DNA of 64,000 nucleotides from an uncultured virus (IMG/VR IMGVR_UViG_3300021376_000011) (taxonomy: Duplodnaviria; Heunggongvirae; Uroviricota; Caudoviricetes), in IMG/VR virus record IMGVR_UViG_3300021376_000011; one strand, 5' to 3'. A program made the position numbers and the translations under genes. The notes beneath the pieces were generated by a model that was given only the letters and a program-made list of their open reading frames with translations, ran no database searches and was not told where the DNA came from. Below, one piece after another: positions 1 to 64,000 of this stretch (the stretch's first letter is position 1; the number at the start of each line of letters is the position of its first letter).

Positions 1-356
1 TTACTATAAAGTTTGTAAGAGTATACGTCGTTTTGTAAAATAATATCTGAATTTCCTAATGTGTTGGTAAACGCCGAGTAACTTAAAGTCCAAGTTAATG
101 CAGAATACGTGTAACCACTGTCATTCACACTATTGTTATACTCAATTAAAGATATCGTATCTCTAACGCAATCAGTGTTTTGTAGCGATGTTGTATTAAT
201 TGTTAGTGCGGTATAAGTTATGGCGGTATTTAAATCTAAAACTAATTCATCATAGTCGTCTTGAGTTTTTGATATTTCATAATCATAGTACTCCGATGAA
301 TCTAATTGTAAATCTAACCTACTACCATAATATTTGAGTATGTTTTGACTATTCAT
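1..356 (-). CDS. Hypothetical protein, runs off the left edge (possibly virion structural)
   Basis: ATG at 356 reads MNSQNILKYYGSRLDLQLDSSEYYDYE... open to the window edge; TATTTATA motif on its sense strand at 364-371. Confidence 0.6.
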   Translation of the reverse strand, partial: MNSQNILKYYGSRLDLQLDSSEYYDYEISKTQDDYDELVLDLNTAITYTALTINTTSLQNTDCVRDTISLIEYNNSVNDSGYTYSALTWTLSYSAFTNTLGNSDIILQNDVYSYKLYS

Positions 357-412
357 GCTATTCTATAAATATCTTTCCTTTCTTTTGATATTTATTATAA
401 AAAGATTATTGC

Positions 413-1171
413 ATGGATAAATACATTAAAAATATTATTGAGGAAACATTTGCATCAAAAAAACAACAAAGATTCTTCTACGCAAAAGCCAATGACAAGT
501 CAACATCAAAGAAGGAAAGAAATAAATGGTCAAAATGGGCTAAAGAATATTCTGACGATACTGACTTTAAAAAAATACCAGAAAAGGTTGAAACCGAGGT
601 AGATGAAATTGTGGACGAAAAGGGTAATGTGGCCAGAAAAAAAATTCCTCTTACCAAAGCAACTAAAGGGGGTTCTCGTTCAATAACCGACAAAGTTGTT
701 AAAACCAGTGCCGGTAGTATGGGTACTCACGGGGTTCACGGTACTCACACATCCTTAAGATATTGGGCCGAATCAGACTTAAGTAAGGCTTTAGGATTTG
801 AAAAAACTTTAGGTCAAGACGAGAATATTGAAGGGGCTTATGAATACTTTGAAGATGATTTAGGTATGAGTGATGATGAAACCGAGGAAAGATTATCTTC
901 TTATGGTTACGATAAAAAATTAAAAGGAGATAAAGTAAGACTTATTGAAAACCCCAAAAAATTTGTAAATGACTATGTTGAAAGTGTTTTGAATAAAAAA
1001 TCAACTCATAGTGATTTAGTAAAAAAAGACCAAACAGAAGATATTGAAGTTGAATTAAGTCCAATCATAAAAAGACAAGTAATGTCTTTAAAAAATACCA
1101 TGTCAAAAAACAATATATCTGTTGAAGATGTGATAAATATTCTTAAAAAAGAAGAAAATACCGGTGAATAA
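413..1171 (+). CDS. Hypothetical phage protein (possible head-packaged protein)
   Basis: 252-aa ORF; N-terminal IIEE-TFASKKQQRFFYA basic motif of the kind seen in T4-like head-associated proteins. Confidence 0.6.
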   Translation: MDKYIKNIIEETFASKKQQRFFYAKANDKSTSKKERNKWSKWAKEYSDDTDFKKIPEKVETEVDEIVDEKGNVARKKIPLTKATKGGSRSITDKVVKTSAGSMGTHGVHGTHTSLRYWAESDLSKALGFEKTLGQDENIEGAYEYFEDDLGMSDDETEERLSSYGYDKKLKGDKVRLIENPKKFVNDYVESVLNKKSTHSDLVKKDQTEDIEVELSPIIKRQVMSLKNTMSKNNISVEDVINILKKEENTGE

Positions 1172-1661
1172 AGAATTAAAAGATAGAATTTTTGATATTC
1201 CACAAGATATTTTAGACAAGATAAACCATACAGTAATCGGTTTAAATGGTGAAAATACGCGAGGTATCGAAAGAGCTAAAAAACTTTTAATCGATAAAAA
1301 AGTAAAATATGGTCAACTGAAAAGAATTATTCACGATATCCAAAATATGGATAAAACAAAAGATAAAACCAAGTATGACTTATGTGGTGGAGACCTAATG
1401 GAAAAATGGGCTAAACAATTTTTACAAGGAGAACGAGATTTAATAAGTGGTAGAAAAGATTCAAGAAAAAAAGCCGATGAAATCACATCAATAACAGGAG
1501 AAAGAAAAAATAGTCATCTCAAAACTCATAAAAAAAGATTTGGTTTTAAAATTCCAACCAATTTAGTTAAAAGTAATTCTCATAAAACAAGTGTATCTCC
1601 ACTCACATCAATGAAATTATTTGAAGAAATAGACAAAATAAAAAAATTAATTAGTTATTAA
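1164..1661 (+). CDS. Hypothetical protein
   Basis: 165-aa ORF overlapping the upstream stop; ends LFEEIDKIKKLI. Confidence 0.6.
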   Translation: MNKELKDRIFDIPQDILDKINHTVIGLNGENTRGIERAKKLLIDKKVKYGQLKRIIHDIQNMDKTKDKTKYDLCGGDLMEKWAKQFLQGERDLISGRKDSRKKADEITSITGERKNSHLKTHKKRFGFKIPTNLVKSNSHKTSVSPLTSMKLFEEIDKIKKLISY

Positions 1662-1662
1662 T

Positions 1663-2325
1663 ATGCCAACACAATTAGAAATAATCGGAGATAGAGAAAG
1701 AAATATTCTCATGTCTAAAAATGAGTACAATCTTGGAGATTTGTATAGTTCAAATAATACTGGAGCGCTGTCAGATGGCGATGAAAGAGGTAAAGGAGAA
1801 TTAAATAATAGTATTGGTTCTAAAACAGATATTGTAGAAAGAACTTCTTTAGTTGCAAAAAATCTTTACGGCCCAACAAATGAATACAGTTCAAATAATG
1901 CCGGCGCGTTATCAGATGGCGATGAAAGAGGTAAAGGAGAGTTAAATAATAGTGTTGGTTCTAAAACAGATATTGTAGAAAGAACTTCTTTAGTTGCAAA
2001 AAATCTTTACGGCCCAACAAATGAATACAGTAGTGGTAACCCCAATGCACTATCAGATGGCGATGAAAGAGGTAAAGGAGAATTAAATAATAGTATTGGT
2101 TCTAAAACAGATATTGTAGAAAGAAACGGTCTTTTGTCTAAAAACATTTATAATAATTCTTTTGAATATTCTTCGGGCAACCCTAACGCCTTATCAGATG
2201 GCGACGAGAAAGGTAGAGGAGAAAACAATACGGGTGGAGTTGGTACCTTAACAGATATTAACGAAAGAACGACTTTAGGCGCTAAAAACAAATACGGTAG
2301 TACAAAAACTTACCCCGATTTTTAA
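1663..2325 (+). CDS. Tandem-repeat protein (47-aa repeats)
   Basis: Four copies of ALSDGDERGKGE...GSKTDIVER...KN.Y. Confidence 0.75.
   Translation: MPTQLEIIGDRERNILMSKNEYNLGDLYSSNNTGALSDGDERGKGELNNSIGSKTDIVERTSLVAKNLYGPTNEYSSNNAGALSDGDERGKGELNNSVGSKTDIVERTSLVAKNLYGPTNEYSSGNPNALSDGDERGKGELNNSIGSKTDIVERNGLLSKNIYNNSFEYSSGNPNALSDGDEKGRGENNTGGVGTLTDINERTTLGAKNKYGSTKTYPDF
1771..2225 (+). repeat. 141-bp intragenic tandem repeat
   Basis: tcagatggcga recurs at 1771, 1912, 2053 and 2194 (period 141 bp). Confidence 0.9.
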
Positions 2326-3179
2326 TGATAAAATTTCAATCAATATTAACAAACATTTTATCCGAAGCGCCTACAAGAAGTACACAAAAAACCCTTGAAA
2401 ACGCAATCAAAAATAGAATGCCTGTGTCTTTTGATTATAGAGGACCCAAAGGAGAGGTTCAACCTGGTAGAAGAATCAAAACGGAATTAGTTGCATCGGG
2501 ATTAACAAAAAAAGGAAATTTAGCGGTAAGGGGTTATGTTAAACCACCATCAGTATCTAAAAAAGGATTTAGAAAACATGGATGGAGAACATTTATTATA
2601 GATAGAATATCGTCAGGTTCAATCCAAGTTTATGAGGATGAACAATTCAATCAGAAAAGACCCGGATATAAAGAAGGTGATGATAATAGTTTTTCTACAA
2701 CATATGTTACAAGTGATTGGGGAGCAATGAAACAACCCCAACAAACAAAACCAACACCATCACCAGAACCAAAAAGAAAAGAAGAACCCAAAAAACAAGA
2801 ACTACCACAACCAAAACCAAAAGAAAAACCATCCACTGTCCCTGTTGAAACACCAAAAAGAGAAGTTGAGGTTTTCAATGATTTAAAAACAAAGGTTAAA
2901 GTTGTTGACAATATCAAACAAATTAGTCCTGAAGAATTTAAAACCGCCATTGAAGATTTATACAAAAAGAAAATGGACGATTGGAAAAAATCTCAAGTAG
3001 ATATTGGGGGAAATTTAAACGCTGGCGAAGGTACGAGAAGAAGAATTGAAAAAGACTCGGAATTAGATTTAGATAGATTATTAAAACAAGATAACATTAA
3101 AGTTATTGAACCCCCATCAGAAGAAACTGTTGAGTTACAAGAACAATTAAAAAGAATCAAGACTTTAATTTTGTTTTAA
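2325..3179 (+). CDS. WYL-like domain protein with Pro/Lys-rich linker
   Basis: AIKNRMPVSFDY...GRR...GNLAVRGY...GWRTFIIDRI resembles the WYL core. Confidence 0.6.
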   Translation: MIKFQSILTNILSEAPTRSTQKTLENAIKNRMPVSFDYRGPKGEVQPGRRIKTELVASGLTKKGNLAVRGYVKPPSVSKKGFRKHGWRTFIIDRISSGSIQVYEDEQFNQKRPGYKEGDDNSFSTTYVTSDWGAMKQPQQTKPTPSPEPKRKEEPKKQELPQPKPKEKPSTVPVETPKREVEVFNDLKTKVKVVDNIKQISPEEFKTAIEDLYKKKMDDWKKSQVDIGGNLNAGEGTRRRIEKDSELDLDRLLKQDNIKVIEPPSEETVELQEQLKRIKTLILF

Positions 3180-3206
3180 AAATACTTATTTTATAAAAAA
3201 ATCAAT

Positions 3207-3788
3207 ATGGAAAAAACAGGACAAGGCGTAATATCACAAAATGATTTAATGCAAAGATTAGTGCAAGCCAAAAAAGTGTTGAACAAAGTTGAGACTGGTG
3301 ACTTTGAAACAGGTAATGTTAATGAAGAAATACTAAGAAGTAACCCTGAAGATATTTTATCGTCAACAACTCAAAACCTACAAGTAAGACAACCACAACA
3401 ACCAAATTTACAAAAAATACAAGAATCTAAATTACCCGAAGTAATCAAAAGAGCGATGATTGAAAATCCAATACCACAAATTAGTTTATCGGATTCTTTA
3501 GATTTAAACTTTGTCGAAAAAACAAAAAAACTAATGGAATCAGAGGGTGTTGTCACAAAAAAATCTACACAACAAAGGAGTTCACAAGTAGATAGTTCAG
3601 ATTTGGTTAAACAACTTACACCAATAATTGAAAACATTGTAAGAAAAACTGTAGTCGAAATAATGGATTCCAAACTTAATCAAATTTTAACAGCGCAACA
3701 AACCATGAGTATTAATGAAAATTTAGTATTAAAGGTTGGTGATTCCGTCTTTAAAGGTAAAATTACAGGGGTAAATAAATCTAAGTAA
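3207..3788 (+). CDS. Hypothetical protein
   Basis: 193-aa ORF in the co-directional run. Confidence 0.6.
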   Translation: MEKTGQGVISQNDLMQRLVQAKKVLNKVETGDFETGNVNEEILRSNPEDILSSTTQNLQVRQPQQPNLQKIQESKLPEVIKRAMIENPIPQISLSDSLDLNFVEKTKKLMESEGVVTKKSTQQRSSQVDSSDLVKQLTPIIENIVRKTVVEIMDSKLNQILTAQQTMSINENLVLKVGDSVFKGKITGVNKSK

Positions 3789-3840
3789 GTTTGACTTTTT
3801 CAATTTCTTTTCTTATAATTTATAAAAAGAAAAGATTTGA

Positions 3841-5061
3841 ATGTCAAAAATTAAAATTTTAGCAATACCCCCCGATACACATGGTGTAGGTAAATATAGA
3901 ATATTAGACCCATATAAATTTATTGGAGACCATTATAGTGACGAATTTCATGTCGACATTACATTCTCTGCTGAAAACAACGATAATTTCTTTAAGAACT
4001 ACGATATTGTGGTCTTCCACAGTTTTATCCATCAAACGAGTCACGAAGAAAATATTTCAAGAATTAAGTGGTTAAAATCTCAGGGTATTAAAACCGTAAT
4101 GGATATTGATGACCATTGGTCTCCCGACCACAGACACCCAATGTATTTTCACATTAGAGAAAGTGAGCTACCAAAGAAAAAAGCTGACATGATGAAAGAG
4201 TCGGACTACGTTACGTGTACGACTGAATATTTTGCCGATACTTTAAGAAAAAGATTAAATTTAAAAAATGTTTTAGTATTCCCTAACGCAATCGACCCAA
4301 ATGAGAGCCAATTTAAACCTAAACCCACACAATCAGATAGACTTAGATTTGGGTGGCTTGGAGGTTCAACCCACTTACATGATTTAGAACAAATTAGAGG
4401 TGGAATTTCAATGATTAATAATGAATACGATAATATTCAATTTGTCTTGTGTGGTTACGATTTAAGGGGTTCTATTACTGAGGTAAATCAACAAACAGGT
4501 GAAAAAAAAACACGACAAATTCAACCCACGGAAACGGTTTGGTACAAATACGAACAAATATTTACGGACAATTACAAAACAATTGACTCTGAGTATAAAT
4601 CATATTTAATGAATTTTACACAAACACCAGAAATTGACGATAGTGATAAAAAATATAGAAGAGTTTGGACACAACCAATTGGAAAATATGGTTATAATTA
4701 TAACTTATTTGATGTATCTTTAGCACCAATTATACCCTCACAATTCAACTCCTGTAAATCACAGTTAAAAATAATCGAGGCGGGTTTCCATAAAAAACCT
4801 ATTATTGCAAGTGAAACATTGCCCTATACGATTGATTTAAAAACAGCATACAAAGAAGGTAAGTTGTTAGATAACGGTAACGCTTTATTAGTACATGAAA
4901 ACAAAAACCATAAACTGTGGTCAAAGTATATGAAATTATTAATAAATAATCCAAATATGGTTGAAGATTTGGGTAATAGATTATACGAGACAGTGAAAGA
5001 CAAATACTCTTTAGTAACAGTTTCAAAAAACAGAACAGAATTTTTCAAATCAATAATTTAA
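3841..5061 (+). CDS. Glycosyltransferase (GT-B/GT4-like)
   Basis: GVGKYR, MDIDDHW, GWLGGSTH, DVSLAP...KSQLKIIEAG...PIIAS motifs. Confidence 0.8.
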   Translation: MSKIKILAIPPDTHGVGKYRILDPYKFIGDHYSDEFHVDITFSAENNDNFFKNYDIVVFHSFIHQTSHEENISRIKWLKSQGIKTVMDIDDHWSPDHRHPMYFHIRESELPKKKADMMKESDYVTCTTEYFADTLRKRLNLKNVLVFPNAIDPNESQFKPKPTQSDRLRFGWLGGSTHLHDLEQIRGGISMINNEYDNIQFVLCGYDLRGSITEVNQQTGEKKTRQIQPTETVWYKYEQIFTDNYKTIDSEYKSYLMNFTQTPEIDDSDKKYRRVWTQPIGKYGYNYNLFDVSLAPIIPSQFNSCKSQLKIIEAGFHKKPIIASETLPYTIDLKTAYKEGKLLDNGNALLVHENKNHKLWSKYMKLLINNPNMVEDLGNRLYETVKDKYSLVTVSKNRTEFFKSII

Positions 5062-5073
5062 AAACAAAAAACC

Positions 5074-5307
5074 ATGCATTATTTAGTAACAGTAGGTTAT
5101 GAAACCGAAAATTTAGACAGAAACGGTAATTCAAGATTGCAAAAAGTTAAGTACATTGTAGAAGCTGAGTCGGTTGAAGAAGCAACTTTGGTTGTTTCAA
5201 AGTACAGAGCCGGAGACACGAGGTCTTCAGAAAGTTTGGCGATTGTAAAGATGCCAATCGAATGTATTATTGACCCACAAAATACTCCTGAGTACTTTAA
5301 AAAATAA
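5074..5307 (+). CDS. Small hypothetical protein
   Basis: 77-aa ORF with KYIVEAESVEEA motif. Confidence 0.6.
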   Translation: MHYLVTVGYETENLDRNGNSRLQKVKYIVEAESVEEATLVVSKYRAGDTRSSESLAIVKMPIECIIDPQNTPEYFKK

Positions 5308-5312
5308 TTAAA

Positions 5313-5879
5313 ATGTTAACCGCAGAGCAAATAGAGTCAAACAAGAAAAAGTTTCTTGAAACAAACTCGAAATATAAAATTTTTACAGAAGAGTTGTTAG
5401 ACTTTTTGGGTAATGACTTTTTTTTAGCACCAGCTTCCACATCTTTAGACATGTATGGGTGTTTTCCAGGTGGATTATTGGGTCATTGTTTTAAAGCCGC
5501 GAAGTATTCGGTTAAAACCAATGAACTACTCCCTGAAACAATGAGGGTAGAAACGTCTTCTATTTTGAAGTGTATATTTTTATCACAGATTGGTAAAACT
5601 TTTATGTTTAAACCAAACCCAAGTGAATGGCATAGAAAAAACCTTGGTAAAATGTACGAATTCAACGAACAGGAAGTTTCAATGAAATCAGGTGAAAGGG
5701 CAATATATTATGCGGTAAACAACGGGGTAAAATTATCAGAAGACGAATTCCAATCAATCATGAACTCGGATAAAGAATCGGATGATAAAATGGCTAAGTA
5801 TCGTTCTGGTACTTTATCTAATGTAATAAGAGTCGGTTTTGAACTATCAATATTAGAAGAAAAAAATGGACAAAAATGA
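5313..5879 (+). CDS. Degenerate HD-domain-like protein
   Basis: FFLAPAS...GCFPGGLLGH...LSQIGK; the usual His/Asp ligands look substituted. Confidence 0.5.
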   Translation: MLTAEQIESNKKKFLETNSKYKIFTEELLDFLGNDFFLAPASTSLDMYGCFPGGLLGHCFKAAKYSVKTNELLPETMRVETSSILKCIFLSQIGKTFMFKPNPSEWHRKNLGKMYEFNEQEVSMKSGERAIYYAVNNGVKLSEDEFQSIMNSDKESDDKMAKYRSGTLSNVIRVGFELSILEEKNGQK

Positions 5880-6465
5880 AATTGAGTCGTATATTAAACG
5901 ACTCCAAGAATTAGAAAAAGAAATCCTTAACGATAACTCCGATGATACGTCAATTATGGGAGACTTAAATAATTTGTTATTTAGTCTTGGTGATGATATC
6001 AAAAATCAAGTTGAGGAACAAGTTAATCGATTTGAAGTAAAAGTTAAAAAATTACATCCTGACGCAGTGATTCCCAAATACGCAAAAGATGGAGACGCGG
6101 GAATGGATTTAGTTGCAACATCAATCTTATCGGAAACCACAACTCATGTTACTTATGGTACAGGAATCTCTATTGAAATTCCAAAAGGTTTTGTTGGGTT
6201 AATATTTCCTCGCTCATCTATTAGAAAATATGATTTATCATTAACAAATTGTGTCGGTGTAGTTGATAGTGGATATAGGGGGGAATTACAAGCAACATTC
6301 AAAAAATCTAATTGGTTAAAAGGAAATGAATCTGAAAAATATCAAATCGGTGATAGGATTGTTCAAATAATGATAATTCCATATCCTTCAGTCACTTTTG
6401 TTTGGGTAGACGAATTATCTCAAACAGACAGGGGGGAAGGGGGGTTTGGTTCTACGGGTTCATAA
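5866..6465 (+). CDS. dut: dUTPase (trimeric type) with N-terminal extension
   Basis: GDAGMDL, PRSS, GVVDSGYRGE, GDRIVQ and DRGEGGFGSTG motifs. Confidence 0.95.
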   Translation: MDKNEIESYIKRLQELEKEILNDNSDDTSIMGDLNNLLFSLGDDIKNQVEEQVNRFEVKVKKLHPDAVIPKYAKDGDAGMDLVATSILSETTTHVTYGTGISIEIPKGFVGLIFPRSSIRKYDLSLTNCVGVVDSGYRGELQATFKKSNWLKGNESEKYQIGDRIVQIMIIPYPSVTFVWVDELSQTDRGEGGFGSTGS

Positions 6466-6488
6466 TAATTTTATTAAAAAAAACTGAA

Positions 6489-7205
6489 TTGAGAAAATCA
6501 ACAATAAAAACCGTAAATGTAGTGGAAGATAAAAAAACATCTAAAAAAGATAGAATTAGGCAAATTATAAAACAACCTAAAGAAAAATTTCTTAACAAAA
6601 ATCAAGAAAATTATTGGAAAACTTTAGGTGAAAATGAAATAACATTTTGTTTTGGACCCGCCGGTGTTGGTAAATCTTATATTGCAATGAAAAGGGCTGT
6701 TGATTTACTTTGGGACGAAAATAATAAATATGAAAAAATTATTATCGTTAGGCCAGCGGTCGAAGCGGAGGAAAAATTAGGTTCACTACCCGGTGGATTA
6801 GAAGAAAAACTAGACCCATACATCTATCCTTCATACTATTTACTAAATAAAATAATAGGTAAAGAGGCAAGAGAAAAATTAAAAGATGAAGGGTTTATTG
6901 AAATTGCCGCATTGGCTTATATGAGAGGATGGAATGTTGACAATACAATTTTAGTCTTCGAAGAGGCTCAAAACACAACCCCGTCCCAAATGAAACTTTT
7001 ATTGACCCGTATTGGGTTTAATTCAAAATTTTTTATTTCGGGAGATTTAGAACAATCAGACAAATTTAAAGACAAAACAAAAACCGGATTATACGACGCA
7101 AAAGTAAGACTTGGTGATTTAAAAAACATCGGTGTATTTGAATTTAGTAATGAGGATATTGTTAGAAATCCAATTATTACTCAAATCTTAAAAATGTACG
7201 ATTAA
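6489..7205 (+). CDS. phoH: PhoH-like ATPase
   Basis: GPAGVGKS, RPAVEAEEKLGSLPG, AYMRG, EEAQN, GDLEQSD, DIVRNP; TTG at 6489 preferred over the 6402 start that overlaps dut. Confidence 0.92.
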   Translation: MRKSTIKTVNVVEDKKTSKKDRIRQIIKQPKEKFLNKNQENYWKTLGENEITFCFGPAGVGKSYIAMKRAVDLLWDENNKYEKIIIVRPAVEAEEKLGSLPGGLEEKLDPYIYPSYYLLNKIIGKEAREKLKDEGFIEIAALAYMRGWNVDNTILVFEEAQNTTPSQMKLLLTRIGFNSKFFISGDLEQSDKFKDKTKTGLYDAKVRLGDLKNIGVFEFSNEDIVRNPIITQILKMYD

Positions 7206-7242
7206 ACTTTACTTATAAAATTTTATAAATTATATTTCCTAT

Positions 7243-7923
7243 ATGGAAATATTTGTTGGTATTGATGGTGTTTTAAGAAATACAATACAGAAATTTGATT
7301 ACCATTATAGAGATTATTTTTTAAACACCGAAACATGTGAGGAAGAAAAGTTTGATTATGGTGTAAATGGTGTGCCAATATCTATTGAAAATTTGTTAAG
7401 TACCTACAATTTTCAATCAATCGATGAATTTAATAAATTTTTATATTTTGATTTCCCAATTGAAATATATGGACACGCCGGTTTGAGTTATAATCAAGCA
7501 GCCACTGAATTAAACAAATTAATTTTTGAAAATAAAAACCACAAAATAACCTTAGTTGGTTTAAGCGAAAAGGGTAAAGCAAAACCCGCCACACTCTTTT
7601 TTCTTTCAAAAAATGGTATTATATGTGATAATATCATTTTTTCAACGACTGGAGAAATAAAAAAATTATGGAAAAAATGTGATTTATGGATAACGGATGA
7701 TATAAATGTTGTTTCACAATGTCCAATACACAAAAAAGTTATAAAATTTAATACCTTTTATAATAATAACTTTACAAATAAACTACAAATAAATAAATTA
7801 TCAGAAATAAATAAAACATGGTTGAAATTTTCGGTAAAAACTATTATATCGATGTTGATAGAATCAGTGACAAATGTCAAACGGGTAATCAAATTCAAAA
7901 TGAGGACGGAATCACAACATTAG
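7243..7923 (+). CDS. HAD-like 5'-nucleotidase-related protein
   Basis: N-terminal IFVGIDGVLRN and later LWITDD; the first catalytic Asp appears missing. Confidence 0.55.
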   Translation: MEIFVGIDGVLRNTIQKFDYHYRDYFLNTETCEEEKFDYGVNGVPISIENLLSTYNFQSIDEFNKFLYFDFPIEIYGHAGLSYNQAATELNKLIFENKNHKITLVGLSEKGKAKPATLFFLSKNGIICDNIIFSTTGEIKKLWKKCDLWITDDINVVSQCPIHKKVIKFNTFYNNNFTNKLQINKLSEINKTWLKFSVKTIISMLIESVTNVKRVIKFKMRTESQH

Positions 7924-8099
7924 AAATAAACCTATTTAAATATGAGATTATTAAAAGTTGTATTGAGAGAATACTAAATGAGTTTGATGAAGTAGATGAA
8001 GAATTGGGTGAATTTGGCCAAAGTAGTTTATCAACATCTTTTAAAATTGCTTTTAATACTCTAATAAAATATGACATACTAATATCAGAAGATGAATAA
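7818..8099 (+). CDS. Hypothetical protein
   Basis: 93-aa ORF overlapping the next gene's start. Confidence 0.55.
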   Translation: MVEIFGKNYYIDVDRISDKCQTGNQIQNEDGITTLEINLFKYEIIKSCIERILNEFDEVDEELGEFGQSSLSTSFKIAFNTLIKYDILISEDE

Positions 8100-9177
8100 C
8101 AAAGAAAATATAGAAAAATTATCGGTTGCTTTAGAAAAACTAAAAACCAAAACCAACACCATATATTTTTTGGTGTACGATACAAAAAAGAATCCAAGAG
8201 CGTCAGTAAAGCATATTTACGACATCGCTTTAACTTTAAAACAAAGTGGGTATAATTCAAAATTACTTGTTGAAGATAAAACATATTCAGGAGTGAATTC
8301 TTGGTTGGGTGACAATTACTCCGAATTAGAAATTGTAACAATTAAAGACGACCGAGTTGAAATCAAAATTGAAGATGTTATTATTGTTCCTGAGTACTAT
8401 TCGAACGTGTTGGAATCTATGACCAATATTAGATGTGTAAAAGTCATGTTAGTTCAACAAAAAGAATACATTTTTGAAACATTACCAATTGGTAGTAGAT
8501 GGTCCGATTACGGATTTGATAGGGTAATCACAACTACTAAATTTTCTAAAAAATATATTAGTGAGATTTTTCCCGAGTCTCTGGTGCATATTATTCCTCC
8601 AATTATAGGTGATGAATTTAAGGTTAATGATAAAAATACAAAACCAATTATTTCTATAATGTGCAAAGACAGGTCAACAAACAAGAGAATTATATCTGAA
8701 TTTTATATTAGATACCCACACTTGAGGTGGTTGACGTTTAGAGACATGGTTAATATGTCTTATCAAGAATTTGCTGATAACCTGAGAGAGTGTATTGTTT
8801 CAGTATGGGTAGATGAAGATTCCACATTTGGGACCTTCCCATTAGAATCGATGAAATCGGGAGTACCCGTAATCGGTAAGATACCAAAGAATGAACCAGA
8901 TTGGTTAAGTGAAAATGGTATGTGGACATATGACGATTCAAAAATTGTTGAAATCCTCGGAACATATATTAACGCTTGGTTGGAGGGTGTTGAAATTAAT
9001 GATGATATCAAAAATAAAATGAAAGACACGTTGTTGCCATATGAATCAGATATTACAAAAAGTAACATATTAAATATTTTTGATTCATTTATAAATAAAA
9101 GAATTGATGTAATAGAACAAGCAATAAATAAAATAAAAGAAGAATTTAATAAATCAACTAAAGAAGAGGTATCATGA
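8092..9177 (+). CDS. Glycosyltransferase-like protein (GT-B)
   Basis: DVIIVPEYY and STFGTFPLESMKSGVPVIG motifs. Confidence 0.7.
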   Translation: MNNKENIEKLSVALEKLKTKTNTIYFLVYDTKKNPRASVKHIYDIALTLKQSGYNSKLLVEDKTYSGVNSWLGDNYSELEIVTIKDDRVEIKIEDVIIVPEYYSNVLESMTNIRCVKVMLVQQKEYIFETLPIGSRWSDYGFDRVITTTKFSKKYISEIFPESLVHIIPPIIGDEFKVNDKNTKPIISIMCKDRSTNKRIISEFYIRYPHLRWLTFRDMVNMSYQEFADNLRECIVSVWVDEDSTFGTFPLESMKSGVPVIGKIPKNEPDWLSENGMWTYDDSKIVEILGTYINAWLEGVEINDDIKNKMKDTLLPYESDITKSNILNIFDSFINKRIDVIEQAINKIKEEFNKSTKEEVS

Positions 9178-9953
9178 AAGACATATCAATAATTTTACCC
9201 ATTCATAAATGGGATGAGGAATATGAAACGATGTTTAGAAACGCGTTCAGTTCAGCCGAACAATTTTATAACGATGTAAAGTTGATAATTGTTGGGCCAC
9301 CAAGTGTTGTTTCAAAAATAAACATTGAACAATCTAATTTGGAGTATAAAATAATGGAAAACAGTGGTGAACAAGATTTTTGTTCACAGATTAATCTAGG
9401 TATCACAAATTGTGACACAGAGTGGTTTTCTATTTTGGAAGTTGATGATGAATATCACAAAAATTGGTTAACATTAGTAAACTCATACAGAAAAGAAAAC
9501 CCTGAAGTTGGGGCTTTTTTAAGTTTAGTAAAAGATATCAATGTTGAAGGAAAGTTTTTAAGTTACACCAATGAATCAACTTGGGCCTATGGATTTACAG
9601 ATAAACAGGGATTCTTAGATAATGAAGCTTTATTAGAATACCAAAACTTTCAAATTAATGGTGGCCTATACAAAACATCTGTTATAACAGAGTATGGTAA
9701 ATTAAAATCAAACATCAAACTAACATTTGGTTATGAATTTTTATTAAGGTTAACACATAACAATGTGAATGTCATGACGATTCCGAGATTAGGATACCAA
9801 CACGTAAACTTTAGAGAGGATTCTTTATTTTGGAATTATAAAAATTCAGAAAAAATGAGACTTTCACAAGAAGAGGTTAAATTTTGGTTAAACACAGCAA
9901 AAAAAGAGTTTTTCTTCAAAAACGTAAGAGATATAAATTATGTAGAAAATTAA
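9174..9953 (+). CDS. Glycosyltransferase family 2-like
   Basis: DISIILPIH, INLGI...EWFSILEVDD. Confidence 0.75.
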   Translation: MKDISIILPIHKWDEEYETMFRNAFSSAEQFYNDVKLIIVGPPSVVSKINIEQSNLEYKIMENSGEQDFCSQINLGITNCDTEWFSILEVDDEYHKNWLTLVNSYRKENPEVGAFLSLVKDINVEGKFLSYTNESTWAYGFTDKQGFLDNEALLEYQNFQINGGLYKTSVITEYGKLKSNIKLTFGYEFLLRLTHNNVNVMTIPRLGYQHVNFREDSLFWNYKNSEKMRLSQEEVKFWLNTAKKEFFFKNVRDINYVEN

Positions 9954-9956
9954 TAT

Positions 9957-10655
9957 ATGCCGCGTAAACGAACCCAAAAAATATATTTTGGGGAGGAACA
10001 AGAAAAAGCGGTTGTAAGATACTTAGAATCCGAATCCGAAACAGAAAAGAATAAGATATTCAACGAATATTTAAGAGAACCTCTCACAATAATGGTCGAA
10101 AGCATAATTCGACGTTATAAATTATATAGAAAAGATTTTGAATTTGTGGACATACACGCAGATACAATGTCTTTTTTAATGACGAAGATTAATAAATTTG
10201 ACCATACAAAAAACCATAAAGCTTATTCTTATTTTGGTACTATTTGTAAAAACTACTTAATGGGTGCAATTCAAAGGGACGCTAAAGAAATGAATCGAAG
10301 CGTTTCTTACGATGATATCTCATCCGATTTAGAGGAAAGTGCAGAGCATTCTTATTACATTGATGAATATCATATTGATTACAAAGATGTTATAATAAAA
10401 TTTATAATTGAATTAGAAACCTTTATAGAGACAGAAGAATTGAATGATAATGAACAGAAAATAGGGTATGCTTTAATTGAGATTTTTAGCAACTTTGAAA
10501 AAATATTCCAAATAGGTGAAGGAAATAAATTCAATAAAAATTTAATTCTATTATCATTAAGAGAAATGACATCATTATCAACAAAAGAAATCAGAATCTC
10601 TCTAAAGAGATATAAAAAAGTTTACGAAGGAATCATGGTAAGATTCGTAAATTAA
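9957..10655 (+). CDS. Phage late-transcription sigma factor (gp55-like)
   Basis: KINKFDHTKNHKAYSYFGTICKNYL resembles sigma region 2 of T4-like gp55 proteins. Confidence 0.65.
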   Translation: MPRKRTQKIYFGEEQEKAVVRYLESESETEKNKIFNEYLREPLTIMVESIIRRYKLYRKDFEFVDIHADTMSFLMTKINKFDHTKNHKAYSYFGTICKNYLMGAIQRDAKEMNRSVSYDDISSDLEESAEHSYYIDEYHIDYKDVIIKFIIELETFIETEELNDNEQKIGYALIEIFSNFEKIFQIGEGNKFNKNLILLSLREMTSLSTKEIRISLKRYKKVYEGIMVRFVN

Positions 10656-10676
10656 CTATTTCTCTATTTATATATT

Positions 10677-11051
10677 ATGAGGGAAAAGAAAAATATAATA
10701 TCATTAGACACAGATTCAGCGTTAGCGTTGATGCAAGAAATCTACAACGATATTGTTGAACAAAAAAATACTGCGTCAATGATAACTAAAAAAATGTTAA
10801 CATTCATGAAAGACGCTGAGGATATGAGCGTCATTGGTCCCGTCATTAAAGAACAACAAAAAATATTAAACGATTGTACCGAAAAAAAGATTTCATTAGT
10901 TAAACTTCAAGGAGCCTTATTAAAACAAACCCAAGGAAGTGGCCCAAATTCAAGTGGTGGTAAATTACAACTTACTGATGAAGATAGAGTCATATTGGAA
11001 AAACTGATGAATGATACTGAAGGAGAGTCGTCAGGAACATATACAGACTAA
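10677..11051 (+). CDS. Hypothetical helical protein
   Basis: 124-aa ORF preceded by TATTTATA at 10665. Confidence 0.6.
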   Translation: MREKKNIISLDTDSALALMQEIYNDIVEQKNTASMITKKMLTFMKDAEDMSVIGPVIKEQQKILNDCTEKKISLVKLQGALLKQTQGSGPNSSGGKLQLTDEDRVILEKLMNDTEGESSGTYTD

Positions 11052-13009
11052 TGGCTAATTCAAAAGAACCCAAAAAAAAACTTCAAGCTTCGATTGAAGC
11101 AATAAAAAAAATTAATGACGACCCAAAGGGTTCATTGGGTTCTATTGCCGACTCTTATCAAAAAAACATACCGGACCCAAACGAGTTATTTTCTAAAAAA
11201 AGTGCCGATTTAAAAAATAAATTAAAATCTAAGGTAGAAAATAATAAAGACATCTTTAAAGAATTGTTAGAAATTACAGAACAATTCATTACCAGTAACA
11301 AAAAAACAAAAACCGATACTACACCAACAAAAAGTGACAGTGTACCTGTCAATGTTGACAAGAATCTCGTAAAAGGAAAAATAAAACGTTATGCGGTTTC
11401 TTCCTCAAAAACAACTCTAAAATCTGCAAAACAAATTGCAATTAAACATTTTTCAGAAGCTCTTTTTATGGGTGACGGAATTTGTGGTAGTCAGTCCGTT
11501 TTTAATATAGATTCAATAGTCCTAAAACCTGACGAATTTGACTTCTTAGATATTTTTACAATTGACCCCGATTCAGATTGTGGTCAATTAATTTACGAGA
11601 AAAAGTCACCTGATAAAAACAAACAAAAGGCGAATAGAAAATTTTATGATTTAATGTCTTCAGGAGGTTTATACACTTACTCATCAAACAATGGTAAAAA
11701 CCTATTTAGTACCCAATGGAGTGCTTCAACACAACAATTTTTAATTACAGGATTAACTCAAGGTACAACAGGTACAACCAAAGTGCAAGACTTCATCAAA
11801 GACTATTATGAGTCTTTGGAATTTCCTGATATTGAAGATATCATGAAGACCGCTATGATGTTAACCATACAAGGCGGTTCAAGTTGTAGTGACTCAAGTA
11901 AATTTACAGTATCATTAAATAAATCTCTAAGATTAATTGATAAATTATTCAAAGTATGTGGTTCCAATACTCAAAAAGATGAATTAAAAAATCAGACACC
12001 TGTTGATATGTTTAGTGAAAACGACCAAGACATTGAATTCTATTTTGATTTCGATGATGTGGAAGGTATTGACTTAGACGATGAACAAAATAGATTTAAA
12101 AGAGTATTAAAGTTTAAAGACTGTTATAATTTTGAAATACCAGTAGACGACATGCATGTGGAGGATTTTATCTACTTAACAAATAATCAGAGCGTAGAGA
12201 GTGCGGTAGACAACACTTTAGAAAATTTAGCTAAAGATGCTTTATCACAATCAGACTCCTCTTTTGATATTAGCGCATTTTTAAATAACCTATTAAATAA
12301 TTTCATCATCAATTTACCAAAAGCTTTGGTTATGTCGATTTTGTCGGCTAAAATATTCTTACCAATTATAGTATTATATAAAATATTTAAAACAGGTTTA
12401 ACCAATGTGTATTTAAACAGTAAAGAATTAGCCAAGAAATTTTACAAGGCTATCGGTGCGATAATTAAAGATTTATTTTGGTTATTCATAAGAGAATTTT
12501 ATAGATTAATAAAAGTAGATTTATTGGCGTTTATCCAAAGTATTGTACAGAGAATTATTAAAAATAAGTACAAAAGGTATCTATTAATTATTACATCGTT
12601 AATTGCTTTATTGAGGAAAGCTTTAGAGACAGAGATAAATAATTGTTATGATTTATTCCAAACAATACTATCAACAATTGAGGCCGCATTATCACAAAAA
12701 GCACCTATAACAATACCTTCAATTCTTTTACTATTTTCAGATTCATTACCGGGTTTCAGTCAAGATAGGGCATTTATGAATATCATGAATAAATTAGAAG
12801 CGTCAGGTGTACCTACCGGACCTTTATTTGGTGAATCAAATGACATAGGTAGTTTGGTAAAATCCGTTGTTGATGGGTATACCGAAGAAGAGGATGCAAA
12901 TTCATTTGTAAAAATTGTATTGAAAGGTGGAACACTACCCGGTCCACCACTCGCTGGTGGCGCGGTAATACCACCTGGATTTATTACGGGCGTAGGTAAA
13001 AAACAATAA
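11051..13009 (+). CDS. Large hypothetical protein, probably structural
   Basis: 652-aa ORF in a late operon ahead of a gp5-like gene. Confidence 0.55.
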   Translation: MANSKEPKKKLQASIEAIKKINDDPKGSLGSIADSYQKNIPDPNELFSKKSADLKNKLKSKVENNKDIFKELLEITEQFITSNKKTKTDTTPTKSDSVPVNVDKNLVKGKIKRYAVSSSKTTLKSAKQIAIKHFSEALFMGDGICGSQSVFNIDSIVLKPDEFDFLDIFTIDPDSDCGQLIYEKKSPDKNKQKANRKFYDLMSSGGLYTYSSNNGKNLFSTQWSASTQQFLITGLTQGTTGTTKVQDFIKDYYESLEFPDIEDIMKTAMMLTIQGGSSCSDSSKFTVSLNKSLRLIDKLFKVCGSNTQKDELKNQTPVDMFSENDQDIEFYFDFDDVEGIDLDDEQNRFKRVLKFKDCYNFEIPVDDMHVEDFIYLTNNQSVESAVDNTLENLAKDALSQSDSSFDISAFLNNLLNNFIINLPKALVMSILSAKIFLPIIVLYKIFKTGLTNVYLNSKELAKKFYKAIGAIIKDLFWLFIREFYRLIKVDLLAFIQSIVQRIIKNKYKRYLLIITSLIALLRKALETEINNCYDLFQTILSTIEAALSQKAPITIPSILLLFSDSLPGFSQDRAFMNIMNKLEASGVPTGPLFGESNDIGSLVKSVVDGYTEEEDANSFVKIVLKGGTLPGPPLAGGAVIPPGFITGVGKKQ

Positions 13010-13010
13010 T

Positions 13011-13211
13011 ATGAATATTGAAAAATTACAAAATATTGTAGAAAATGCAAAAGATAAATCAAATAAGGATTTATTTGATGCTGAAGAATTTTTATTTAAA
13101 CAACACGAAGAATTAAAACTGTACATTGTTGAATTAACAAAAAAATTAGAGTTCATTGAAAATCTACATGGGACAATAATTACTGAAATTGAAAATAGAA
13201 AAATACAATGA
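13011..13211 (+). CDS. Small coiled-coil hypothetical protein
   Basis: 66-aa ORF with ATGA coupling to the next gene. Confidence 0.55.
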   Translation: MNIEKLQNIVENAKDKSNKDLFDAEEFLFKQHEELKLYIVELTKKLEFIENLHGTIITEIENRKIQ

Positions 13212-14767
13212 AAATAGTTGATATAGGTGTATGTTTAGACAACAATGACCCTAAAGGTTTAGGACGTATTCGTGTTGTTGATTATGATGATTACATTGGG
13301 GGTAAATCGAATATAAAAGAAGGTATTCAAAATTGGAGTAAAGATGACCCATTTGTAGCATCTCCATTTTTACCCAATAATATAAATTTTATACCTGAAA
13401 ATAAACAAGCGGTTAAAATCATTAGATACGATACCGAAAAAACAACAGTAAACCAAGAATACATTGCAGGTCCGTTTTCAACAAGATATGATTTTAACTC
13501 ACAAGAATTTAATACACAAATATCTCAAACATCTTATGGTGTTTCTGTTGAGGATAAGGTAGATATTATAAAAAATGAAGAAGGAACTCTTCCCGAGAAT
13601 TGTAAAAACGCCTTATCGAAATATAGAGACTATTCTGTAGGTGGAAAGTATGGTTCTGATGCTTTATTTACACAAGACGGATTAGTTTTAAGAGGTGGTA
13701 AGTTAATTCAAAAGGAGGTTGCTAGTAATCAAAACAGAGAACTTCTAACAAAAGGATTCCCAATAGTTTCTGATAAGGTTGCTAAATTACATTTAAAAAA
13801 ATTCGGACCTAAACAATTTATATCAGAAGAAATAAAAACGGAAAATGTAACAGAGAATTCAAATTTAAAGTTCATAATTGAGTATGATGTTGACAACCTG
13901 ACAAACCCAACTTATGTAAATTTTTATTTATATCAAATAAAACCTAATGTAACTGAAAAATATAATTCAAGTAATTTTACGGAGTCGACGCAAATATTAG
14001 CGGGAGAATCTGTTTTTCTATCTGAATCCGGTAACACTTATACGTTTAGGATTGATTTAAATTCAATTTTTTTATATAACGTAGCGTCACTAAACGAAAA
14101 AATTAAATTAATATATCAAGAAATTAGAAATAAACTAAAAACAATACAAAGTAATGGATTCGAGGATATTGTTCCTTTTAAAATACTCACAGATTTAATA
14201 GTAACTCAATCAGATTCAAACATATATCCTTTTTTCTTTAGACCGACAAATGAGTTTGAAAACAGGTCAACAACAAGTACTGAAAAAAATAACAGATTAA
14301 CTCTGTTTAATAACATAAAAATACCCGGGTCTACTTCAAAATCAAGTTTAGTTTATAATAGAGATAAGGTTACACCAAACACGAAGACAGTTGAAAAAGT
14401 CATAAAAGTTTTAAAAACGGATTCTACGTCTTTTGAACAAACTTTTGGAAACGTGACCGCCGATAAAATTTACTTACTTTCTACGGACACAAATTTTACG
14501 GATAAAAAAATTGATTTTCCTGTTTTAAACACTTATGAATATGACCAATCTGACTATATTGAAAAGATAGAACCAAATACATATTCTTTAGTGAGAGGTG
14601 AAATATTATTAGATTTTATTGATGCTCTTTACACCGTTTTAACTAGTCACGTACACAATATCAATAAAGAGTATGTTAAGAATGGATACTCCCCTCACGC
14701 AAAATTGGAAATACTGTATAAAAAATTAAGGGACGAGTTGATAAATAAATCTATTAAAATCAACTAA
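13208..14767 (+). CDS. Baseplate hub/spike-like protein (gp5 N-terminal OB-fold-like)
   Basis: GVCLDNNDPKGLGRIRV N-terminus; C-terminal SHVH motif as in spike tips. Confidence 0.6.
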   Translation: MKIVDIGVCLDNNDPKGLGRIRVVDYDDYIGGKSNIKEGIQNWSKDDPFVASPFLPNNINFIPENKQAVKIIRYDTEKTTVNQEYIAGPFSTRYDFNSQEFNTQISQTSYGVSVEDKVDIIKNEEGTLPENCKNALSKYRDYSVGGKYGSDALFTQDGLVLRGGKLIQKEVASNQNRELLTKGFPIVSDKVAKLHLKKFGPKQFISEEIKTENVTENSNLKFIIEYDVDNLTNPTYVNFYLYQIKPNVTEKYNSSNFTESTQILAGESVFLSESGNTYTFRIDLNSIFLYNVASLNEKIKLIYQEIRNKLKTIQSNGFEDIVPFKILTDLIVTQSDSNIYPFFFRPTNEFENRSTTSTEKNNRLTLFNNIKIPGSTSKSSLVYNRDKVTPNTKTVEKVIKVLKTDSTSFEQTFGNVTADKIYLLSTDTNFTDKKIDFPVLNTYEYDQSDYIEKIEPNTYSLVRGEILLDFIDALYTVLTSHVHNINKEYVKNGYSPHAKLEILYKKLRDELINKSIKIN

Positions 14768-14791
14768 AACGATATTTATACTATAAAGGGA

Positions 14792-16165
14792 ATGTCGTAC
14801 TATCGCTCATATTTTTCTAAAAACAATACTATCATCGAAGACAGTAGAGTTAACACCGCAAAAAATCCAACAACTGAGATTTATTATGGGGACGGATATT
14901 CGAGATTCATATTTAAAGTTGATTTTACAGATTTACAATCAAAAATTGACAGTGGTGATTTAGTTATAACCACAGGAACAACTCACTACTTGAAAATGAC
15001 TAATACGGTCATTGGTGACGCTAAATTAGTTGGAGACAGTAAGTCCAATGGTAAAGACCGAGCAACATCATTCGATTTAATATTATTTTCAATACCACAA
15101 TCATGGGATGAAGGTGTTGGATATGATTATGAATTTACCACTTATGATGACAGTTCAGGTAACAAAATATATGACACACGAGCTTCTAATTGGTACGATA
15201 GAACTACAACATCGGGATGGACTCATCCAGGTGTGTATACAGGTGCGACCGTAATAAGTACAATACACTTTGACAATGGTAATGAAAATATCAATGTTAA
15301 CATTACAAATTATGTAAATGGTATATTACTATCAGGTAACACTGACCATGGATTAGGGTTGGCTTTCACATCAGCATTTGAATCCATAACTACGGGTGAA
15401 ACACAACAATCGGTATCGTTTTTCTCAAAATACACTCAAACATTCTTTGAGCCATTTGTTGAGACGACTTTGTACGATAGAATATATGATAACAGACATA
15501 ATTTTATTGAAAAGAGATATAATAATCTTTATCTATATGTAACGAAAGGTTCTAATTTCTATGATTTAGAAAGTAACCCCACTGTTGATATACTTAATTC
15601 AAGTAGTGTTGCTATTTCTGGATTAACAGGTCTTACAACAACAAAAATTAGAAAAGGTGTCTACAAAGTGAGATTCGGTTTAACAGGACAACTATGTGAT
15701 GGTAAAAGATTTTTCTATGATAGATGGAAAAATCTAACACTTGATGGTGTGTCTATAGGTAACGCCACTCAAAAGTTTGTACCAAAACCGTATACATCGG
15801 GGTATAGTGTTGGTTCAAACCCAACCGAGACTCAAAACTATAAAATTCAATTTTCAGGAATAAAACAGAATGAAAAAATAATTAGGGGTGAATTAAAAAA
15901 GATTGTACTTTATTTGAAATCAATTGAACAATCAAGAACAATATTATTTGACGATGTTTATTATAGAATTTTCATAAAAGAAGGAAAAACAAATGTAATT
16001 GTTTACGATTGGACTAATGTAGATGTTACAAATGAGAATTCTTTTTATTTAGATACATCGTTTATGATTCCAAGGGAGTATTTTATGGAATTTAAAGCTA
16101 AAACATATACTGAGGAAATATTTTACAACGACTATGTCAAGTTTGAAATATTATCAGAAATTTAA
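14792..16165 (+). CDS. Virion structural protein (beta-rich, T/S/G-rich)
   Basis: 457-aa ORF with SWDEGVGYD and W motifs; late motif TATTTATA at 14773. Confidence 0.5.
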   Translation: MSYYRSYFSKNNTIIEDSRVNTAKNPTTEIYYGDGYSRFIFKVDFTDLQSKIDSGDLVITTGTTHYLKMTNTVIGDAKLVGDSKSNGKDRATSFDLILFSIPQSWDEGVGYDYEFTTYDDSSGNKIYDTRASNWYDRTTTSGWTHPGVYTGATVISTIHFDNGNENINVNITNYVNGILLSGNTDHGLGLAFTSAFESITTGETQQSVSFFSKYTQTFFEPFVETTLYDRIYDNRHNFIEKRYNNLYLYVTKGSNFYDLESNPTVDILNSSSVAISGLTGLTTTKIRKGVYKVRFGLTGQLCDGKRFFYDRWKNLTLDGVSIGNATQKFVPKPYTSGYSVGSNPTETQNYKIQFSGIKQNEKIIRGELKKIVLYLKSIEQSRTILFDDVYYRIFIKEGKTNVIVYDWTNVDVTNENSFYLDTSFMIPREYFMEFKAKTYTEEIFYNDYVKFEILSEI

Positions 16166-16178
16166 AATATTTATTATT

Positions 16179-16610
16179 ATGGATAACTTAGAAGGAATTA
16201 TTAAAAATCAACTTGACAATTACAAGAATGAAAATATAACTGAAAACTACATGTTTTTCAGTAATCTTAAACAACTTCACAGACAATGTCAAATGTTGTT
16301 ACAATTAGACCCATCTATCGTTGAAGACATTTTACAAAATGGTCATGATTGGGCTGATGACCATGTTGCTGTCGCTAAAGAAAATGTTGACCAAGTTTTT
16401 GATTTTATGATGAATATAACGAAAGAATCATTAAACGAGGCCAAATCAAATAAACTTTGTGCACGAGGAAAATCAGCAGCAAAATCAAAATTTAAAGTCT
16501 ATCCAAGCGCGTACGCTAATGGATATGCGATTCAAGTTTGTAAAGGTAAAATAAAAGGTTTAGATGGGGTAAGAAAGTGCTCGGGGTCATATTGCTCGGG
16601 TAAAAAATAA
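16179..16610 (+). CDS. Hypothetical protein with basic Cys-containing C-terminal module
   Basis: ITENYMFF...GHDWADDH; LNEAK...KFKVYPSAYANGYA; MDNLEG start preferred over 16134. Confidence 0.6.
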   Translation: MDNLEGIIKNQLDNYKNENITENYMFFSNLKQLHRQCQMLLQLDPSIVEDILQNGHDWADDHVAVAKENVDQVFDFMMNITKESLNEAKSNKLCARGKSAAKSKFKVYPSAYANGYAIQVCKGKIKGLDGVRKCSGSYCSGKK

Positions 16611-17638
16611 TGGATAAAAAAATTGTCTGTCAATGCGGTTGGAATTGGTCTTTATATGATGGTGGAGATGACCCGTATACGTGTCATAAATGTGGTCATG
16701 ATAATACAGATAAGTACACAATGAAGATTTATATTAGTGAAGAAGATTTATCTTATGTAAATGAATCTATTGAATCTGGAGAGGTTTTAAAAGAAGACTT
16801 GGCAAGATGGTTTAAAGAAAAATGGGTTGACGTTTCTCGTAAGATTGACGGTAAACACCCCCCCTGTGGTAGAAAATCGGCTGATGGTGAAGAAGGTAGA
16901 AAGGGTTATCCAAAATGTAGACCATCAAAAAAAGTATCAAAAGACACTCCAAAAACCGCTGGTAGTTATAGTAAAAAAGAAAAAAAATCTATGACTTCTC
17001 AAAAAAGAAGAGCAGAAAAGAAAGAACCGAAGATAGGCAAGGGTAACAAACCTACAATGACAAAATTTAATGAAAATATGGAAAATATAATTAAATTAGA
17101 TACAACTACAATTCAAAATACAATTAAACATCCAAAATTGGTTACTGAAAATATGGAAATTTCTAACGCTCTCCAATATCATATTATTTATAAAAAATCA
17201 TTATTAGAAAATGTATACAAATTAGGTACTGATAATTTTTTTAAATTATTAGAAGAATGTAAAGAACTATATTTGACTGGTCACTTAGATTTATCGGATG
17301 AGGATATTACATTCATTTATCAAAATGAATACGGCCCAATTGAAGAAACTAATTATGAAATTACAGACCTTTTAAATGAAGCCGAATATCAGGGAAGAAA
17401 GGTACAACTTGGAAAAATTATGCAGGGTGATATTAAGAAATTTAAAGTTTATGTTAAGAATGATAAAGGAAAAGTAGTAAAAGTAAATTTTGGGTTTGGT
17501 GGTAAATCTGCAAAGGGTAAAGTAATGAAAATTAAAAAGAATAATCCCGAAAGAAGAAAATCATTTAGAGCTAGACACAATTGTGATAATCCAGGTCCAC
17601 GTTGGAAACCAAGATATTGGGCTTGTAGAACTTGGTAA
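16610..17638 (+). CDS. Multi-module basic hypothetical protein (T4-like/giant-virus DUF-type modules)
   Basis: Zn-ribbon N-terminus; EDLARWFKEKWVD...CGR...YPKCRP; AEYQGRKV...RRKSFRARHNC...RYWAC. Confidence 0.6.
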   Translation: MDKKIVCQCGWNWSLYDGGDDPYTCHKCGHDNTDKYTMKIYISEEDLSYVNESIESGEVLKEDLARWFKEKWVDVSRKIDGKHPPCGRKSADGEEGRKGYPKCRPSKKVSKDTPKTAGSYSKKEKKSMTSQKRRAEKKEPKIGKGNKPTMTKFNENMENIIKLDTTTIQNTIKHPKLVTENMEISNALQYHIIYKKSLLENVYKLGTDNFFKLLEECKELYLTGHLDLSDEDITFIYQNEYGPIEETNYEITDLLNEAEYQGRKVQLGKIMQGDIKKFKVYVKNDKGKVVKVNFGFGGKSAKGKVMKIKKNNPERRKSFRARHNCDNPGPRWKPRYWACRTW

Positions 17639-18079
17639 TTAATAATAATTAACAACAACCCCACATTCAAGGAGGAGTTGGAGGGATTTCTTTTGAGATT
17701 CATCCCACTTCTCCTTATTTTTTGTGGTACATACCTCTTTACAGTAAACAGTTTTAATTCCACTATTTACTATACCTCTAGCACAGTCCATACATGGTAA
17801 TCCCGACGTAAGATATATTGTGGAACCTTTTAATGGTGTTCCTACACGAGCGGCGTTATAAATTGCATTACGTTCCGCATGTTCAAACCAGAAGTATTTT
17901 TCAGGTCTTTCCTGACGTTCTAATTTAGAATCGTCCATTCCCCTTGGGAAAGAATTATAACCCGTAGAAAGTACCTCATTGTCACCCCCAACGATTACCG
18001 CACCTATCTGTGTGAATTGGTCTTTTGATTTAAGTTTTACTTGTTCCGCTAATCCTAAAAAATATTCCGTCCAATTCAT
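17639..18079 (-). CDS. dCMP deaminase
   Basis: KSKD...IGAVIV, STGYN, HAERNAI, PCMDC. Confidence 0.92.
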   Translation of the reverse strand: MNWTEYFLGLAEQVKLKSKDQFTQIGAVIVGGDNEVLSTGYNSFPRGMDDSKLERQERPEKYFWFEHAERNAIYNAARVGTPLKGSTIYLTSGLPCMDCARGIVNSGIKTVYCKEVCTTKNKEKWDESQKKSLQLLLECGVVVNYY

Positions 18080-18429
18080 ATTAATTTTTGGTTTGAAATA
18101 AAATGTACTCTATTATTGTAATATAATCTAAGATTTTCGGCAAGACCTTTTTCCATTAATTTACTCATCTCTCTACAATTGTCCGAATCACTAATATCAA
18201 TACCGACTATGAATCTACCATCATATTGTTTTTGATAAGTAATTGGTCGAATATATTTTCCTTGGTCTTCCATCTTAAGATATTTCACCATTTCATCTTT
18301 AGTCTGTTTACACTCAATATTCCTACTTTCTATCAAACCTTTTAATACGTCTAATCTTAATTTCTCATAATCAAAGGGTTCGTCGGACATAATTGCTTTT
18401 TGTATATTTTTTTTTGATATTTTACCCAT
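18076..18429 (-). CDS. Hypothetical protein (SAP/HeH-like N-terminal helix pair)
   Basis: YEKLRLDVLKGLIESRNI...TKDEMVKYL. Confidence 0.5.
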   Translation of the reverse strand: MGKISKKNIQKAIMSDEPFDYEKLRLDVLKGLIESRNIECKQTKDEMVKYLKMEDQGKYIRPITYQKQYDGRFIVGIDISDSDNCREMSKLMEKGLAENLRLYYNNRVHFISNQKLI

Positions 18430-18458
18430 ATTACAAATATACTGAAAAATTGTACAAT

Positions 18459-18487
18459 AAAAAAGGGGGACTAATGTCCCCCTTTCT
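18459..18487 (-). terminator. Intrinsic terminator of the major capsid gene
   Basis: GGGGGAC-TAAT-GTCCCCC hairpin with a U-tract on the minus strand, about 20 nt past the gp23 stop. Confidence 0.85.
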
Positions 18488-18505
18488 ATTATGAGATAGT
18501 TATGA

Positions 18506-20269
18506 TTATCTCAAGGTGTCAAGACTAAATGTAGACAAACCACTTACGTTTACCACACCAAAATAACGGTTGTTAACCATTTTCTTAGCGTATCTGGTCA
18601 TAATACCTTTGATTGGTGTAAAGTTGAATGGATTGTACATTGTAGGTGTTAATTGTAATGGAACGTATGGTGCGTAAATATAACCAGCGTCCAACAATGA
18701 TTTACCTTTGTGACCGATAACAACCTTACCAGCTGGTAAGTATGGGTCACGGTACACTTGATAACGACCTGCTAAAGAACCGATTTTCTCGATACCCATG
18801 TTATATTGGTCTTGCTCAGGAGCCGCGTTTGAAACGTGGAAGTATTCCAAGTCGTCAAATACTGCAGATACCTCAGAAGATACAACAATCCAGTTAGCTC
18901 CACCTCTTAAGGTAGTTTTATGGATTTGAGCTGAGATTTGGTTAATTTTGGTAACCAATGTTTGGTTCCAGTCTTTTTGAGTGTAACCAGCGAATGATGA
19001 ACCATCGTTACCGTATCTCCATTCGTTGTAGTCCCACTTAGATGTCCAAGCGGCACCTTTACGAATGTCACGAAGGATTTCACGGTCGATTTCTGCTGCG
19101 ATTTGCTCAGACAATAAAGCTGTCAATTCAGCTTCAGCATCGATGTTGTGGAATGCACTTACGTCTTGTGCTAATTCAGGAGACCAGCTAGCTCTCAATT
19201 TTCTTTCAGTTACAGAAACTGTTACTGACTCAAGGTCGAAAGATACTTCACCGATTTCTTCTTCGAATTCTAATGAATTGTATTCTCTCCAACTTACCTT
19301 AATGTCACTCGCCGCTAATGATGAACCAGCAACTGTGTAATCTGTAAAACCTGTTGTTACACCGTTGTACTTTTGTAAGTCGATAGATAAGTAAATAACT
19401 CCATCAGCGTCACAAACGTTTGTGAATTTACCTGTTCTACCACTGTCTTTAGAACCGTACTCTACAATGCCTTTACCGTATTTTTGAGTTACTACGCTGA
19501 AAGGAATATTAGCGGCTGCAGTAGCACCTAAGTGAGTATATAACGAACTATCAAGACCTGATAAAGTGTAAACAGTTAATGATGCTAAGAACTCTTCAGT
19601 ATCCATGACATGACCATTAGGGCCGGAAAGTTTACTAGCACCTTCGTAAGTTGTAAAACCTGAAATTTTAGCAATTACACTTGATACTGTGTTACCTGTA
19701 GCAATAGCCGCTTGAGTTGAAGCTACGCCGTTACTAAATGTAACAAATTCAATTGTTGAGCCAGTAATTGTTGCAAAAGTACCTTTTGAGTAGTCAAACA
19801 AACCAGAATCAACTGAATCACTCGCTTCGTAGAAACGGTCATACAAGTTGTTACCAGTGTAACCAACGGCTGGGTCGGTATCGGTTGTGTTTGGGAAACC
19901 GAATGGTTGACGGTGTGCGTTTGCCGATGTTCTATCTTGAATTTTAGGTACAAAGTAGAACAATTTACCGATAGGTAAGTTCATTGCTTGTACGGATACG
20001 ATGTCGTTCGCTAACAATTTAGAGAAAACACGACGGATAATAGGGAATACTACAGTTTCAAATGAACCTGAAGCATCGGCTACAGCCGCTTCGTTGATTA
20101 GGTATGAAGCTTGGTTTTCATACAATTGTGCGATGTTGTCTTTTTGGTGACCGTTAAGACCCTCAAGGAATCCTAAGTCATCCCATTTTTTAATGGTATC
20201 TTCTTTGATAACACGGAGGTGTTTTAATCCAATGTTACCAACCATACCAGATTCTAATAATGCTCCCAT
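18506..20269 (-). CDS. Major capsid protein (T4 gp23-like)
   Basis: DIVSVQAMNLPIG, RKLRASWSPELAQD, AEAELTALLSEQIAAEIDREI, YAPYVPL...GIMTRY. Confidence 0.97.
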   Translation of the reverse strand: MGALLESGMVGNIGLKHLRVIKEDTIKKWDDLGFLEGLNGHQKDNIAQLYENQASYLINEAAVADASGSFETVVFPIIRRVFSKLLANDIVSVQAMNLPIGKLFYFVPKIQDRTSANAHRQPFGFPNTTDTDPAVGYTGNNLYDRFYEASDSVDSGLFDYSKGTFATITGSTIEFVTFSNGVASTQAAIATGNTVSSVIAKISGFTTYEGASKLSGPNGHVMDTEEFLASLTVYTLSGLDSSLYTHLGATAAANIPFSVVTQKYGKGIVEYGSKDSGRTGKFTNVCDADGVIYLSIDLQKYNGVTTGFTDYTVAGSSLAASDIKVSWREYNSLEFEEEIGEVSFDLESVTVSVTERKLRASWSPELAQDVSAFHNIDAEAELTALLSEQIAAEIDREILRDIRKGAAWTSKWDYNEWRYGNDGSSFAGYTQKDWNQTLVTKINQISAQIHKTTLRGGANWIVVSSEVSAVFDDLEYFHVSNAAPEQDQYNMGIEKIGSLAGRYQVYRDPYLPAGKVVIGHKGKSLLDAGYIYAPYVPLQLTPTMYNPFNFTPIKGIMTRYAKKMVNNRYFGVVNVSGLSTFSLDTLR

Positions 20270-20296
20270 TTTAGTATTAATTTTTAATTTTTAAGT

Positions 20297-21631
20297 TTAT
20301 TTTATTTTTGCCATTAAATCTTTCATTCTTCTGAATTGTGGATTCTCATATGCTTTTGATTCCGACAATACTTTTGAAGAAGAAGATGTTTGTGACGTTG
20401 TTATTTTATCAACCACTGATTCAGTTACAGGTTTTTTTGTATCTAATTCAGTTTTTATAGAACTATATAAGTTCTTAGACTCTTTCAAGGTTGAGATTGA
20501 ATCGAATCTTTTTAAGATGTTTAACTTCTCTTGTTTGGTGGTCGAGTGTTCAGTAAACAAACGGGTAGCGTAAGCCAAGTTAGCGTTGAATACAGCAACT
20601 TCATTTAACTTTTCTTTGAATAAGACTAAAGCCTTTTTATATTCATCGTTTTGTTTTTTGAGTTTACTAACTTCTTCGTTGATTGAACCCGAACCAGCTT
20701 TATATTTTGTTTTGCCTTTAATACCGGCTCTATTCATACCACCTTTATCTCCGTGAAGATTTGATGTAGTTCTTGATGCTTCATCAACGTCACCCATCTT
20801 GGGGTCTTGGTCTTCGTCATCTTCGCACATCTTTTCGTCCTCGTACATCTTGGGGTCTATTTCATATTCGCACAACTCGTCGTCCTCGGGCATCATCATA
20901 GGGTCCATCATGTCTTCATCAACATCATCAAGTTCGATTTCGTAAACTGTTTGTTCAGAATCATCCATCATTTCTTTCAATTCATTTGAATATTCCGACT
21001 CATAACCCATGCCCATGTCTTCATCATCCATTTCCATGTCTTCATCATCCATTTCCATGTCTTCATCATCCATTTCCATGTCTTCATCATCCATTTCCAT
21101 GTCTTCATCATCCATTTCCATGTCTGCACCTAACTTAATGATATACTCGTCATCACCATCAGACAATTCGATGTGGTCATCATCTTTCTTAACGATTACT
21201 CCATCTTCAGGACTCATTGCTTTAAAAACTTTTAAAATTTCGTCTTCGTCAGCACCAGTCATATCAACCACATCGTCATCATCCATGTCTCCAAAGTCGT
21301 TCATGTTATCCATGTCGCCAAAGTCGTCATCAGATGAATCTTTTGAGTCGATGTCTTTAGATAGTTCATCAGATGAGTTGTCATCATCTTCGTCTGATTT
21401 ATCGTCCCCAGTGTTATCGTCAGCACCTGCTGATACATCGTCTGCGGGGTCTTCTTCAGGATTAGGTTGTTCTTTAACAACTTTTTCCTCATCTTCCATG
21501 GATTCTTTCAACAAATCGCCGATTTCTTGTTTCATAGTTGAAGCAAGTATACCTTTTGCGTTTGCCCTTACCGCCTCCTCAAGGGTCTGTACTTGAAGCA
21601 ATGCTTGTTCTAGAATGGATTTTTCGCTCAT
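20297..21631 (-). CDS. Prohead core/scaffolding protein (acidic)
   Basis: Lies between protease and capsid genes; very D/E-rich with a coiled-coil C-terminus. Confidence 0.8.
   Translation of the reverse strand: MSEKSILEQALLQVQTLEEAVRANAKGILASTMKQEIGDLLKESMEDEEKVVKEQPNPEEDPADDVSAGADDNTGDDKSDEDDDNSSDELSKDIDSKDSSDDDFGDMDNMNDFGDMDDDDVVDMTGADEDEILKVFKAMSPEDGVIVKKDDDHIELSDGDDEYIIKLGADMEMDDEDMEMDDEDMEMDDEDMEMDDEDMEMDDEDMGMGYESEYSNELKEMMDDSEQTVYEIELDDVDEDMMDPMMMPEDDELCEYEIDPKMYEDEKMCEDDEDQDPKMGDVDEASRTTSNLHGDKGGMNRAGIKGKTKYKAGSGSINEEVSKLKKQNDEYKKALVLFKEKLNEVAVFNANLAYATRLFTEHSTTKQEKLNILKRFDSISTLKESKNLYSSIKTELDTKKPVTESVVDKITTSQTSSSSKVLSESKAYENPQFRRMKDLMAKIK
21013..21125. repeat. 21-bp tandem repeat (x5) encoding DDEDMEM
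   Basis: ccatgtcttcatcatccattt repeated about five times. Confidence 0.95.
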
Positions 21632-21711
21632 ATTATTAAATATATTTACCTATAAATATGCTGATAATGTAAAAAAATACCGATTATAGTTTGATAACCT
21701 ATAATAAATTA

Positions 21712-22395
21712 TTATTTACCTAAATAACTATCCAACTTTGACATCAAATTTTTCATTCTATTTGAGTCTGATGGATTTTCTTGAATTGATTCTTGATATT
21801 GGTCCCTGTCTTTTAAGTCTGAGAATACATATGCACCTGGTGTACTTGGGGATGACACTAAATCAAAACACACTAATTCAAAATCTTCTTGAACAATGTT
21901 TTGACCTTTAATATTTTTTAAAGAACCAACACCTCTTGATGATATACCAAGTGTTGCACCATTCATTAATAACATGGCAGCTTGGTCACCTTTAGTACTA
22001 ACTATTCCCATTTTTTTCCAAGCGGGAGAAGTAAATAATTTTATTTTACCCATAAGGATTTTACCATCCCACCATGTTTCTAAAATCGAATGTGAAACTC
22101 TGTCTAAATCTATTAGTGAAGATGTTGGGTGATTTAGTTCGTTTAATGCACCACCTTTATTTATAATAGATTGATATTTTTCATTTTCTCTCTTAAGAAT
22201 GTCTTCAGGGTAGATTCTACCATTTTTATTTGGTGTATCATATTTTTGTAAAACAGCGTAAAGGACCACATCATCAGAATAGTCCACATCTTTCATTTCA
22301 GAAATAATTTTCTGATTTTCTTTTGGTGATATATAACCAGCGTCGTATTCTATTAGTATACCTTTACCGGTTTCATTTGGGCCGAGTATTTTCAT
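21712..22395 (-). CDS. Prohead protease (T4 gp21-like)
   Basis: NKNGRIYP, ELNHP, DRVSH, GISSRGVGS, FDLVSSPS. Confidence 0.95.
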   Translation of the reverse strand: MKILGPNETGKGILIEYDAGYISPKENQKIISEMKDVDYSDDVVLYAVLQKYDTPNKNGRIYPEDILKRENEKYQSIINKGGALNELNHPTSSLIDLDRVSHSILETWWDGKILMGKIKLFTSPAWKKMGIVSTKGDQAAMLLMNGATLGISSRGVGSLKNIKGQNIVQEDFELVCFDLVSSPSTPGAYVFSDLKDRDQYQESIQENPSDSNRMKNLMSKLDSYLGK

Positions 22396-22425
22396 CCAAC
22401 TTTTTATAATAAATACCTCAGATAC

Positions 22426-22854
22426 TTAATTAATTTTTTTTTCAAAGAAATTAAATAAAGTTTCGTTCGTCAAAACGGTGTCTATTATAGTTTCTGATAA
22501 GTTGGTAATAATATTTTCAACTTCTTTAGAACGCACATCAAAAAATTTATCGACATACAATGTAATTTCAAGGTCCATGAAAGACCTTTTATTTGTTTTT
22601 ATGGCACTAGTTTTAATATCCAAATCAACAATTGATTCTCTTTTAAATAAATCAGAATTTAAACAATAAACTTTTTCTTTTATTTGTCTTCTTGTTTTTG
22701 AAATTAATTTTTCAAAATCGTGGTCGTTTATTGTTGGTTGAGTCCATGAATTTAATTGTACGTAGATTGTTTTTAAGTTTTTACAATCAACCGTTCCGTA
22801 TCCAATTTTTACATTATTGTGAACACCAATTGAAATAAACTTTCCTTTTTTCAT
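22426..22854 (-). CDS. Hypothetical protein
   Basis: 142-aa ORF between the protease and bS21 genes. Confidence 0.6.
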   Translation of the reverse strand: MKKGKFISIGVHNNVKIGYGTVDCKNLKTIYVQLNSWTQPTINDHDFEKLISKTRRQIKEKVYCLNSDLFKRESIVDLDIKTSAIKTNKRSFMDLEITLYVDKFFDVRSKEVENIITNLSETIIDTVLTNETLFNFFEKKIN

Positions 22855-22951
22855 TTAATAATATCATACTTATGTACTTTATGGTGTATTTAAAATATAC
22901 AAAATAAACTTAATAAATCAAAACTTTTTATTTATATTTCAAAAAAAGATT

Positions 22952-23152
22952 ATGATAATCGTAAACGTCAACAAAGAAAAAAACCTTGAATCAGCATTAA
23001 AAAAATACAAATACAAGGTTCAAAAAACTAAACAAATCGAAAAACTTAGAAAAAAACAAGAATATGTTAAACCATCGGTTGAAAAAAGAGATAAAAAATT
23101 AAAGGCGATTTATAAGCAGCAATTGTTTACCGATAAAGAAAAATCAAATTAA
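22952..23152 (+). CDS. rpsU: Ribosomal protein bS21
   Basis: MIIVNV...NLESALKKYKYKVQKTKQIEKLRKKQEYVKPSVEKR is the bS21 pattern; 66 aa and very basic. Confidence 0.9.
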   Translation: MIIVNVNKEKNLESALKKYKYKVQKTKQIEKLRKKQEYVKPSVEKRDKKLKAIYKQQLFTDKEKSN

Positions 23153-23884
23153 ACCATTTTTTAATTCAATTAGTTTATAGTAATTGAATTTTGAAATTTC
23201 CGATTTTTCAACTTCTAATTTTACATTAGTAAGTTTACTAACTACAGAATCTTCAGTAGATTCTTTTAATAGTGAATCTAATTTGTTATTAAGTTCTTTT
23301 TTTACAGAGTTCATTTCATTAATCAATTCCTCATCAGTCATTGATACAATCTTATTGAAAGTTTCTTTTTGTTCCTCATTCAAAAAATCACTATACTTAA
23401 TATTAAAATTATTTACCAACACCGCATTCAATAAAGAATGATTTTCTATTTGAACTGAAGGTTTTTCAAAAATTTCTTTTTTCTTTTCTTGAATCAAATG
23501 AAATATTAAGTTTTCTCTAGCGTCAATCTTAGATGCGATATTGTGCATATTGGTTTCCTCCGAAAGAATATCCAAATCGTTATAAAGTAAATTTGATTCC
23601 GCTACAACGCCTTTGATTGATTTATCAAACTCTTTTATTTCTTTTTTCAAAGATTTAGTTTTTTCTACTAAAATAGGTTCAATAGATTCCACATATAATT
23701 TGGCTTTATCTTTTGATGAAATGTTCAAGTTTTCAATATTTTCATAAAACATATACATTTCAGATAAAGATTTATTTGATTTTAGTTTATTTACTAAATC
23801 TTTAATTTCACCTTTATTATTAGAGGCGTAAGATTCGGTAAGTTTTGTTAATAGTTTTATTTTTAATTTACCAAAGTTTGTCAT
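23144..23884 (-). CDS. Hypothetical head-module protein
   Basis: 246-aa helical ORF immediately downstream of the portal gene. Confidence 0.6.
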   Translation of the reverse strand: MTNFGKLKIKLLTKLTESYASNNKGEIKDLVNKLKSNKSLSEMYMFYENIENLNISSKDKAKLYVESIEPILVEKTKSLKKEIKEFDKSIKGVVAESNLLYNDLDILSEETNMHNIASKIDARENLIFHLIQEKKKEIFEKPSVQIENHSLLNAVLVNNFNIKYSDFLNEEQKETFNKIVSMTDEELINEMNSVKKELNNKLDSLLKESTEDSVVSKLTNVKLEVEKSEISKFNYYKLIELKNGLI

Positions 23885-23889
23885 TTTTG

Positions 23890-25704
23890 TTATTCGTTTA
23901 AGAAGTTTTTAAGTTTATTTTCTATTTCATAAATATTATCTTGAGCTTTATTCATATCAAACAAATCTTCTAATTTGTCATTTTCGTTCAACATACTCAA
24001 TATATTGTGTTTTTTTGTTTCGTTCTCACTCAAAGGAGCGTCTCCACCCCCCGCTGGTGGCGGTGGTGGTGGGGTACCTCCGCCCGTACCCATATTCATA
24101 CCGCCAGCATCGCCGCCAGCCGCATCTCCACCTTCTTGTCTTTCCTCTTCGGGAACCCCATATTTTGAATCAACATCATCAAATACACCACTTCGTTTGA
24201 TAACGTTTTGTGTGTTAGTTAATTCGAAACCAATTGCTCTTTCAATTCTTTGTTGTTGTAAATCAAGAATCACTTCACTGTCACTCATACCAAGAATATT
24301 TTTCTTAGCCCAAGTATGTGAAACAGGTAGGATTCCAATTTGAGATTGGTCAGATGTTGCATCTTTATACAATACAATTTTTTCTTTCCATTGTTCAATT
24401 CTCAACAAATCAGATTGTGCTGACGGGTTTGTTAATGATAATGTGAAATTATCTAATTCATCTTCCAAACCCAATAAGTAAAGATGAATTAATGCTATTT
24501 TATTTAATTCTTGAATTACCGATTTTTGAATTCTGTTGATTGTTCTTGCAAAACGAATATCCATCAACGCGAGAGTTTTACCGTCACCAACAACTTCTTC
24601 AAAACCTAAGAAAGCTTTTGGAATACGAAGTGCCGCCAACATTTTCTTTTGGATATATTCAATGTCGGCAATTTCACCTAAGTTTTGTGCCCCTGCTAAT
24701 GTTTCAATAGGATTTGTTTGAGCTGGGTCACGAACAGGGATGAAATAATCTTGGTCAACCGCCATTTGATTATATCTCATATCAACTTGACCGTTTCTTG
24801 AATCAACCACTTGGTCTCTTTTAAATTTATTAGCCACACGTTGTACATAAGCCTCGATGTCTTTGTCATCCATGTTACCAACAAATATTTTAAAAACCCT
24901 TCTTTCAGGTGCTCTTGTTGTTCTATAAATCAACATAGCATCCTCTGCTAAAAGTAATTGTTTCCAAATTCTTCTAATTTTATCCAACATAGAGGTACCA
25001 TAAGGAAGTTTTCTATCATCACCCAATAATCTAAAATGGGCTATTTCCCAAGCTTGAAATTCTAAATCTTTATTTTTCCATTGAAATCTTAACTCTCTTG
25101 TTGGAAGTTGCATTGAGTTTTGTTGATTTGGTGTTTTGCTTTCTTTACCTTCATGTCTTTCAATTTCAATATTAGGTAATTGTTGACACCCAATAATACC
25201 TCTTTCAGGGTCTATTTTAAGGTAAACAAAGTTATCGCCGTACTTACAAGTACCCCTTGTCCACATTTGTAAGTTAGTGTTCAAATCTAACCTATTCATA
25301 AACAAATCATCAAGAATAATTTTGACTCTTGATGATTCTGAAAAAATAGTTAATATTTCACCTTTTTCAGATAATGTTGTTGATTCTTCGGCGTATATAT
25401 CTAAAGCGGCAGAAATTTCAGGAGTAAATTCCATCGATTCATAATCGTAATATGCTGACAACCTATTTGGTTCGTAATATACCGATTGATTATAAAGAGA
25501 TTGGTCAAGTTTTGTCCACTTGTCTGCAATGTATTGACTCTGCTGAGCTTGTAGCATCGATTTTTCATACTCCTCCCTACTATTTGTTTTTAGTATTTGT
25601 TCTTTATCAAAATTGAAAGACGGAGCCTCCTCAGGAGTTACCCTACCAGGGAACCCAAACATTTTTGTTAATCTCTGAAATACCGTTAAATTACTTTCCG
25701 CCAT
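23890..25704 (-). CDS. Portal protein (T4 gp20-like)
   Basis: PEISAALD, LLAEDAMLIYRTTRAPERRVF, DYFIPVR, IETLAGAQNLGEIADIEY. Confidence 0.95.
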   Translation of the reverse strand: MAESNLTVFQRLTKMFGFPGRVTPEEAPSFNFDKEQILKTNSREEYEKSMLQAQQSQYIADKWTKLDQSLYNQSVYYEPNRLSAYYDYESMEFTPEISAALDIYAEESTTLSEKGEILTIFSESSRVKIILDDLFMNRLDLNTNLQMWTRGTCKYGDNFVYLKIDPERGIIGCQQLPNIEIERHEGKESKTPNQQNSMQLPTRELRFQWKNKDLEFQAWEIAHFRLLGDDRKLPYGTSMLDKIRRIWKQLLLAEDAMLIYRTTRAPERRVFKIFVGNMDDKDIEAYVQRVANKFKRDQVVDSRNGQVDMRYNQMAVDQDYFIPVRDPAQTNPIETLAGAQNLGEIADIEYIQKKMLAALRIPKAFLGFEEVVGDGKTLALMDIRFARTINRIQKSVIQELNKIALIHLYLLGLEDELDNFTLSLTNPSAQSDLLRIEQWKEKIVLYKDATSDQSQIGILPVSHTWAKKNILGMSDSEVILDLQQQRIERAIGFELTNTQNVIKRSGVFDDVDSKYGVPEEERQEGGDAAGGDAGGMNMGTGGGTPPPPPPAGGGDAPLSENETKKHNILSMLNENDKLEDLFDMNKAQDNIYEIENKLKNFLNE

Positions 25705-25756
25705 GTATATAAATAGTTTAAGAGAATATAATTAATTTTATTATTATAATAAAGGA

Positions 25757-27532
25757 TTATCTTTTTTTATTAAACAACCAAGAGTACCGAGAGTATTGTT
25801 CTTTTGTTGCGTTGTTATTATGTCTTGGAATATTGGGGTCATTATCCACTGACATTGAACCTATTTGGTCAAACGCTGTTCCGTATGAATAAAATGATTT
25901 ATTTGGTTCATATGTTCTTTCGGACAATGTCCAAGATTCTAACATCGCTTTATTAGCATTCTCGTTTTTAGTTAGTTGTGCAAATGAAATATCACCAACA
26001 TATAATGCCATTGACATACTCATAATCGCATCATCGTGAGCCCCTTTCATGTGGTCAGGTCTACCATTTATATAAACAAATGTGTTTAATTCATTCATTA
26101 ATCTCGCAGACCTAACTTGAAACCCTTTTCTTAATTGTTCTTCAAAAGCAGCAACAATTTGTGTCCTTTTATTGTTAAAGTTAATACCTGGAATTTTTTC
26201 CAACGCTTTAGAGTTGTACTCCCAAATATTTTTGGTATTAATTCCATCTATATAAAGATTTTTATAATTTAACTCTTGTAGTTTTCTTGATGTTGCAACA
26301 CCCATACCACCGGTAATATCAACCACAATAAAAGCTTCATAAAGTATCCCCCATTTATATGCGACCGAAGCCAAATCATCAGGTGGTATTTTACCAACAT
26401 ATTCCGCCACTTGTTCTCTTTCATCAAAATCTATGATACTAATTGCAGAAAAGTCCTCACTATCACCTCTTGAAACGTCTACACCCATAATATATTTATG
26501 ACCCTGTACGGGTTCTTTCCATTGCCAAAAAGTACCATGCATATACTTTTCTTTTGGGTCCCTCAGCATGTTTTTAACAATATTATCTTGTACTTCAGTT
26601 GGAATTACACCGTCCCCTGAACCAAGAAAATCACATTCTAATTCTTGGGATATTTTTCTTCTATCAAACTTGAATTTTTTACACATTGATTCAAACCAAG
26701 AAGATAAAGGTTTAAAACCTTCTTCTTCGTATTGTTTGTAATTTTCAATATCAAAATCAGTCATTACAATATCATCATCGTTATATTGTTCTCTATTCAA
26801 CATGTAATGAACAATATCATTACATTTAACCCATCTCAAATCTTTTGTGTAACGAGGGTCTTTGAACCATCTAAGGTCGGTAATGTGAAAATCATTTACA
26901 GCTCTAATTGCTTGGTCATAAACACCATAATAAATCGGGTCAAAACCGTTTGGGGTAGAAATAAGAATAATCTTACCACCCGTAGATAATGACGCCATAG
27001 ACGCTGCCCAAAAGTCTTCACCCGCCTCAATATACGCAGCTTCGTCAAATATAAGAATTGTAGGTGTATAACCACGTAAAGCATCCGCAGAAGTTGCAAC
27101 TGCTTTCACTTCGCAACCATTGTTTAACCTAAATCTACTTTCTGAGTTTTTATCGGGTGAAAATCCTACATTAATCCAATCAGGCCACTGGTCTAAAAAA
27201 TGTCTAATCTTGTTAGCCATTTCAACCGCGGTGTCTTTTTTGTTTGCGATAATAAGAACTCTTTCAGGGTTCTCGGGTTTTGCTAATTGTAATTTTTTAG
27301 AAATCCAAGCGGCAGTAACCGTGGTCACACCCGCTTGTCTATACTTTCTTGTGATATTTTCATTGTAATCCTCGTAATCTTTTAATAATTGAATTTGGTC
27401 AGGAAAAAGTTTTAATGGAACAAATCTTTTTTGAGTATTATCGTAAGTCTGTAGGTATGTTCTCAAAGCATATGGTGTATCTTTTAAAATACGGGCATAC
27501 TCTTTTAATTGTTCTATTTTTTGATTACTCAT
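25757..27532 (-). CDS. Terminase large subunit (T4 gp17-like)
   Basis: KYRQAGVTT (Walker A), LIFDEAA, ISTPNG, MGVDVSRG, HDDAIM. Confidence 0.95.
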   Translation of the reverse strand: MSNQKIEQLKEYARILKDTPYALRTYLQTYDNTQKRFVPLKLFPDQIQLLKDYEDYNENITRKYRQAGVTTVTAAWISKKLQLAKPENPERVLIIANKKDTAVEMANKIRHFLDQWPDWINVGFSPDKNSESRFRLNNGCEVKAVATSADALRGYTPTILIFDEAAYIEAGEDFWAASMASLSTGGKIILISTPNGFDPIYYGVYDQAIRAVNDFHITDLRWFKDPRYTKDLRWVKCNDIVHYMLNREQYNDDDIVMTDFDIENYKQYEEEGFKPLSSWFESMCKKFKFDRRKISQELECDFLGSGDGVIPTEVQDNIVKNMLRDPKEKYMHGTFWQWKEPVQGHKYIMGVDVSRGDSEDFSAISIIDFDEREQVAEYVGKIPPDDLASVAYKWGILYEAFIVVDITGGMGVATSRKLQELNYKNLYIDGINTKNIWEYNSKALEKIPGINFNNKRTQIVAAFEEQLRKGFQVRSARLMNELNTFVYINGRPDHMKGAHDDAIMSMSMALYVGDISFAQLTKNENANKAMLESWTLSERTYEPNKSFYSYGTAFDQIGSMSVDNDPNIPRHNNNATKEQYSRYSWLFNKKR

Positions 27533-27548
27533 ATATATAAATATGAAA

Positions 27549-27571
27549 AAGGGTGGTTAAAAACCACCCTT
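27549..27571 (-). terminator. Intrinsic terminator
   Basis: AAGGGTGGTT-AAA-AACCACCCTT hairpin with a U-tract on the minus strand. Confidence 0.7.
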
Positions 27572-27578
27572 CGAACTT

Positions 27579-29021
27579 TTATACTATGGGACCTTGTGGG
27601 TCATCATCGTCATCTGTTAATCGTATACCAAGACCACCCAAGAAGTTTCCCAAATCATCATCATCTGTTTTATCTGTGATTCGTTCCAATTCTTGGTTAA
27701 ATCTATTAATTGCGTCATTGTAATTTTTATCTCTTAACATTTGACCGATACCTTGAAGTAGTACCCCCATCAATCTTTTACCTTCACCAGAACCTGAAAC
27801 AACTTCTTTTGTGAATACTAAAAATTCTTTCGCCGGTAATCTAAAGATACTGGTAACTAGGTAATTTTGAAGATAATATGATTCTTCTTCATTAAAAATT
27901 TCATCAGGGAATTGTTGTCTGATTCTATCATAAATTGCTGGTCCTAATCTTAAATCCCATACCTCTTTTTCTAACGTATCTTCTGATTGTTCAATTTCAG
28001 CGAATCTTGGGTCTTCTTTACCTTCATCATCTTTTGGTCTTCCTTGTATACCAAATAACTCATATGTACCTTTAATTAATTCGTGCACTAAAATTGGGAA
28101 ATTTACCGCTTCTACATAAACTGTTGGTGGTGTTGTACTACGTTTTACTTGTTCTTTTCCACCCATACCAGCACCTCCCATCATACCTTTCATTTGGTTA
28201 TCACTTAATTGCCAGTATAATGTATCATTTATTGACATTAAAATACCGTAGTTAGCAACCAAATTGTTAGAACCTGTAATTTCAGCAAGTTTGTCCGCAA
28301 CATACGAATACATGTAGTGACCCTTTTTAGAGACACCTTGTATCATTGCGTTAATCATTCTTCTTTTAGCTCTTTCAAAATCCATTTTTTCCAAATCAGT
28401 GGCTAAGTCTTTTTCAACATCAACAGGGTCAATATTTTGTTGTTGTTGCATTTCTCGATTGAAACCCTCAGGATTTACTTGACCTTGACCGACAAGTTTT
28501 GCATCATATTGTATTTTGTACTTTTTACTACCATCTGGTAATCTATAAAAAACTTTATAAATTCCATTATCGAATTCAATTCCACCATTATCACCCTCAC
28601 TTAAAGTTGATTTTTCCTTTCTACTTAAAACAGGAATTTCATCAACAGCCAACCTAATACCTAACGCAATCAATTCCGGTCTATGATTTTCTTCTGCTTG
28701 TACAATTTCATTATGTGCAGTCATCATCATTTGTACCAACGGCATTATCCCACTCTCATCATCTGTTAATCTAACGTTTGAACCAGTAAGTTCCCTCAAT
28801 CTTGCAACAACTTGTCTGTATCTTTCAGATGCTAATAATTCTTGGAAATTTTTATTTGGTTCATCACCCGTTTTGGGTAGAGGGACTTTTTTAAGTGGAG
28901 TATCACCCGTAGAAAGAGTTCTCTGTATGTCTATGTTCGGTCTATCTTCCGAATCAAAATCCATTGGCATTTCGTTTATATCTTCCAGTAAAGATACTAA
29001 ATCTTTTTTCTTGAATTTCAT
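27579..29021 (-). CDS. Conserved hypothetical large-phage protein
   Basis: 480-aa ORF; KRRMINAMIQG, FPILVHELIKG, EVWDLRLGP motifs. Confidence 0.6.
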   Translation of the reverse strand: MKFKKKDLVSLLEDINEMPMDFDSEDRPNIDIQRTLSTGDTPLKKVPLPKTGDEPNKNFQELLASERYRQVVARLRELTGSNVRLTDDESGIMPLVQMMMTAHNEIVQAEENHRPELIALGIRLAVDEIPVLSRKEKSTLSEGDNGGIEFDNGIYKVFYRLPDGSKKYKIQYDAKLVGQGQVNPEGFNREMQQQQNIDPVDVEKDLATDLEKMDFERAKRRMINAMIQGVSKKGHYMYSYVADKLAEITGSNNLVANYGILMSINDTLYWQLSDNQMKGMMGGAGMGGKEQVKRSTTPPTVYVEAVNFPILVHELIKGTYELFGIQGRPKDDEGKEDPRFAEIEQSEDTLEKEVWDLRLGPAIYDRIRQQFPDEIFNEEESYYLQNYLVTSIFRLPAKEFLVFTKEVVSGSGEGKRLMGVLLQGIGQMLRDKNYNDAINRFNQELERITDKTDDDDLGNFLGGLGIRLTDDDDDPQGPIV

Positions 29022-29824
29022 TTTTTAATTTTTTTCTTTTCGGCTAACGCCTTTGGTTTAGTATCAGGACCTGGTTGTGGTTCAAACGGGTCAAACGGTT
29101 CGTCTTCTTGTGGTCTTGTTGGTGTTTTTGGTTTGGTTGGTGTTTCTGTTGGTGTTTCAACAGGTGCTGGTTGGGCTGCAGCCATGATTGCATCATAAGT
29201 CATAAACTCAGGTACACCATTGTGACCTTTTTTCGCTCTTGTTGCCGGCATTGGTTGAAACGTCGCTTCCATTTTTTCACTAATAATATTCATGATGTCA
29301 TTTTTAGATGTAAAATTACTGTATTTTGATTCAGTCAAATCTAACACCCATTCTTCAACTTCTGAAACACTTTCGTTCATTTTTTTCTTCCAACCTTGTT
29401 TTGCTCTAATAGCAAATTTTATTTCGGCTTCTTGGTCTATAATTTTTTTAGGTACTTTTTTACCTTCGTCTTGATATTTCTTACTTTTTTCTTTTAAAGA
29501 ATTAAGTTCTTTTTTTAGTTCTACAACTGACTTACCAGCGTGTTCACCGGTTTTTTTAACCTTGGTATCACCCTCCCATTTTTCATTTACACCCCCATGT
29601 TTTTTGTCCTTACATTTAGGACATACTTTAGATTCGTAAGTTTCAATGGTTTTACCATCGGCTTTAGCTGCTTCGATATCTTTTAAATTATTCGCTTTAA
29701 TCATAACAGCTTCTTTAAGAACTGTTTTAGATAAAGTTATAAGTTCGTTATCACTTAAACGAGAAAGAGTTCTCTCTGAAAACCCTTCCATTATTAATTC
29801 TTCAATGACTAATCTTCTATTCAT
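29018..29824 (-). CDS. Hypothetical protein with Pro-rich tail
   Basis: 268-aa ORF coupled to both neighbours. Confidence 0.6.
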   Translation of the reverse strand: MNRRLVIEELIMEGFSERTLSRLSDNELITLSKTVLKEAVMIKANNLKDIEAAKADGKTIETYESKVCPKCKDKKHGGVNEKWEGDTKVKKTGEHAGKSVVELKKELNSLKEKSKKYQDEGKKVPKKIIDQEAEIKFAIRAKQGWKKKMNESVSEVEEWVLDLTESKYSNFTSKNDIMNIISEKMEATFQPMPATRAKKGHNGVPEFMTYDAIMAAAQPAPVETPTETPTKPKTPTRPQEDEPFDPFEPQPGPDTKPKALAEKKKIKK

Positions 29825-30222
29825 GATTCTTTGAATTTTATTGATTTTTTTTCAAGGGAGATATTCCTTTCTTTTAATTTTTTTGAAACATTTTCATATG
29901 ACTCACCAAAACGGAAAAATAACCTATCTTCTTCTAAATCAAAATTAGATTTTTCCCACGCCATAGCAATTATACCATCTACAGCATCAATAACACCGAA
30001 ATAGTCTGAATTTTGTATTAATTCAAAAACTATTTCGGTGTCTTTCAGTAGACCAACTTGGTCTATATATTCAATGTTTGGTGATTTTGGTGTGGATGTT
30101 GATGATGCGGGTATGTCAAACCATTCGTCCATGTCTATCTCAGTTGATTCACTAAAAATGAATTCATACTGTTTTTGACCCTTATAATCGGTTCCAATTT
30201 CGTTGACATATATAAGTCGCAT
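29821..30222 (-). CDS. Hypothetical protein
   Basis: 133-aa ORF; YEFIFS and DAVDGIIAMAWE. Confidence 0.6.
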   Translation of the reverse strand: MRLIYVNEIGTDYKGQKQYEFIFSESTEIDMDEWFDIPASSTSTPKSPNIEYIDQVGLLKDTEIVFELIQNSDYFGVIDAVDGIIAMAWEKSNFDLEEDRLFFRFGESYENVSKKLKERNISLEKKSIKFKES

Positions 30223-30223
30223 T

Positions 30224-31285
30224 TTACTTAAAGTATTTACCTAAAGTATTAGATATTGTTTTGTTAATTTCTTTTTTGATTTCGTCCAAATCGATTTCCT
30301 TAACATCATCACCACCTAAATCAGCGTATTTTGATAAATCAATTTCTTCTTCCGTTGACATTGGTGTGTTTATAAAACTTTCCAATTTGTCCATTGCGTG
30401 CATTTCACCTAAATCAGCGTCAGCAGTTGGTTCAGCTGGTGTAGTATCGTCATCAGCAGGAACGTCAGACATATCATCAGATGGTTCGTCAGATAACTCT
30501 ACATCATCCTCAATATCCCTATCGAATTTTTTACCAATCTCTTCGATATCATCATCCTCCAACTTATCTAAATCTACTGCCGAAATAACCATGTTAAGGA
30601 CATATTTGATATCGTCACTTTCCATTTTATCTTTTTGGTCTCTTAGTTCTTGTCCTAATTTTCCTGCAAATTTTTGGATTTCAGTCATATAGTCAGATGG
30701 TTTACCTGATTCATCAGATGGTAAATCATCACCCATTTCGTCCCCTTCAGGTGCCATTGGAGTATTACTTTCGGGAGCCATTGGGACATCACTTTCGGGA
30801 GCCATTGGGACATCACCACCCATTTCAGGTGATGGTGGTACGTCACCCTCAGGAGCTACGGGAGCTGGCGGAACCTCACCCATTTCTGGTGATGAAACAG
30901 GAGCTTCGTTAGCGGGTTCTGAAGTTGGTTTTTGTTTTAAAACGTACTTAGTTGCTTCATTTAATTCACGTCCAGATAATAACTCTAATCTTTTTAGTGC
31001 TTCCGCATATGAATTAAATTTATTTTTATTTTTCATGAATAGACCACCGATGTAGTCTAATGAATTTTCGTTTAAACCTTTTTTAACGTAGTATCCATCT
31101 TTTTCTCTTACAATACCAAATCTGAAACCACTTACGGATTCAGAAAGATATTCAGTTTTAGATACTGGTGATTGGTTAGGGGTAGATGATTTTTTATCAT
31201 TACCGTAATAGGTCAACTCGAGGATACGTCTTAGTTTGTCGTCTCCGTTAAGTTTTTCGCTTCCTAATGGTTTTAAATCTGCCAT
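30224..31285 (-). CDS. Acidic Pro-rich head-associated hypothetical protein
   Basis: 353 aa; DVPMAPES duplication (24-bp repeat near 30768-30815); late motif at 31323. Confidence 0.6.
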   Translation of the reverse strand: MADLKPLGSEKLNGDDKLRRILELTYYGNDKKSSTPNQSPVSKTEYLSESVSGFRFGIVREKDGYYVKKGLNENSLDYIGGLFMKNKNKFNSYAEALKRLELLSGRELNEATKYVLKQKPTSEPANEAPVSSPEMGEVPPAPVAPEGDVPPSPEMGGDVPMAPESDVPMAPESNTPMAPEGDEMGDDLPSDESGKPSDYMTEIQKFAGKLGQELRDQKDKMESDDIKYVLNMVISAVDLDKLEDDDIEEIGKKFDRDIEDDVELSDEPSDDMSDVPADDDTTPAEPTADADLGEMHAMDKLESFINTPMSTEEEIDLSKYADLGGDDVKEIDLDEIKKEINKTISNTLGKYFK

Positions 31286-31359
31286 TGCTTTAAATGTTGA
31301 TAATTATATTATTCTTGTATCCTATAAATACATGCATATAGATAAAAAATTTACTGTTT

Positions 31360-32148
31360 CTATTGCGGTAAGGACAATTTTTTATTTCGTATTGAACTTT
31401 TGATATTAAAAAGTTTTTCGATAAATCCATTTCTTCTTAATAATTTGAAGGTTAAATTTTCATAGGAATATTCACCTCCTTTTTCTAATCCTGATTGTCT
31501 GAATTTTTTTAGCTTGTCTTTTAGGGTTTTTATTTCTTTTGAAACATCTCGACCTTTATTGTTTAAATCTTCTAAACGTTCTACTTCTTTTGCGTATTCC
31601 TCGGATTTTTCTAAAATTTTCTTCTCATCGATTTCAAAAGCTGATTCAAATTTTTTAGGTTCAATAACCCAATCATTATTCAAAACCGAGTAAACACCTG
31701 TTGCAAAATACTTGTCATCCACGTCTTGAACATACATCTCCACTTCATATCCTTTAATTTTAATATCGGTGGTCTCGTTCCACAATCTTCGTTTTACATC
31801 AAAAAATTCTTGTACGATTTGGTGATAAACAACTAAATCTTTAGACTCTGATTCATCAAATTCGTCATAATCAATTAATATGTGGATATCAACGTCTGAA
31901 TATTCAGACCAATTATAGTTTGCTAATGAACCAATAAAAATAATATCATAGATGAAAAAATTAACCCCAACAAAGTCGATAAATTCTTCTGTTATTTCTA
32001 ACATTTTTTTTCGAACTTCTGAATTTAAAACAGATTTACCATTATTAATATCAAAGATATCGTTAGGCAATGAATCCTTTGGAACAAAAGATTTTACAAT
32101 CTCTTTGTTCTTTTCCATGTCTTCAATTATTTCGTCAATTACACTCAT
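31360..32148 (-). CDS. Pol-beta-superfamily nucleotidyltransferase-like protein
   Basis: IGSLANYNWSEYSDVDIHIL (hGS-x-DxD) with a later acidic VEMYVQD strand. Confidence 0.7.
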   Translation of the reverse strand: MSVIDEIIEDMEKNKEIVKSFVPKDSLPNDIFDINNGKSVLNSEVRKKMLEITEEFIDFVGVNFFIYDIIFIGSLANYNWSEYSDVDIHILIDYDEFDESESKDLVVYHQIVQEFFDVKRRLWNETTDIKIKGYEVEMYVQDVDDKYFATGVYSVLNNDWVIEPKKFESAFEIDEKKILEKSEEYAKEVERLEDLNNKGRDVSKEIKTLKDKLKKFRQSGLEKGGEYSYENLTFKLLRRNGFIEKLFNIKSSIRNKKLSLPQ

Positions 32149-32390
32149 TTGATTTTTTTATATTTATACGTTCTCGATATATTCGAATTAAAAAATTTAC
32201 CTTGAGATTCTGATTTTTTAAAATTTTCAAAAATCTCTAGTGGCACATTTTCATATTCATAAATAGAACCATTATTAAATTCAATCGATAAATGGTTTTC
32301 AGAGGAATTATAAATCGCTCGATTCAGATTTGATGATGAAACCACAACCTCTGTAATGTTACCTTCTGTTTTTTCTAAAATAATTGACAT
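32145..32390 (-). CDS. KTSC domain protein
   Basis: VSSSNL...IYNS...LSIEFNNGSIYEYENVP...SESQGKFFNSNI. Confidence 0.9.
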   Translation of the reverse strand: MSIILEKTEGNITEVVVSSSNLNRAIYNSSENHLSIEFNNGSIYEYENVPLEIFENFKKSESQGKFFNSNISRTYKYKKIK

Positions 32391-32562
32391 AATTTTTTTT
32401 TTAGATATTAGTATACATAATAAATATCAAATAAAAAACCCCTTGTAGGGGTGTCATTTTTTATTTATGTTTGTGGAAACAGGTATTCCTAAAAACAACT
32501 TCTCGGAGTCAACATTTGTTTTTACGGGATTCTTTTTGTATACTTAAAGAAAATTATTTCGT

Positions 32563-34581
32563 ATGTCAGTAGATTTTTTCGAAGAAGGAAACACAACCAA
32601 CCCAAAGAAAACAAGAAAGGGTTCAACCACCCCTATCCTTGATAACTTTTCAAGGGATTTAAACAAAATGGTAGAAGAGGGTAAAATTGACCCAATAATT
32701 GGGAGAGATGGTGAGGTTAAAAGAATTGCACAGATATTATCTAGAAAAAAGAAAAACAACGTAGTGATAATTGGTGACGCGGGTGTGGGTAAATCGGCTT
32801 TAGTTGAGAAACTCGCTCAGATGATTGTAAAAGGAGATTGTCCATCAAATCTTTTAGACAAACGAGTTGTATCATTAGATTTAACATCTTTGGTGGCTGG
32901 TACAAAATACAGAGGTCAGTTTGAAGAACGTATTAAAGCAGTTCTAAACGAAATACAGAATGAACCTAATGTAATTGTGTTTATTGATGAAATACACACA
33001 ATGGTTGGTGCTGGCAACGCTAGCGGGTCAATGGACGCCGCTAATATTATGAAACCCGCATTAGCTCGAGGAGAAATTCAATGTATTGGGGCGACAACAT
33101 TTGATGAATTTAAAAAACACATCGAGAAAGATGGTGCATTAGTTAGAAGATTTCAAAAAATAATTTTGAAAGAACCAAGTAAGGAAGAAACAGTTCAAAT
33201 TTTAAAAAATTTAAAAGATTCATATCAAAATTTTCACAAAGTATTTTATGAACCGGAGGTTTTTGAAACTATCGTGAATTTGTCATCAAGATTTATCACA
33301 GACCGTCAGTTTCCCGATAAAGCAATTGACGTGATGGATGAATTGGGTTCAGAAAAAAAAATAAATACCAAAATTCCTGAGATTATTGAAAAACTAAAAA
33401 AGGAATCTGATGATTTAAAAAATAGGAAGATAGAAGTTGTAAAAAGTCAAAACTATGAACAAGCGGCTAAATTAAGAGATGAAGAAAGAAAATTACTGAG
33501 TAAATTAAATGATGAAAAAAAGAAGTGGTTAGACAAACAAAAAGACAATAAAACACCCGTAACGGTTGCAGATGTATATGAAATGATTTCACAAATTACA
33601 GGTGTACCTCTCTCTAAGATTGATGATACAGAGACCGCAAATCTTTTGAACTTAGAAGAAAAATTAAAATCTAAAGTAATTGGTCAAGACGAGGCTATTT
33701 CAATAATTTCCAAATCAATTAGAAGAAATAGGGTTGGTATTAAAGATACAAATAAACCAATAGGTTCTTTTATATTTTTAGGTTCAACTGGTGTTGGTAA
33801 AACATATCTCGCAAAATCGATTGCTGAACTACTTTTCGGAGACTCCGAAAAAGTAATTCGTGTTGATATGAGTGAATACATGGAAAAACACAACGTGGCA
33901 AAATTAATTGGTTCACCTCCAGGTTATGTTGGTTATGATGAAGGAGGCCAACTTACTGAGAAGATTAAAAATAATCCATTTTCTGTGGTATTGTTCGATG
34001 AGGTTGAAAAAGCACACAAAGACGTTTTCAATATCTTACTTCAAATTTTGGATGAAGGACATTTAACCGATTCGTTTGGAAGAAAAGTAAACTTTACAAA
34101 CACTATAGTAATCATGACATCCAATATTGGTGCAAAAAAAGTATCTGAATTTGGTAAGGGTGTTGGTTTTAGTTCATCATCTTCAGAATCACAAAACTTT
34201 GAGGTTAAAAAATCAATCGTTCAAAAATCATTAAAACAACACTTTAACCCTGAGTTTTTGAATCGAGTAGACGACATAATCAGTTTTAATTCGTTAGATA
34301 AAGATGTAATTAAAAAGATTATTGAAATTGAATTAAATAAGTTGTCTGTTAGATTAAAAGAAAAAAATTATAAAGTTTCTTTTGATAAGACAATTGTGGA
34401 GAGAATATCGGAACTTAATATTCAAGAAGATTTTGGTGCAAGACCAGTTAAAAGAATCATCCAAAATATGTGTGAAGATTATTTAAGTGATTCAATCTTA
34501 AAAGGCGAAATTAAGGAGAATGATTCCATTAATTTAAAATTTAAAGACGGTGAAATAAAAATTTTTAAAAAAAGGGTGTAA
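32563..34581 (+). CDS. Clp/Hsp100 ATPase (ClpC-like, no N-terminal Clp repeat)
   Basis: Two AAA+ modules (GDAGVGKS...FIDEIH; GSTGVGKT...LFDEVEKAH), UVR-like YEQAAKLRD, GSPPGYVGY. Confidence 0.93.
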   Translation: MSVDFFEEGNTTNPKKTRKGSTTPILDNFSRDLNKMVEEGKIDPIIGRDGEVKRIAQILSRKKKNNVVIIGDAGVGKSALVEKLAQMIVKGDCPSNLLDKRVVSLDLTSLVAGTKYRGQFEERIKAVLNEIQNEPNVIVFIDEIHTMVGAGNASGSMDAANIMKPALARGEIQCIGATTFDEFKKHIEKDGALVRRFQKIILKEPSKEETVQILKNLKDSYQNFHKVFYEPEVFETIVNLSSRFITDRQFPDKAIDVMDELGSEKKINTKIPEIIEKLKKESDDLKNRKIEVVKSQNYEQAAKLRDEERKLLSKLNDEKKKWLDKQKDNKTPVTVADVYEMISQITGVPLSKIDDTETANLLNLEEKLKSKVIGQDEAISIISKSIRRNRVGIKDTNKPIGSFIFLGSTGVGKTYLAKSIAELLFGDSEKVIRVDMSEYMEKHNVAKLIGSPPGYVGYDEGGQLTEKIKNNPFSVVLFDEVEKAHKDVFNILLQILDEGHLTDSFGRKVNFTNTIVIMTSNIGAKKVSEFGKGVGFSSSSSESQNFEVKKSIVQKSLKQHFNPEFLNRVDDIISFNSLDKDVIKKIIEIELNKLSVRLKEKNYKVSFDKTIVERISELNIQEDFGARPVKRIIQNMCEDYLSDSILKGEIKENDSINLKFKDGEIKIFKKRV

Positions 34582-34617
34582 ATATTCATACTTTTTAAAA
34601 AAACATATATATTTATA

Positions 34618-34722
34618 TTCACACAGGATATCTTTGCCGATTTCCTTTCGTTTTATAGTCTGTGGTGTTGAAACCACAAAATGACCACAAACCCCCGACT
34701 CTCTGTTGGGGGTTTTTATTTT
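34618..34722 (+). ncRNA. Candidate small RNA (promoter-to-terminator unit without an ORF)
   Basis: TATTTATA at 34610-34617, hairpin TGTGGT/ACCACA, terminator ACCCCCGAC/GTTGGGGGT plus U-tract at 34691-34725. Confidence 0.5.
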
Positions 34723-34746
34723 TTTGGTATTCTAAAAATTATTATT

Positions 34747-34754
34747 TATATTTG
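34747..34754 (+). promoter_or_regulatory. Bacteroidota-type -7 promoter element TAnnTTTG
   Basis: TATATTTG 18 nt upstream of the ATG at 34773; same element at 37934, 40213 and 44102. Confidence 0.6.
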
Positions 34755-34772
34755 CGATAAATCTATTTTACC

Positions 34773-35186
34773 ATGGAATATACAAAAGATTTGATATTAG
34801 TTAGGGGTTTACCCGGCTCGGGTAAATCCACTTTAGGTGAGGTCATTCTTTATACCCCAAATAATCCAATGAAACCATTGTCGGCGGATGATTTCTTTAC
34901 AGACAAGGAAGGTAACTACAATTTTGACCCAATAAAATTAAGGGAAGCTCATAACGACTGCCAACAAAGGTGTGCAAATTTGATGATGAATAGCGTCGTA
35001 AGAGTTGTTGTGTCAAATACGTTTACCCAAGAATGGGAAATGGAACCATATTTTGAAATGGCGAAAAGATACGGATATCGAATTCACACTATTGTTGTTG
35101 AAAACAGACACGGTGGTGAAAATGTCCACGGAGTACCCTCTGACAAATTAGAGATTATGAAAAATCGTTTTGAAGTAAAACTCTGA
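34773..35186 (+). CDS. P-loop kinase (AAA_33/polynucleotide-kinase-like)
   Basis: LVRGLPGSGKST, SADDFF, AHNDCQ, VVVSNTF, HGVP. Confidence 0.85.
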   Translation: MEYTKDLILVRGLPGSGKSTLGEVILYTPNNPMKPLSADDFFTDKEGNYNFDPIKLREAHNDCQQRCANLMMNSVVRVVVSNTFTQEWEMEPYFEMAKRYGYRIHTIVVENRHGGENVHGVPSDKLEIMKNRFEVKL

Positions 35187-36265
35187 TAGTTAGGTTACAA
35201 AAATACCATGAGGATGGTTTGTTAATAAAACAAACTCACCCCACAAAAGATTTGTGCATATGGAATTATACCCCAAGAGTACAATACGAATCTTTGTGGG
35301 ACGATATTACTATGCAATGTCGTGGACTCGTTACCAATTCAAAAGGCGATGTAATTGCAGAACCGTTTGGTAAGTTCTTTAACTATGAGGAAGTTATTGA
35401 TAAGGACTTAATTCCATGGGACAGTGAATATGTTCACATTCAAGATAAAATGGATGGTTCTCTTGGTATTCTATTCTTTTACGATGGGGAATGGATTATG
35501 TCAACAAGAGGTTCATTTACTTCTGAACAGTCTATCCGTGGTTTTGAAATTTTAAAATCAAAATACAATTTAAATAATTTTGTAAAAGAGGTTACATACC
35601 TATGTGAAATTATTTATCCTGAGAATAGAATTGTTGTAAATTATAATTGTGAAAAAATCACATTCCTTTCTGTAACAACCCCTGAAGGTGAATTGAACTG
35701 GTACACCGCATGTGCAATTTTTAATTCATCAGGTATTTTGGAAGAAGACGTTGTTGGAAGCACAATGGTAACTTTCAATAAAGAAACATTTGACACATAT
35801 AAGAAACTTAATACATCAAACAGTGAAGGTTTTGTTGTAAGATTTTACCCATCAAATTTTAGAATGAAAATTAAATTTGAGGAGTATGTTCGATTACATA
35901 AAATTTTAACCAATGTGTCAAGTAGAGATATTTGGGAATACCTTAAAGAAGATAAATCATTTGATGAGTTACTTGAAAAAGTACCTGATGAGTTTAACAG
36001 TTGGGTGAAAGAAACTGTTAAAGATTTTGTGGTTCGTTATGAAAATATTGAGAAGGAATATCAATGGATATTCAATAAAATACGAAACACTTATTTTGAG
36101 GCACATCAAAAAGAATGTAACCGACGCGAGTTTGCTGAATTAGCAAAAAGATATAACCACCCATCAATATTATTTAATATGTTGGACGGTAAAGAATATA
36201 AAAGTATAATATGGAAAATATTATACCCACCATATACAAAACCATTTAAAAAAGATGAAATATAA
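35183..36265 (+). CDS. RNA ligase (T4 Rnl1 family)
   Basis: QCRGLV, FGKFFN, DKMDGSLG, TRGSF, EIIYPENRIV, EGFV, KIKF; frame is open back to CTG at 35183. Confidence 0.9.
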   Translation: MIVRLQKYHEDGLLIKQTHPTKDLCIWNYTPRVQYESLWDDITMQCRGLVTNSKGDVIAEPFGKFFNYEEVIDKDLIPWDSEYVHIQDKMDGSLGILFFYDGEWIMSTRGSFTSEQSIRGFEILKSKYNLNNFVKEVTYLCEIIYPENRIVVNYNCEKITFLSVTTPEGELNWYTACAIFNSSGILEEDVVGSTMVTFNKETFDTYKKLNTSNSEGFVVRFYPSNFRMKIKFEEYVRLHKILTNVSSRDIWEYLKEDKSFDELLEKVPDEFNSWVKETVKDFVVRYENIEKEYQWIFNKIRNTYFEAHQKECNRREFAELAKRYNHPSILFNMLDGKEYKSIIWKILYPPYTKPFKKDEI

Positions 36266-36665
36266 AATTTACTTAGATGATGTAAGAACCCCCGTTGATA
36301 AATAAAATTGGGTAGTGGTTCGTTCCTATGATGAATTGGTTCAAAAGATAACCGAGATTGGTTTAGATAATGTTGAGTTGATTTCTTTAGACCACGACTT
36401 GGGTGATAGCGCAATGAAAGAATGGTTACACGGTGTAGTTAAAAACTACGAAATCAACTACGACAATATCACCGAGAAAACAAGTATGGACTGTACCAAA
36501 TGGTTAGTTAATCAGTGGTTGGATGGAAAACCTGTTGTTGATGTGGTTGTACATTCAGCCAACGCGGTTGGGAGTGCTAATATGATGGGGTACATCAATA
36601 ATTATAGACATATCCACAGATTACCCCAAAACTGTGTGAGAGTTCAGTGGGACCATACGGTTTAA
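36255..36665 (+). pseudogene. Cyclic-phosphate-processing receiver domain gene with an in-frame TAA at codon 17
   Basis: ATG 36255 reads MKYKIYLDDVRTPVDK*NWVVVRSYDE...ISLDHDLG...VHSANAVG; stop at 36303-36305. Confidence 0.75.
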
Positions 36666-36748
36666 ACTTTTTTTAAACAATTTATTCATTTATTTGTATA
36701 GGTCGATTTTTTTGGTCAAATTTGTGATGAACCAAAAATTAAATCGAC

Positions 36749-37093
36749 ATGCCACCAAAACTACCTAAAAAACCAAACGATACCGTAATCAAAAAGTTAA
36801 TACTCCAACAGGACTATAATAGCTTTGGTGATTTTTACAATGTTAACAAAGAACTAATTTATCTGACGTTAGTCAACCTCTTTAAAAGTCTTAAAAGAAA
36901 AGATAAAAACAATGTAATTTTAGTGTTAGGCGCTAAGATAAATGGTTTACAATGGGAAACTGAGTTAAAATTTAAAAGAAAAGAATCAATTGTTTTAGTA
37001 AGGGATATTCTACCATTCTTTGAAGGTAACGAAGATTATGAAACTTGTGCTGAAATAACCGATACGTACAATAAAATACTTCAGATTCAATAA
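36749..37093 (+). CDS. Hypothetical protein
   Basis: 114-aa ORF ending in UVR-like EDYETCAEI. Confidence 0.55.
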   Translation: MPPKLPKKPNDTVIKKLILQQDYNSFGDFYNVNKELIYLTLVNLFKSLKRKDKNNVILVLGAKINGLQWETELKFKRKESIVLVRDILPFFEGNEDYETCAEITDTYNKILQIQ

Positions 37094-37147
37094 TAAGATG
37101 ATGATTGATTGATATCACCTAAACGGGTTATATCACTCCGTAATCAC

Positions 37148-37402
37148 TTACTCAGATACTGAGTCGTCTGATTTCTTTTTATGTGAGAACTTGTCTACAG
37201 TATCTGCACCCATTCCAATTGCAGTAATAACCATAACTGCGTTTACTAATTCTTCAGATGGTTTAATGTCACCATGAGAAAAAGAATTTACAGCCATGGT
37301 ACCACAAAGGAATAATGCGCCTAATAGAGCAATTACCGGTTTGATTGAAGTTGACCCTCTTTCATCTTTGAATAGGTCAATAATCCATTTTTTAAAGTTC
37401 AT
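37148..37402 (-). CDS. Small two-TM membrane protein (holin-like)
   Basis: Two hydrophobic segments, charged C-terminus, late motif at 37440. Confidence 0.55.
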   Translation of the reverse strand: MNFKKWIIDLFKDERGSTSIKPVIALLGALFLCGTMAVNSFSHGDIKPSEELVNAVMVITAIGMGADTVDKFSHKKKSDDSVSE

Positions 37403-37537
37403 AGTTGTAATTTAGTTTAGTTTTATTTATTTGGTTTACTATAAATACCTCGGCAATGAAGATTGTTATATATATTTTTTTAAACATTTTGAAATATGAA
37501 ATTTACTTGTTATAATTTATAATAAAAGTTAACAGAT

Positions 37538-37623
37538 GAATAAGAAGCGAAGTTGGTCGATTACATCTGACTTGAAATTAGGTGTACTACAAAGTATCGT
37601 AGGTTCAAATTTTACTCTCTCCG
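37538..37623 (+). pseudogene. Degenerate tRNA-Ser(TGA)
   Basis: Anticodon arm TCTGA-CTTGAAA-TTAGG, long variable arm, T-arm GTAGG-TTCAAAT-TTTAC and 3' TCTCTCCG; the 5' acceptor strand no longer pairs. Confidence 0.6.
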
Positions 37624-37678
37624 ACACAGATGAAAGAGTGGTTCGATTTCCTATAGGGATACAACTAAAAAAGACAAT

Positions 37679-37921
37679 ATGTTAGAAAAAATTTTAGAAC
37701 AATATGCAGATGAGGAAATTTTAATAGCGGATGGATTTGATTCCGCGGTATTAGGAATTGATGAAAACTCTATGAGATTGATTTACTCGGTTGAAAAGTG
37801 TTTAAAGATTCTCATGGACCAAGGTATGGACATGACTGAAGCGGTTGAATATTTTGATTTTAACGTGTCAGGTTCATACATGGGAGAGAAGACACCAATA
37901 TGGTGTGATGATTTATTTTAA
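37679..37921 (+). CDS. Conserved small phage hypothetical protein
   Basis: ADGFDSAVLG...IYS...EAVEYFDFNVSGSYMGEKTP. Confidence 0.7.
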   Translation: MLEKILEQYADEEILIADGFDSAVLGIDENSMRLIYSVEKCLKILMDQGMDMTEAVEYFDFNVSGSYMGEKTPIWCDDLF

Positions 37922-37958
37922 AAAAACTTTTTGTATATTTGTATATACTTATTAAACA

Positions 37959-38060
37959 ATGATGAACTTGGTACACATACAACAAACGTCAAACAACCCG
38001 CTAAGTGGTAATGGGAGAGGTTTGTATTTAAGTAACCCAAGTTCGGATTTTAAGTTGTAA
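37959..38060 (+). CDS. Putative leader peptide (33 aa)
   Basis: MMNLVHIQQTSNNPLSGNGRGLYLSNPSSDFKL*, between the TAnnTTTG promoter at 37934 and a terminator. Confidence 0.5.
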   Translation: MMNLVHIQQTSNNPLSGNGRGLYLSNPSSDFKL

Positions 38061-38090
38061 GTTATACTGAGAGTAAACTCTAACTAATTG

Positions 38091-38130
38091 AACCCGAACT
38101 TTTATTTTTGAAGTTCGGGTTTTTTATTTT
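38091..38130 (+). terminator. Intrinsic terminator/attenuator upstream of the tRNA cluster
   Basis: AACCCGAACTT/AAGTTCGGGTT stem followed by TTTTATTTT. Confidence 0.85.
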
Positions 38131-38206
38131 AAGTCTTTTTTTTGTATAATTGTACAATAGTTCAGATTGAACTGAATTTGTTCTTTGACATGTTGGTGAA
38201 ATTGAT

Positions 38207-38292
38207 GCCGCTGTGTTGAAACAGGTAGACAAGAGAGACTTAAAATTTCTTGGACAGTAATGTCCGTGCCGGTTCGATTCCGGCCAGCGGTA
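38207..38292 (+). tRNA. tRNA-Leu(TAA)
   Basis: GCCGCTG/CAGCGGT acceptor, AGAGA-CTTAAAA-TTTCT anticodon arm, long variable arm, GGTTCGATTCC. Confidence 0.92.
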
Positions 38293-38356
38293 CAAAAATG
38301 GAAAACTCCTCAAATCTACAACTACGGTTATCGTAGAAGGAAATTTCCATTTTAAT

Positions 38357-38428
38357 GGGCCCATAGGTAAAGGGATATACCCTCTCACTTCTAATGAGAT
38401 ATTCCAAGTTCGAATCTTGGTGGGCCTA
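38357..38428 (+). tRNA. tRNA-Arg(TCT)
   Basis: GGGCCCA/TGGGCCT acceptor, TCTCA-CTTCTAA-TGAGA anticodon arm, CCAAG-TTCGAAT-CTTGG T-arm. Confidence 0.92.
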
Positions 38429-38590
38429 CGAATTTAAATGATGTCTCTTTCTATGACAATTTGAACATAAAAGAACACATTTATTAAGTTCATTTTTGAT
38501 TGATTCATCAGACTTCAATCTGAGTTTTGACCAATCAACATCTTTTTCAGAAGGATTTAAATGGTGAAAATCAAAAATGACATATGAACG
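38426..38590 (-). pseudogene. HNH endonuclease C-terminal remnant
   Basis: FDFHHLNPSEK...ELNKCVLLCSNCHRKRH; the first CxxC and the N-terminus are absent. Confidence 0.65.
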
Positions 38591-38755
38591 ATTGAACTTT
38601 TGTTCGTACAGATTGTGGTAATTGGACATGTCATATGAATCCCTCGGGACATAAAAAGGTGGCAAATGCTGTTATCACACAGATGAAATTCAAAGTAAAA
38701 AACTAATATCGCCGATTTAAACGATAATTCATTTTATCGGTTATTTCGACGATAC

Positions 38756-38829
38756 GGTCCCTTAGCTCAGTTGGTCAGAGCACCCGACTCATAATCGGTA
38801 GGTCCACGGTTCAAGCCCGTGAGGGACCA
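38756..38829 (+). tRNA. tRNA with CAT anticodon, probably tRNA-Ile2 (lysidine type)
   Basis: GGTCCCT/AGGGACC acceptor, CCGA-CTCATAA-TCGG anticodon arm; resembles ileX-type tRNAs and lacks initiator features. Confidence 0.85.
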
Positions 38830-38855
38830 CGAGATATTTATATAATAAAAAAATC

Positions 38856-39308
38856 ATGGGAATTGAATTAAAAAAGAAAAAACAACTTATCGAAAGATTA
38901 AACAAAAGACTCCTATCCGAAGCGGAAATGGAATGTCCTAAAGCAACTCAAGATTTAGAGTTAAATACCAATAATAGAGACAAGTCAATAAAAGCGGATT
39001 ATATAAAATATGGTCCACTTAATATTGACGAACCCGGTGATTATTGGGAAATGGTTGCATCTGATTGGAACACCACTGTTGAAGCTGCTAAAAAATCACT
39101 ATGTGGTAATTGTGTAGCATTTGATATATCACCAAGAATGGATGAGTGTATGCCAGGTTCGGTTTCTGATGATAGTGGTAGATTAGGGTACTGTTGGATG
39201 CATCACTTTAAATGTCACTCCGCAAGAACATGTAAAACATGGGCAAAAGGTGGTCCAATTACCGAAGATACGGTGTCCTATGAGTGGCAACAAAAAAATC
39301 AAAAATAA
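38856..39308 (+). CDS. Cys-rich hypothetical late protein
   Basis: LLSEA site, CGNCVAF, GYCWMHHFKCHSARTC; late motif at 38835. Confidence 0.65.
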   Translation: MGIELKKKKQLIERLNKRLLSEAEMECPKATQDLELNTNNRDKSIKADYIKYGPLNIDEPGDYWEMVASDWNTTVEAAKKSLCGNCVAFDISPRMDECMPGSVSDDSGRLGYCWMHHFKCHSARTCKTWAKGGPITEDTVSYEWQQKNQK

Positions 39309-39377
39309 TATCAACATGTGGTCGTACCCTTAACTCCAAAACCTATTAAGGAAATCGTTATGGGAAGACCACTCCAA

Positions 39378-39452
39378 GCGGGAGTAGCTCAGTGGTAGAG
39401 CATCGCCTTGCCAAGGCGAGGGCCGTGGGTTCAAATCCCATTTCCCGCTCCA
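39378..39452 (+). tRNA. tRNA-Gly(GCC), CCA encoded
   Basis: GCGGGAG/TTCCCGC acceptor, CGCC-TTGCCAA-GGCG anticodon arm, GGTTCAAATCC, TCCA end. Confidence 0.95.
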
Positions 39453-39697
39453 AGTAGACCTTAAAAAGGGCCCTTCCGTTGCGTACGAAAACGGCTTGTT
39501 GGGCCCGGGTCTACCTTTTAAGCGAATATCGTATAACCGACATTATCGGTTATATTAAAGACTACTTGGTAGTTATGTGTAATAATTTTCACCAACCCAC
39601 ATCAACCCCACAAAATTACTACACATAACAAGGTGTTACAGTCGCAAGGGTTCGAGCCCCTCACCTTCCGCGGAGTACTTATATATTATAAAATGGT

Positions 39698-40159
39698 ATG
39701 AAAAAATTTAGAACATTGCACGGAACACTCATAACCGACGTTATAGGTTACATCAAAGATTATTTGGTGGATAAAAACGATATTGAAATATTGATTGGTT
39801 CGGATTCACAATCATTTAGTAATTCTAAAACAGTTTACGGGGTGGTTATTGCTCTTTACACAAAAGGTAAGGGTGCTCACGTATTGTGTACTAAAGACAC
39901 AATACCATTTGAAAAAGATACGTCAAGTAGACTAATGACTGAAGTGTGGAAGGCGGTTGAAGTTGCTGAACACTTGAGAAACAATGGTTTACCAAAAGTC
40001 ACTTGGATTGATATTGACCTTAATCCTGACCCAAAATACAAATCAAATAAGGTTTTAAGACAAGCCGTTGGTTTGGTTGAGGGTATGGGGTATAAAGTGA
40101 GATACAAACACGCGGGGGCTATGATGACCTACAGCGCGAATCATTTGGTGAGGATTTAA
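39698..40159 (+). CDS. RNase H-like YkuK (DUF458) family protein
   Basis: ILIGSDSQ, GKGAHV, RLMTEV, IDIDLN, SANH. Confidence 0.8.
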   Translation: MKKFRTLHGTLITDVIGYIKDYLVDKNDIEILIGSDSQSFSNSKTVYGVVIALYTKGKGAHVLCTKDTIPFEKDTSSRLMTEVWKAVEVAEHLRNNGLPKVTWIDIDLNPDPKYKSNKVLRQAVGLVEGMGYKVRYKHAGAMMTYSANHLVRI

Positions 40160-40256
40160 AAATTTTTTTTAATTTTTTTTAAAAAAAACTTTGTTTTTAC
40201 AAAAAGTTTATATATCTTTGTACCATTACAATAAATTACAACATTAATACGACATT

Positions 40257-42329
40257 ATGACAACAAGGAATTTAGTTGCGTTTCAAAAAGGTTTGGTCTG
40301 TTCACCAAACGACGGTCAAGATAATAGAATCGCGGTAGCAACCGTTCAATCCCACTTAATGCAATGGGGTTACATGTTAGACGAAGATGCTTTCTTCGCG
40401 TTGTCCAAATCAGAATTATCGTTTATTCAAAACTTCAATCATGAAGTATTGAATCATTTGAAAAATGTAATGGGTGGTAATCGTAATTACCAACCCCTAT
40501 ATAAGAATTTCCCACAAGAAGTGATGGTTATGTCCGACTTCGAATTATACATGAACGCAATCTTGCATTATTGGAGTAATGGTCAATGGGAACCATCAAC
40601 CCACACTTACGAAAAAGAAATCAAGTTTGAAAAAATTAAATACAACTTGATTAAGTATGGTACCTCTGATAGATTCTCAAAAATTTTCACTGACTTAGTG
40701 TCAATCAACACATCATTAACCCCCCAAGACCTTGAGATTGTTAAGTGGTTTGTATCAAGTGGTGAAACATTGATTTTCCCTGACACAATTCCTTTCAAAG
40801 AGAATTTGTGTACACTTGCGGGAATGGGAATCGAGGGACTTCCAGTAAAGACTTCAACCGACGTGTTAAGAATAGCCGTTCATCTTTCAGGTGGAGACAT
40901 TAGTTTACCTAAAGTTCCTGAAAAGGAAATTAGACTAAACAGATGGTCTACCGATAAAGGAGTAAATCCCGAAAGAGAAAAGTTTAAATTCAAGAAATTC
41001 ACTCGTAAAGAGAGGAAGTACATCTTGAATTTACTTGAGAACACAAACTGTGACCCAAGAGAAATGGTTTTAAGAGACCAACGATGGGTTCGTTTAGGTG
41101 AAATCTTACACCCGGGTGAGTATAAAAACCAATTCCCTAAATCTTTTGATGCGTTCAACAAGATTAGAAACGAGAAAGTAAAATCTTGGTTCTCCCTTGT
41201 AGATGAGGGATTCAAAAAAAGTTTGGAGAATGGTTTGAGAGTATTGTCTCAAAGACCCGGTGAATTCTCTCGTCGATTAGATTGGTTGGTTCGTACATAT
41301 CCACAAGATATTGAAACAATTATGAAATTATTCGGAGAAGCGGTAAAAGGTACATCAAACAAAGTATTGTTTGAGGTTTACACTCACTTTGAAGGTCGTA
41401 CTGAACCTAAAACAAATAGGTCAGTTATGATTAAAGGAGCGAGAAAACGTACCGAATTACCATCACTACAAGCAATCCCTAAAGAGATTGTGGAAACCAT
41501 CCACTCTAAATTATTCGAAACTCTTAGAGATAAGTTTTCGGTAATGGATTCTTTAGGTAACTGTTGGATTGATGAGGAATTAAAAAAGATTCCTTTACCA
41601 ACCAACATGAGAAGTATGAACTTCTCAACTAAACCTACCATCAGAGGTCAACGAGTTCCGCTCGATAACCCCGATGCAAAAGTTATCAGACCATTTATTC
41701 ATTGGATGGATAAACGTGGTTCTGAAGACTTGGATTTAAGTGTTACGTTTGTTGGTGAAAAAGTGTCAGAAGTACTATCTTTCAGTAACTTGAGAGTTGG
41801 TAACTCTGTTCACTCGGGGGACGTGAGACATAGACAGGGTCCTTGTGCGGAGTACATCGACATCGATATTCAAGATGGATTAAATCGTGGATTCAAGTAC
41901 GCGGTTATTGACGTAAGAAACTTCAATGGCGGTAGTTTAAGTTCACTTGAAACATCCTTTGGTATCATGGAGAGAGAACATCCTGAATCAAACACGACAT
42001 GGTTACCTGAGACAATTTCAAATTGTCAATCATTAGAATCTGAGTCGTCAAACACTTTGATTGCAATTATTGACTTAGAAACCAAAGAGTACATCATGTT
42101 GGACATTGATTCAAGTGGTTTTGTAACCGCGAGGAGCGACTTCAATAACACCTTTAAAGTAATTCAACAATACGCTGAATTACCAAAAGTAAGTGTTTAT
42201 GACCTTATTCTTCTACACGTAGAAGGTCGAGGAAAACAAGTTACCCTTGACGAGAATGTGGATACACATTTCAAGTACGAGGACTTCTGTTACTCTTATG
42301 AAGAGACAGGTAAATTGATGGGTGTCTAA
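40257..42329 (+). CDS. Large protein with C-terminal TerD-like domain (resembles the MXAN_6230/SCO0854-type family but lacks the RING)
   Basis: PLYKNFP, FKENL, TSTDVLR, RPGEFSRRLD, then W...DLDLS...HSGD...AEYIDID. Confidence 0.65.
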   Translation: MTTRNLVAFQKGLVCSPNDGQDNRIAVATVQSHLMQWGYMLDEDAFFALSKSELSFIQNFNHEVLNHLKNVMGGNRNYQPLYKNFPQEVMVMSDFELYMNAILHYWSNGQWEPSTHTYEKEIKFEKIKYNLIKYGTSDRFSKIFTDLVSINTSLTPQDLEIVKWFVSSGETLIFPDTIPFKENLCTLAGMGIEGLPVKTSTDVLRIAVHLSGGDISLPKVPEKEIRLNRWSTDKGVNPEREKFKFKKFTRKERKYILNLLENTNCDPREMVLRDQRWVRLGEILHPGEYKNQFPKSFDAFNKIRNEKVKSWFSLVDEGFKKSLENGLRVLSQRPGEFSRRLDWLVRTYPQDIETIMKLFGEAVKGTSNKVLFEVYTHFEGRTEPKTNRSVMIKGARKRTELPSLQAIPKEIVETIHSKLFETLRDKFSVMDSLGNCWIDEELKKIPLPTNMRSMNFSTKPTIRGQRVPLDNPDAKVIRPFIHWMDKRGSEDLDLSVTFVGEKVSEVLSFSNLRVGNSVHSGDVRHRQGPCAEYIDIDIQDGLNRGFKYAVIDVRNFNGGSLSSLETSFGIMEREHPESNTTWLPETISNCQSLESESSNTLIAIIDLETKEYIMLDIDSSGFVTARSDFNNTFKVIQQYAELPKVSVYDLILLHVEGRGKQVTLDENVDTHFKYEDFCYSYEETGKLMGV

Positions 42330-42357
42330 ACTCACCCATTAGTTCTTTGAAATATTA

Positions 42358-42776
42358 TATGTGGCTATGTGAGCCATTGAGAGGATAGTCAACTGACCAT
42401 CACATCAAACCACGGAGTGGTTCTGTTTTGGTCCTTAGCGGTGACAAAAGTATCAATGCAAACGTCTTACTTCTAACAAACAACTATCAGATACGAAAAC
42501 CAGACACACAATTTCCACATAACTTCTTAGACGGCTATGTATTGGGTTACTTCTGCTAGGGGACTAATGTCCCCCCTTCTATAACAATTATATGTTACAT
42601 TACCCGTACTTTTTCCGTCAATCATATTGAGTGGCTATCTATCAACTTACTTCTAAATTTTAAGCAAAAAATCAAAAATTAGTTGTAGTCTTTCCACTTT
42701 TAAAACACACATGGATATGTGTTCAGTTATTTCTACTTTGACCGATAATCAAAACAATTATTGACACAGTTTCCAT
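42358..42776 (+). ncRNA. Array of four related structured RNAs
   Basis: Each unit reads stem-GG-(C/A)TA-stem-TTA(C/T)TTCT-variable loop-stem-TTT-CC-stem, with compensatory changes; units at 42358-42521, 42530-42619, 42629-42699, 42711-42776. Confidence 0.75.
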
Positions 42777-42817
42777 TTTTTAAAAACAACAAAATAAATA
42801 ACATAAAAACAACAATT

Positions 42818-43264
42818 ATGGCAACAAAAACAACTGACCAGAAAGTAAAAGAACTATTCGATTTAGTTCAAAGTAAAAAATTAGCAATTGAAAAAGCTGA
42901 AAGACCTTGTTGGAAAACCAGCGGTAACTTTGGTTATTCAGCGAATTCCGCACATGACAGGACATCAATTCCAACTATCACAGATGTACGTAAAATCGTA
43001 GAGATGTACGCATTTCTGATGGAAAGAAAAGATAAATCCGAAACCGCAGCCAAAGAACTTGGCGTAAACTACAAATTCACATGGTTAGGATTTACTGTCG
43101 ATGAATGGAAAGATGATTTTCAAACAAGAGTAAATCAAATTTTAATTCAAGAAAAACGTAAAGAACTTTCTGAAATTGAATCTCGTTTGAATTCATTAAT
43201 TTCACCCGAGATAAGAGTACAAATGGAATTGGAAGCAATCACGGAGTTACTTAACGAAAAGTAA
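42818..43264 (+). CDS. Hypothetical coiled-coil protein
   Basis: MATKTTDQKVKEL...; ATG 42818 preferred because the 42761 start lies inside RNA unit 4. Confidence 0.7.
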   Translation: MATKTTDQKVKELFDLVQSKKLAIEKAERPCWKTSGNFGYSANSAHDRTSIPTITDVRKIVEMYAFLMERKDKSETAAKELGVNYKFTWLGFTVDEWKDDFQTRVNQILIQEKRKELSEIESRLNSLISPEIRVQMELEAITELLNEK

Positions 43265-43321
43265 TTTCTTGGTTTTTTAAACCAAGTGGTGGAGTCGAAC
43301 CGAGAAACCGGTCGTCCTAAA

Positions 43322-43352
43322 AAGGGGTTGGGTGACTAACCCCTTCTTTTTT
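43322..43352 (+). terminator. Intrinsic terminator
   Basis: AAGGGGTTGG-GTGA-CTAACCCCTT plus U-tract. Confidence 0.8.
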
Positions 43353-43380
43353 AAACATATTTTTTGATATATTTACAAAT

Positions 43381-44100
43381 ATGAGAATAGTATGTATTTC
43401 TGACACCCACTCTTTACACAATGGTATGTTGTATAACATACCACAGGGAGATATTTTGATACACTCAGGAGATTGCACAAATGTCGGACGACAAAATGAT
43501 GTTCGTGATTTTATTAATTGGTTTCAAAATATACAAGGATTTACCCATAAAATTTTCATTGCAGGTAACCACGATTTTGCGTTTCAAAGAAAACCAACAT
43601 GGTTAAATCTTTACATAGACCCATCAATTCTCACAGAAAATAATGTTACTTATTTGGAAGATGGTGAGTTGGAAATTATTAGTTCAGAATTCTCAAGACC
43701 AATAAAAATTTATGGTTCTCCATGGCAACCTGAATTTTTTGATTGGGCATTTAATTTACCAAGAAACGGTGAGGTGTTAAAAGAAAAATGGGACTCAATC
43801 CCAAATAATACCGATATCTTAATAACACATGGTCCACCACATGGAATTAGAGATTTTACACCCAATAATTTACAGGTCGGATGTGAACTTTTAAGAGAGC
43901 GTGTTGAAGTTTTAAAACCACTTTTACATGTTTTTGGTCACATACATGGTGCATATGGTGTTGCAATGATTGGCGATACAGTATTTGCTAACGCATCAAC
44001 TTGTACAGAAAGGTATCGACCAATAAATAAACCATTAGTTTTTGATTTAATCGAAAATGATGGTATATTTACAATAAATTATATAGACGAAGAAAATTAA
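43381..44100 (+). CDS. Metallophosphoesterase (calcineurin-like)
   Basis: ISDTH, HSGD, AGNHD, THGPP, FGHIH. Confidence 0.92.
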   Translation: MRIVCISDTHSLHNGMLYNIPQGDILIHSGDCTNVGRQNDVRDFINWFQNIQGFTHKIFIAGNHDFAFQRKPTWLNLYIDPSILTENNVTYLEDGELEIISSEFSRPIKIYGSPWQPEFFDWAFNLPRNGEVLKEKWDSIPNNTDILITHGPPHGIRDFTPNNLQVGCELLRERVEVLKPLLHVFGHIHGAYGVAMIGDTVFANASTCTERYRPINKPLVFDLIENDGIFTINYIDEEN

Positions 44101-44127
44101 CTATCTTTGTCTTGTTCTTTGACTTAT

Positions 44128-44703
44128 GGGGGTGTATGGAATTGATTGGCGTTGATATGGTAAATGGGCACGTAGTCGGATGTCATCTACGACTTTAATC
44201 CACGGTGGTAAATTTTAAACGGCAACGTTTATAACCAAATGGAAGTAGCAGGTCTTCTTGCGACTTCTAAAGTTGCAGCCTAATTGGTTGTAACTAACGG
44301 GTCGACGGACAGATAACCTTGGAACAGAAGTCCTTGTAGGGTGTGGTTTCTATCCTAAAAGAAACAAAGTGGAAGATTAGTTCTCAGTAAACCGAACCAC
44401 TTTAAAATAAGGGAATTGTGAATTTCGGAGTATTAGAAAATACTGTCCTAAACGTGTAGTCCATTTATTGTATTGCGAGCAAGACGCGGGTTTTTAATCG
44501 AGCCCCTTCATATCGTGAGATATGTCGAAAATCGGATGAACTCAGGGGAAGTCTTTTAGATAATCCTGAGCCAAGCCTGATAGGAACAGGAAGGTGCAGA
44601 GACTAGTGGGTGATAGACGCTTCTATCGTAATACCACATTAGCGTCCGACATCTCGTTGAGATGATGATATAGTCCAATAATTGTCGAAACCCGCCACCT
44701 CCA
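44128..44703 (+). ncRNA. ssrA: tmRNA, interrupted by a group I intron
   Basis: GGGGGTG/CACCTCC-A acceptor with G3:U70; tag ORF 44221-44283 GNVYNQMEVAGLLATSKVAA*; T-arm GCGGGT|TCGAAACCCGC restored by removing 44492-44684. Confidence 0.9.
44492..44684 (+). mobile_element. Group I intron without an ORF (IC3-like core) in the tmRNA T-loop
   Basis: Core elements AATCCTGAGCCAAG, AAGGTGCAGAGACT and GATATAGTCC; exon ends in U, intron ends in G; IGS GCCC pairs the exon GGGU and intron TCGA can pair the 3' exon TCGA. Confidence 0.88.
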
Positions 44704-44717
44704 CATTAAAGGGAACC

Positions 44718-45239
44718 TCAAAAGGGTTCCCTTTTATTTTTAATTAAAATACTAATTAATTCATGAATATACGCATCATCCATTTCATTTTTCATCCAAT
44801 TAATTGCCCTTGAAACCCATCTAACATTTCCTTTAACATAACCTAATTTATTATCTATCCTATCTAAAGACGCAGAATATATTGGATTCTTTTTTATTTT
44901 GGTATATGATGACAACTCTAATTTTATACCACTGAATGGACAAATTCCATTTTGTAAAACCCATTGATTAGACAAATCTTCAATAGTTAAATCAATAATT
45001 TGATTTCTTTTTTTAATATTTCTAAAATGATATTTGAATTTTGAATATTCCCCACCTCTATTATTTGAGTGTCTTTGTATATCGTATCGATTTTTAACGT
45101 TTAATAAATTTTTAGTATTGTTAATACCAACACAATTTCTTGAACAAAAATTAGGTCTATTTAATTTTTTATTACGATTTAATTCAGAATTTGATTTTTC
45201 AAATTCAATCCCACAGCTTGAACAAATACATTTTCCCAT
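44718..45239 (-). CDS. Free-standing putative homing endonuclease (His-Me/HNH-like) with N-terminal Zn ribbon
   Basis: CSSCG...FCSRNC; QNGICPFSG...ASLDRIDNKLGYVKGNVRWVSRAINWMK. Confidence 0.75.
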   Translation of the reverse strand: MGKCICSSCGIEFEKSNSELNRNKKLNRPNFCSRNCVGINNTKNLLNVKNRYDIQRHSNNRGGEYSKFKYHFRNIKKRNQIIDLTIEDLSNQWVLQNGICPFSGIKLELSSYTKIKKNPIYSASLDRIDNKLGYVKGNVRWVSRAINWMKNEMDDAYIHELISILIKNKREPF

Positions 45240-45304
45240 TTTATTACTTTATTATAAATATGGAGATAATGGGAAAAGTATGGAGGTGTTACTAATTAAA
45301 TAAT

Positions 45305-45329
45305 AAACCCACCAATTGGTGGGTTTTTT
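45305..45329. terminator. Likely bidirectional terminator
   Basis: AAACCCACC-AATT-GGTGGGTTT with A/T tracts on both sides. Confidence 0.75.
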
Positions 45330-45478
45330 GTTTTAAGGACACTTTGTCCTCGATATTGTCTTTGAGAGGTATATAACGAACAAAGAGGTCAATTCAGACC
45401 CCTTTGCCGAGATGTGGAATACCTCCTTTCGTTTTTAGTCTAATTATCATCTCATGGCGACCAAACCATTTGATTCTA
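45305..45478 (-). ncRNA. Candidate structured late small RNA containing GAAAGGAGGUAUUCCA
   Basis: Late motif at 45481-45488 pointing leftwards, terminator at 45305-45329, and a hairpin (45381-45406) with G:U on the minus strand but A:C on the plus strand. Confidence 0.55.
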
Positions 45479-45503
45479 ATTATAAATATCTTGTAATCTT
45501 AAT

Positions 45504-46466
45504 TTAGACGTATTTTTTTGCTAAAGTTTTTAATAAACCTATACCTAAAATTCCAGCTAAGGGGTTCACAGATTCCCCTCCTTGATTTGTGTTTGAATCA
45601 CCTTCAATTTGACTTAAATCATCGGGAGTCGTGTTTTGTGCAATGTATTGACTAACTGTTGGGTCATTAGCTAAAGCATTTTTAAATCTATCATCAAGCA
45701 TCGCTCTATCGAGTTGGTTCATACTTAAATTGGGTAAGCCAAACATTTTTGCAACTTGACTTGATATGACAATTGACCTAAACATGTCTTTTCTTGATTG
45801 TCTTCCTGCTCTTGTTATATTCCACCATTTACTCAACCAATTGCTAGGTTCCATACCTTTTTTCGCAATATACTGAGCTAATTTTTCTTCTCTAAAGAAT
45901 GCTTTCATACCTGTTGCCACAGGTCCTCTACCTGACATCATTTTAAGATAACCAGCCGAAGGTTGTGTTGCAATCTCTTTACCAATTCTTTGAGTCATTT
46001 GTACAGGTCTTAATTTAGATGCTGTGGTTTTTAGAGAACTAAGACCATCAGTCATTTTTTGACCCCAACCCTTGTTTATATTTGATACTGAATTTATTGT
46101 TTGTTTTACACCAGCATCGTCAAAGTGTTTTGACATCTTTAAGAATTGTTCTTTCGCACTTGGATTTTGCATCAAGTATTTAGCTAAATCATCACTACTC
46201 CTAAGAGCTGTTTTACCAGCAATACCTGCGCTCTTTAATACTCGAATAAATGGTTTAACTATAAAGTCACCCACTGTAGGTATAAGCGCGACTAACATCA
46301 ATGCTGCGTATAGATATTCTTTTTTATAGATATATCTAATAATCAATATAATGTCAGCGATTTCACCAATTACAGGTACAAATCCCGCTACCATTAGAAT
46401 ATTTTCTAATGTATCTTCTTTTAATACTTTTTTATTTTCTATTATTTGTTTTTTAGTGAATTCCAT
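45504..46466 (-). CDS. Putative head-packaged membrane-active protein
   Basis: VLKE-D site, then hydrophobic hairpin AGFVPVIGEIADII...LIPTVGD (pre-toxin TG-like). Confidence 0.55.
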   Translation of the reverse strand: MEFTKKQIIENKKVLKEDTLENILMVAGFVPVIGEIADIILIIRYIYKKEYLYAALMLVALIPTVGDFIVKPFIRVLKSAGIAGKTALRSSDDLAKYLMQNPSAKEQFLKMSKHFDDAGVKQTINSVSNINKGWGQKMTDGLSSLKTTASKLRPVQMTQRIGKEIATQPSAGYLKMMSGRGPVATGMKAFFREEKLAQYIAKKGMEPSNWLSKWWNITRAGRQSRKDMFRSIVISSQVAKMFGLPNLSMNQLDRAMLDDRFKNALANDPTVSQYIAQNTTPDDLSQIEGDSNTNQGGESVNPLAGILGIGLLKTLAKKYV

Positions 46467-47068
46467 TAGTGAATAAATTTACATATTTTGTCTGATATGG
46501 TTTCACCTATATTAGAATCTTTTATTACTTCACCAAATATATTTCCAGCAAAACCTGAAGATAAACCTCCTAAATTTAATCCGTAATTATTCCTATCTAC
46601 ACCAACAGCAGAACCTGCCACATATCTTGATAAAGCTTCTAATACCCCATCAACCATTTTTGGCATATGAGACATACAATTCGGTTCATCTTTAAAAGGT
46701 TTAAGTATGTCTCTAACATCATAATCAGCAAAAACCACTGAGATGGTTGTAATCATTCCTTGATTCTTACCACCAAAAATAAATGTTAATAATAGATTGA
46801 TTGCGTACTCTTTCAATTGCGAACCACCCGCACTTAATAAATCATCACCAGTTAAGTCAAGACCCGATAATGGATTTTCAACTTCATTAAGTACAGACTC
46901 AACTTCTTCAAAGGAATATCCTTCATTTAAAAGACCAGAGGTTATAACAAAGTATCTTTCAAGAAAATACTCCTTATCTCTGATGTCATTTAATTCATCA
47001 TAAGATTCGTACAACTTTCTTTCTCTTTCTTCGAGTAGAGTTTCTTTAATGTATTTCCTTAATTCCAT
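46466..47068 (-). CDS. Hypothetical protein
   Basis: 200-aa ORF with several LxE sites at the N-terminus. Confidence 0.6.
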   Translation of the reverse strand: MELRKYIKETLLEERERKLYESYDELNDIRDKEYFLERYFVITSGLLNEGYSFEEVESVLNEVENPLSGLDLTGDDLLSAGGSQLKEYAINLLLTFIFGGKNQGMITTISVVFADYDVRDILKPFKDEPNCMSHMPKMVDGVLEALSRYVAGSAVGVDRNNYGLNLGGLSSGFAGNIFGEVIKDSNIGETISDKICKFIH

Positions 47069-47079
47069 TGTCTATATTT

Positions 47080-49173
47080 TTATCTTATTCCTCTGTCTCC
47101 ACCTGAAGATGTTAGTCCATATCTTCTCTTCATTCTAGTTACACCACTTCCAACACCAAAGTTGTACTGTTGCATACAGAATTTAAGTTGTTGTTTTTCT
47201 TTATCCGTAGCAGTTGCTTTACCCGCGGATTGGTCTCTATCGTTAATTGTGTCAAACAAATTTTTACAAGTTCTTCTATTTAAAGAGGCTTCAGGTTTAA
47301 CAGTTGTGTCTCCACCTGATGTTGGTTTTGGTGAAACAGTTCCACCACCCTGTACAGGTGGTGTTACGGTTGTTCCAGTACTAGCAATTGTAGTTCCTGT
47401 ATTAACCGTGGTACCTGTTTGTGATACTTTTTTACATTTACTGATAATTCCATTATATGTGATTTCATCAATAACATCCATACCAAATTTATTTCTCATT
47501 TGAGATAAAGTTAATGGCCCAAAATTACCCGTTTGGTATTTCGATTCCATCCCTAAACATCTTTGTACTTCTCTAATTTTTTCATTCTTACAACCAAATC
47601 TGAATGGGAACGCATCACATTGATAATATTTTATTGGTTGAGGCACTGGTATTGGTTTATCACCGTCACCGCCTCCACCTTCTTCTTTTTTCTTTTCACC
47701 ATCCCATGTAATTTCAATACCAGATAAATCTGCGGTTTGATTACCTCCTTGATTTTCACCACCACCTGTTTTACCAGATTCGATTTGTTTAATAAGTTCA
47801 TACATTTTATTTTTAGATAAAACTGAACTTGCTTGGAATGTTGCGATGTAATCTAATGATTTTTTTAACGAACCACTTCCTAATCCTGAGTCTTTATATA
47901 ATTGTAAGAAATCTTTTCCTTTTGGACTTTTTGCATATTTTGCCAATAATGTTCTTGCCTGTACCAAGTCACCACCCGAAACCGGAAAGTCTAACAAATC
48001 AATCATTGTCTCAACGTCGTTTGTCATTTCGGTTTCGGATTGTTCATTAATTACAAATGATTCAGGAATTGTTTGAATTTTACCTTGTTTACATTTCCAA
48101 TTACCTCTTTTAGATGCATCATCACTAATAACTCTACCATTCATGTAGAAATTTAACCCACCTAAACTATCGTATTCTGAGTTACCTGTGTTTTTAACAT
48201 AAACTATTGGGGAACCGTCAGATGATTCTTCAATTTGTGCAGAACCATTATCAATAAGGTTTCTTAAACATTCTGCCATTCCATCGATTAAATTTGGGTC
48301 AACTTTTTTACCCTCCTCATCAACAACAACAACGTCACTTCCGTCTGAATCGGTTAATAAAGAGTAAATGAAGTATGCACCACCGGCCAATAATGCCCAT
48401 TGTAATAATTTTTTAGTAACGGTAACTTTTTTAATACCATCTTCGATAACAGTTTTTTTCTTACCGAATTTTTCCCACATTTTTTTCAACCACTCGTGGT
48501 ATTTTTTACCACCACCAGCAATCATAACTTCTTTACCTTTTGAGATTTTAGAAGCTTCCTCAGCCGTCTTAGCAGCATCTTTACCCGCTCCTGTGGCTTT
48601 TTTGGTGGTATCACCAGCCCTTTTTGCGACTGCCTTGTCTACAGCTTTCGCGGTAACTTTAGTAGAACCACCCGCATCTTGTGCTGCTTTTTTCAACATA
48701 GCCTCAGCTTCTTTACCCTCAATACCAAATTTAGCCATTGTTTCTTGTGCTAACTTTAGTTTAGACGCATCTGCAGCCATTTGTGTTCCTTTTGGAAATA
48801 CTTGTTTTGCAATTTCCTTAAATTCAGGTTGAGTTCTTAAAAGTCCTTTCATTTTAATTGCAACTTCAGGAACATTCTTGATTGCATATTTTACAATTTC
48901 TGCAGACTCAACAGAGGTAATTTTACCAGCCTCAGCGGCTGCTTTAAATTCTGCGGCACTTTTAAATTTATTTCCAATTGCTGGAATTTCAGTTTTAAGT
49001 GTTTGCCATAACGCTTTTTCCACTTCAACTGTTCTTGCTAAGGTTTTTACCAAATCTTGGAACATTCTTAACTGTTCATTAAGAGGTTCTTCTGTTTTTG
49101 ATTTAACTTTATTATCAATTGACTCCATTAGAGTCAGATACTTTCTTATTAGGATTGCGTCTTTGTTTTCCAT
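47080..49173 (-). CDS. Large protein with a TM segment and a peptidoglycan-binding-like module
   Basis: LLQWALLAGGAYFIYSLL TM; FRFGCKNEKIREVQRCLG...TGNFGPLT. Confidence 0.6.
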   Translation of the reverse strand: MENKDAILIRKYLTLMESIDNKVKSKTEEPLNEQLRMFQDLVKTLARTVEVEKALWQTLKTEIPAIGNKFKSAAEFKAAAEAGKITSVESAEIVKYAIKNVPEVAIKMKGLLRTQPEFKEIAKQVFPKGTQMAADASKLKLAQETMAKFGIEGKEAEAMLKKAAQDAGGSTKVTAKAVDKAVAKRAGDTTKKATGAGKDAAKTAEEASKISKGKEVMIAGGGKKYHEWLKKMWEKFGKKKTVIEDGIKKVTVTKKLLQWALLAGGAYFIYSLLTDSDGSDVVVVDEEGKKVDPNLIDGMAECLRNLIDNGSAQIEESSDGSPIVYVKNTGNSEYDSLGGLNFYMNGRVISDDASKRGNWKCKQGKIQTIPESFVINEQSETEMTNDVETMIDLLDFPVSGGDLVQARTLLAKYAKSPKGKDFLQLYKDSGLGSGSLKKSLDYIATFQASSVLSKNKMYELIKQIESGKTGGGENQGGNQTADLSGIEITWDGEKKKEEGGGGDGDKPIPVPQPIKYYQCDAFPFRFGCKNEKIREVQRCLGMESKYQTGNFGPLTLSQMRNKFGMDVIDEITYNGIISKCKKVSQTGTTVNTGTTIASTGTTVTPPVQGGGTVSPKPTSGGDTTVKPEASLNRRTCKNLFDTINDRDQSAGKATATDKEKQQLKFCMQQYNFGVGSGVTRMKRRYGLTSSGGDRGIR

Positions 49174-49188
49174 TTTTTTATTTTTAAT

Positions 49189-50490
49189 TTATTGATTATC
49201 CATTTGTTTAAATTTATTGATTAAAGCCTGCATATCGGTTTGTGCCGCCTGTTTTAAGGTTTCGTCATTACTTGCGTATTGGGCAATTGCTTGGTCAGCT
49301 TTTGCTTTCTCTTGTTTTAATTTATTTTCATCTTCTTTAGCCTTACTTTCCGCATATTTCTCCACACCTTTCATACCAAGAGCAAATGCGGTACCTGTTT
49401 TAGCACCTTTAAATGCTGCCCTCTCTAATTCCGCTGCGGTTTTAGTTTTTAGTGCGGTTTTTAATGGATTAACAACATCAGTTTTAACACCTTGAACTAT
49501 TGTTTTACCAAGACCTGGCCCCTCTGCAGCTTTACTAAAGGCATTTTGTAGTTTTTTAACAACCTCACCAATTTTATTCTTAGCGATGTTTATCATTTCT
49601 GTTACCTTAGAACCACCCAAAGTTTTTGCCAACCATTCAATTGGTTTTAAAATCATATTACTAATGAAACTAACACCCTTTCCTAAAAGTTGTAATAATT
49701 GTTTGATACCAGGTAATTTTGCTAATTTAGCAATACTTCTACCTGTTGCTTTTATTGCACCACCTAAGGCCTTTGCAGCGCCACCTGTTAAAAGTAAACC
49801 AAGAAGACAAACACCAATATCAAGATAAGACCATATGCTATTTTCAATTTTACCTGTGAACAGTTGATATATTTTCCATATTCCAAGAGCGCCCCATAAG
49901 ATTGCTCCCGCGATTTTACCCACACCTATTGCCATTAATGCAACTTCAATACCAATGGTTACGGGATTCAATAAAAATGCTTCGAGTTTTTCAAAAAACC
50001 AAGGAAGTCCTTTATTTAAAATCCAAGAACCAGCTTGTTTGACTTTATCCCAAACATATGAAGCCCCTTGTTTGACTTTTCCCCACGTATCATCCAACCA
50101 TCCTTCCAACAATTCTGAAGGTGTGACAGGGAATACTTCTAACATTTTTGTTTTGACAAAATCCCAAGATTCCTCAATTGTTCTATATGTAGTCAGACTA
50201 AATTCTTCGGTTGATTCATAAATGAGATGCATACCAAATCTTATTTCATATTCCGAAACAATACCTCTATCGTGTGTGATTAGTGGGTATATTAATTGTT
50301 TCATCTTTGAAAACAAATCAGTAGATTCCATTAATTTATATTTGTAACTGTGTGTAAACTGATTTTTGAACATTTCACAAACAACGGATGGGTGGGCGTG
50401 ATTTAAATCAAATTTTATTCCCGTTTCTAAATCTACAACCATAGTTTCTAGTTGTACATATCTTCTATCTTTACTAACAGTAAAATCCAT
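49189..50490 (-). CDS. Putative membrane-inserting virion protein
   Basis: LLEGW site followed by amphipathic and Gly-rich hydrophobic helices. Confidence 0.55.
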   Translation of the reverse strand: MDFTVSKDRRYVQLETMVVDLETGIKFDLNHAHPSVVCEMFKNQFTHSYKYKLMESTDLFSKMKQLIYPLITHDRGIVSEYEIRFGMHLIYESTEEFSLTTYRTIEESWDFVKTKMLEVFPVTPSELLEGWLDDTWGKVKQGASYVWDKVKQAGSWILNKGLPWFFEKLEAFLLNPVTIGIEVALMAIGVGKIAGAILWGALGIWKIYQLFTGKIENSIWSYLDIGVCLLGLLLTGGAAKALGGAIKATGRSIAKLAKLPGIKQLLQLLGKGVSFISNMILKPIEWLAKTLGGSKVTEMINIAKNKIGEVVKKLQNAFSKAAEGPGLGKTIVQGVKTDVVNPLKTALKTKTAAELERAAFKGAKTGTAFALGMKGVEKYAESKAKEDENKLKQEKAKADQAIAQYASNDETLKQAAQTDMQALINKFKQMDNQ

Positions 50491-50531
50491 TTTTTTGTGT
50501 TTCTATATAATAAATATCATATAAATATCAT

Positions 50532-50786
50532 TTATTTGAGTGGATTTCCATGACCTCTTTTTAAAACTGAACCAACCACGTCCGACCATTTGGTCACACC
50601 AATTTGATTGCCAGGCCCTCTAGTTACACCGCTTTCCCATTTTCCAACCTCAGGATAACCTTGTTTGCTACCTGAACTACCAACACCACTGGACGGTTGT
50701 GCCGCGGATGGGTCATTACCTTGCTCATCTAATTGAGCACTATCTACAATTTTTTTATATTGTTTTTCTGAGATTATAATCTTCAT
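50532..50786 (-). CDS. Small late protein
   Basis: MKIIISEKQYKKI N-terminus, KWESGVTRGPGNQ; late motif at 50792. Confidence 0.6.
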   Translation of the reverse strand: MKIIISEKQYKKIVDSAQLDEQGNDPSAAQPSSGVGSSGSKQGYPEVGKWESGVTRGPGNQIGVTKWSDVVGSVLKRGHGNPLK

Positions 50787-50870
50787 ATCCTTATAAATAG
50801 TAAAAAAAATCTTTAAAAATTTATTGTATAGTATAAAAATATACCTATTTTAGCTGAAATTTTAAATATC

Positions 50871-51461
50871 ATGAAAAATTTATTTTATGTTTTTATTTTA
50901 CTATTACTTACAAGTTGTCAGAAATATGAAGAAGTAAGTGAACCAATTTTGTACATGGGTGGTGGTAAATGGACTTTTGTTGATTATGATGTTGTTGTAA
51001 TAAGTTCCCAAAGTCAAGTTGAGCTTATAAAAAACGACACCATTTGTATCAATTCGTTTAATCAACAAAGTTTTATTAGTGGAGGGACTTTAATGTCACA
51101 AAATTATAAAAACACCGCGTTGTCACGTAGGTTTATTAAGAATAAAACGATGTGGGAGTTTGATGGATATAATTTGTATTGTGATTGGTCGTTTCAACCA
51201 GGAGGTCAAAAACCCTCTCATGAACCATTTTGGGTTACTTACCCATCAAATGGTTTGTACACAAACTACACAAGGATGTCAATTTTAGACCATACTCTTG
51301 GTTTAAAAACCGATTACACTTTTAAAACGAATAATGTTGGGGTTGCACCACCAAATGAATTAATTTTAATGAGCCCTGAAATAATTACGGATTTATATCT
51401 TTCAGATGGGACAAGAGAAAGGGCGGTTACTGTGAAAGTAATTTTAACCTTTTTAAGATAA
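50871..51461 (+). CDS. Lipoprotein
   Basis: MKNLFYVFILLLLTS-C signal/lipobox followed by QKYEE. Confidence 0.75.
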   Translation: MKNLFYVFILLLLTSCQKYEEVSEPILYMGGGKWTFVDYDVVVISSQSQVELIKNDTICINSFNQQSFISGGTLMSQNYKNTALSRRFIKNKTMWEFDGYNLYCDWSFQPGGQKPSHEPFWVTYPSNGLYTNYTRMSILDHTLGLKTDYTFKTNNVGVAPPNELILMSPEIITDLYLSDGTRERAVTVKVILTFLR

Positions 51462-51462
51462 T

Positions 51463-51831
51463 TTACTCATCATATATTGTATTATCTTTCTTGGAAAACA
51501 TCTTTATGTATTGTCCAGCTTTAGAATTGGCTTCATCTTCAATTTCACCCCCTATGTCAGGTGGTTGTACTTTTAGTCTACCTTGTTCATATTGTTTATG
51601 GTGAATCATTTCGTGAGCGATACTTCTTAACACGTCAACCAAAGCTCTATTTTTAACATTAACTCGAATTATTTTTGGGTCCTTTAAATAATTGTAACTC
51701 GCTGTGGTTTTTAGTTCACCTCTACCATTTTGTAAAATAACAACAGGGCACTTCTCTAAGTTTAGTTCGATTTTAACAAACTTAACAAACTCACTAATTT
51801 TATCTTTTTTTTTGTCACTTAAAAAATCCAT
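51463..51831 (-). CDS. Small HExxH zinc-metallopeptidase-like protein
   Basis: LRSIAHEMIHHKQ...EDEANSKAG. Confidence 0.7.
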   Translation of the reverse strand: MDFLSDKKKDKISEFVKFVKIELNLEKCPVVILQNGRGELKTTASYNYLKDPKIIRVNVKNRALVDVLRSIAHEMIHHKQYEQGRLKVQPPDIGGEIEDEANSKAGQYIKMFSKKDNTIYDE

Positions 51832-51911
51832 ATTAATAAATATTGTTGGTATGGTAATTTATCATTGAAAAAAAAAATTGAATTAATATCTTATTTCAAA
51901 TAATTACTGAT

Positions 51912-52247
51912 ATGATGGATTGGTATACCATTAAATATTTATATCCGAGAGCGTTAAACATCTTTTCTAAAATGATGTTTCCTAACGTTGGTTTACCATG
52001 CTTATCGGTTCTTCGATATTACGACATTAAGAAATTGTACAAATTTTTTGATAAAAACGGTATCTATCTTACTGTAGAAATGATGACAAGGAATAATTGG
52101 GTTTATAGTTTGTCATTAAATGATGGCAAGATATTTTTTCCTTGTCAAGACTCTCAATCAAATAGAGAATTGATTGAAGTAGAGGGTTTTTATGAATGTT
52201 TTAGATTATTAGAATCAAAACTGAAAGATGTCAATTATCCTTTTTAG
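51912..52247 (+). CDS. Hypothetical protein
   Basis: 111-aa ORF. Confidence 0.55.
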   Translation: MMDWYTIKYLYPRALNIFSKMMFPNVGLPCLSVLRYYDIKKLYKFFDKNGIYLTVEMMTRNNWVYSLSLNDGKIFFPCQDSQSNRELIEVEGFYECFRLLESKLKDVNYPF

Positions 52248-52461
52248 AAGATAATGTTCGAGTAAAAAATATATACGATAACCAAAAACATCCTGAAATA
52301 AAGTAAAAAATTATATCTGCAACCCAATACGAGCCAGTGACCTCCATCAACAACTTGAATGAAGCGTCGTACCCAAATGGGAGAAAGAACATCGCTAACA
52401 TTAGAGATGTATCTCGATAAAGGGTCAATCTTGTCTCCTTGTGTTTCAGTTTGTGTATCAC
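52231..52461 (-). CDS. Small two-TM membrane protein
   Basis: MLAMFFLPFGYD...GSYWVADIIFYFISGCFWLSYIFF; the overlapping frame 52244-52474 is an alternative. Confidence 0.45.
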   Translation of the reverse strand: MIHKLKHKETRLTLYRDTSLMLAMFFLPFGYDASFKLLMEVTGSYWVADIIFYFISGCFWLSYIFFTRTLSSKKDN

Positions 52462-52517
52462 TATCGGGGTCCATATAGGTGTATTAAAATACTTATGACT
52501 ATTAGTCGGGGTTTATA

Positions 52518-53450
52518 TTAAATATTCGGATAATCTAACATTTTTTTAATACCATCTTTTAATTGTATAAAATTATTATAATTTGTACAATTTTTTAATT
52601 CATCTAAATCAGGTTTTCTCCATTTAGTATCGTTCTTCCAACCTTCTTTATAGATAACGTTGAACTCAATACCCATGATTTCGTGAATTACTTTTGATAA
52701 TTCATTTATTGTCACCTCTTCGTCAAAACCAATATTTAAAATTTTATCATTAACATTTTCAATCAATTGATTCATTATGTCGGTATGGTTTGTAACATAA
52801 CAAAAAGAACGAGTTTGTTTACCATCACCAAACAAGTAAAATTGTTCGCTCGATTTAATTCTTTCTATAAATTCAGGTATAACTTGTCCGTAACCGTTTG
52901 TTGCCATTCTTGGTCCATAGGTATTGAATGGTCTAACGATTAGATAATTTTTTTGATTTTCCCTAGCCCATAATCTAACCAAATACTCACCTATTGCTTT
53001 TGATGACGCATAAGAATCTCTATCGGATAATGAATCTAAAATTATATATTCAGTTTCTTTTGTTGGGACTTTAGGTTCGGGACCATATACTTCAGAAGAC
53101 GACGCATAAACAACTTTTCTAACTGACTTTCCACAGGATTCTAAAATGTTTTGTGTTAAAAGAATATTATCATTACAAACTTTGTACGGTATGTCATAAA
53201 AATACTTTGTTCCGTTGATTGCTGCATAGTGTACAACAATTTCAGGATACTCGGTATTCATCATAATCTTTGTTTGACTTAAATTCCTTAAATCAATTTC
53301 GTAAAACCTAAAATTATCATGAATCGGTAAATTTGATTTTTTACCTCTGAAAAAATTATCAACACCAATAACTTGATGTCCATTACTTAAAAGAGAATCA
53401 CATAAATGTGAACCTAAAAATCCAGCGGCTCCTGTGACTAAAATTCTCAC
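52518..53450 (-). CDS. NAD-dependent epimerase/decarboxylase (UDP-glucuronate decarboxylase-like)
   Basis: VTGAAGFLGSH, ASSSEVYG, YASSK, RPFNTYGPRM, GDGKQTRSFCYV. Confidence 0.9.
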   Translation of the reverse strand: MRILVTGAAGFLGSHLCDSLLSNGHQVIGVDNFFRGKKSNLPIHDNFRFYEIDLRNLSQTKIMMNTEYPEIVVHYAAINGTKYFYDIPYKVCNDNILLTQNILESCGKSVRKVVYASSSEVYGPEPKVPTKETEYIILDSLSDRDSYASSKAIGEYLVRLWARENQKNYLIVRPFNTYGPRMATNGYGQVIPEFIERIKSSEQFYLFGDGKQTRSFCYVTNHTDIMNQLIENVNDKILNIGFDEEVTINELSKVIHEIMGIEFNVIYKEGWKNDTKWRKPDLDELKNCTNYNNFIQLKDGIKKMLDYPNI

Positions 53451-54248
53451 TTATTTTCTCATCCCTTTTGGGACCTTTTTTATAAATTTATCATTTTCCT
53501 CATCAATAAATTTGAAAATGTCAACATCGATATTATATTTTTTACAAAGAACTTTCATAGCTTTGGTGTCCTTAGGTAAACAAGGGCCCGCGTATCCACC
53601 AAACTCTTCATTTACGTTCAAATAATGACTTTCACCCACTCCGTGAAATAAAAACGCATCTTTAATCGCGCCATAATTAGCTCCAAAATGTTGACAAACT
53701 TTGTGGAATGAATTCGCAAATGTAATTTTTGTTGCTTTATAAGTGTTTGAAAAATACTTCATTAATTCAGCTTCAACAATTTTCATTTTTACCCTATGAA
53801 TAGGTAAATTACCATGACTTTCAACAATTAAGTTATAATCGATATCATTTTCAGTCCCAACTACAAGTATGTTATTATTAAATACAAAATCATTATATGC
53901 GCATCTTTCTTTTAAAAATTCCGGTACAAAAACAAATCTACAATTTGGATAAACTAATTTTAATTTATTAGTTGTTCCAGGTTCTACCGTGCTTTTTATT
54001 GCAATTAAACCGTTATAGTTTAATTCATCTAATTGACTCACCACACTGCTTACCGCGGATAAATCACATTCTTCATTTAAACCAATTATCGTACTAACCG
54101 TTAAGTATACGATTTCACAACCTAAAACATCCTCTATTTTTGTCTCAGGCATTTTTATATCGTAAATAGATACTTCGTGTCCAATATATTCAAACCCATC
54201 TTTAATTGCTTGACCCACAACACCAATACCAATGACTCCAATTTTCAT
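53451..54248 (-). CDS. UDP-glucose/GDP-mannose dehydrogenase family (short form)
   Basis: GIGVVG, IKSTVEPGT, PEFLKE, AELMKYFSN, GYAGPCLPKD. Confidence 0.9.
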   Translation of the reverse strand: MKIGVIGIGVVGQAIKDGFEYIGHEVSIYDIKMPETKIEDVLGCEIVYLTVSTIIGLNEECDLSAVSSVVSQLDELNYNGLIAIKSTVEPGTTNKLKLVYPNCRFVFVPEFLKERCAYNDFVFNNNILVVGTENDIDYNLIVESHGNLPIHRVKMKIVEAELMKYFSNTYKATKITFANSFHKVCQHFGANYGAIKDAFLFHGVGESHYLNVNEEFGGYAGPCLPKDTKAMKVLCKKYNIDVDIFKFIDEENDKFIKKVPKGMRK

Positions 54249-54253
54249 AAAAT

Positions 54254-55963
54254 TTAATTTTCTCTTCTTTCGTCGGGTTGATAGTGTTTAATTCTATCAT
54301 GCCAAATCGGTGACGCTAATAATACCGCAGGTCTTAGTTTATTTTCTTTTGTTAATTGATACATATATGACATCCACGTTTGTTCAAATGGATGTGCCCA
54401 TTTTGTTTCTATGAACATTTTATAATTACCTTCTTTACTAACAATCATTGGCCAATTTGCATAATAAATTTCACCGTCGATATAAGATAATCCATCCATA
54501 CTTTTAATATTCTTAAAATTAGTTAATGGTACATTTGGGTCTAAACCTGTCACAGGTAATTTATCATAGTTGGGCCAATCTCTTGTTCTAATTGTTTGTG
54601 GCACATTGTACCAAGAACATTGTTTGTCGTTATCAAAATATACTTCAGTAAATGACAATTTAAGAAAATCAAATTGTTCTTTTAACATTATTCTGTGAAC
54701 CAAATTGTAAAGATTGGGGATGTATTTTCTAAATCCGTTTCTACAAAATTGACCTTCAATTTCAGGAGGATTAACGGTCATATCGTCTTCAAAAAAGAAC
54801 ATAAAATCAGCATCAGAATTATGAAAATGTTCTGACGCCGCTTGTCTACCTCCACAAATACCGGTGTTACCCCCTAAACTAACATATTCAAATTTAAAAC
54901 TTTCAGCGATTTCCCTATTTTTATCTCGAGATTCTTGGGTTGTTGAATTATCGAGTAAAACTAAATGCGGTCTATTTAACCAATCGGGCGTTTTTTCCAT
55001 TGATGTAATGGTGTGTAAAACCTGCTCAGCGAAATTAAATGTTAAGACGTATAAATTTGTTTTAACCTTTTCAACATCCCTATCTGTGTACTTAATAAAT
55101 TTTTGGGATTGGGTTATTTTAGGTGCAACGATATCTACTTTTTTATCAATAATCGCTTGGGTAAATTTCACAATCAAACCATTACCATCTAATTCAAATC
55201 TTTTGTACAAGTGAGGTTCATTGTATGACATCAAAGTAAAGACACTTTCCTCTGTTCCCATGTAACCCGTATTCAATGTGTTAGTCAAGATTGAATAATA
55301 TGTTGCATTTGCTTCGTGTATTTGTTGTTTGTGTCCACCGAACAAACCACCTCGACAAACATATTCTACCTTCGTTCGTGCAATCTTATTCATTTCAGTA
55401 AAAGTGAAACCATGAATTTCATTTTCGGCTTGATATGGATAACTTAAAAATAAAAATGGATTACCATATTCAGGTAATTTATTTAAGATGTTATTTTCAG
55501 TTATATGTGTGTGAGGCACAGTATTTGTAATTCCCGCATCTAACCAAAAGAAATACTCAGTGTCAAATGGATTCCAAATTGACGCGTCATTTAACATAAA
55601 CATTTTAGATTGAACTATTGGGTTATAGTATTCCAAAACTGCTTGTGGTGAACCCGATAACCAACCAGCTTGATTTAACCAATCAGGACATGTCCTTATT
55701 TCTTGAGTTTTATTCCAAAAAGGGTCGTATAATCTTTTTATATCTTCCAATTCGGTTATTCGTACATATGTATTCTCTCTACTTCGTTTTTCCCAAACCA
55801 AATATTCATATTCCGCTGGTATATAAATGAATAAATTTTGTGGAATATCTAAGAACATTTTGAAGTGTTCAATATAATGTGTAAAATCCCTCCCCGGTCT
55901 ACCAATATTCCATAAACCAGTAACAATAGTTAAATTTTTATTAATCTCTTGATTCATCACCAA
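54254..55963 (-). CDS. HtrL/YibB-like glycosyltransferase fused to a GT2-like domain
   Basis: TIVTGLWNIGR...SKMFML...FWLDAG...GGLFGG...GTEE; second domain LDNS...NTGICGGR...FFEDD. Confidence 0.7.
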   Translation of the reverse strand: MVMNQEINKNLTIVTGLWNIGRPGRDFTHYIEHFKMFLDIPQNLFIYIPAEYEYLVWEKRSRENTYVRITELEDIKRLYDPFWNKTQEIRTCPDWLNQAGWLSGSPQAVLEYYNPIVQSKMFMLNDASIWNPFDTEYFFWLDAGITNTVPHTHITENNILNKLPEYGNPFLFLSYPYQAENEIHGFTFTEMNKIARTKVEYVCRGGLFGGHKQQIHEANATYYSILTNTLNTGYMGTEESVFTLMSYNEPHLYKRFELDGNGLIVKFTQAIIDKKVDIVAPKITQSQKFIKYTDRDVEKVKTNLYVLTFNFAEQVLHTITSMEKTPDWLNRPHLVLLDNSTTQESRDKNREIAESFKFEYVSLGGNTGICGGRQAASEHFHNSDADFMFFFEDDMTVNPPEIEGQFCRNGFRKYIPNLYNLVHRIMLKEQFDFLKLSFTEVYFDNDKQCSWYNVPQTIRTRDWPNYDKLPVTGLDPNVPLTNFKNIKSMDGLSYIDGEIYYANWPMIVSKEGNYKMFIETKWAHPFEQTWMSYMYQLTKENKLRPAVLLASPIWHDRIKHYQPDERREN

Positions 55964-55976
55964 CTCTTTATTTATT

Positions 55977-56753
55977 TCATTTGTTTCGTAATCTGTTATA
56001 CGTGTTTTTTATTCCTTGTTCTAATCCAACATACTCAATTCCTAAATCAATAAAATTTCCGCAATATTTTTTACCTATTATAGAGTCGTTAAGGGTTGGT
56101 GATTTGAACTCACCTAAATTATTTATCATCTGTAGAATTTCTATAGTTTTAAAGGTTTTATTGTAAGTACATTCATGAATTTTTGGTAGAATATCTTTAT
56201 CACTAAAGATAAAATATTTTACCAACCTTGTAAAGTCTTCCATATAAAAAAAATCCATTTCTTTATTTTCATATAAAACAAATGGCTCCTCCTTGATGTA
56301 TCTTACTATATTCGACTTTATAAATCTTGTGTCAATCTCGTTTTCATCAAAAACTGCAAACAATCTTATATTAAAAAAATTATCTTTTTCTAAAATGGAA
56401 TTATGGATAACTTTTTTACTTAAACCATATGGTGACTCACTATTGAAAATTTCTGCACCCGAACCCAAATTAATAAATCTATCAAACCGATTTTTACAAC
56501 CTAAAAGATTAAAATACATCTTCAAATTCTCATCCATTATTTGAAAATCATCTTTTTTTAGTCTACTTCCTCCAATTACTGCGCAATGTAAAACAACATC
56601 GAAATATTTGTCTGAAAAAAATTTCAAAGTTTCAAAAGAGTCGGTTAAATCAAAATCTTTTCTCGATATCCCAACAACATTAAATTGATTTTTTAAACTT
56701 TCAAACAATGATTTACCTATGTATCCATTTGCTCCTGTAATTAGTATTCTCAT
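55977..56753 (-). CDS. NAD-dependent sugar epimerase/reductase
   Basis: ITGANGYIG, HCA, GSGAE, YGLSK. Confidence 0.85.
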   Translation of the reverse strand: MRILITGANGYIGKSLFESLKNQFNVVGISRKDFDLTDSFETLKFFSDKYFDVVLHCAVIGGSRLKKDDFQIMDENLKMYFNLLGCKNRFDRFINLGSGAEIFNSESPYGLSKKVIHNSILEKDNFFNIRLFAVFDENEIDTRFIKSNIVRYIKEEPFVLYENKEMDFFYMEDFTRLVKYFIFSDKDILPKIHECTYNKTFKTIEILQMINNLGEFKSPTLNDSIIGKKYCGNFIDLGIEYVGLEQGIKNTYNRLRNK

Positions 56754-57226
56754 TTTTTTAAATTAATATAAACAGGAGAATTATTATTAACAGCAAAATT
56801 AAAATCATTTTCTAATTCATCCTGAGTATGTGGTTTAAATAATTTAAGATTTTCAAATATGCTTAGAGCAGCTAAATCTTCACTAGCCCAATGTGAGAAT
56901 CCTAAATAACCATAATCTTCATTTCTACCACCACCTAATATCTTTACAGGAATATTTTCATGATTAACGTAATTTCTAATCATTTCAAATGGTCTATAAA
57001 TAGCAAACGGTGTAATTGAATATACAAATGGTATTTTATTTTCCATCGCTAGTCCAATAGCTATGCCCATCATAGCCATTTCAGATGACCCCACATTAAA
57101 AAATCTATCAGGAAATATATTCATAATGTCATCCCATAAACCATAACCTAAATCACCTGTAATAAGATAAATATCAGGATTAGATTTCATTTCATTAAGC
57201 AATAATTTAGCAAATTCTCGTCTCAT
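56750..57226 (-). CDS. Transketolase-like, pyrimidine-binding subunit
   Basis: TGDLGYG, FFNVGSSEMAMMGIAIGLA, RPFEMIR, GFSH. Confidence 0.88.
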   Translation of the reverse strand: MRREFAKLLLNEMKSNPDIYLITGDLGYGLWDDIMNIFPDRFFNVGSSEMAMMGIAIGLAMENKIPFVYSITPFAIYRPFEMIRNYVNHENIPVKILGGGRNEDYGYLGFSHWASEDLAALSIFENLKLFKPHTQDELENDFNFAVNNNSPVYINLKK

Positions 57227-57846
57227 AATAATTGTTCTAATGCTGTTTGGTAATCATTTTCTTTCATTATATGGTAGTGAGCATTTAATCCTTTAAGAAA
57301 TGAAAAATGTTCTACTGTAGTGTAATGGATATTAATATTAGATAGAAATGATTTTAATCTATTTGTCAAATATTCAACGTCTACTTCTCTATAAGCTGCA
57401 TATCCATTTACGTTAACATGTACCTCAATGTTTGTAATGTTTTGTTCAACTATGGTTTTAAGAGATTCCCAAACACTACCTTCAGCACACTCACCATCAC
57501 TTAATAACACATATACTTTTCTATTTAGATTAGCAATTGCTCTTCCTAGGGCAATAGTAATACCTAAACCCAAACTACCTGTTGAGCAACATATACCCGC
57601 TTCTTCATCCCAATGTGGGTGTCCACCATGTTTTAAAAATAATGCTTCAGCATCTTGTCCTCTATATTTTTCCAAGCAAACGTATAATGCTAATGCGGCA
57701 TGGCCTGATGATAAGATGAATATATCATCTTTATTCATTTTTTGATAGATACTATCAATTATTTCTAGTGCTGAGAAATAACTACCAAGATGACCTAATT
57801 TATGTTTATAGGCGATTTCAACTATTCGTTTCTTTAGCTCTACCAT
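57223..57846 (-). CDS. Transketolase-like, ThDP-binding subunit
   Basis: GHLGSYFS, FILSSGH, GGHP, STGSLG, SDGECAEGSVWE. Confidence 0.88.
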   Translation of the reverse strand: MVELKKRIVEIAYKHKLGHLGSYFSALEIIDSIYQKMNKDDIFILSSGHAALALYVCLEKYRGQDAEALFLKHGGHPHWDEEAGICCSTGSLGLGITIALGRAIANLNRKVYVLLSDGECAEGSVWESLKTIVEQNITNIEVHVNVNGYAAYREVDVEYLTNRLKSFLSNINIHYTTVEHFSFLKGLNAHYHIMKENDYQTALEQLL

Positions 57847-58787
57847 ATAAATTTATTTTTATAATATTCTACTATTTTTATTATTTCATCATCAAAATTT
57901 TTCAATGGTGTCCAACCTAATGACCTCATTTTAGAATCGTTTAATGAATATCTCATATCCATACCGGGTCTGGAATATGTTAAATCAATAAAATCATTTG
58001 GGTCGTCTTTACCATGGTAAATTTTCACTATTTTACTCACGGTTTCGTAATTTGTCTGTTCGTAATTTGATGAGATATTAAAAATCTCATTTACTCTATT
58101 TGAATTTATTATTGTTATTACGGCCCTTGCAGTATCTTCAGCGTGTAACCAATTTCTAATTGGGAAACCATTGTTATGTAAAGGTATTTTTCTACCTAAT
58201 ATTAGATATTTGCAAGTTTTTGGTATAAGTTTTTCAACGTATTGACCAACACCATAATTGTTTGTTGGTCGAATAATTACATATGGTAAGTTATACGTCC
58301 TACCCCACGCAACTATTAATTGGTCTGCGGCTGATTTGGTTGCAGAATAAGGATTACTTGGTTTTAAGATATCATCTTCATTGTGTTCACCATTAAGTAT
58401 ATCACCATATACCTCATCGGTACTAAAATGTAATAAAACAGGTGTCTTTGACGTTTCTAAACGATATGTTCTAATTAATTCCAATAAATTATGGACACCA
58501 TTAATATTACTTGAGACAAATTCATTACTATTTGATATTGAATTACCAACGTGGGTTTCTGCTGCGGTATTAATCACATAGTCACAATCATATAAAAATT
58601 TTAAATCATTAATATCACTTTTAACAAATGTGAAATTTTTATATTCATTAAATTCTTTTAATAATTCTTTATTTGATGCATATGTCATTTTATCAACACC
58701 CATAACATACCACCCTAAATTCAGACATTCTCTTGTAATATGAGAACCAATAAAACCTAAACAACCTGTTATGTAAACTACCTTCAT
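57840..58787 (-). CDS. NDP-glucose 4,6-dehydratase (RmlB-like)
   Basis: TGCLGFIGS, DKMTYA, AAETHV, STDEVYG, PYSATK, NNYG...EKLIP. Confidence 0.9.
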   Translation of the reverse strand: MKVVYITGCLGFIGSHITRECLNLGWYVMGVDKMTYASNKELLKEFNEYKNFTFVKSDINDLKFLYDCDYVINTAAETHVGNSISNSNEFVSSNINGVHNLLELIRTYRLETSKTPVLLHFSTDEVYGDILNGEHNEDDILKPSNPYSATKSAADQLIVAWGRTYNLPYVIIRPTNNYGVGQYVEKLIPKTCKYLILGRKIPLHNNGFPIRNWLHAEDTARAVITIINSNRVNEIFNISSNYEQTNYETVSKIVKIYHGKDDPNDFIDLTYSRPGMDMRYSLNDSKMRSLGWTPLKNFDDEIIKIVEYYKNKFIW

Positions 58788-59926
58788 TAATTAAAAAATT
58801 TTATAATTTTATCTGTCACGTAATCAACATCATCAATATTCATCCCATGGTGTGCACCAAGTAAAAACCCATTTCTCATAATCATGTCTGAGTTTTTAAA
58901 TGACTTTAAATAATTTCTATACGCTGGATGTCTTGTAACATTACCAGCAAAAGTTACTCTTGTTTGTATATTATTTTCCTCTAAGAAATGAAGTAAATCG
59001 TACCTGTACTCACTTTGTAGTGGGATAGCCAACCAATTGGGTTTTATTGAATCATCGGGTAAAATAATGTCACCAACACCTCTTAAATTATTAATGTATC
59101 TTTCTATATTATTTCGTCTTATTTGTTCAAAATTTTTAAATCTATCTAATTGTACTAAACCAAATGCCGCATTCATTTCCGAACTTTTAAAATTATAACC
59201 CAACACCGAATACAAGAATTTGTGGTCGTAAGGAATTCCGTCAACAGAATGGTTAAATCTGTCAGACATTATTTCAGAATTATCTCCTAACCTTCCCCAA
59301 TCTCTGTATTGTAAGCATACGTCTCTTAATTTGGTGTCATTGAACATAACCATACCCCCCGAACCACCAGCTGTAATCACATGACTAGCGTAAAAACTTG
59401 TTGTTGAGATGTCCGATTCTAATGTGTGAGTTATAGTGTCAGCAGAATCCTCAATTAAAATAATATCCCCTCTACCAATTTCGATTAAACATTCTTTTAA
59501 TAATTTCCAATTGGGTTTGTTACCAATAAGATTTGGTAGCATAATGACTTTAACTTCATTATCAACCAAAGAAATTATTTCACTTACAGTTGGTACATAA
59601 GAGTTTATACCAACATCACAAAATACAGGTATTAAACCTAATTGAATTATAGGTGCTAAAGTTGTTGAAAATGTACAAGAGGGTGTAATCACCTTAGTTC
59701 CCTTGTTTAATTGTAAACAAGCTAATGATAATAAACAGGCGGACGAACCGCTGTTCACAAAAACACCGAATTTTTTACCAAAAAAACGACTAATTCTTTC
59801 TTCAAATTCAATCGTTTTAGGTCCAAATCCGGCAATCCAACCATCTCTTAAACAATTAACAACCGCTTGTATTTCCTCCTCACCATATGACTCAAACTTA
59901 TTAGGTGCGTACCATATTTTTTTCAT
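58787..59926 (-). CDS. DegT/DnrJ-fold PLP enzyme, likely NDP-4-keto-6-deoxyhexose 3-dehydratase (DdhC/RfbH-like)
   Basis: FVNSGSSA, IEDSAD, SFYASHVIT (His where aminotransferases have Lys), RDWGR, YDHKF, TRVTFAGN. Confidence 0.8.
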   Translation of the reverse strand: MKKIWYAPNKFESYGEEEIQAVVNCLRDGWIAGFGPKTIEFEERISRFFGKKFGVFVNSGSSACLLSLACLQLNKGTKVITPSCTFSTTLAPIIQLGLIPVFCDVGINSYVPTVSEIISLVDNEVKVIMLPNLIGNKPNWKLLKECLIEIGRGDIILIEDSADTITHTLESDISTTSFYASHVITAGGSGGMVMFNDTKLRDVCLQYRDWGRLGDNSEIMSDRFNHSVDGIPYDHKFLYSVLGYNFKSSEMNAAFGLVQLDRFKNFEQIRRNNIERYINNLRGVGDIILPDDSIKPNWLAIPLQSEYRYDLLHFLEENNIQTRVTFAGNVTRHPAYRNYLKSFKNSDMIMRNGFLLGAHHGMNIDDVDYVTDKIIKFFN

Positions 59927-59935
59927 AATGTTTTT

Positions 59936-60781
59936 TTACATCCAACCTAATTGAATAAATCTCATGTGGTTGTCGTCAATATTTTGATTCCTGTGTATGT
60001 TACAACCCTCGATACCTTCGTGTGTTGTATGTCTGATTACTGGAAATGTGGTGACACCACCTTTTTCTCTCCATTGTTCAATGGTGATAAGTGGTTCTTC
60101 GTCACTGTAAAATCTAACCAATTTCTTAAATCCATGTTTACCCATGTATGCAGAAAATGATACGTCATCATTCCATGATACGTCCATAAACTCCTTATAT
60201 AAATCATCTTGGAAAAAATATCTTTGATAAGAAATTGTTTTATAGTGTTGTAAAAATTTTACATACACGTCTTTATAAACGGAAACAACAAAAGTGTTTC
60301 TAACATCATCAAAATCACTCGGGTTCTCACATCTACTTCCATCATATCCACAAGCGGTGTCAGTATAGGTTTCTTGATTTTTAACTTGTTCTTCAACCAT
60401 CTTGGGGTGATAAACTAAATCATCATCACATACAATCAAAATAGCGTCTCTTTCGGTAACTCTTTTTAAGGTGGGAACTAACTTTGTCATAGTACCTAAA
60501 TCATCTAAACCTTCAAAAATTTTAAATTTAGGATGTTGTTGTGACAACTCTTTCATCCATTCTGGTATAACGTAAGGTTCACCGGTTAATTTACTTACAG
60601 ACGGTACGTTTAAATGTATTTCATATTCACCATTATATTCTTGTTCTATTAATGATTTAATATTACTTTTTATCCCTGTATCATATTCCGCCGAAAGTCT
60701 TGATGGGATTGTTGTTAATGTTACGATAACTCTTCTCTTATGTTTCATAATTAAATTTTTAATTGTATTCAGAATTGACAT
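59936..60781 (-). CDS. Glycosyltransferase (GT-A-like)
   Basis: VTLTTIPSR, DLGTMTKL, IVCDDDLVY, NDD. Confidence 0.7.
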   Translation of the reverse strand: MSILNTIKNLIMKHKRRVIVTLTTIPSRLSAEYDTGIKSNIKSLIEQEYNGEYEIHLNVPSVSKLTGEPYVIPEWMKELSQQHPKFKIFEGLDDLGTMTKLVPTLKRVTERDAILIVCDDDLVYHPKMVEEQVKNQETYTDTACGYDGSRCENPSDFDDVRNTFVVSVYKDVYVKFLQHYKTISYQRYFFQDDLYKEFMDVSWNDDVSFSAYMGKHGFKKLVRFYSDEEPLITIEQWREKGGVTTFPVIRHTTHEGIEGCNIHRNQNIDDNHMRFIQLGWM

Positions 60782-60784
60782 AAT

Positions 60785-61636
60785 TTATTTTTGAGTGTAA
60801 ATTTTATTGTTATTTTGGGTAAATTCATCAAAAATTCTATCATGCATATAACCCATATGGTGACCGCATTGAGCTCTAAACTCATTAAATCCCGAATCAG
60901 GAAATAATATCTGTCTTACGATTGGGAAAGAATGTGAACCTCTTCCATTATTGTTTACAGACCTCCAGTCCGTCTCATTTTCCCAAGTTGCAACAATATA
61001 TGGTCTTTCCCTTAATCTAAAATAATAACCTGTTAATACATCATCATTTGTTGCCATGGATAAAAATGATTCATCCATAAAATCATCACTAAAGTAATTT
61101 CTTAGATAAGATACCGAATGCCAATGACCGGGTTGAATAACTTGACCATCGTATTTTATTGGGAAATAAAAATGTGTAGGACTTAAGGTATATTTAACAA
61201 TACCATCACTGTCTAACCACTCTCTTTTTTCAATACAATTATCACCCCTGAAACAAATCATAGCTTCAGGGTATTGAGACATCTTTTTTAAATGGTATTC
61301 TAACATGTCTTCGTGGTAAACATGGTCATCATCACAAACAATCATTATGTCGTCGGGATTTGTGATATAGAGTAACGCTCCTGTAATTTTAACCACGGGA
61401 CCATAATCTTTCTCAACGCGATTAATTATTAATTTAGAATTTTTATTTACAAAATCAATTAAGTCATTTGAGATGATGTATTCTTCATCGTTATTATTTT
61501 TATACTTGTATGGTATATTTAACAATACTTTGTAATCTTTATCTGTCTTCTGATTCAAAAGAGAGGTCAGATTTTCTTTAAATGAATCCCAAAGATTTAT
61601 TCTTTTAGGTACTGTTGTAAGTGAAATGTAAATCAT
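60785..61636 (-). CDS. Glycosyltransferase (GT-A-like), paralog of the neighbouring gene
   Basis: ISLTTVPKR, DYGPVVK, IVCDDDHVY, NDD. Confidence 0.7.
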   Translation of the reverse strand: MIYISLTTVPKRINLWDSFKENLTSLLNQKTDKDYKVLLNIPYKYKNNNDEEYIISNDLIDFVNKNSKLIINRVEKDYGPVVKITGALLYITNPDDIMIVCDDDHVYHEDMLEYHLKKMSQYPEAMICFRGDNCIEKREWLDSDGIVKYTLSPTHFYFPIKYDGQVIQPGHWHSVSYLRNYFSDDFMDESFLSMATNDDVLTGYYFRLRERPYIVATWENETDWRSVNNNGRGSHSFPIVRQILFPDSGFNEFRAQCGHHMGYMHDRIFDEFTQNNNKIYTQK

Positions 61637-61637
61637 G

Positions 61638-62423
61638 TTATAGTTTGTTTATTAATTTTATAAAATCTAAAGAATGTTCGGGTCTATTTAAATCGTTTTT
61701 TCTATCATATTCGGGATTTGGGTAATTGTTCATATCTAAATCAACTTTTTTACCACTTTTAAAAGTGTCTAAAAATCTACTTAGAGTCGACTTATTATTC
61801 GCGACCAGTGTTTTATTTATGAACGTCATTTCCAATATGTGTGGTAAAGTAATATCAAGTCCATATTCTGAGTATGGAGATGAACCCGCATAATTGTTAC
61901 AATGAATATGACAATGATAAAAATATTCGTTAATTTTTTTAAGTACGTCAAAATACTCTTGTAGTAATCTTGGGTTGTCAATTGGGTGAAACTCCACAAC
62001 AATTCCCGTTACGATTTCTGATAATCTTTTTATATCAGAATTTAAAAAGAAGGGGAATTCTGCACCCTCAATATCCATTTTTAAAAAAACTTGTTCTTTA
62101 ATGCCACTCTGTTCATAGTGAGCAAAGAATGTATCTAAATCGGTTTCTTTTTGGTAAGACAAACCCTCTTTTTTAAACACCATTAGGTGTTGTAAATCAT
62201 GAGGAATACCCGCACCTTCCACTGTGTGGTCATATGAGAATGAAGGTTTATTAGTTTTTCTTACGTAATCAATTTCAAATGAAATATCAGAACCAACTCC
62301 ATAAGAGAATAATGCTGCACTTGAATCTAATATTATTTGGGGAGCAACATAACCACCATCCCATTCATTTCCCAATCTAACTTTGGGTGACTTAACGTCG
62401 TATAATTTTAATTGCTCAATCAT
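61638..62423 (-). CDS. FkbM-like/Methyltransf_22 SAM-dependent methyltransferase
   Basis: RLGNEWDGGY, SYGVGSDISFE, LKMDIEGAE, VVEFH. Confidence 0.8.
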   Translation of the reverse strand: MIEQLKLYDVKSPKVRLGNEWDGGYVAPQIILDSSAALFSYGVGSDISFEIDYVRKTNKPSFSYDHTVEGAGIPHDLQHLMVFKKEGLSYQKETDLDTFFAHYEQSGIKEQVFLKMDIEGAEFPFFLNSDIKRLSEIVTGIVVEFHPIDNPRLLQEYFDVLKKINEYFYHCHIHCNNYAGSSPYSEYGLDITLPHILEMTFINKTLVANNKSTLSRFLDTFKSGKKVDLDMNNYPNPEYDRKNDLNRPEHSLDFIKLINKL

Positions 62424-62440
62424 TTTTTCTTTATCTTTAA

Positions 62441-63070
62441 TTATAGTAATCCCATTTTTTCAAAAAAATCAAATAGTCTATCTCTATCAGTTATATGTAC
62501 TTCACCATCTGACCATTCTTTTACCATGTAACCTTCGTTATCACAGTATAATGAATGTACATCAATGTATGGGTAGTTATTTTCTTTACATTTTTCTTTT
62601 AATAAATCATTTATTTTTTGAACGTAACGTAATCTATCACTGTCTAATCCAATTACAGGGTATTGTTCTTGGAATCGACTATGGTCATAATTACCTGTGA
62701 GATACCTTATTGTGGGAACGACACTCATTATTGCAATTTCATGATAATTTGCGTTTTTAATTGATTCAAAATAGTTTGAAACTAATGTGTTTATTACTTC
62801 ATCTTCATTTCTACCGTTCACATTAATCTGATTCCATAAATGACATCGACAATCTATTTCACCAAACGCCAACACCCACAAACCTTCTCTTGAAACTTCA
62901 CCTCTCGGAATGTAATAGTTATCAAAGTTTTCTTCTAAACCATCTCTACCAACTCTATGCATGGTTATTGGTCCAACGTTTAGTGTCCCTATTTTTGGGT
63001 GACCAATATGAAAAGTGTTTGAATGCGAATCACCGATTACCCATATTTTTTCATATTTTTTATAATTCAC
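62441..63070 (-). CDS. SGNH/GDSL hydrolase-like protein
   Basis: IGDSHS, FGEIDCR, DGEVH. Confidence 0.75.
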   Translation of the reverse strand: MNYKKYEKIWVIGDSHSNTFHIGHPKIGTLNVGPITMHRVGRDGLEENFDNYYIPRGEVSREGLWVLAFGEIDCRCHLWNQINVNGRNEDEVINTLVSNYFESIKNANYHEIAIMSVVPTIRYLTGNYDHSRFQEQYPVIGLDSDRLRYVQKINDLLKEKCKENNYPYIDVHSLYCDNEGYMVKEWSDGEVHITDRDRLFDFFEKMGLL

Positions 63071-63978
63071 TATAAAAGTTTATCTAAGTTTATTAATTCA
63101 TCAACAAATAGTTTTGAATAAGAATCTAATCTTGAATTTTCCTCATACCATTTTCTACCATTTTGACCAATAAATTCTACCAATTTCGGTTTGTTTTTTA
63201 ATTCTTCAAATTTTTCAATATAAGCGTTCGCTAATCTGGGAAAATCAGACAAATCATCACAATCAACTTTAGCATAATGATAATTAGGAATCAATTTATT
63301 ATGATATTGAATAGCTAATTCAGGTCTTATAACCGCACAACCCAAACCCATACCGTCAATTAAACGACCTGATATTTCTACCACTGAGTTTACGTCCATA
63401 ATGATAGAATATTGTGAAAGTTCTATCATAAATTCATCACCCGTTAACCTATCGGGATAAAAAATGTTAAACCTATCATCAAAATGTCTCAAGTATTCCC
63501 TAAACGGGGCATTACCACCTCTTAAAAACAATTTTTCGGGTATTTTCCTATCGACCCTATTGTATAACTTTTCAATTTCAATCATACCACTTTTAAAATA
63601 TGTTGACATGGTACACGGTGTGTAGACATATTCCAAACAATTTTTTTTATACCCCTCTTCATCGGTACAATCAAATGGTATCATTGGTTTATAATGTACG
63701 ACATCAAAATTAATGCCCACAGGTTGAAACACATCAACACAATTATCTAAATCCCAACCCCAAGGCGATTCGCCCTTTGTTATATAATACCCCCTATCGC
63801 AATACGATATTATCATAAACTTTCCCGTTTTTGGATTTTTTATGACAGGTGTGGCAATACCATATGCGGGGCAACAACAATCTTTGTTTATTAATCTTGT
63901 ATTAATTGGTATGAATTCAATTTCTGGATATTTTTTAATTAAACTTCTAAGAATTTCTATGGGACATATTTGATGCAT
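63070..63978 (-). CDS. Glycosyltransferase-like protein (CAP10/GT90-like C-terminus)
   Basis: KLFLRG, LIPNYHY, FIGQNGRKWYE. Confidence 0.55.
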   Translation of the reverse strand: MHQICPIEILRSLIKKYPEIEFIPINTRLINKDCCCPAYGIATPVIKNPKTGKFMIISYCDRGYYITKGESPWGWDLDNCVDVFQPVGINFDVVHYKPMIPFDCTDEEGYKKNCLEYVYTPCTMSTYFKSGMIEIEKLYNRVDRKIPEKLFLRGGNAPFREYLRHFDDRFNIFYPDRLTGDEFMIELSQYSIIMDVNSVVEISGRLIDGMGLGCAVIRPELAIQYHNKLIPNYHYAKVDCDDLSDFPRLANAYIEKFEELKNKPKLVEFIGQNGRKWYEENSRLDSYSKLFVDELINLDKLL

Positions 63979-64000
63979 ATATTCTACACCATCGTATGTA

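Follow-up and report, generated by a model that had tools for sequence, protein, structure and literature searches.

The window, by which we mean the whole stretch of 64,000 nucleotides of an uncultured Caudoviricetes virus (IMG/VR IMGVR_UViG_3300021376_000011) that was analysed, carries on its minus strand, at 45298-45490, what its sequence identifies as a stand-alone, single-copy gene for a non-coding small RNA of about 175 nt. Directly upstream on the same strand lies an ORF of 320 aa (45504-46466), a homologue of which occupies this position in 28 of 40 loci, with 30-80% identity (100% in four loci of the window's own phage), and whose product received no assignment in Pfam, PHROG, PDB or Atlas. 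On the other side, a free-standing HNH-type endonuclease gene (44718-45239, minus strand; phrog_3322, E 6.5e-22) separates the small RNA from a tmRNA gene; it is present in 13 of the 40 loci and absent from the others, in which the RNA directly abuts the tmRNA, and it alone was matched among the INPHARED phage records, in three crAss-like records. The tmRNA gene (44128-44705, plus strand) is convergent with the small RNA and is split in its T-loop by a group I intron at 44492-44684. Rfam recognises the intron (RF00028, 68.8 bits), the tmRNA scores 35.4 bits with RF00023, below the gathering score of 47, and after in silico removal of the intron ARAGORN reports a tmRNA with the tag GNVYNQMEVAGLLATSKVAA. 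A tmRNA gene lies downstream and convergent in 24 of the 40 loci; it is the syntenic context of the small RNA and not a part of it. The deep metatranscriptome cover over the tmRNA region derives from relatives, and possibly from other organisms.

Transcription of the small RNA would start at a promoter-like motif, GATATTTATA (core TATTTATA; 45481-45490, minus strand), placed 14 nt past the stop codon of the upstream ORF. The sense-strand 8-mer TATTTATA occurs 23 times in the window and 14 ORF starts have one at most 40 nt upstream, the ORFs so preceded including those of the portal, the terminase and the ribosomal protein bS21. Upstream of the RNA, at a fixed distance, all 61 relatives carry TATTTAT, and all but one of them ATATTTAT (60 of 61). 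The late promoter of T4 is an 8-nt consensus, in sense orientation, just upstream of late genes; TATTTATA is the reverse complement of that consensus and so does not read as a T4-type late promoter. Judged by its positions, the motif appears to work like a late-gene motif whose sequence differs from that of T4. An earlier note on this DNA had called the small RNA late: the motif is indeed common to the structural genes, and from this sharing, the sole basis for the word, we infer promoter function and late timing. At the other end, a hairpin ACCCACCA/UGGUGGGU followed by a U-run (45298-45329, minus strand) is recognised in the sequence and in the fold as an intrinsic terminator, the hairpin and T-run proper occupying 45324-45298. 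Judged by a crude criterion, at least 26 of the 61 relatives have a hairpin resembling a terminator no more than 130 nt away; where the endonuclease gene is missing, the terminator is common to the small RNA and the convergent tmRNA gene. Being symmetric, the window's terminator could stop plus-strand transcription too. The locus has the promoter-like element, the covarying helices and the terminator of an independent small-RNA gene. Metatranscriptome contigs of relatives from two studies (depth 3.6-5.4) run from the upstream ORF through the promoter motif into the 5' half of the RNA; these, like all the RNA data considered (four of five runs that match small shares of the window), are assembled contigs, from which strand, ends and level are not readable.

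Relatives were collected by two pattern scans, both of which left the Shine-Dalgarno (SD)-like tract of the RNA unspecified. The first gave 40 loci with 27 distinct sequences and the second 99 stretches, for which 80 loci were fetched; pooled, they yield 61 distinct relatives, carried by jumbo T4-like phage contigs of a bS21-encoding group that infects Bacteroidota. Within these jumbo T4-like phages, which encode bS21 and whose Bacteroidota hosts live in fresh water, the RNA family is conserved. Its covariance model matches the window once (112.8 bits, E 1.7e-21) and gives one strong match per record in nine of ten phage records; the second, weak matches in two records are ORF ends and terminators and were rejected as paralogues. 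One genome match, to a Bryobacteraceae MAG, is a chance match of the pattern. A scan with the exact 16-mer discussed below returned 29 loci, namely four copies of the window's phage, two homologues and 23 unrelated loci; the latter were set aside, some being ordinary ribosome-binding sites before an ATG and the rest lying in coding or other non-coding contexts. Searched with Rfam 15, the whole window gives at the gathering threshold only four tRNAs and the group I intron, and the interval 45290-45500 gives, at E up to 10, 45 weak matches that all fall below their gathering score, the best being isrJ (25.3 against 37) on the terminator part. No published description of the family was found in the literature. 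The same phage group has been described with Bacteroidetes hosts and late bS21 expression (PMC9723584), and in the main text of that source the terms tmRNA, small RNA and non-coding have no occurrence. bS21 is indeed encoded by the group, in 13 of 17 records and in all three that are at least 90% complete; this co-occurrence comes from one phage lineage and is therefore not independent evidence. In the window the bS21 ORF (22952-23152, plus strand) lies 22 kb from the small RNA, and its start has no SD. A RegB-type GGAG nuclease (PF10715), a possible partner, had no match in five phage records, a result of little weight as the control genomes were equally silent.

On re-inspection, all the sequence statements made earlier for the region 45305-45488 were reproduced. 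The minimum-energy fold of the window RNA has -56.6 kcal/mol (z -5.7), and none of 200 shuffles is as stable. In the family structure, in which G-U pairs are frequent, 98.2% of the cells are paired, against 45-59% when the partners are slid, and both partners have changed in 55 cells, whereas shuffling gives 21.3 +/- 5.1 such cells and none of 500 shuffles reaches 55. Two hairpins are supported by compensatory changes. P1 (45449-45474, minus strand, as all elements below) has an outer stem broken by an internal loop, an inner stem UGG/CCA (45468-45466 with 45457-45455) and a conserved loop UUUGGUCG (45465-45458). Its outer pairs co-vary (for example TTTGGC.../...GTTAAA), and pair 16:29 is UA in 26, UG in 17 and CG in 12 of the 61 sequences; the GG/CC pairs and the loop were preset by the search patterns, so that their invariance is uninformative. 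An ATAA block in the linker (45444-45447) is invariant in 27 of 27 sequences of the first scan, where it was unspecified; it was specified in the second pattern. P3, CAAAGGGGUC/GACCUCUUUG with the loop UGAAUU (45381-45406), has 98.4% of its cells paired and five of its ten pairs changed on both sides, pair 92:103 being GC in 33 sequences and UA in 23, and its loop is swapped in relatives for UUCG or GCAA/GUAA tetraloops. The strand follows from the same pairs: the G-U pairs of P1 and P3 become A-C mismatches on the opposite strand, which upholds the minus-strand origin claimed before. The plus-strand reading, in which the RNA would copy the 3' end of 16S or mimic helix 45, was rejected, since the similarity to 16S ends with the tract, the fold is poorer (z -3.2 against -5.7) and the G-U pairs suit the minus strand only.

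Two further pairings had been pointed out, GAGGTAT with ATACCTC and AACGAA with TTCGTT. Both can form, and the minimum-energy fold of the window contains the first, in which the anti-SD-like segment AUACCUC (45366-45372) sequesters the tract. As the switch that the earlier note suggested, GAGGUAU/AUACCUC pairs in the window and is confined to a subclade, ACCTC or CCTCC standing at most 39 nt after P3 in seven of the 61 relatives. The other partner, UUCGUU (45375-45380), can pair with AACGAA in the 45432-45427 region and rivals a G-U extension of P3; on the AACGAA side C changes to U (AAUGAA, 5 of 27), on the other UUUGUU or UUGUU occurs, and G-U pairing is retained throughout.

Between P1 and P3 lies the feature that had drawn attention to the locus, a 16-mer complementary to the 3' end of 16S rRNA (GAAAGGAGGTATTCCA, minus strand 45430-45415). 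Its conserved part is the 13-nt tract AAAGGAGGUAUUC (45417-45429), the complement of the single-stranded Bacteroidota 16S 3' tail, whose boundary was set by the helix-45 pairing visible in the 16S loci. Written as AAAGGAGGU(R)UUC, the tract hardly varies in the family: the 61 relatives, gathered without specifying it, have GGAGG in 59 cases and GGGGG in two, and their match to the complement of the tail is 98-100% over AAAGG, 97% at the next A, 100% over GG and 95% at the U. The base after GGU is polymorphic (A 40, G 18, T 3); beyond it, the match is 95% and 84% at the two U and 79% at the C, and merely 25% at the following C. Of the 16-nt complement claimed before, 13-15 nt are thus conserved; conservation does not include the final CCA, whose pairing would extend into helix 45. 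The end of the Bacteroidota 16S given in the earlier note, ...GGAACACCTCCTTTCT, is borne out by 28 of 28 Flavobacteriaceae loci read; of the 60 matching Bacteroidota genomes, 27 have a variant, GGAATACC, the host tails being GAACACCUCCUUUCU or GAAUACCUCCUUUUU-like.

The A (40) or G (18) of the tract faces the one polymorphic position of the Bacteroidota tail, which is U in 27 and C in 33 of these 60 genomes; this is a match of two polymorphisms and not demonstrated co-variation. The version of the tract with an extra A (40 of 61) suits the CCUCCUUUU(U/A) tails of the U-type genomes (17 of 20 read), and an element on a contig binned with a Flavobacterium MAG is of the G type, which fits the C-type tail of that family. 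A perfect partner of the Flavobacteriaceae tail would have G at each of the two polymorphic positions and retain U at position 11; none of the 61 sequences is of this kind, and both that carry the two G are GGAGGGG variants. Taken together, the sequence comparison supports the view that the tract, in its behaviour, resembles a segment that pairs with the 16S tail.

The predicted strength of this pairing is that of an extended SD, which forms at least 9 contiguous bp with the 16S 3' tail at less than about -13 kcal/mol. Against the C-type tail, the Watson-Crick runs of the 61 tracts are of 9 (25 sequences), 10 (17), 12 (4) and 13 (12) bp, the remainder being one run of 6 and two with a G-U in the core. 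With 17-nt tails the duplex is predicted at -23.7 to -28.0 kcal/mol in the window, and at a mean of -23.0 kcal/mol (range -18.2 to -26.5) in the family with the better of two tails, compared with -19.4 kcal/mol (range -17.1 to -21.1) for the initiation regions of 15 host rpsU genes. The tract is therefore predicted to pair at least as strongly as the extended SD of host rpsU; the cost of opening averages 6.3 kcal/mol and the net energy over all 61 is -14.4 kcal/mol (range -6.1 to -18.6). The claim that the genes of this phage mostly lack SDs agrees with our count, four of 71 ORFs having a 4-nt SD core upstream, and pairing of the 71 ORF starts with the 16S tail reaches -7.7 kcal/mol at best (median -0.9), far from the strength of the tract. 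Taken singly, the window sequence is modest evidence against chance: at no more than three mismatches the 16-mer has two matches in the window for 0.74 expected, a number that 15 of 100 shuffles reach, and the tract is the best of 127,962 20-nt segments for a 13-nt 16S tail, yet no outlier (-17.2 kcal/mol, with runners-up at -16.5, -16.5 and -16.4). It is conservation that carries the tract beyond chance.

A close known counterpart is the extended SD of rpsU, the gene of bS21. Bacteroidia ribosomes do not normally use SDs, and among the genes of Flavobacteriales rpsU is typically the sole one with an extended SD (9-13 bp), which bS21-free ribosomes use (PMC9976891); this SD is interpreted, in Flavobacteriales and Bacteroidota, as autoregulation through such ribosomes (PMC9976891, PMC7797042). 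The phage tract shares with it a contiguous complement of 9-13 or more nt to the 16S tail, against a background of genes without SDs, the core (A)GAAAGGAGGU, a predicted pairing energy that is similar or stronger, and a comparable spacing to the start position: host rpsU has GGAGG, 9-10 nt and ATG, and the small RNA has an invariant AUC 8 nt past GGAGG in 41 of 61 relatives (range 6-12). This AUC belongs to AUCUCG (45408-45413), invariant in 27 of 27 sequences of a set found without specifying it. The two differ in that the phage tract is upstream neither of rpsU nor of any conserved ORF and is followed by AUC and a stable hairpin, in that it sits in a structured RNA with its own promoter motif and terminator, and in that its complementarity lies further toward the tail's 5' portion (GAAYA). 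Outside the tract, host rpsU leaders and the small RNA have no sequence similarity.

Could the tract simply be the ribosome-binding site of a tiny ORF, either the 18-codon ATG ORF MIIRLKTKGGIPHLGKGV that overlaps it in the window, which had been named as an alternative explanation, or a mini-ORF beginning at the AUC (ISAKGS-stop in many relatives)? The SD-to-AUC spacing is ideal, and the AUC frame ends after 6-7 codons in 31 of 61 relatives, mostly within the P3 loop. We nevertheless regard this as very improbable. As claimed before, no ATG, GTG or TTG stands at SD spacing, the ATC being 8 nt after GGAGG, and no canonical start 5-10 nt downstream with a conserved product was found; AUC is unusual as a start codon, and the ribosomes of Bacteroidia normally do without SDs. 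Just 23 of 61 relatives have the ATG with which the 18-codon ORF begins, their peptides being unrelated in length and sequence, and the stop codon of this ORF is lost in a natural variant of the same phage (L018/L057), so that conservation among the 61 relatives does not track the peptide frame and this ORF falls as an explanation. Nor does the AUC frame have a conserved product: its peptides vary from 6 to more than 17 residues, the relatives with UUCG or GNRA loops run for 12 to more than 17 codons and the window itself reads through to 26. In the comparison of structure with codons that the earlier note had proposed, the changes in P3 are compensatory for pairing and not synonymous, and the peptide frames are unconserved.

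Two other explanations leave the RNA non-coding. One is that it serves as a decoy or carrier for the bS21 protein, an intramolecular SD/anti-SD helix binding the free host or phage protein, so that host bS21 would be titrated off ribosomes or phage bS21 held. In the folds of most members, by RNAalifold and for single sequences, GAGGU faces AUCUC in a weak hairpin, P2a, predicted at -3.3 to -4.5 kcal/mol; the GGAGG core is predicted to be paired for the most part, with an unpaired probability that averages 0.26 and exceeds 0.5 in just 7 of 61 sequences, and the window fold has an 8-bp GGAGGUAU/AUACCUCU helix. The usual partner AUCUC is as invariant as GGAGG, so that the conservation of the tract could serve this helix instead, and two nearly invariant strands are what is expected of a sequence-specific protein site. 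The phage encodes bS21, and there is a precedent in the OLE RNA, in which bS21 binds an intramolecular SD/ASD mimic (PMC12054373). Like OLE with its stem P6, the small RNA is non-coding, linked to bS21 and predicted to be able to form a helix from SD- and anti-SD-type sequences. OLE, however, is a Bacillota RNA of some 600 nt with a true CCUCCU copy, whereas the family-wide partner here is AUCUC, whose pairing includes one G-U and shows no covariation. Compensatory changes occur in none of the five P2a pairs, a true anti-SD core, ACCUC, is found downstream in only seven of 61, AUCUC not being the canonical CCUCC, and the helix leaves unexplained both why AAA and (R)UUC, neighbours of the core that are in the loop or beyond the stem, match the 16S tail as well and why a loop base varies A/G in parallel with 16S U/C. 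We judge a protein decoy quite unlikely. Somewhat less so, yet still unlikely in our view, is a structured phage RNA with another role, such as base-pairing with a host or phage mRNA, partnership with the 320-aa protein or the tmRNA, or 3'-end processing or stability of the upstream mRNA, its likeness to an SD being incidental or merely local structure. The P1 loop UUUGGUCR, AUAA and AUCUCG are as conserved as the tract and unexplained by pairing with 16S, the synteny with the 320-aa ORF and the tmRNA is tight, and the metatranscriptome contigs that cross the promoter motif fit read-through, or DNA carry-over. On the other hand, the RNA is preceded by a conserved promoter motif of its own in 60 of 61 relatives and in many cases has a terminator to itself, the databases assign no function to the 320-aa protein, and a match of 13-15 nt to the exact tail, with its polymorphism and an rpsU-like AUC spacing, would be a notable coincidence. 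Small stable RNAs beside translation-related RNA genes are familiar in T4-like and huge phages: species 1 and 2 of T4 (rnaC/rnaD) lie next to tRNA genes, and huge phages encode tmRNAs. We know of no reported 16S-tail complementarity in these, and compared by description only they bear no apparent relation in sequence or structure to the small RNA.

The model we propose builds on the family, strand, structure, non-coding nature, complementarity and synteny established above; 30S binding and an effect on bS21 are what we infer from them. The most conserved open stretch of the RNA is an exact complement of the 16S tail, so that the RNA may be a decoy that tampers with host ribosome control; as the tract pairs with the tail in the manner of the rpsU extended SD, the RNA would act as an untranslatable mimic of the rpsU initiation region and capture 30S subunits with a free anti-SD. 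This is the reading we prefer, tentatively and at somewhat less than an even chance. The RNA would be driven by a TATTTATA-type promoter motif, as bS21 and the structural genes would be. Lying between P1 and P3 and weakly paired within the RNA, the tract AAAGGAGGU(R)UUC would pair with the entire single-stranded host 16S 3' tail, and translation would be blocked, AUC replacing AUG and a stable hairpin beginning 6-8 nt downstream. Such a complex recalls the entrapment of the E. coli rpsO pseudoknot with S15, in which a structured mRNA traps the 30S subunit on its platform: there too, as predicted for the phage RNA, SD-anti-SD pairing and a folded RNA just past the start position stall the complex. 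Leaders of the rpsO type, in contrast, are cis-acting, belong to real genes and depend on a repressor, whereas the phage RNA stands alone without an ORF. Since bS21, bS18 and bS6 ordinarily keep the anti-SD of Bacteroidota ribosomes buried, and rpsU is alone in relying on it, the RNA would engage 30S subunits lacking bS21 or pull the tail from its pocket. It would also compete with host rpsU mRNA, whereby the autoregulation of host bS21 would be blunted, the exchange for phage bS21 eased, or both; phage mRNAs, which lack SDs, that of phage bS21 included, would be unaffected. The complete scheme, in which a dedicated phage RNA copies the rpsU initiation region, captures 30S subunits whose anti-SD has been freed, or itself creates them, turns off bS21 autoregulation and hands the bS21 site to the phage protein, is more doubtful than the mimicry itself.

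In conclusion, our observations describe, whatever becomes of the decoy model, a hitherto undescribed and strongly conserved structured RNA family, with at least 61 variants, located next to a phage gene for tmRNA. Among viral ribosomal proteins bS21 is the commonest; the bS21-free 'specialised ribosome' circuit of Flavobacteria is a recent description. Phages encoding bS21 have been speculated to encode factors that aid bS21 exchange (PMC9976891). If the model is true, the small RNA would be this missing 'exchange factor', and the first natural trans-acting RNA to regulate ribosomes through anti-SD pairing. An RNA that resembles the sole SD-dependent initiation region of the host would link the takeover by phage bS21 with the bS21-free ribosome circuit, in jumbo phages that are abundant in lakes.

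On the minus strand, a 264-nt gap separates a 320-aa ORF (45504-46466) from an HNH-type endonuclease ORF (44718-45239). It holds a gene (45298-45490) for a non-coding RNA of about 175 nt that represents a new structured RNA family, strongly conserved in bS21 jumbo phages. Read on the minus strand, the gap opens with GATATTTATA (45490-45481), followed by a hairpin (P1) with the loop UUUGGUCG, an A-rich linker, the Shine-Dalgarno (SD)-like tract GAAAGGAGGTATTCCA (45430-45415), ATCTCG, a 10-bp hairpin (P3), TTCGTT, ATACCTC, a small hairpin and the terminator (45329-45298); re-inspection bears out every sequence statement of the earlier note. An exact scan of IMG/VR with the 16-mer gave 29 loci: four of the same phage, two diverged homologues of the whole element (L027 and L032) and 23 unrelated contexts. 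Two patterns leaving the tract unspecified, one made of the P1 loop, a gap and the P3 3' strand plus TTCGTT, the other of the P1 loop, ATAA and ATCTCG, yielded respectively 40 loci (27 distinct sequences) and 99 stretches (80 of their loci retrieved). Pooled with one genome-contig locus, they provide 61 distinct sequences, and the SD-like tract is kept in relatives collected in this way. The covariance model built from the 61 sequences has exactly one strong match in the window (45362-45480, 112.8 bits) and one in each of nine out of ten phage records, the tenth breaking within the upstream ORF; two weak extra matches were dismissed as ORF ends with terminators. Searching 185,579 species genomes with the first pattern turned up a single genuine copy, located on a 7.4-kb contig that had been binned into a Flavobacterium MAG, besides one match due to chance. 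Rfam returned no match at gathering score, and none to the RNA body even at E up to 10; a full-text literature search found no description of the RNA.

The phage itself, with its Gp23-type capsid protein, T4-type portal, prohead protease and T4-type terminase (Pfam matches) and its GC content of 32%, fits the group described in PMC9723584. That source gives genomes of 293-331 kb and 31-34% GC, a bS21 gene on the reverse strand within the structural block and expressed together with late genes, and predicted hosts among Bacteroidetes, mostly Flavobacteriia; none of the terms tmRNA, small RNA, non-coding and intergenic occurs in its main text. Contigs near-identical to the window span 46-171 kb and relatives reach 334 kb. 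A 66-aa ORF (22952-23152, plus strand), amid minus-strand structural genes, is 41-46% identical to Flavobacteriaceae bS21; PF01165 matches (E 4e-12) in a 171-kb record that contains the focal 281 nt at 100% identity. bS21 is present in 13 of the 17 phage records tested, including all three that are at least 90% complete, the four without it being 21-54% complete; since all records represent one lineage, this co-occurrence is no independent evidence of a functional link. Other cargo (32563-34581 and 36315-36665, plus strand; 52518-63978, minus strand) includes a ClpB-like double AAA+ ATPase, a cREC_REC receiver-like domain protein, PhoH, dUTPase, dCMP deaminase and a sugar-nucleotide/glycosyltransferase block of about 11 kb (epimerases, DegT aminotransferase, a split transketolase-like pair, FkbM methyltransferase). 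A plus-strand cluster of four tRNA genes (Leu-taa, Arg-tct, Met-cat, Gly-gcc; 38207-39452) has, between two of them, an opposite-strand 79-aa ORF with an HNH-like CxxC...H motif (38426-38665, minus strand).

Across the loci the gene order is kept: upstream 320-aa ORF, small RNA, convergent tmRNA. Of 40 loci, 28 have a homologue of the ORF, whose amino-acid identity is 30-80% (the four loci from the window's own phage reach 100%), against a mean identity of 69-76% in the small-RNA columns, and 24 have a tmRNA gene. The free-standing minus-strand HNH endonuclease gene, which has its own TATTTATA motif, is inserted between the two RNA genes in 13 of 40 loci (presence or absence listed for L043, L044, L049, L051, L061, L062, L075, L078 and L081), and looks like a homing endonuclease whose target region would be these conserved RNA genes. 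The tmRNA gene (44128-44705, plus strand) has its T-loop split by a group I intron (44492-44684), U being the last base of the 5' exon and G that of the intron; once the exons are joined in silico, ARAGORN recognises a tmRNA with the acceptor-stem pair G3-U70 and the tag GNVYNQMEVAGLLATSKVAA. ARAGORN-callable, presumably intron-free genes occur in 9 of 40 related loci, and RNA-run contigs of relatives continue beyond 44492 into T-loop sequence without an intron.

In the 61-sequence alignment, 98.2% of the cells of P1, P3 and the candidate hairpin P2a (GAGGU/AUCUC) are paired, versus 45-59% with partners slid, and 55 cells are changed on both sides versus 21.3 ± 5.1 in shuffles, none of 500 reaching 55. 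P3 has compensatory changes at five pairs, its loop being swapped for UUCG or GNRA tetraloops in many relatives; the outer pair of P1 is UA, UG or CG, and further outer pairs co-change. The minus-strand assignment of the earlier note agrees both with the frequent G-U pairs (for example 43/61, 22/61 and 21/61), which fit that strand only, and with the window fold (z -5.7, versus -3.2 for the plus strand). The alternative that an overlapping 18-codon ORF accounts for the site fails: its ATG is found in only 23 of 61 variants, with unrelated products, a natural variant of the same phage turns its TGA stop into TTA, and the changes in P3 keep pairing, not codons. The AUC frame reads ISAKGS-stop in many variants, but extends over 12 to more than 17 codons in tetraloop variants and 26 in the window. 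The natural variant (L018/L057, another sample) has a single G to T change in the P3 loop, equivalent to 45395, which abolishes the stop and makes the TAA found in most relatives' loops, the rest of the 120-nt core being identical.

ATATTTAT lies at a fixed distance upstream of the small RNA in 60 of 61 relatives. The sense-strand 8-mer of this promoter-like motif occurs 23 times in the window, about what base composition predicts by an arithmetic estimate, so that its placement rather than its number is informative; because it stands at most 40 nt upstream of 14 ORF starts, portal, terminase and bS21 among them, the late timing of the small RNA is suggested by association. Sense-strand TATTTATA, the reverse complement of the T4 late consensus, also stands in front of the portal, terminase and two other ORFs, separated from the ATG by just 3-5 nt (25708, 27536, 10665, 50792 and others). 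As a -10-like late promoter element it would leave those mRNAs with no leader or almost none; otherwise it may act in translation initiation. Four RNA runs, all in the form of assembled contigs, were compared with the stretch. In two metatranscriptome studies, low-depth contigs of relatives, 163 and 267 nt long at depths of 3.6 and 5.4, span the upstream ORF end, the promoter motif and the 5' half of the small RNA; silent on transcript ends and strand, they are compatible with read-through or DNA carry-over.

The Flavobacteriaceae 16S rRNA ends in ...GCGGCUG-GAACACCUCCUUUCU in 28/28 loci read (30 retrieved), and since the bases before this tail close helix 45, by pairing visible in those sequences, the free tail is the last 15 nt. 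With the 61 RNAs anchored on GGAGG, the position-by-position match to the tail complement is 98-100% over AAAGG, 97% at the next A, 100% at GG and 95% at U; beyond a polymorphic position, which is A in 40 RNAs, G in 18 and U in 3, it is 95% at U, 84% at U and 79% at C, and it falls to 25% at the first base required to invade helix 45. The conserved complementarity thus spans the free tail and ends there, so that 13-15 nt of the 16-nt complement originally proposed are conserved and its last CCA is not. Taken singly in the window, the site is only mildly unusual: the 16-mer has two matches with at most 3 mismatches versus 0.74 expected, and the tract is the best partner of the 13-nt Flavobacterial tail among 127,962 windows by merely 0.7 kcal/mol. 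It stands far above the gene starts: a 4-nt SD core precedes no more than 4 of 71 ORFs, and at its strongest the pairing upstream of an ORF reaches -7.7 kcal/mol; no SD was found upstream of the phage bS21 start.

The polymorphic tract base lies opposite the one polymorphic tail position. The probe matched 60 of 401 sampled Bacteroidota genomes, of which 33 have C at this position and 27 have U. All 20 C-type genomes read end in ...UUUCU; of the 20 U-type genomes read, 17 end in ...CCUCCUUUUU or ...UUUUA, two in UUUCU and one in UUUAU. Two tail types coexist in this sample (G140-G535), GAACACCUCCUUUCU in 33 genomes and mostly GAAUACCUCCUUUU(U/A) in 27, their two differences being linked, C with C and U mostly with U. 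The small-RNA version AAAAGGAGGUA (23 sequences) pairs perfectly with U-type tails; GAAAGGAGGUA (17) fits the rarer U...UUUCU tail without a mismatch and pairs with the common U type via a terminal G-U; AAAAGGAGGUG (16) forms 13 contiguous pairs with the C type. As the window carries GAAAGGAGGUA, its 16-mer pairs perfectly with a tail type that does occur in Bacteroidota, though not with that of Flavobacteriaceae. The sole element from a bin labelled Flavobacterium has the G version; the A/G versus U/C match is a correspondence of polymorphisms in the sequences, not a proven co-variation.

PMC9976891 describes the tail of Bacteroidia ribosomes as buried under bS21, bS18 and bS6, an extended SD of 9-13 bp as typically confined to rpsU and used preferentially by bS21-free ribosomes, and rpsU mRNA as positioning itself on ribosomes even without initiator tRNA; its authors speculate that bS21 phages encode factors aiding bS21 exchange, which autoregulation would counter. 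The Flavobacteriaceae rpsU initiation region reads (A)GAAAGGAGGU, 8-9 nt, then AUG (15 loci parsed by tblastn, of 30), and some host regions read AACGAAAGGAGGUG, in which 13 nt are identical to the tract of the phage RNA together with the flank on its left. In the phage RNA, GGAGG is followed, after 8 nt in 41/61 (range 6-12), by an invariant AUC where host rpsU has AUG, and P3 begins 6-8 nt beyond. Duplexes predicted with 17-nt tails, taking the best of two tail types for the family, average -23.0 kcal/mol (-18.2 to -26.5) versus -19.4 (-17.1 to -21.1) for host rpsU; opening the small RNA's own structure costs a mean of 6.3, for a net -14.4 kcal/mol (-6.1 to -18.6). The most economical reading is that the small RNA would imitate the rpsU initiation region without being translatable: its tract would pair with a freed or extractable 16S tail and compete against host rpsU mRNA, leaving the SD-less phage mRNAs alone.

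Against such a mimic, folding predicts the GGAGG core to be mostly paired (mean unpaired probability 0.26), usually with the invariant AUCUC in the weak 5-bp hairpin P2a (-3.3 to -4.5 kcal/mol), for which compensatory changes were sought in the alignment and none found. Because this predicted hairpin resembles an SD/anti-SD helix, and bS21 binds a similar SD/anti-SD mimic in OLE RNA according to PMC12054373, a decoy for the bS21 protein, acting through its intramolecular helix, is a serious rival; it leaves unexplained, however, the tracking of the 16S tail by bases outside the helix. The stronger internal pairing GGAGGUAU/AUACCUCU, from which a switch had been proposed, is present in the window fold but confined to a subclade (7/61); it is not a family feature and may add regulation within that subclade. 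The best-supported reading, which we hold tentatively, is that the small RNA may address ribosomes with an exposed anti-SD, an idea of the earlier note here sharpened to imitation of the rpsU initiation region over 13-15 nt. The linked 16S tail types, for their part, should bear on the extended SDs that rpsU carries in the lineages concerned.
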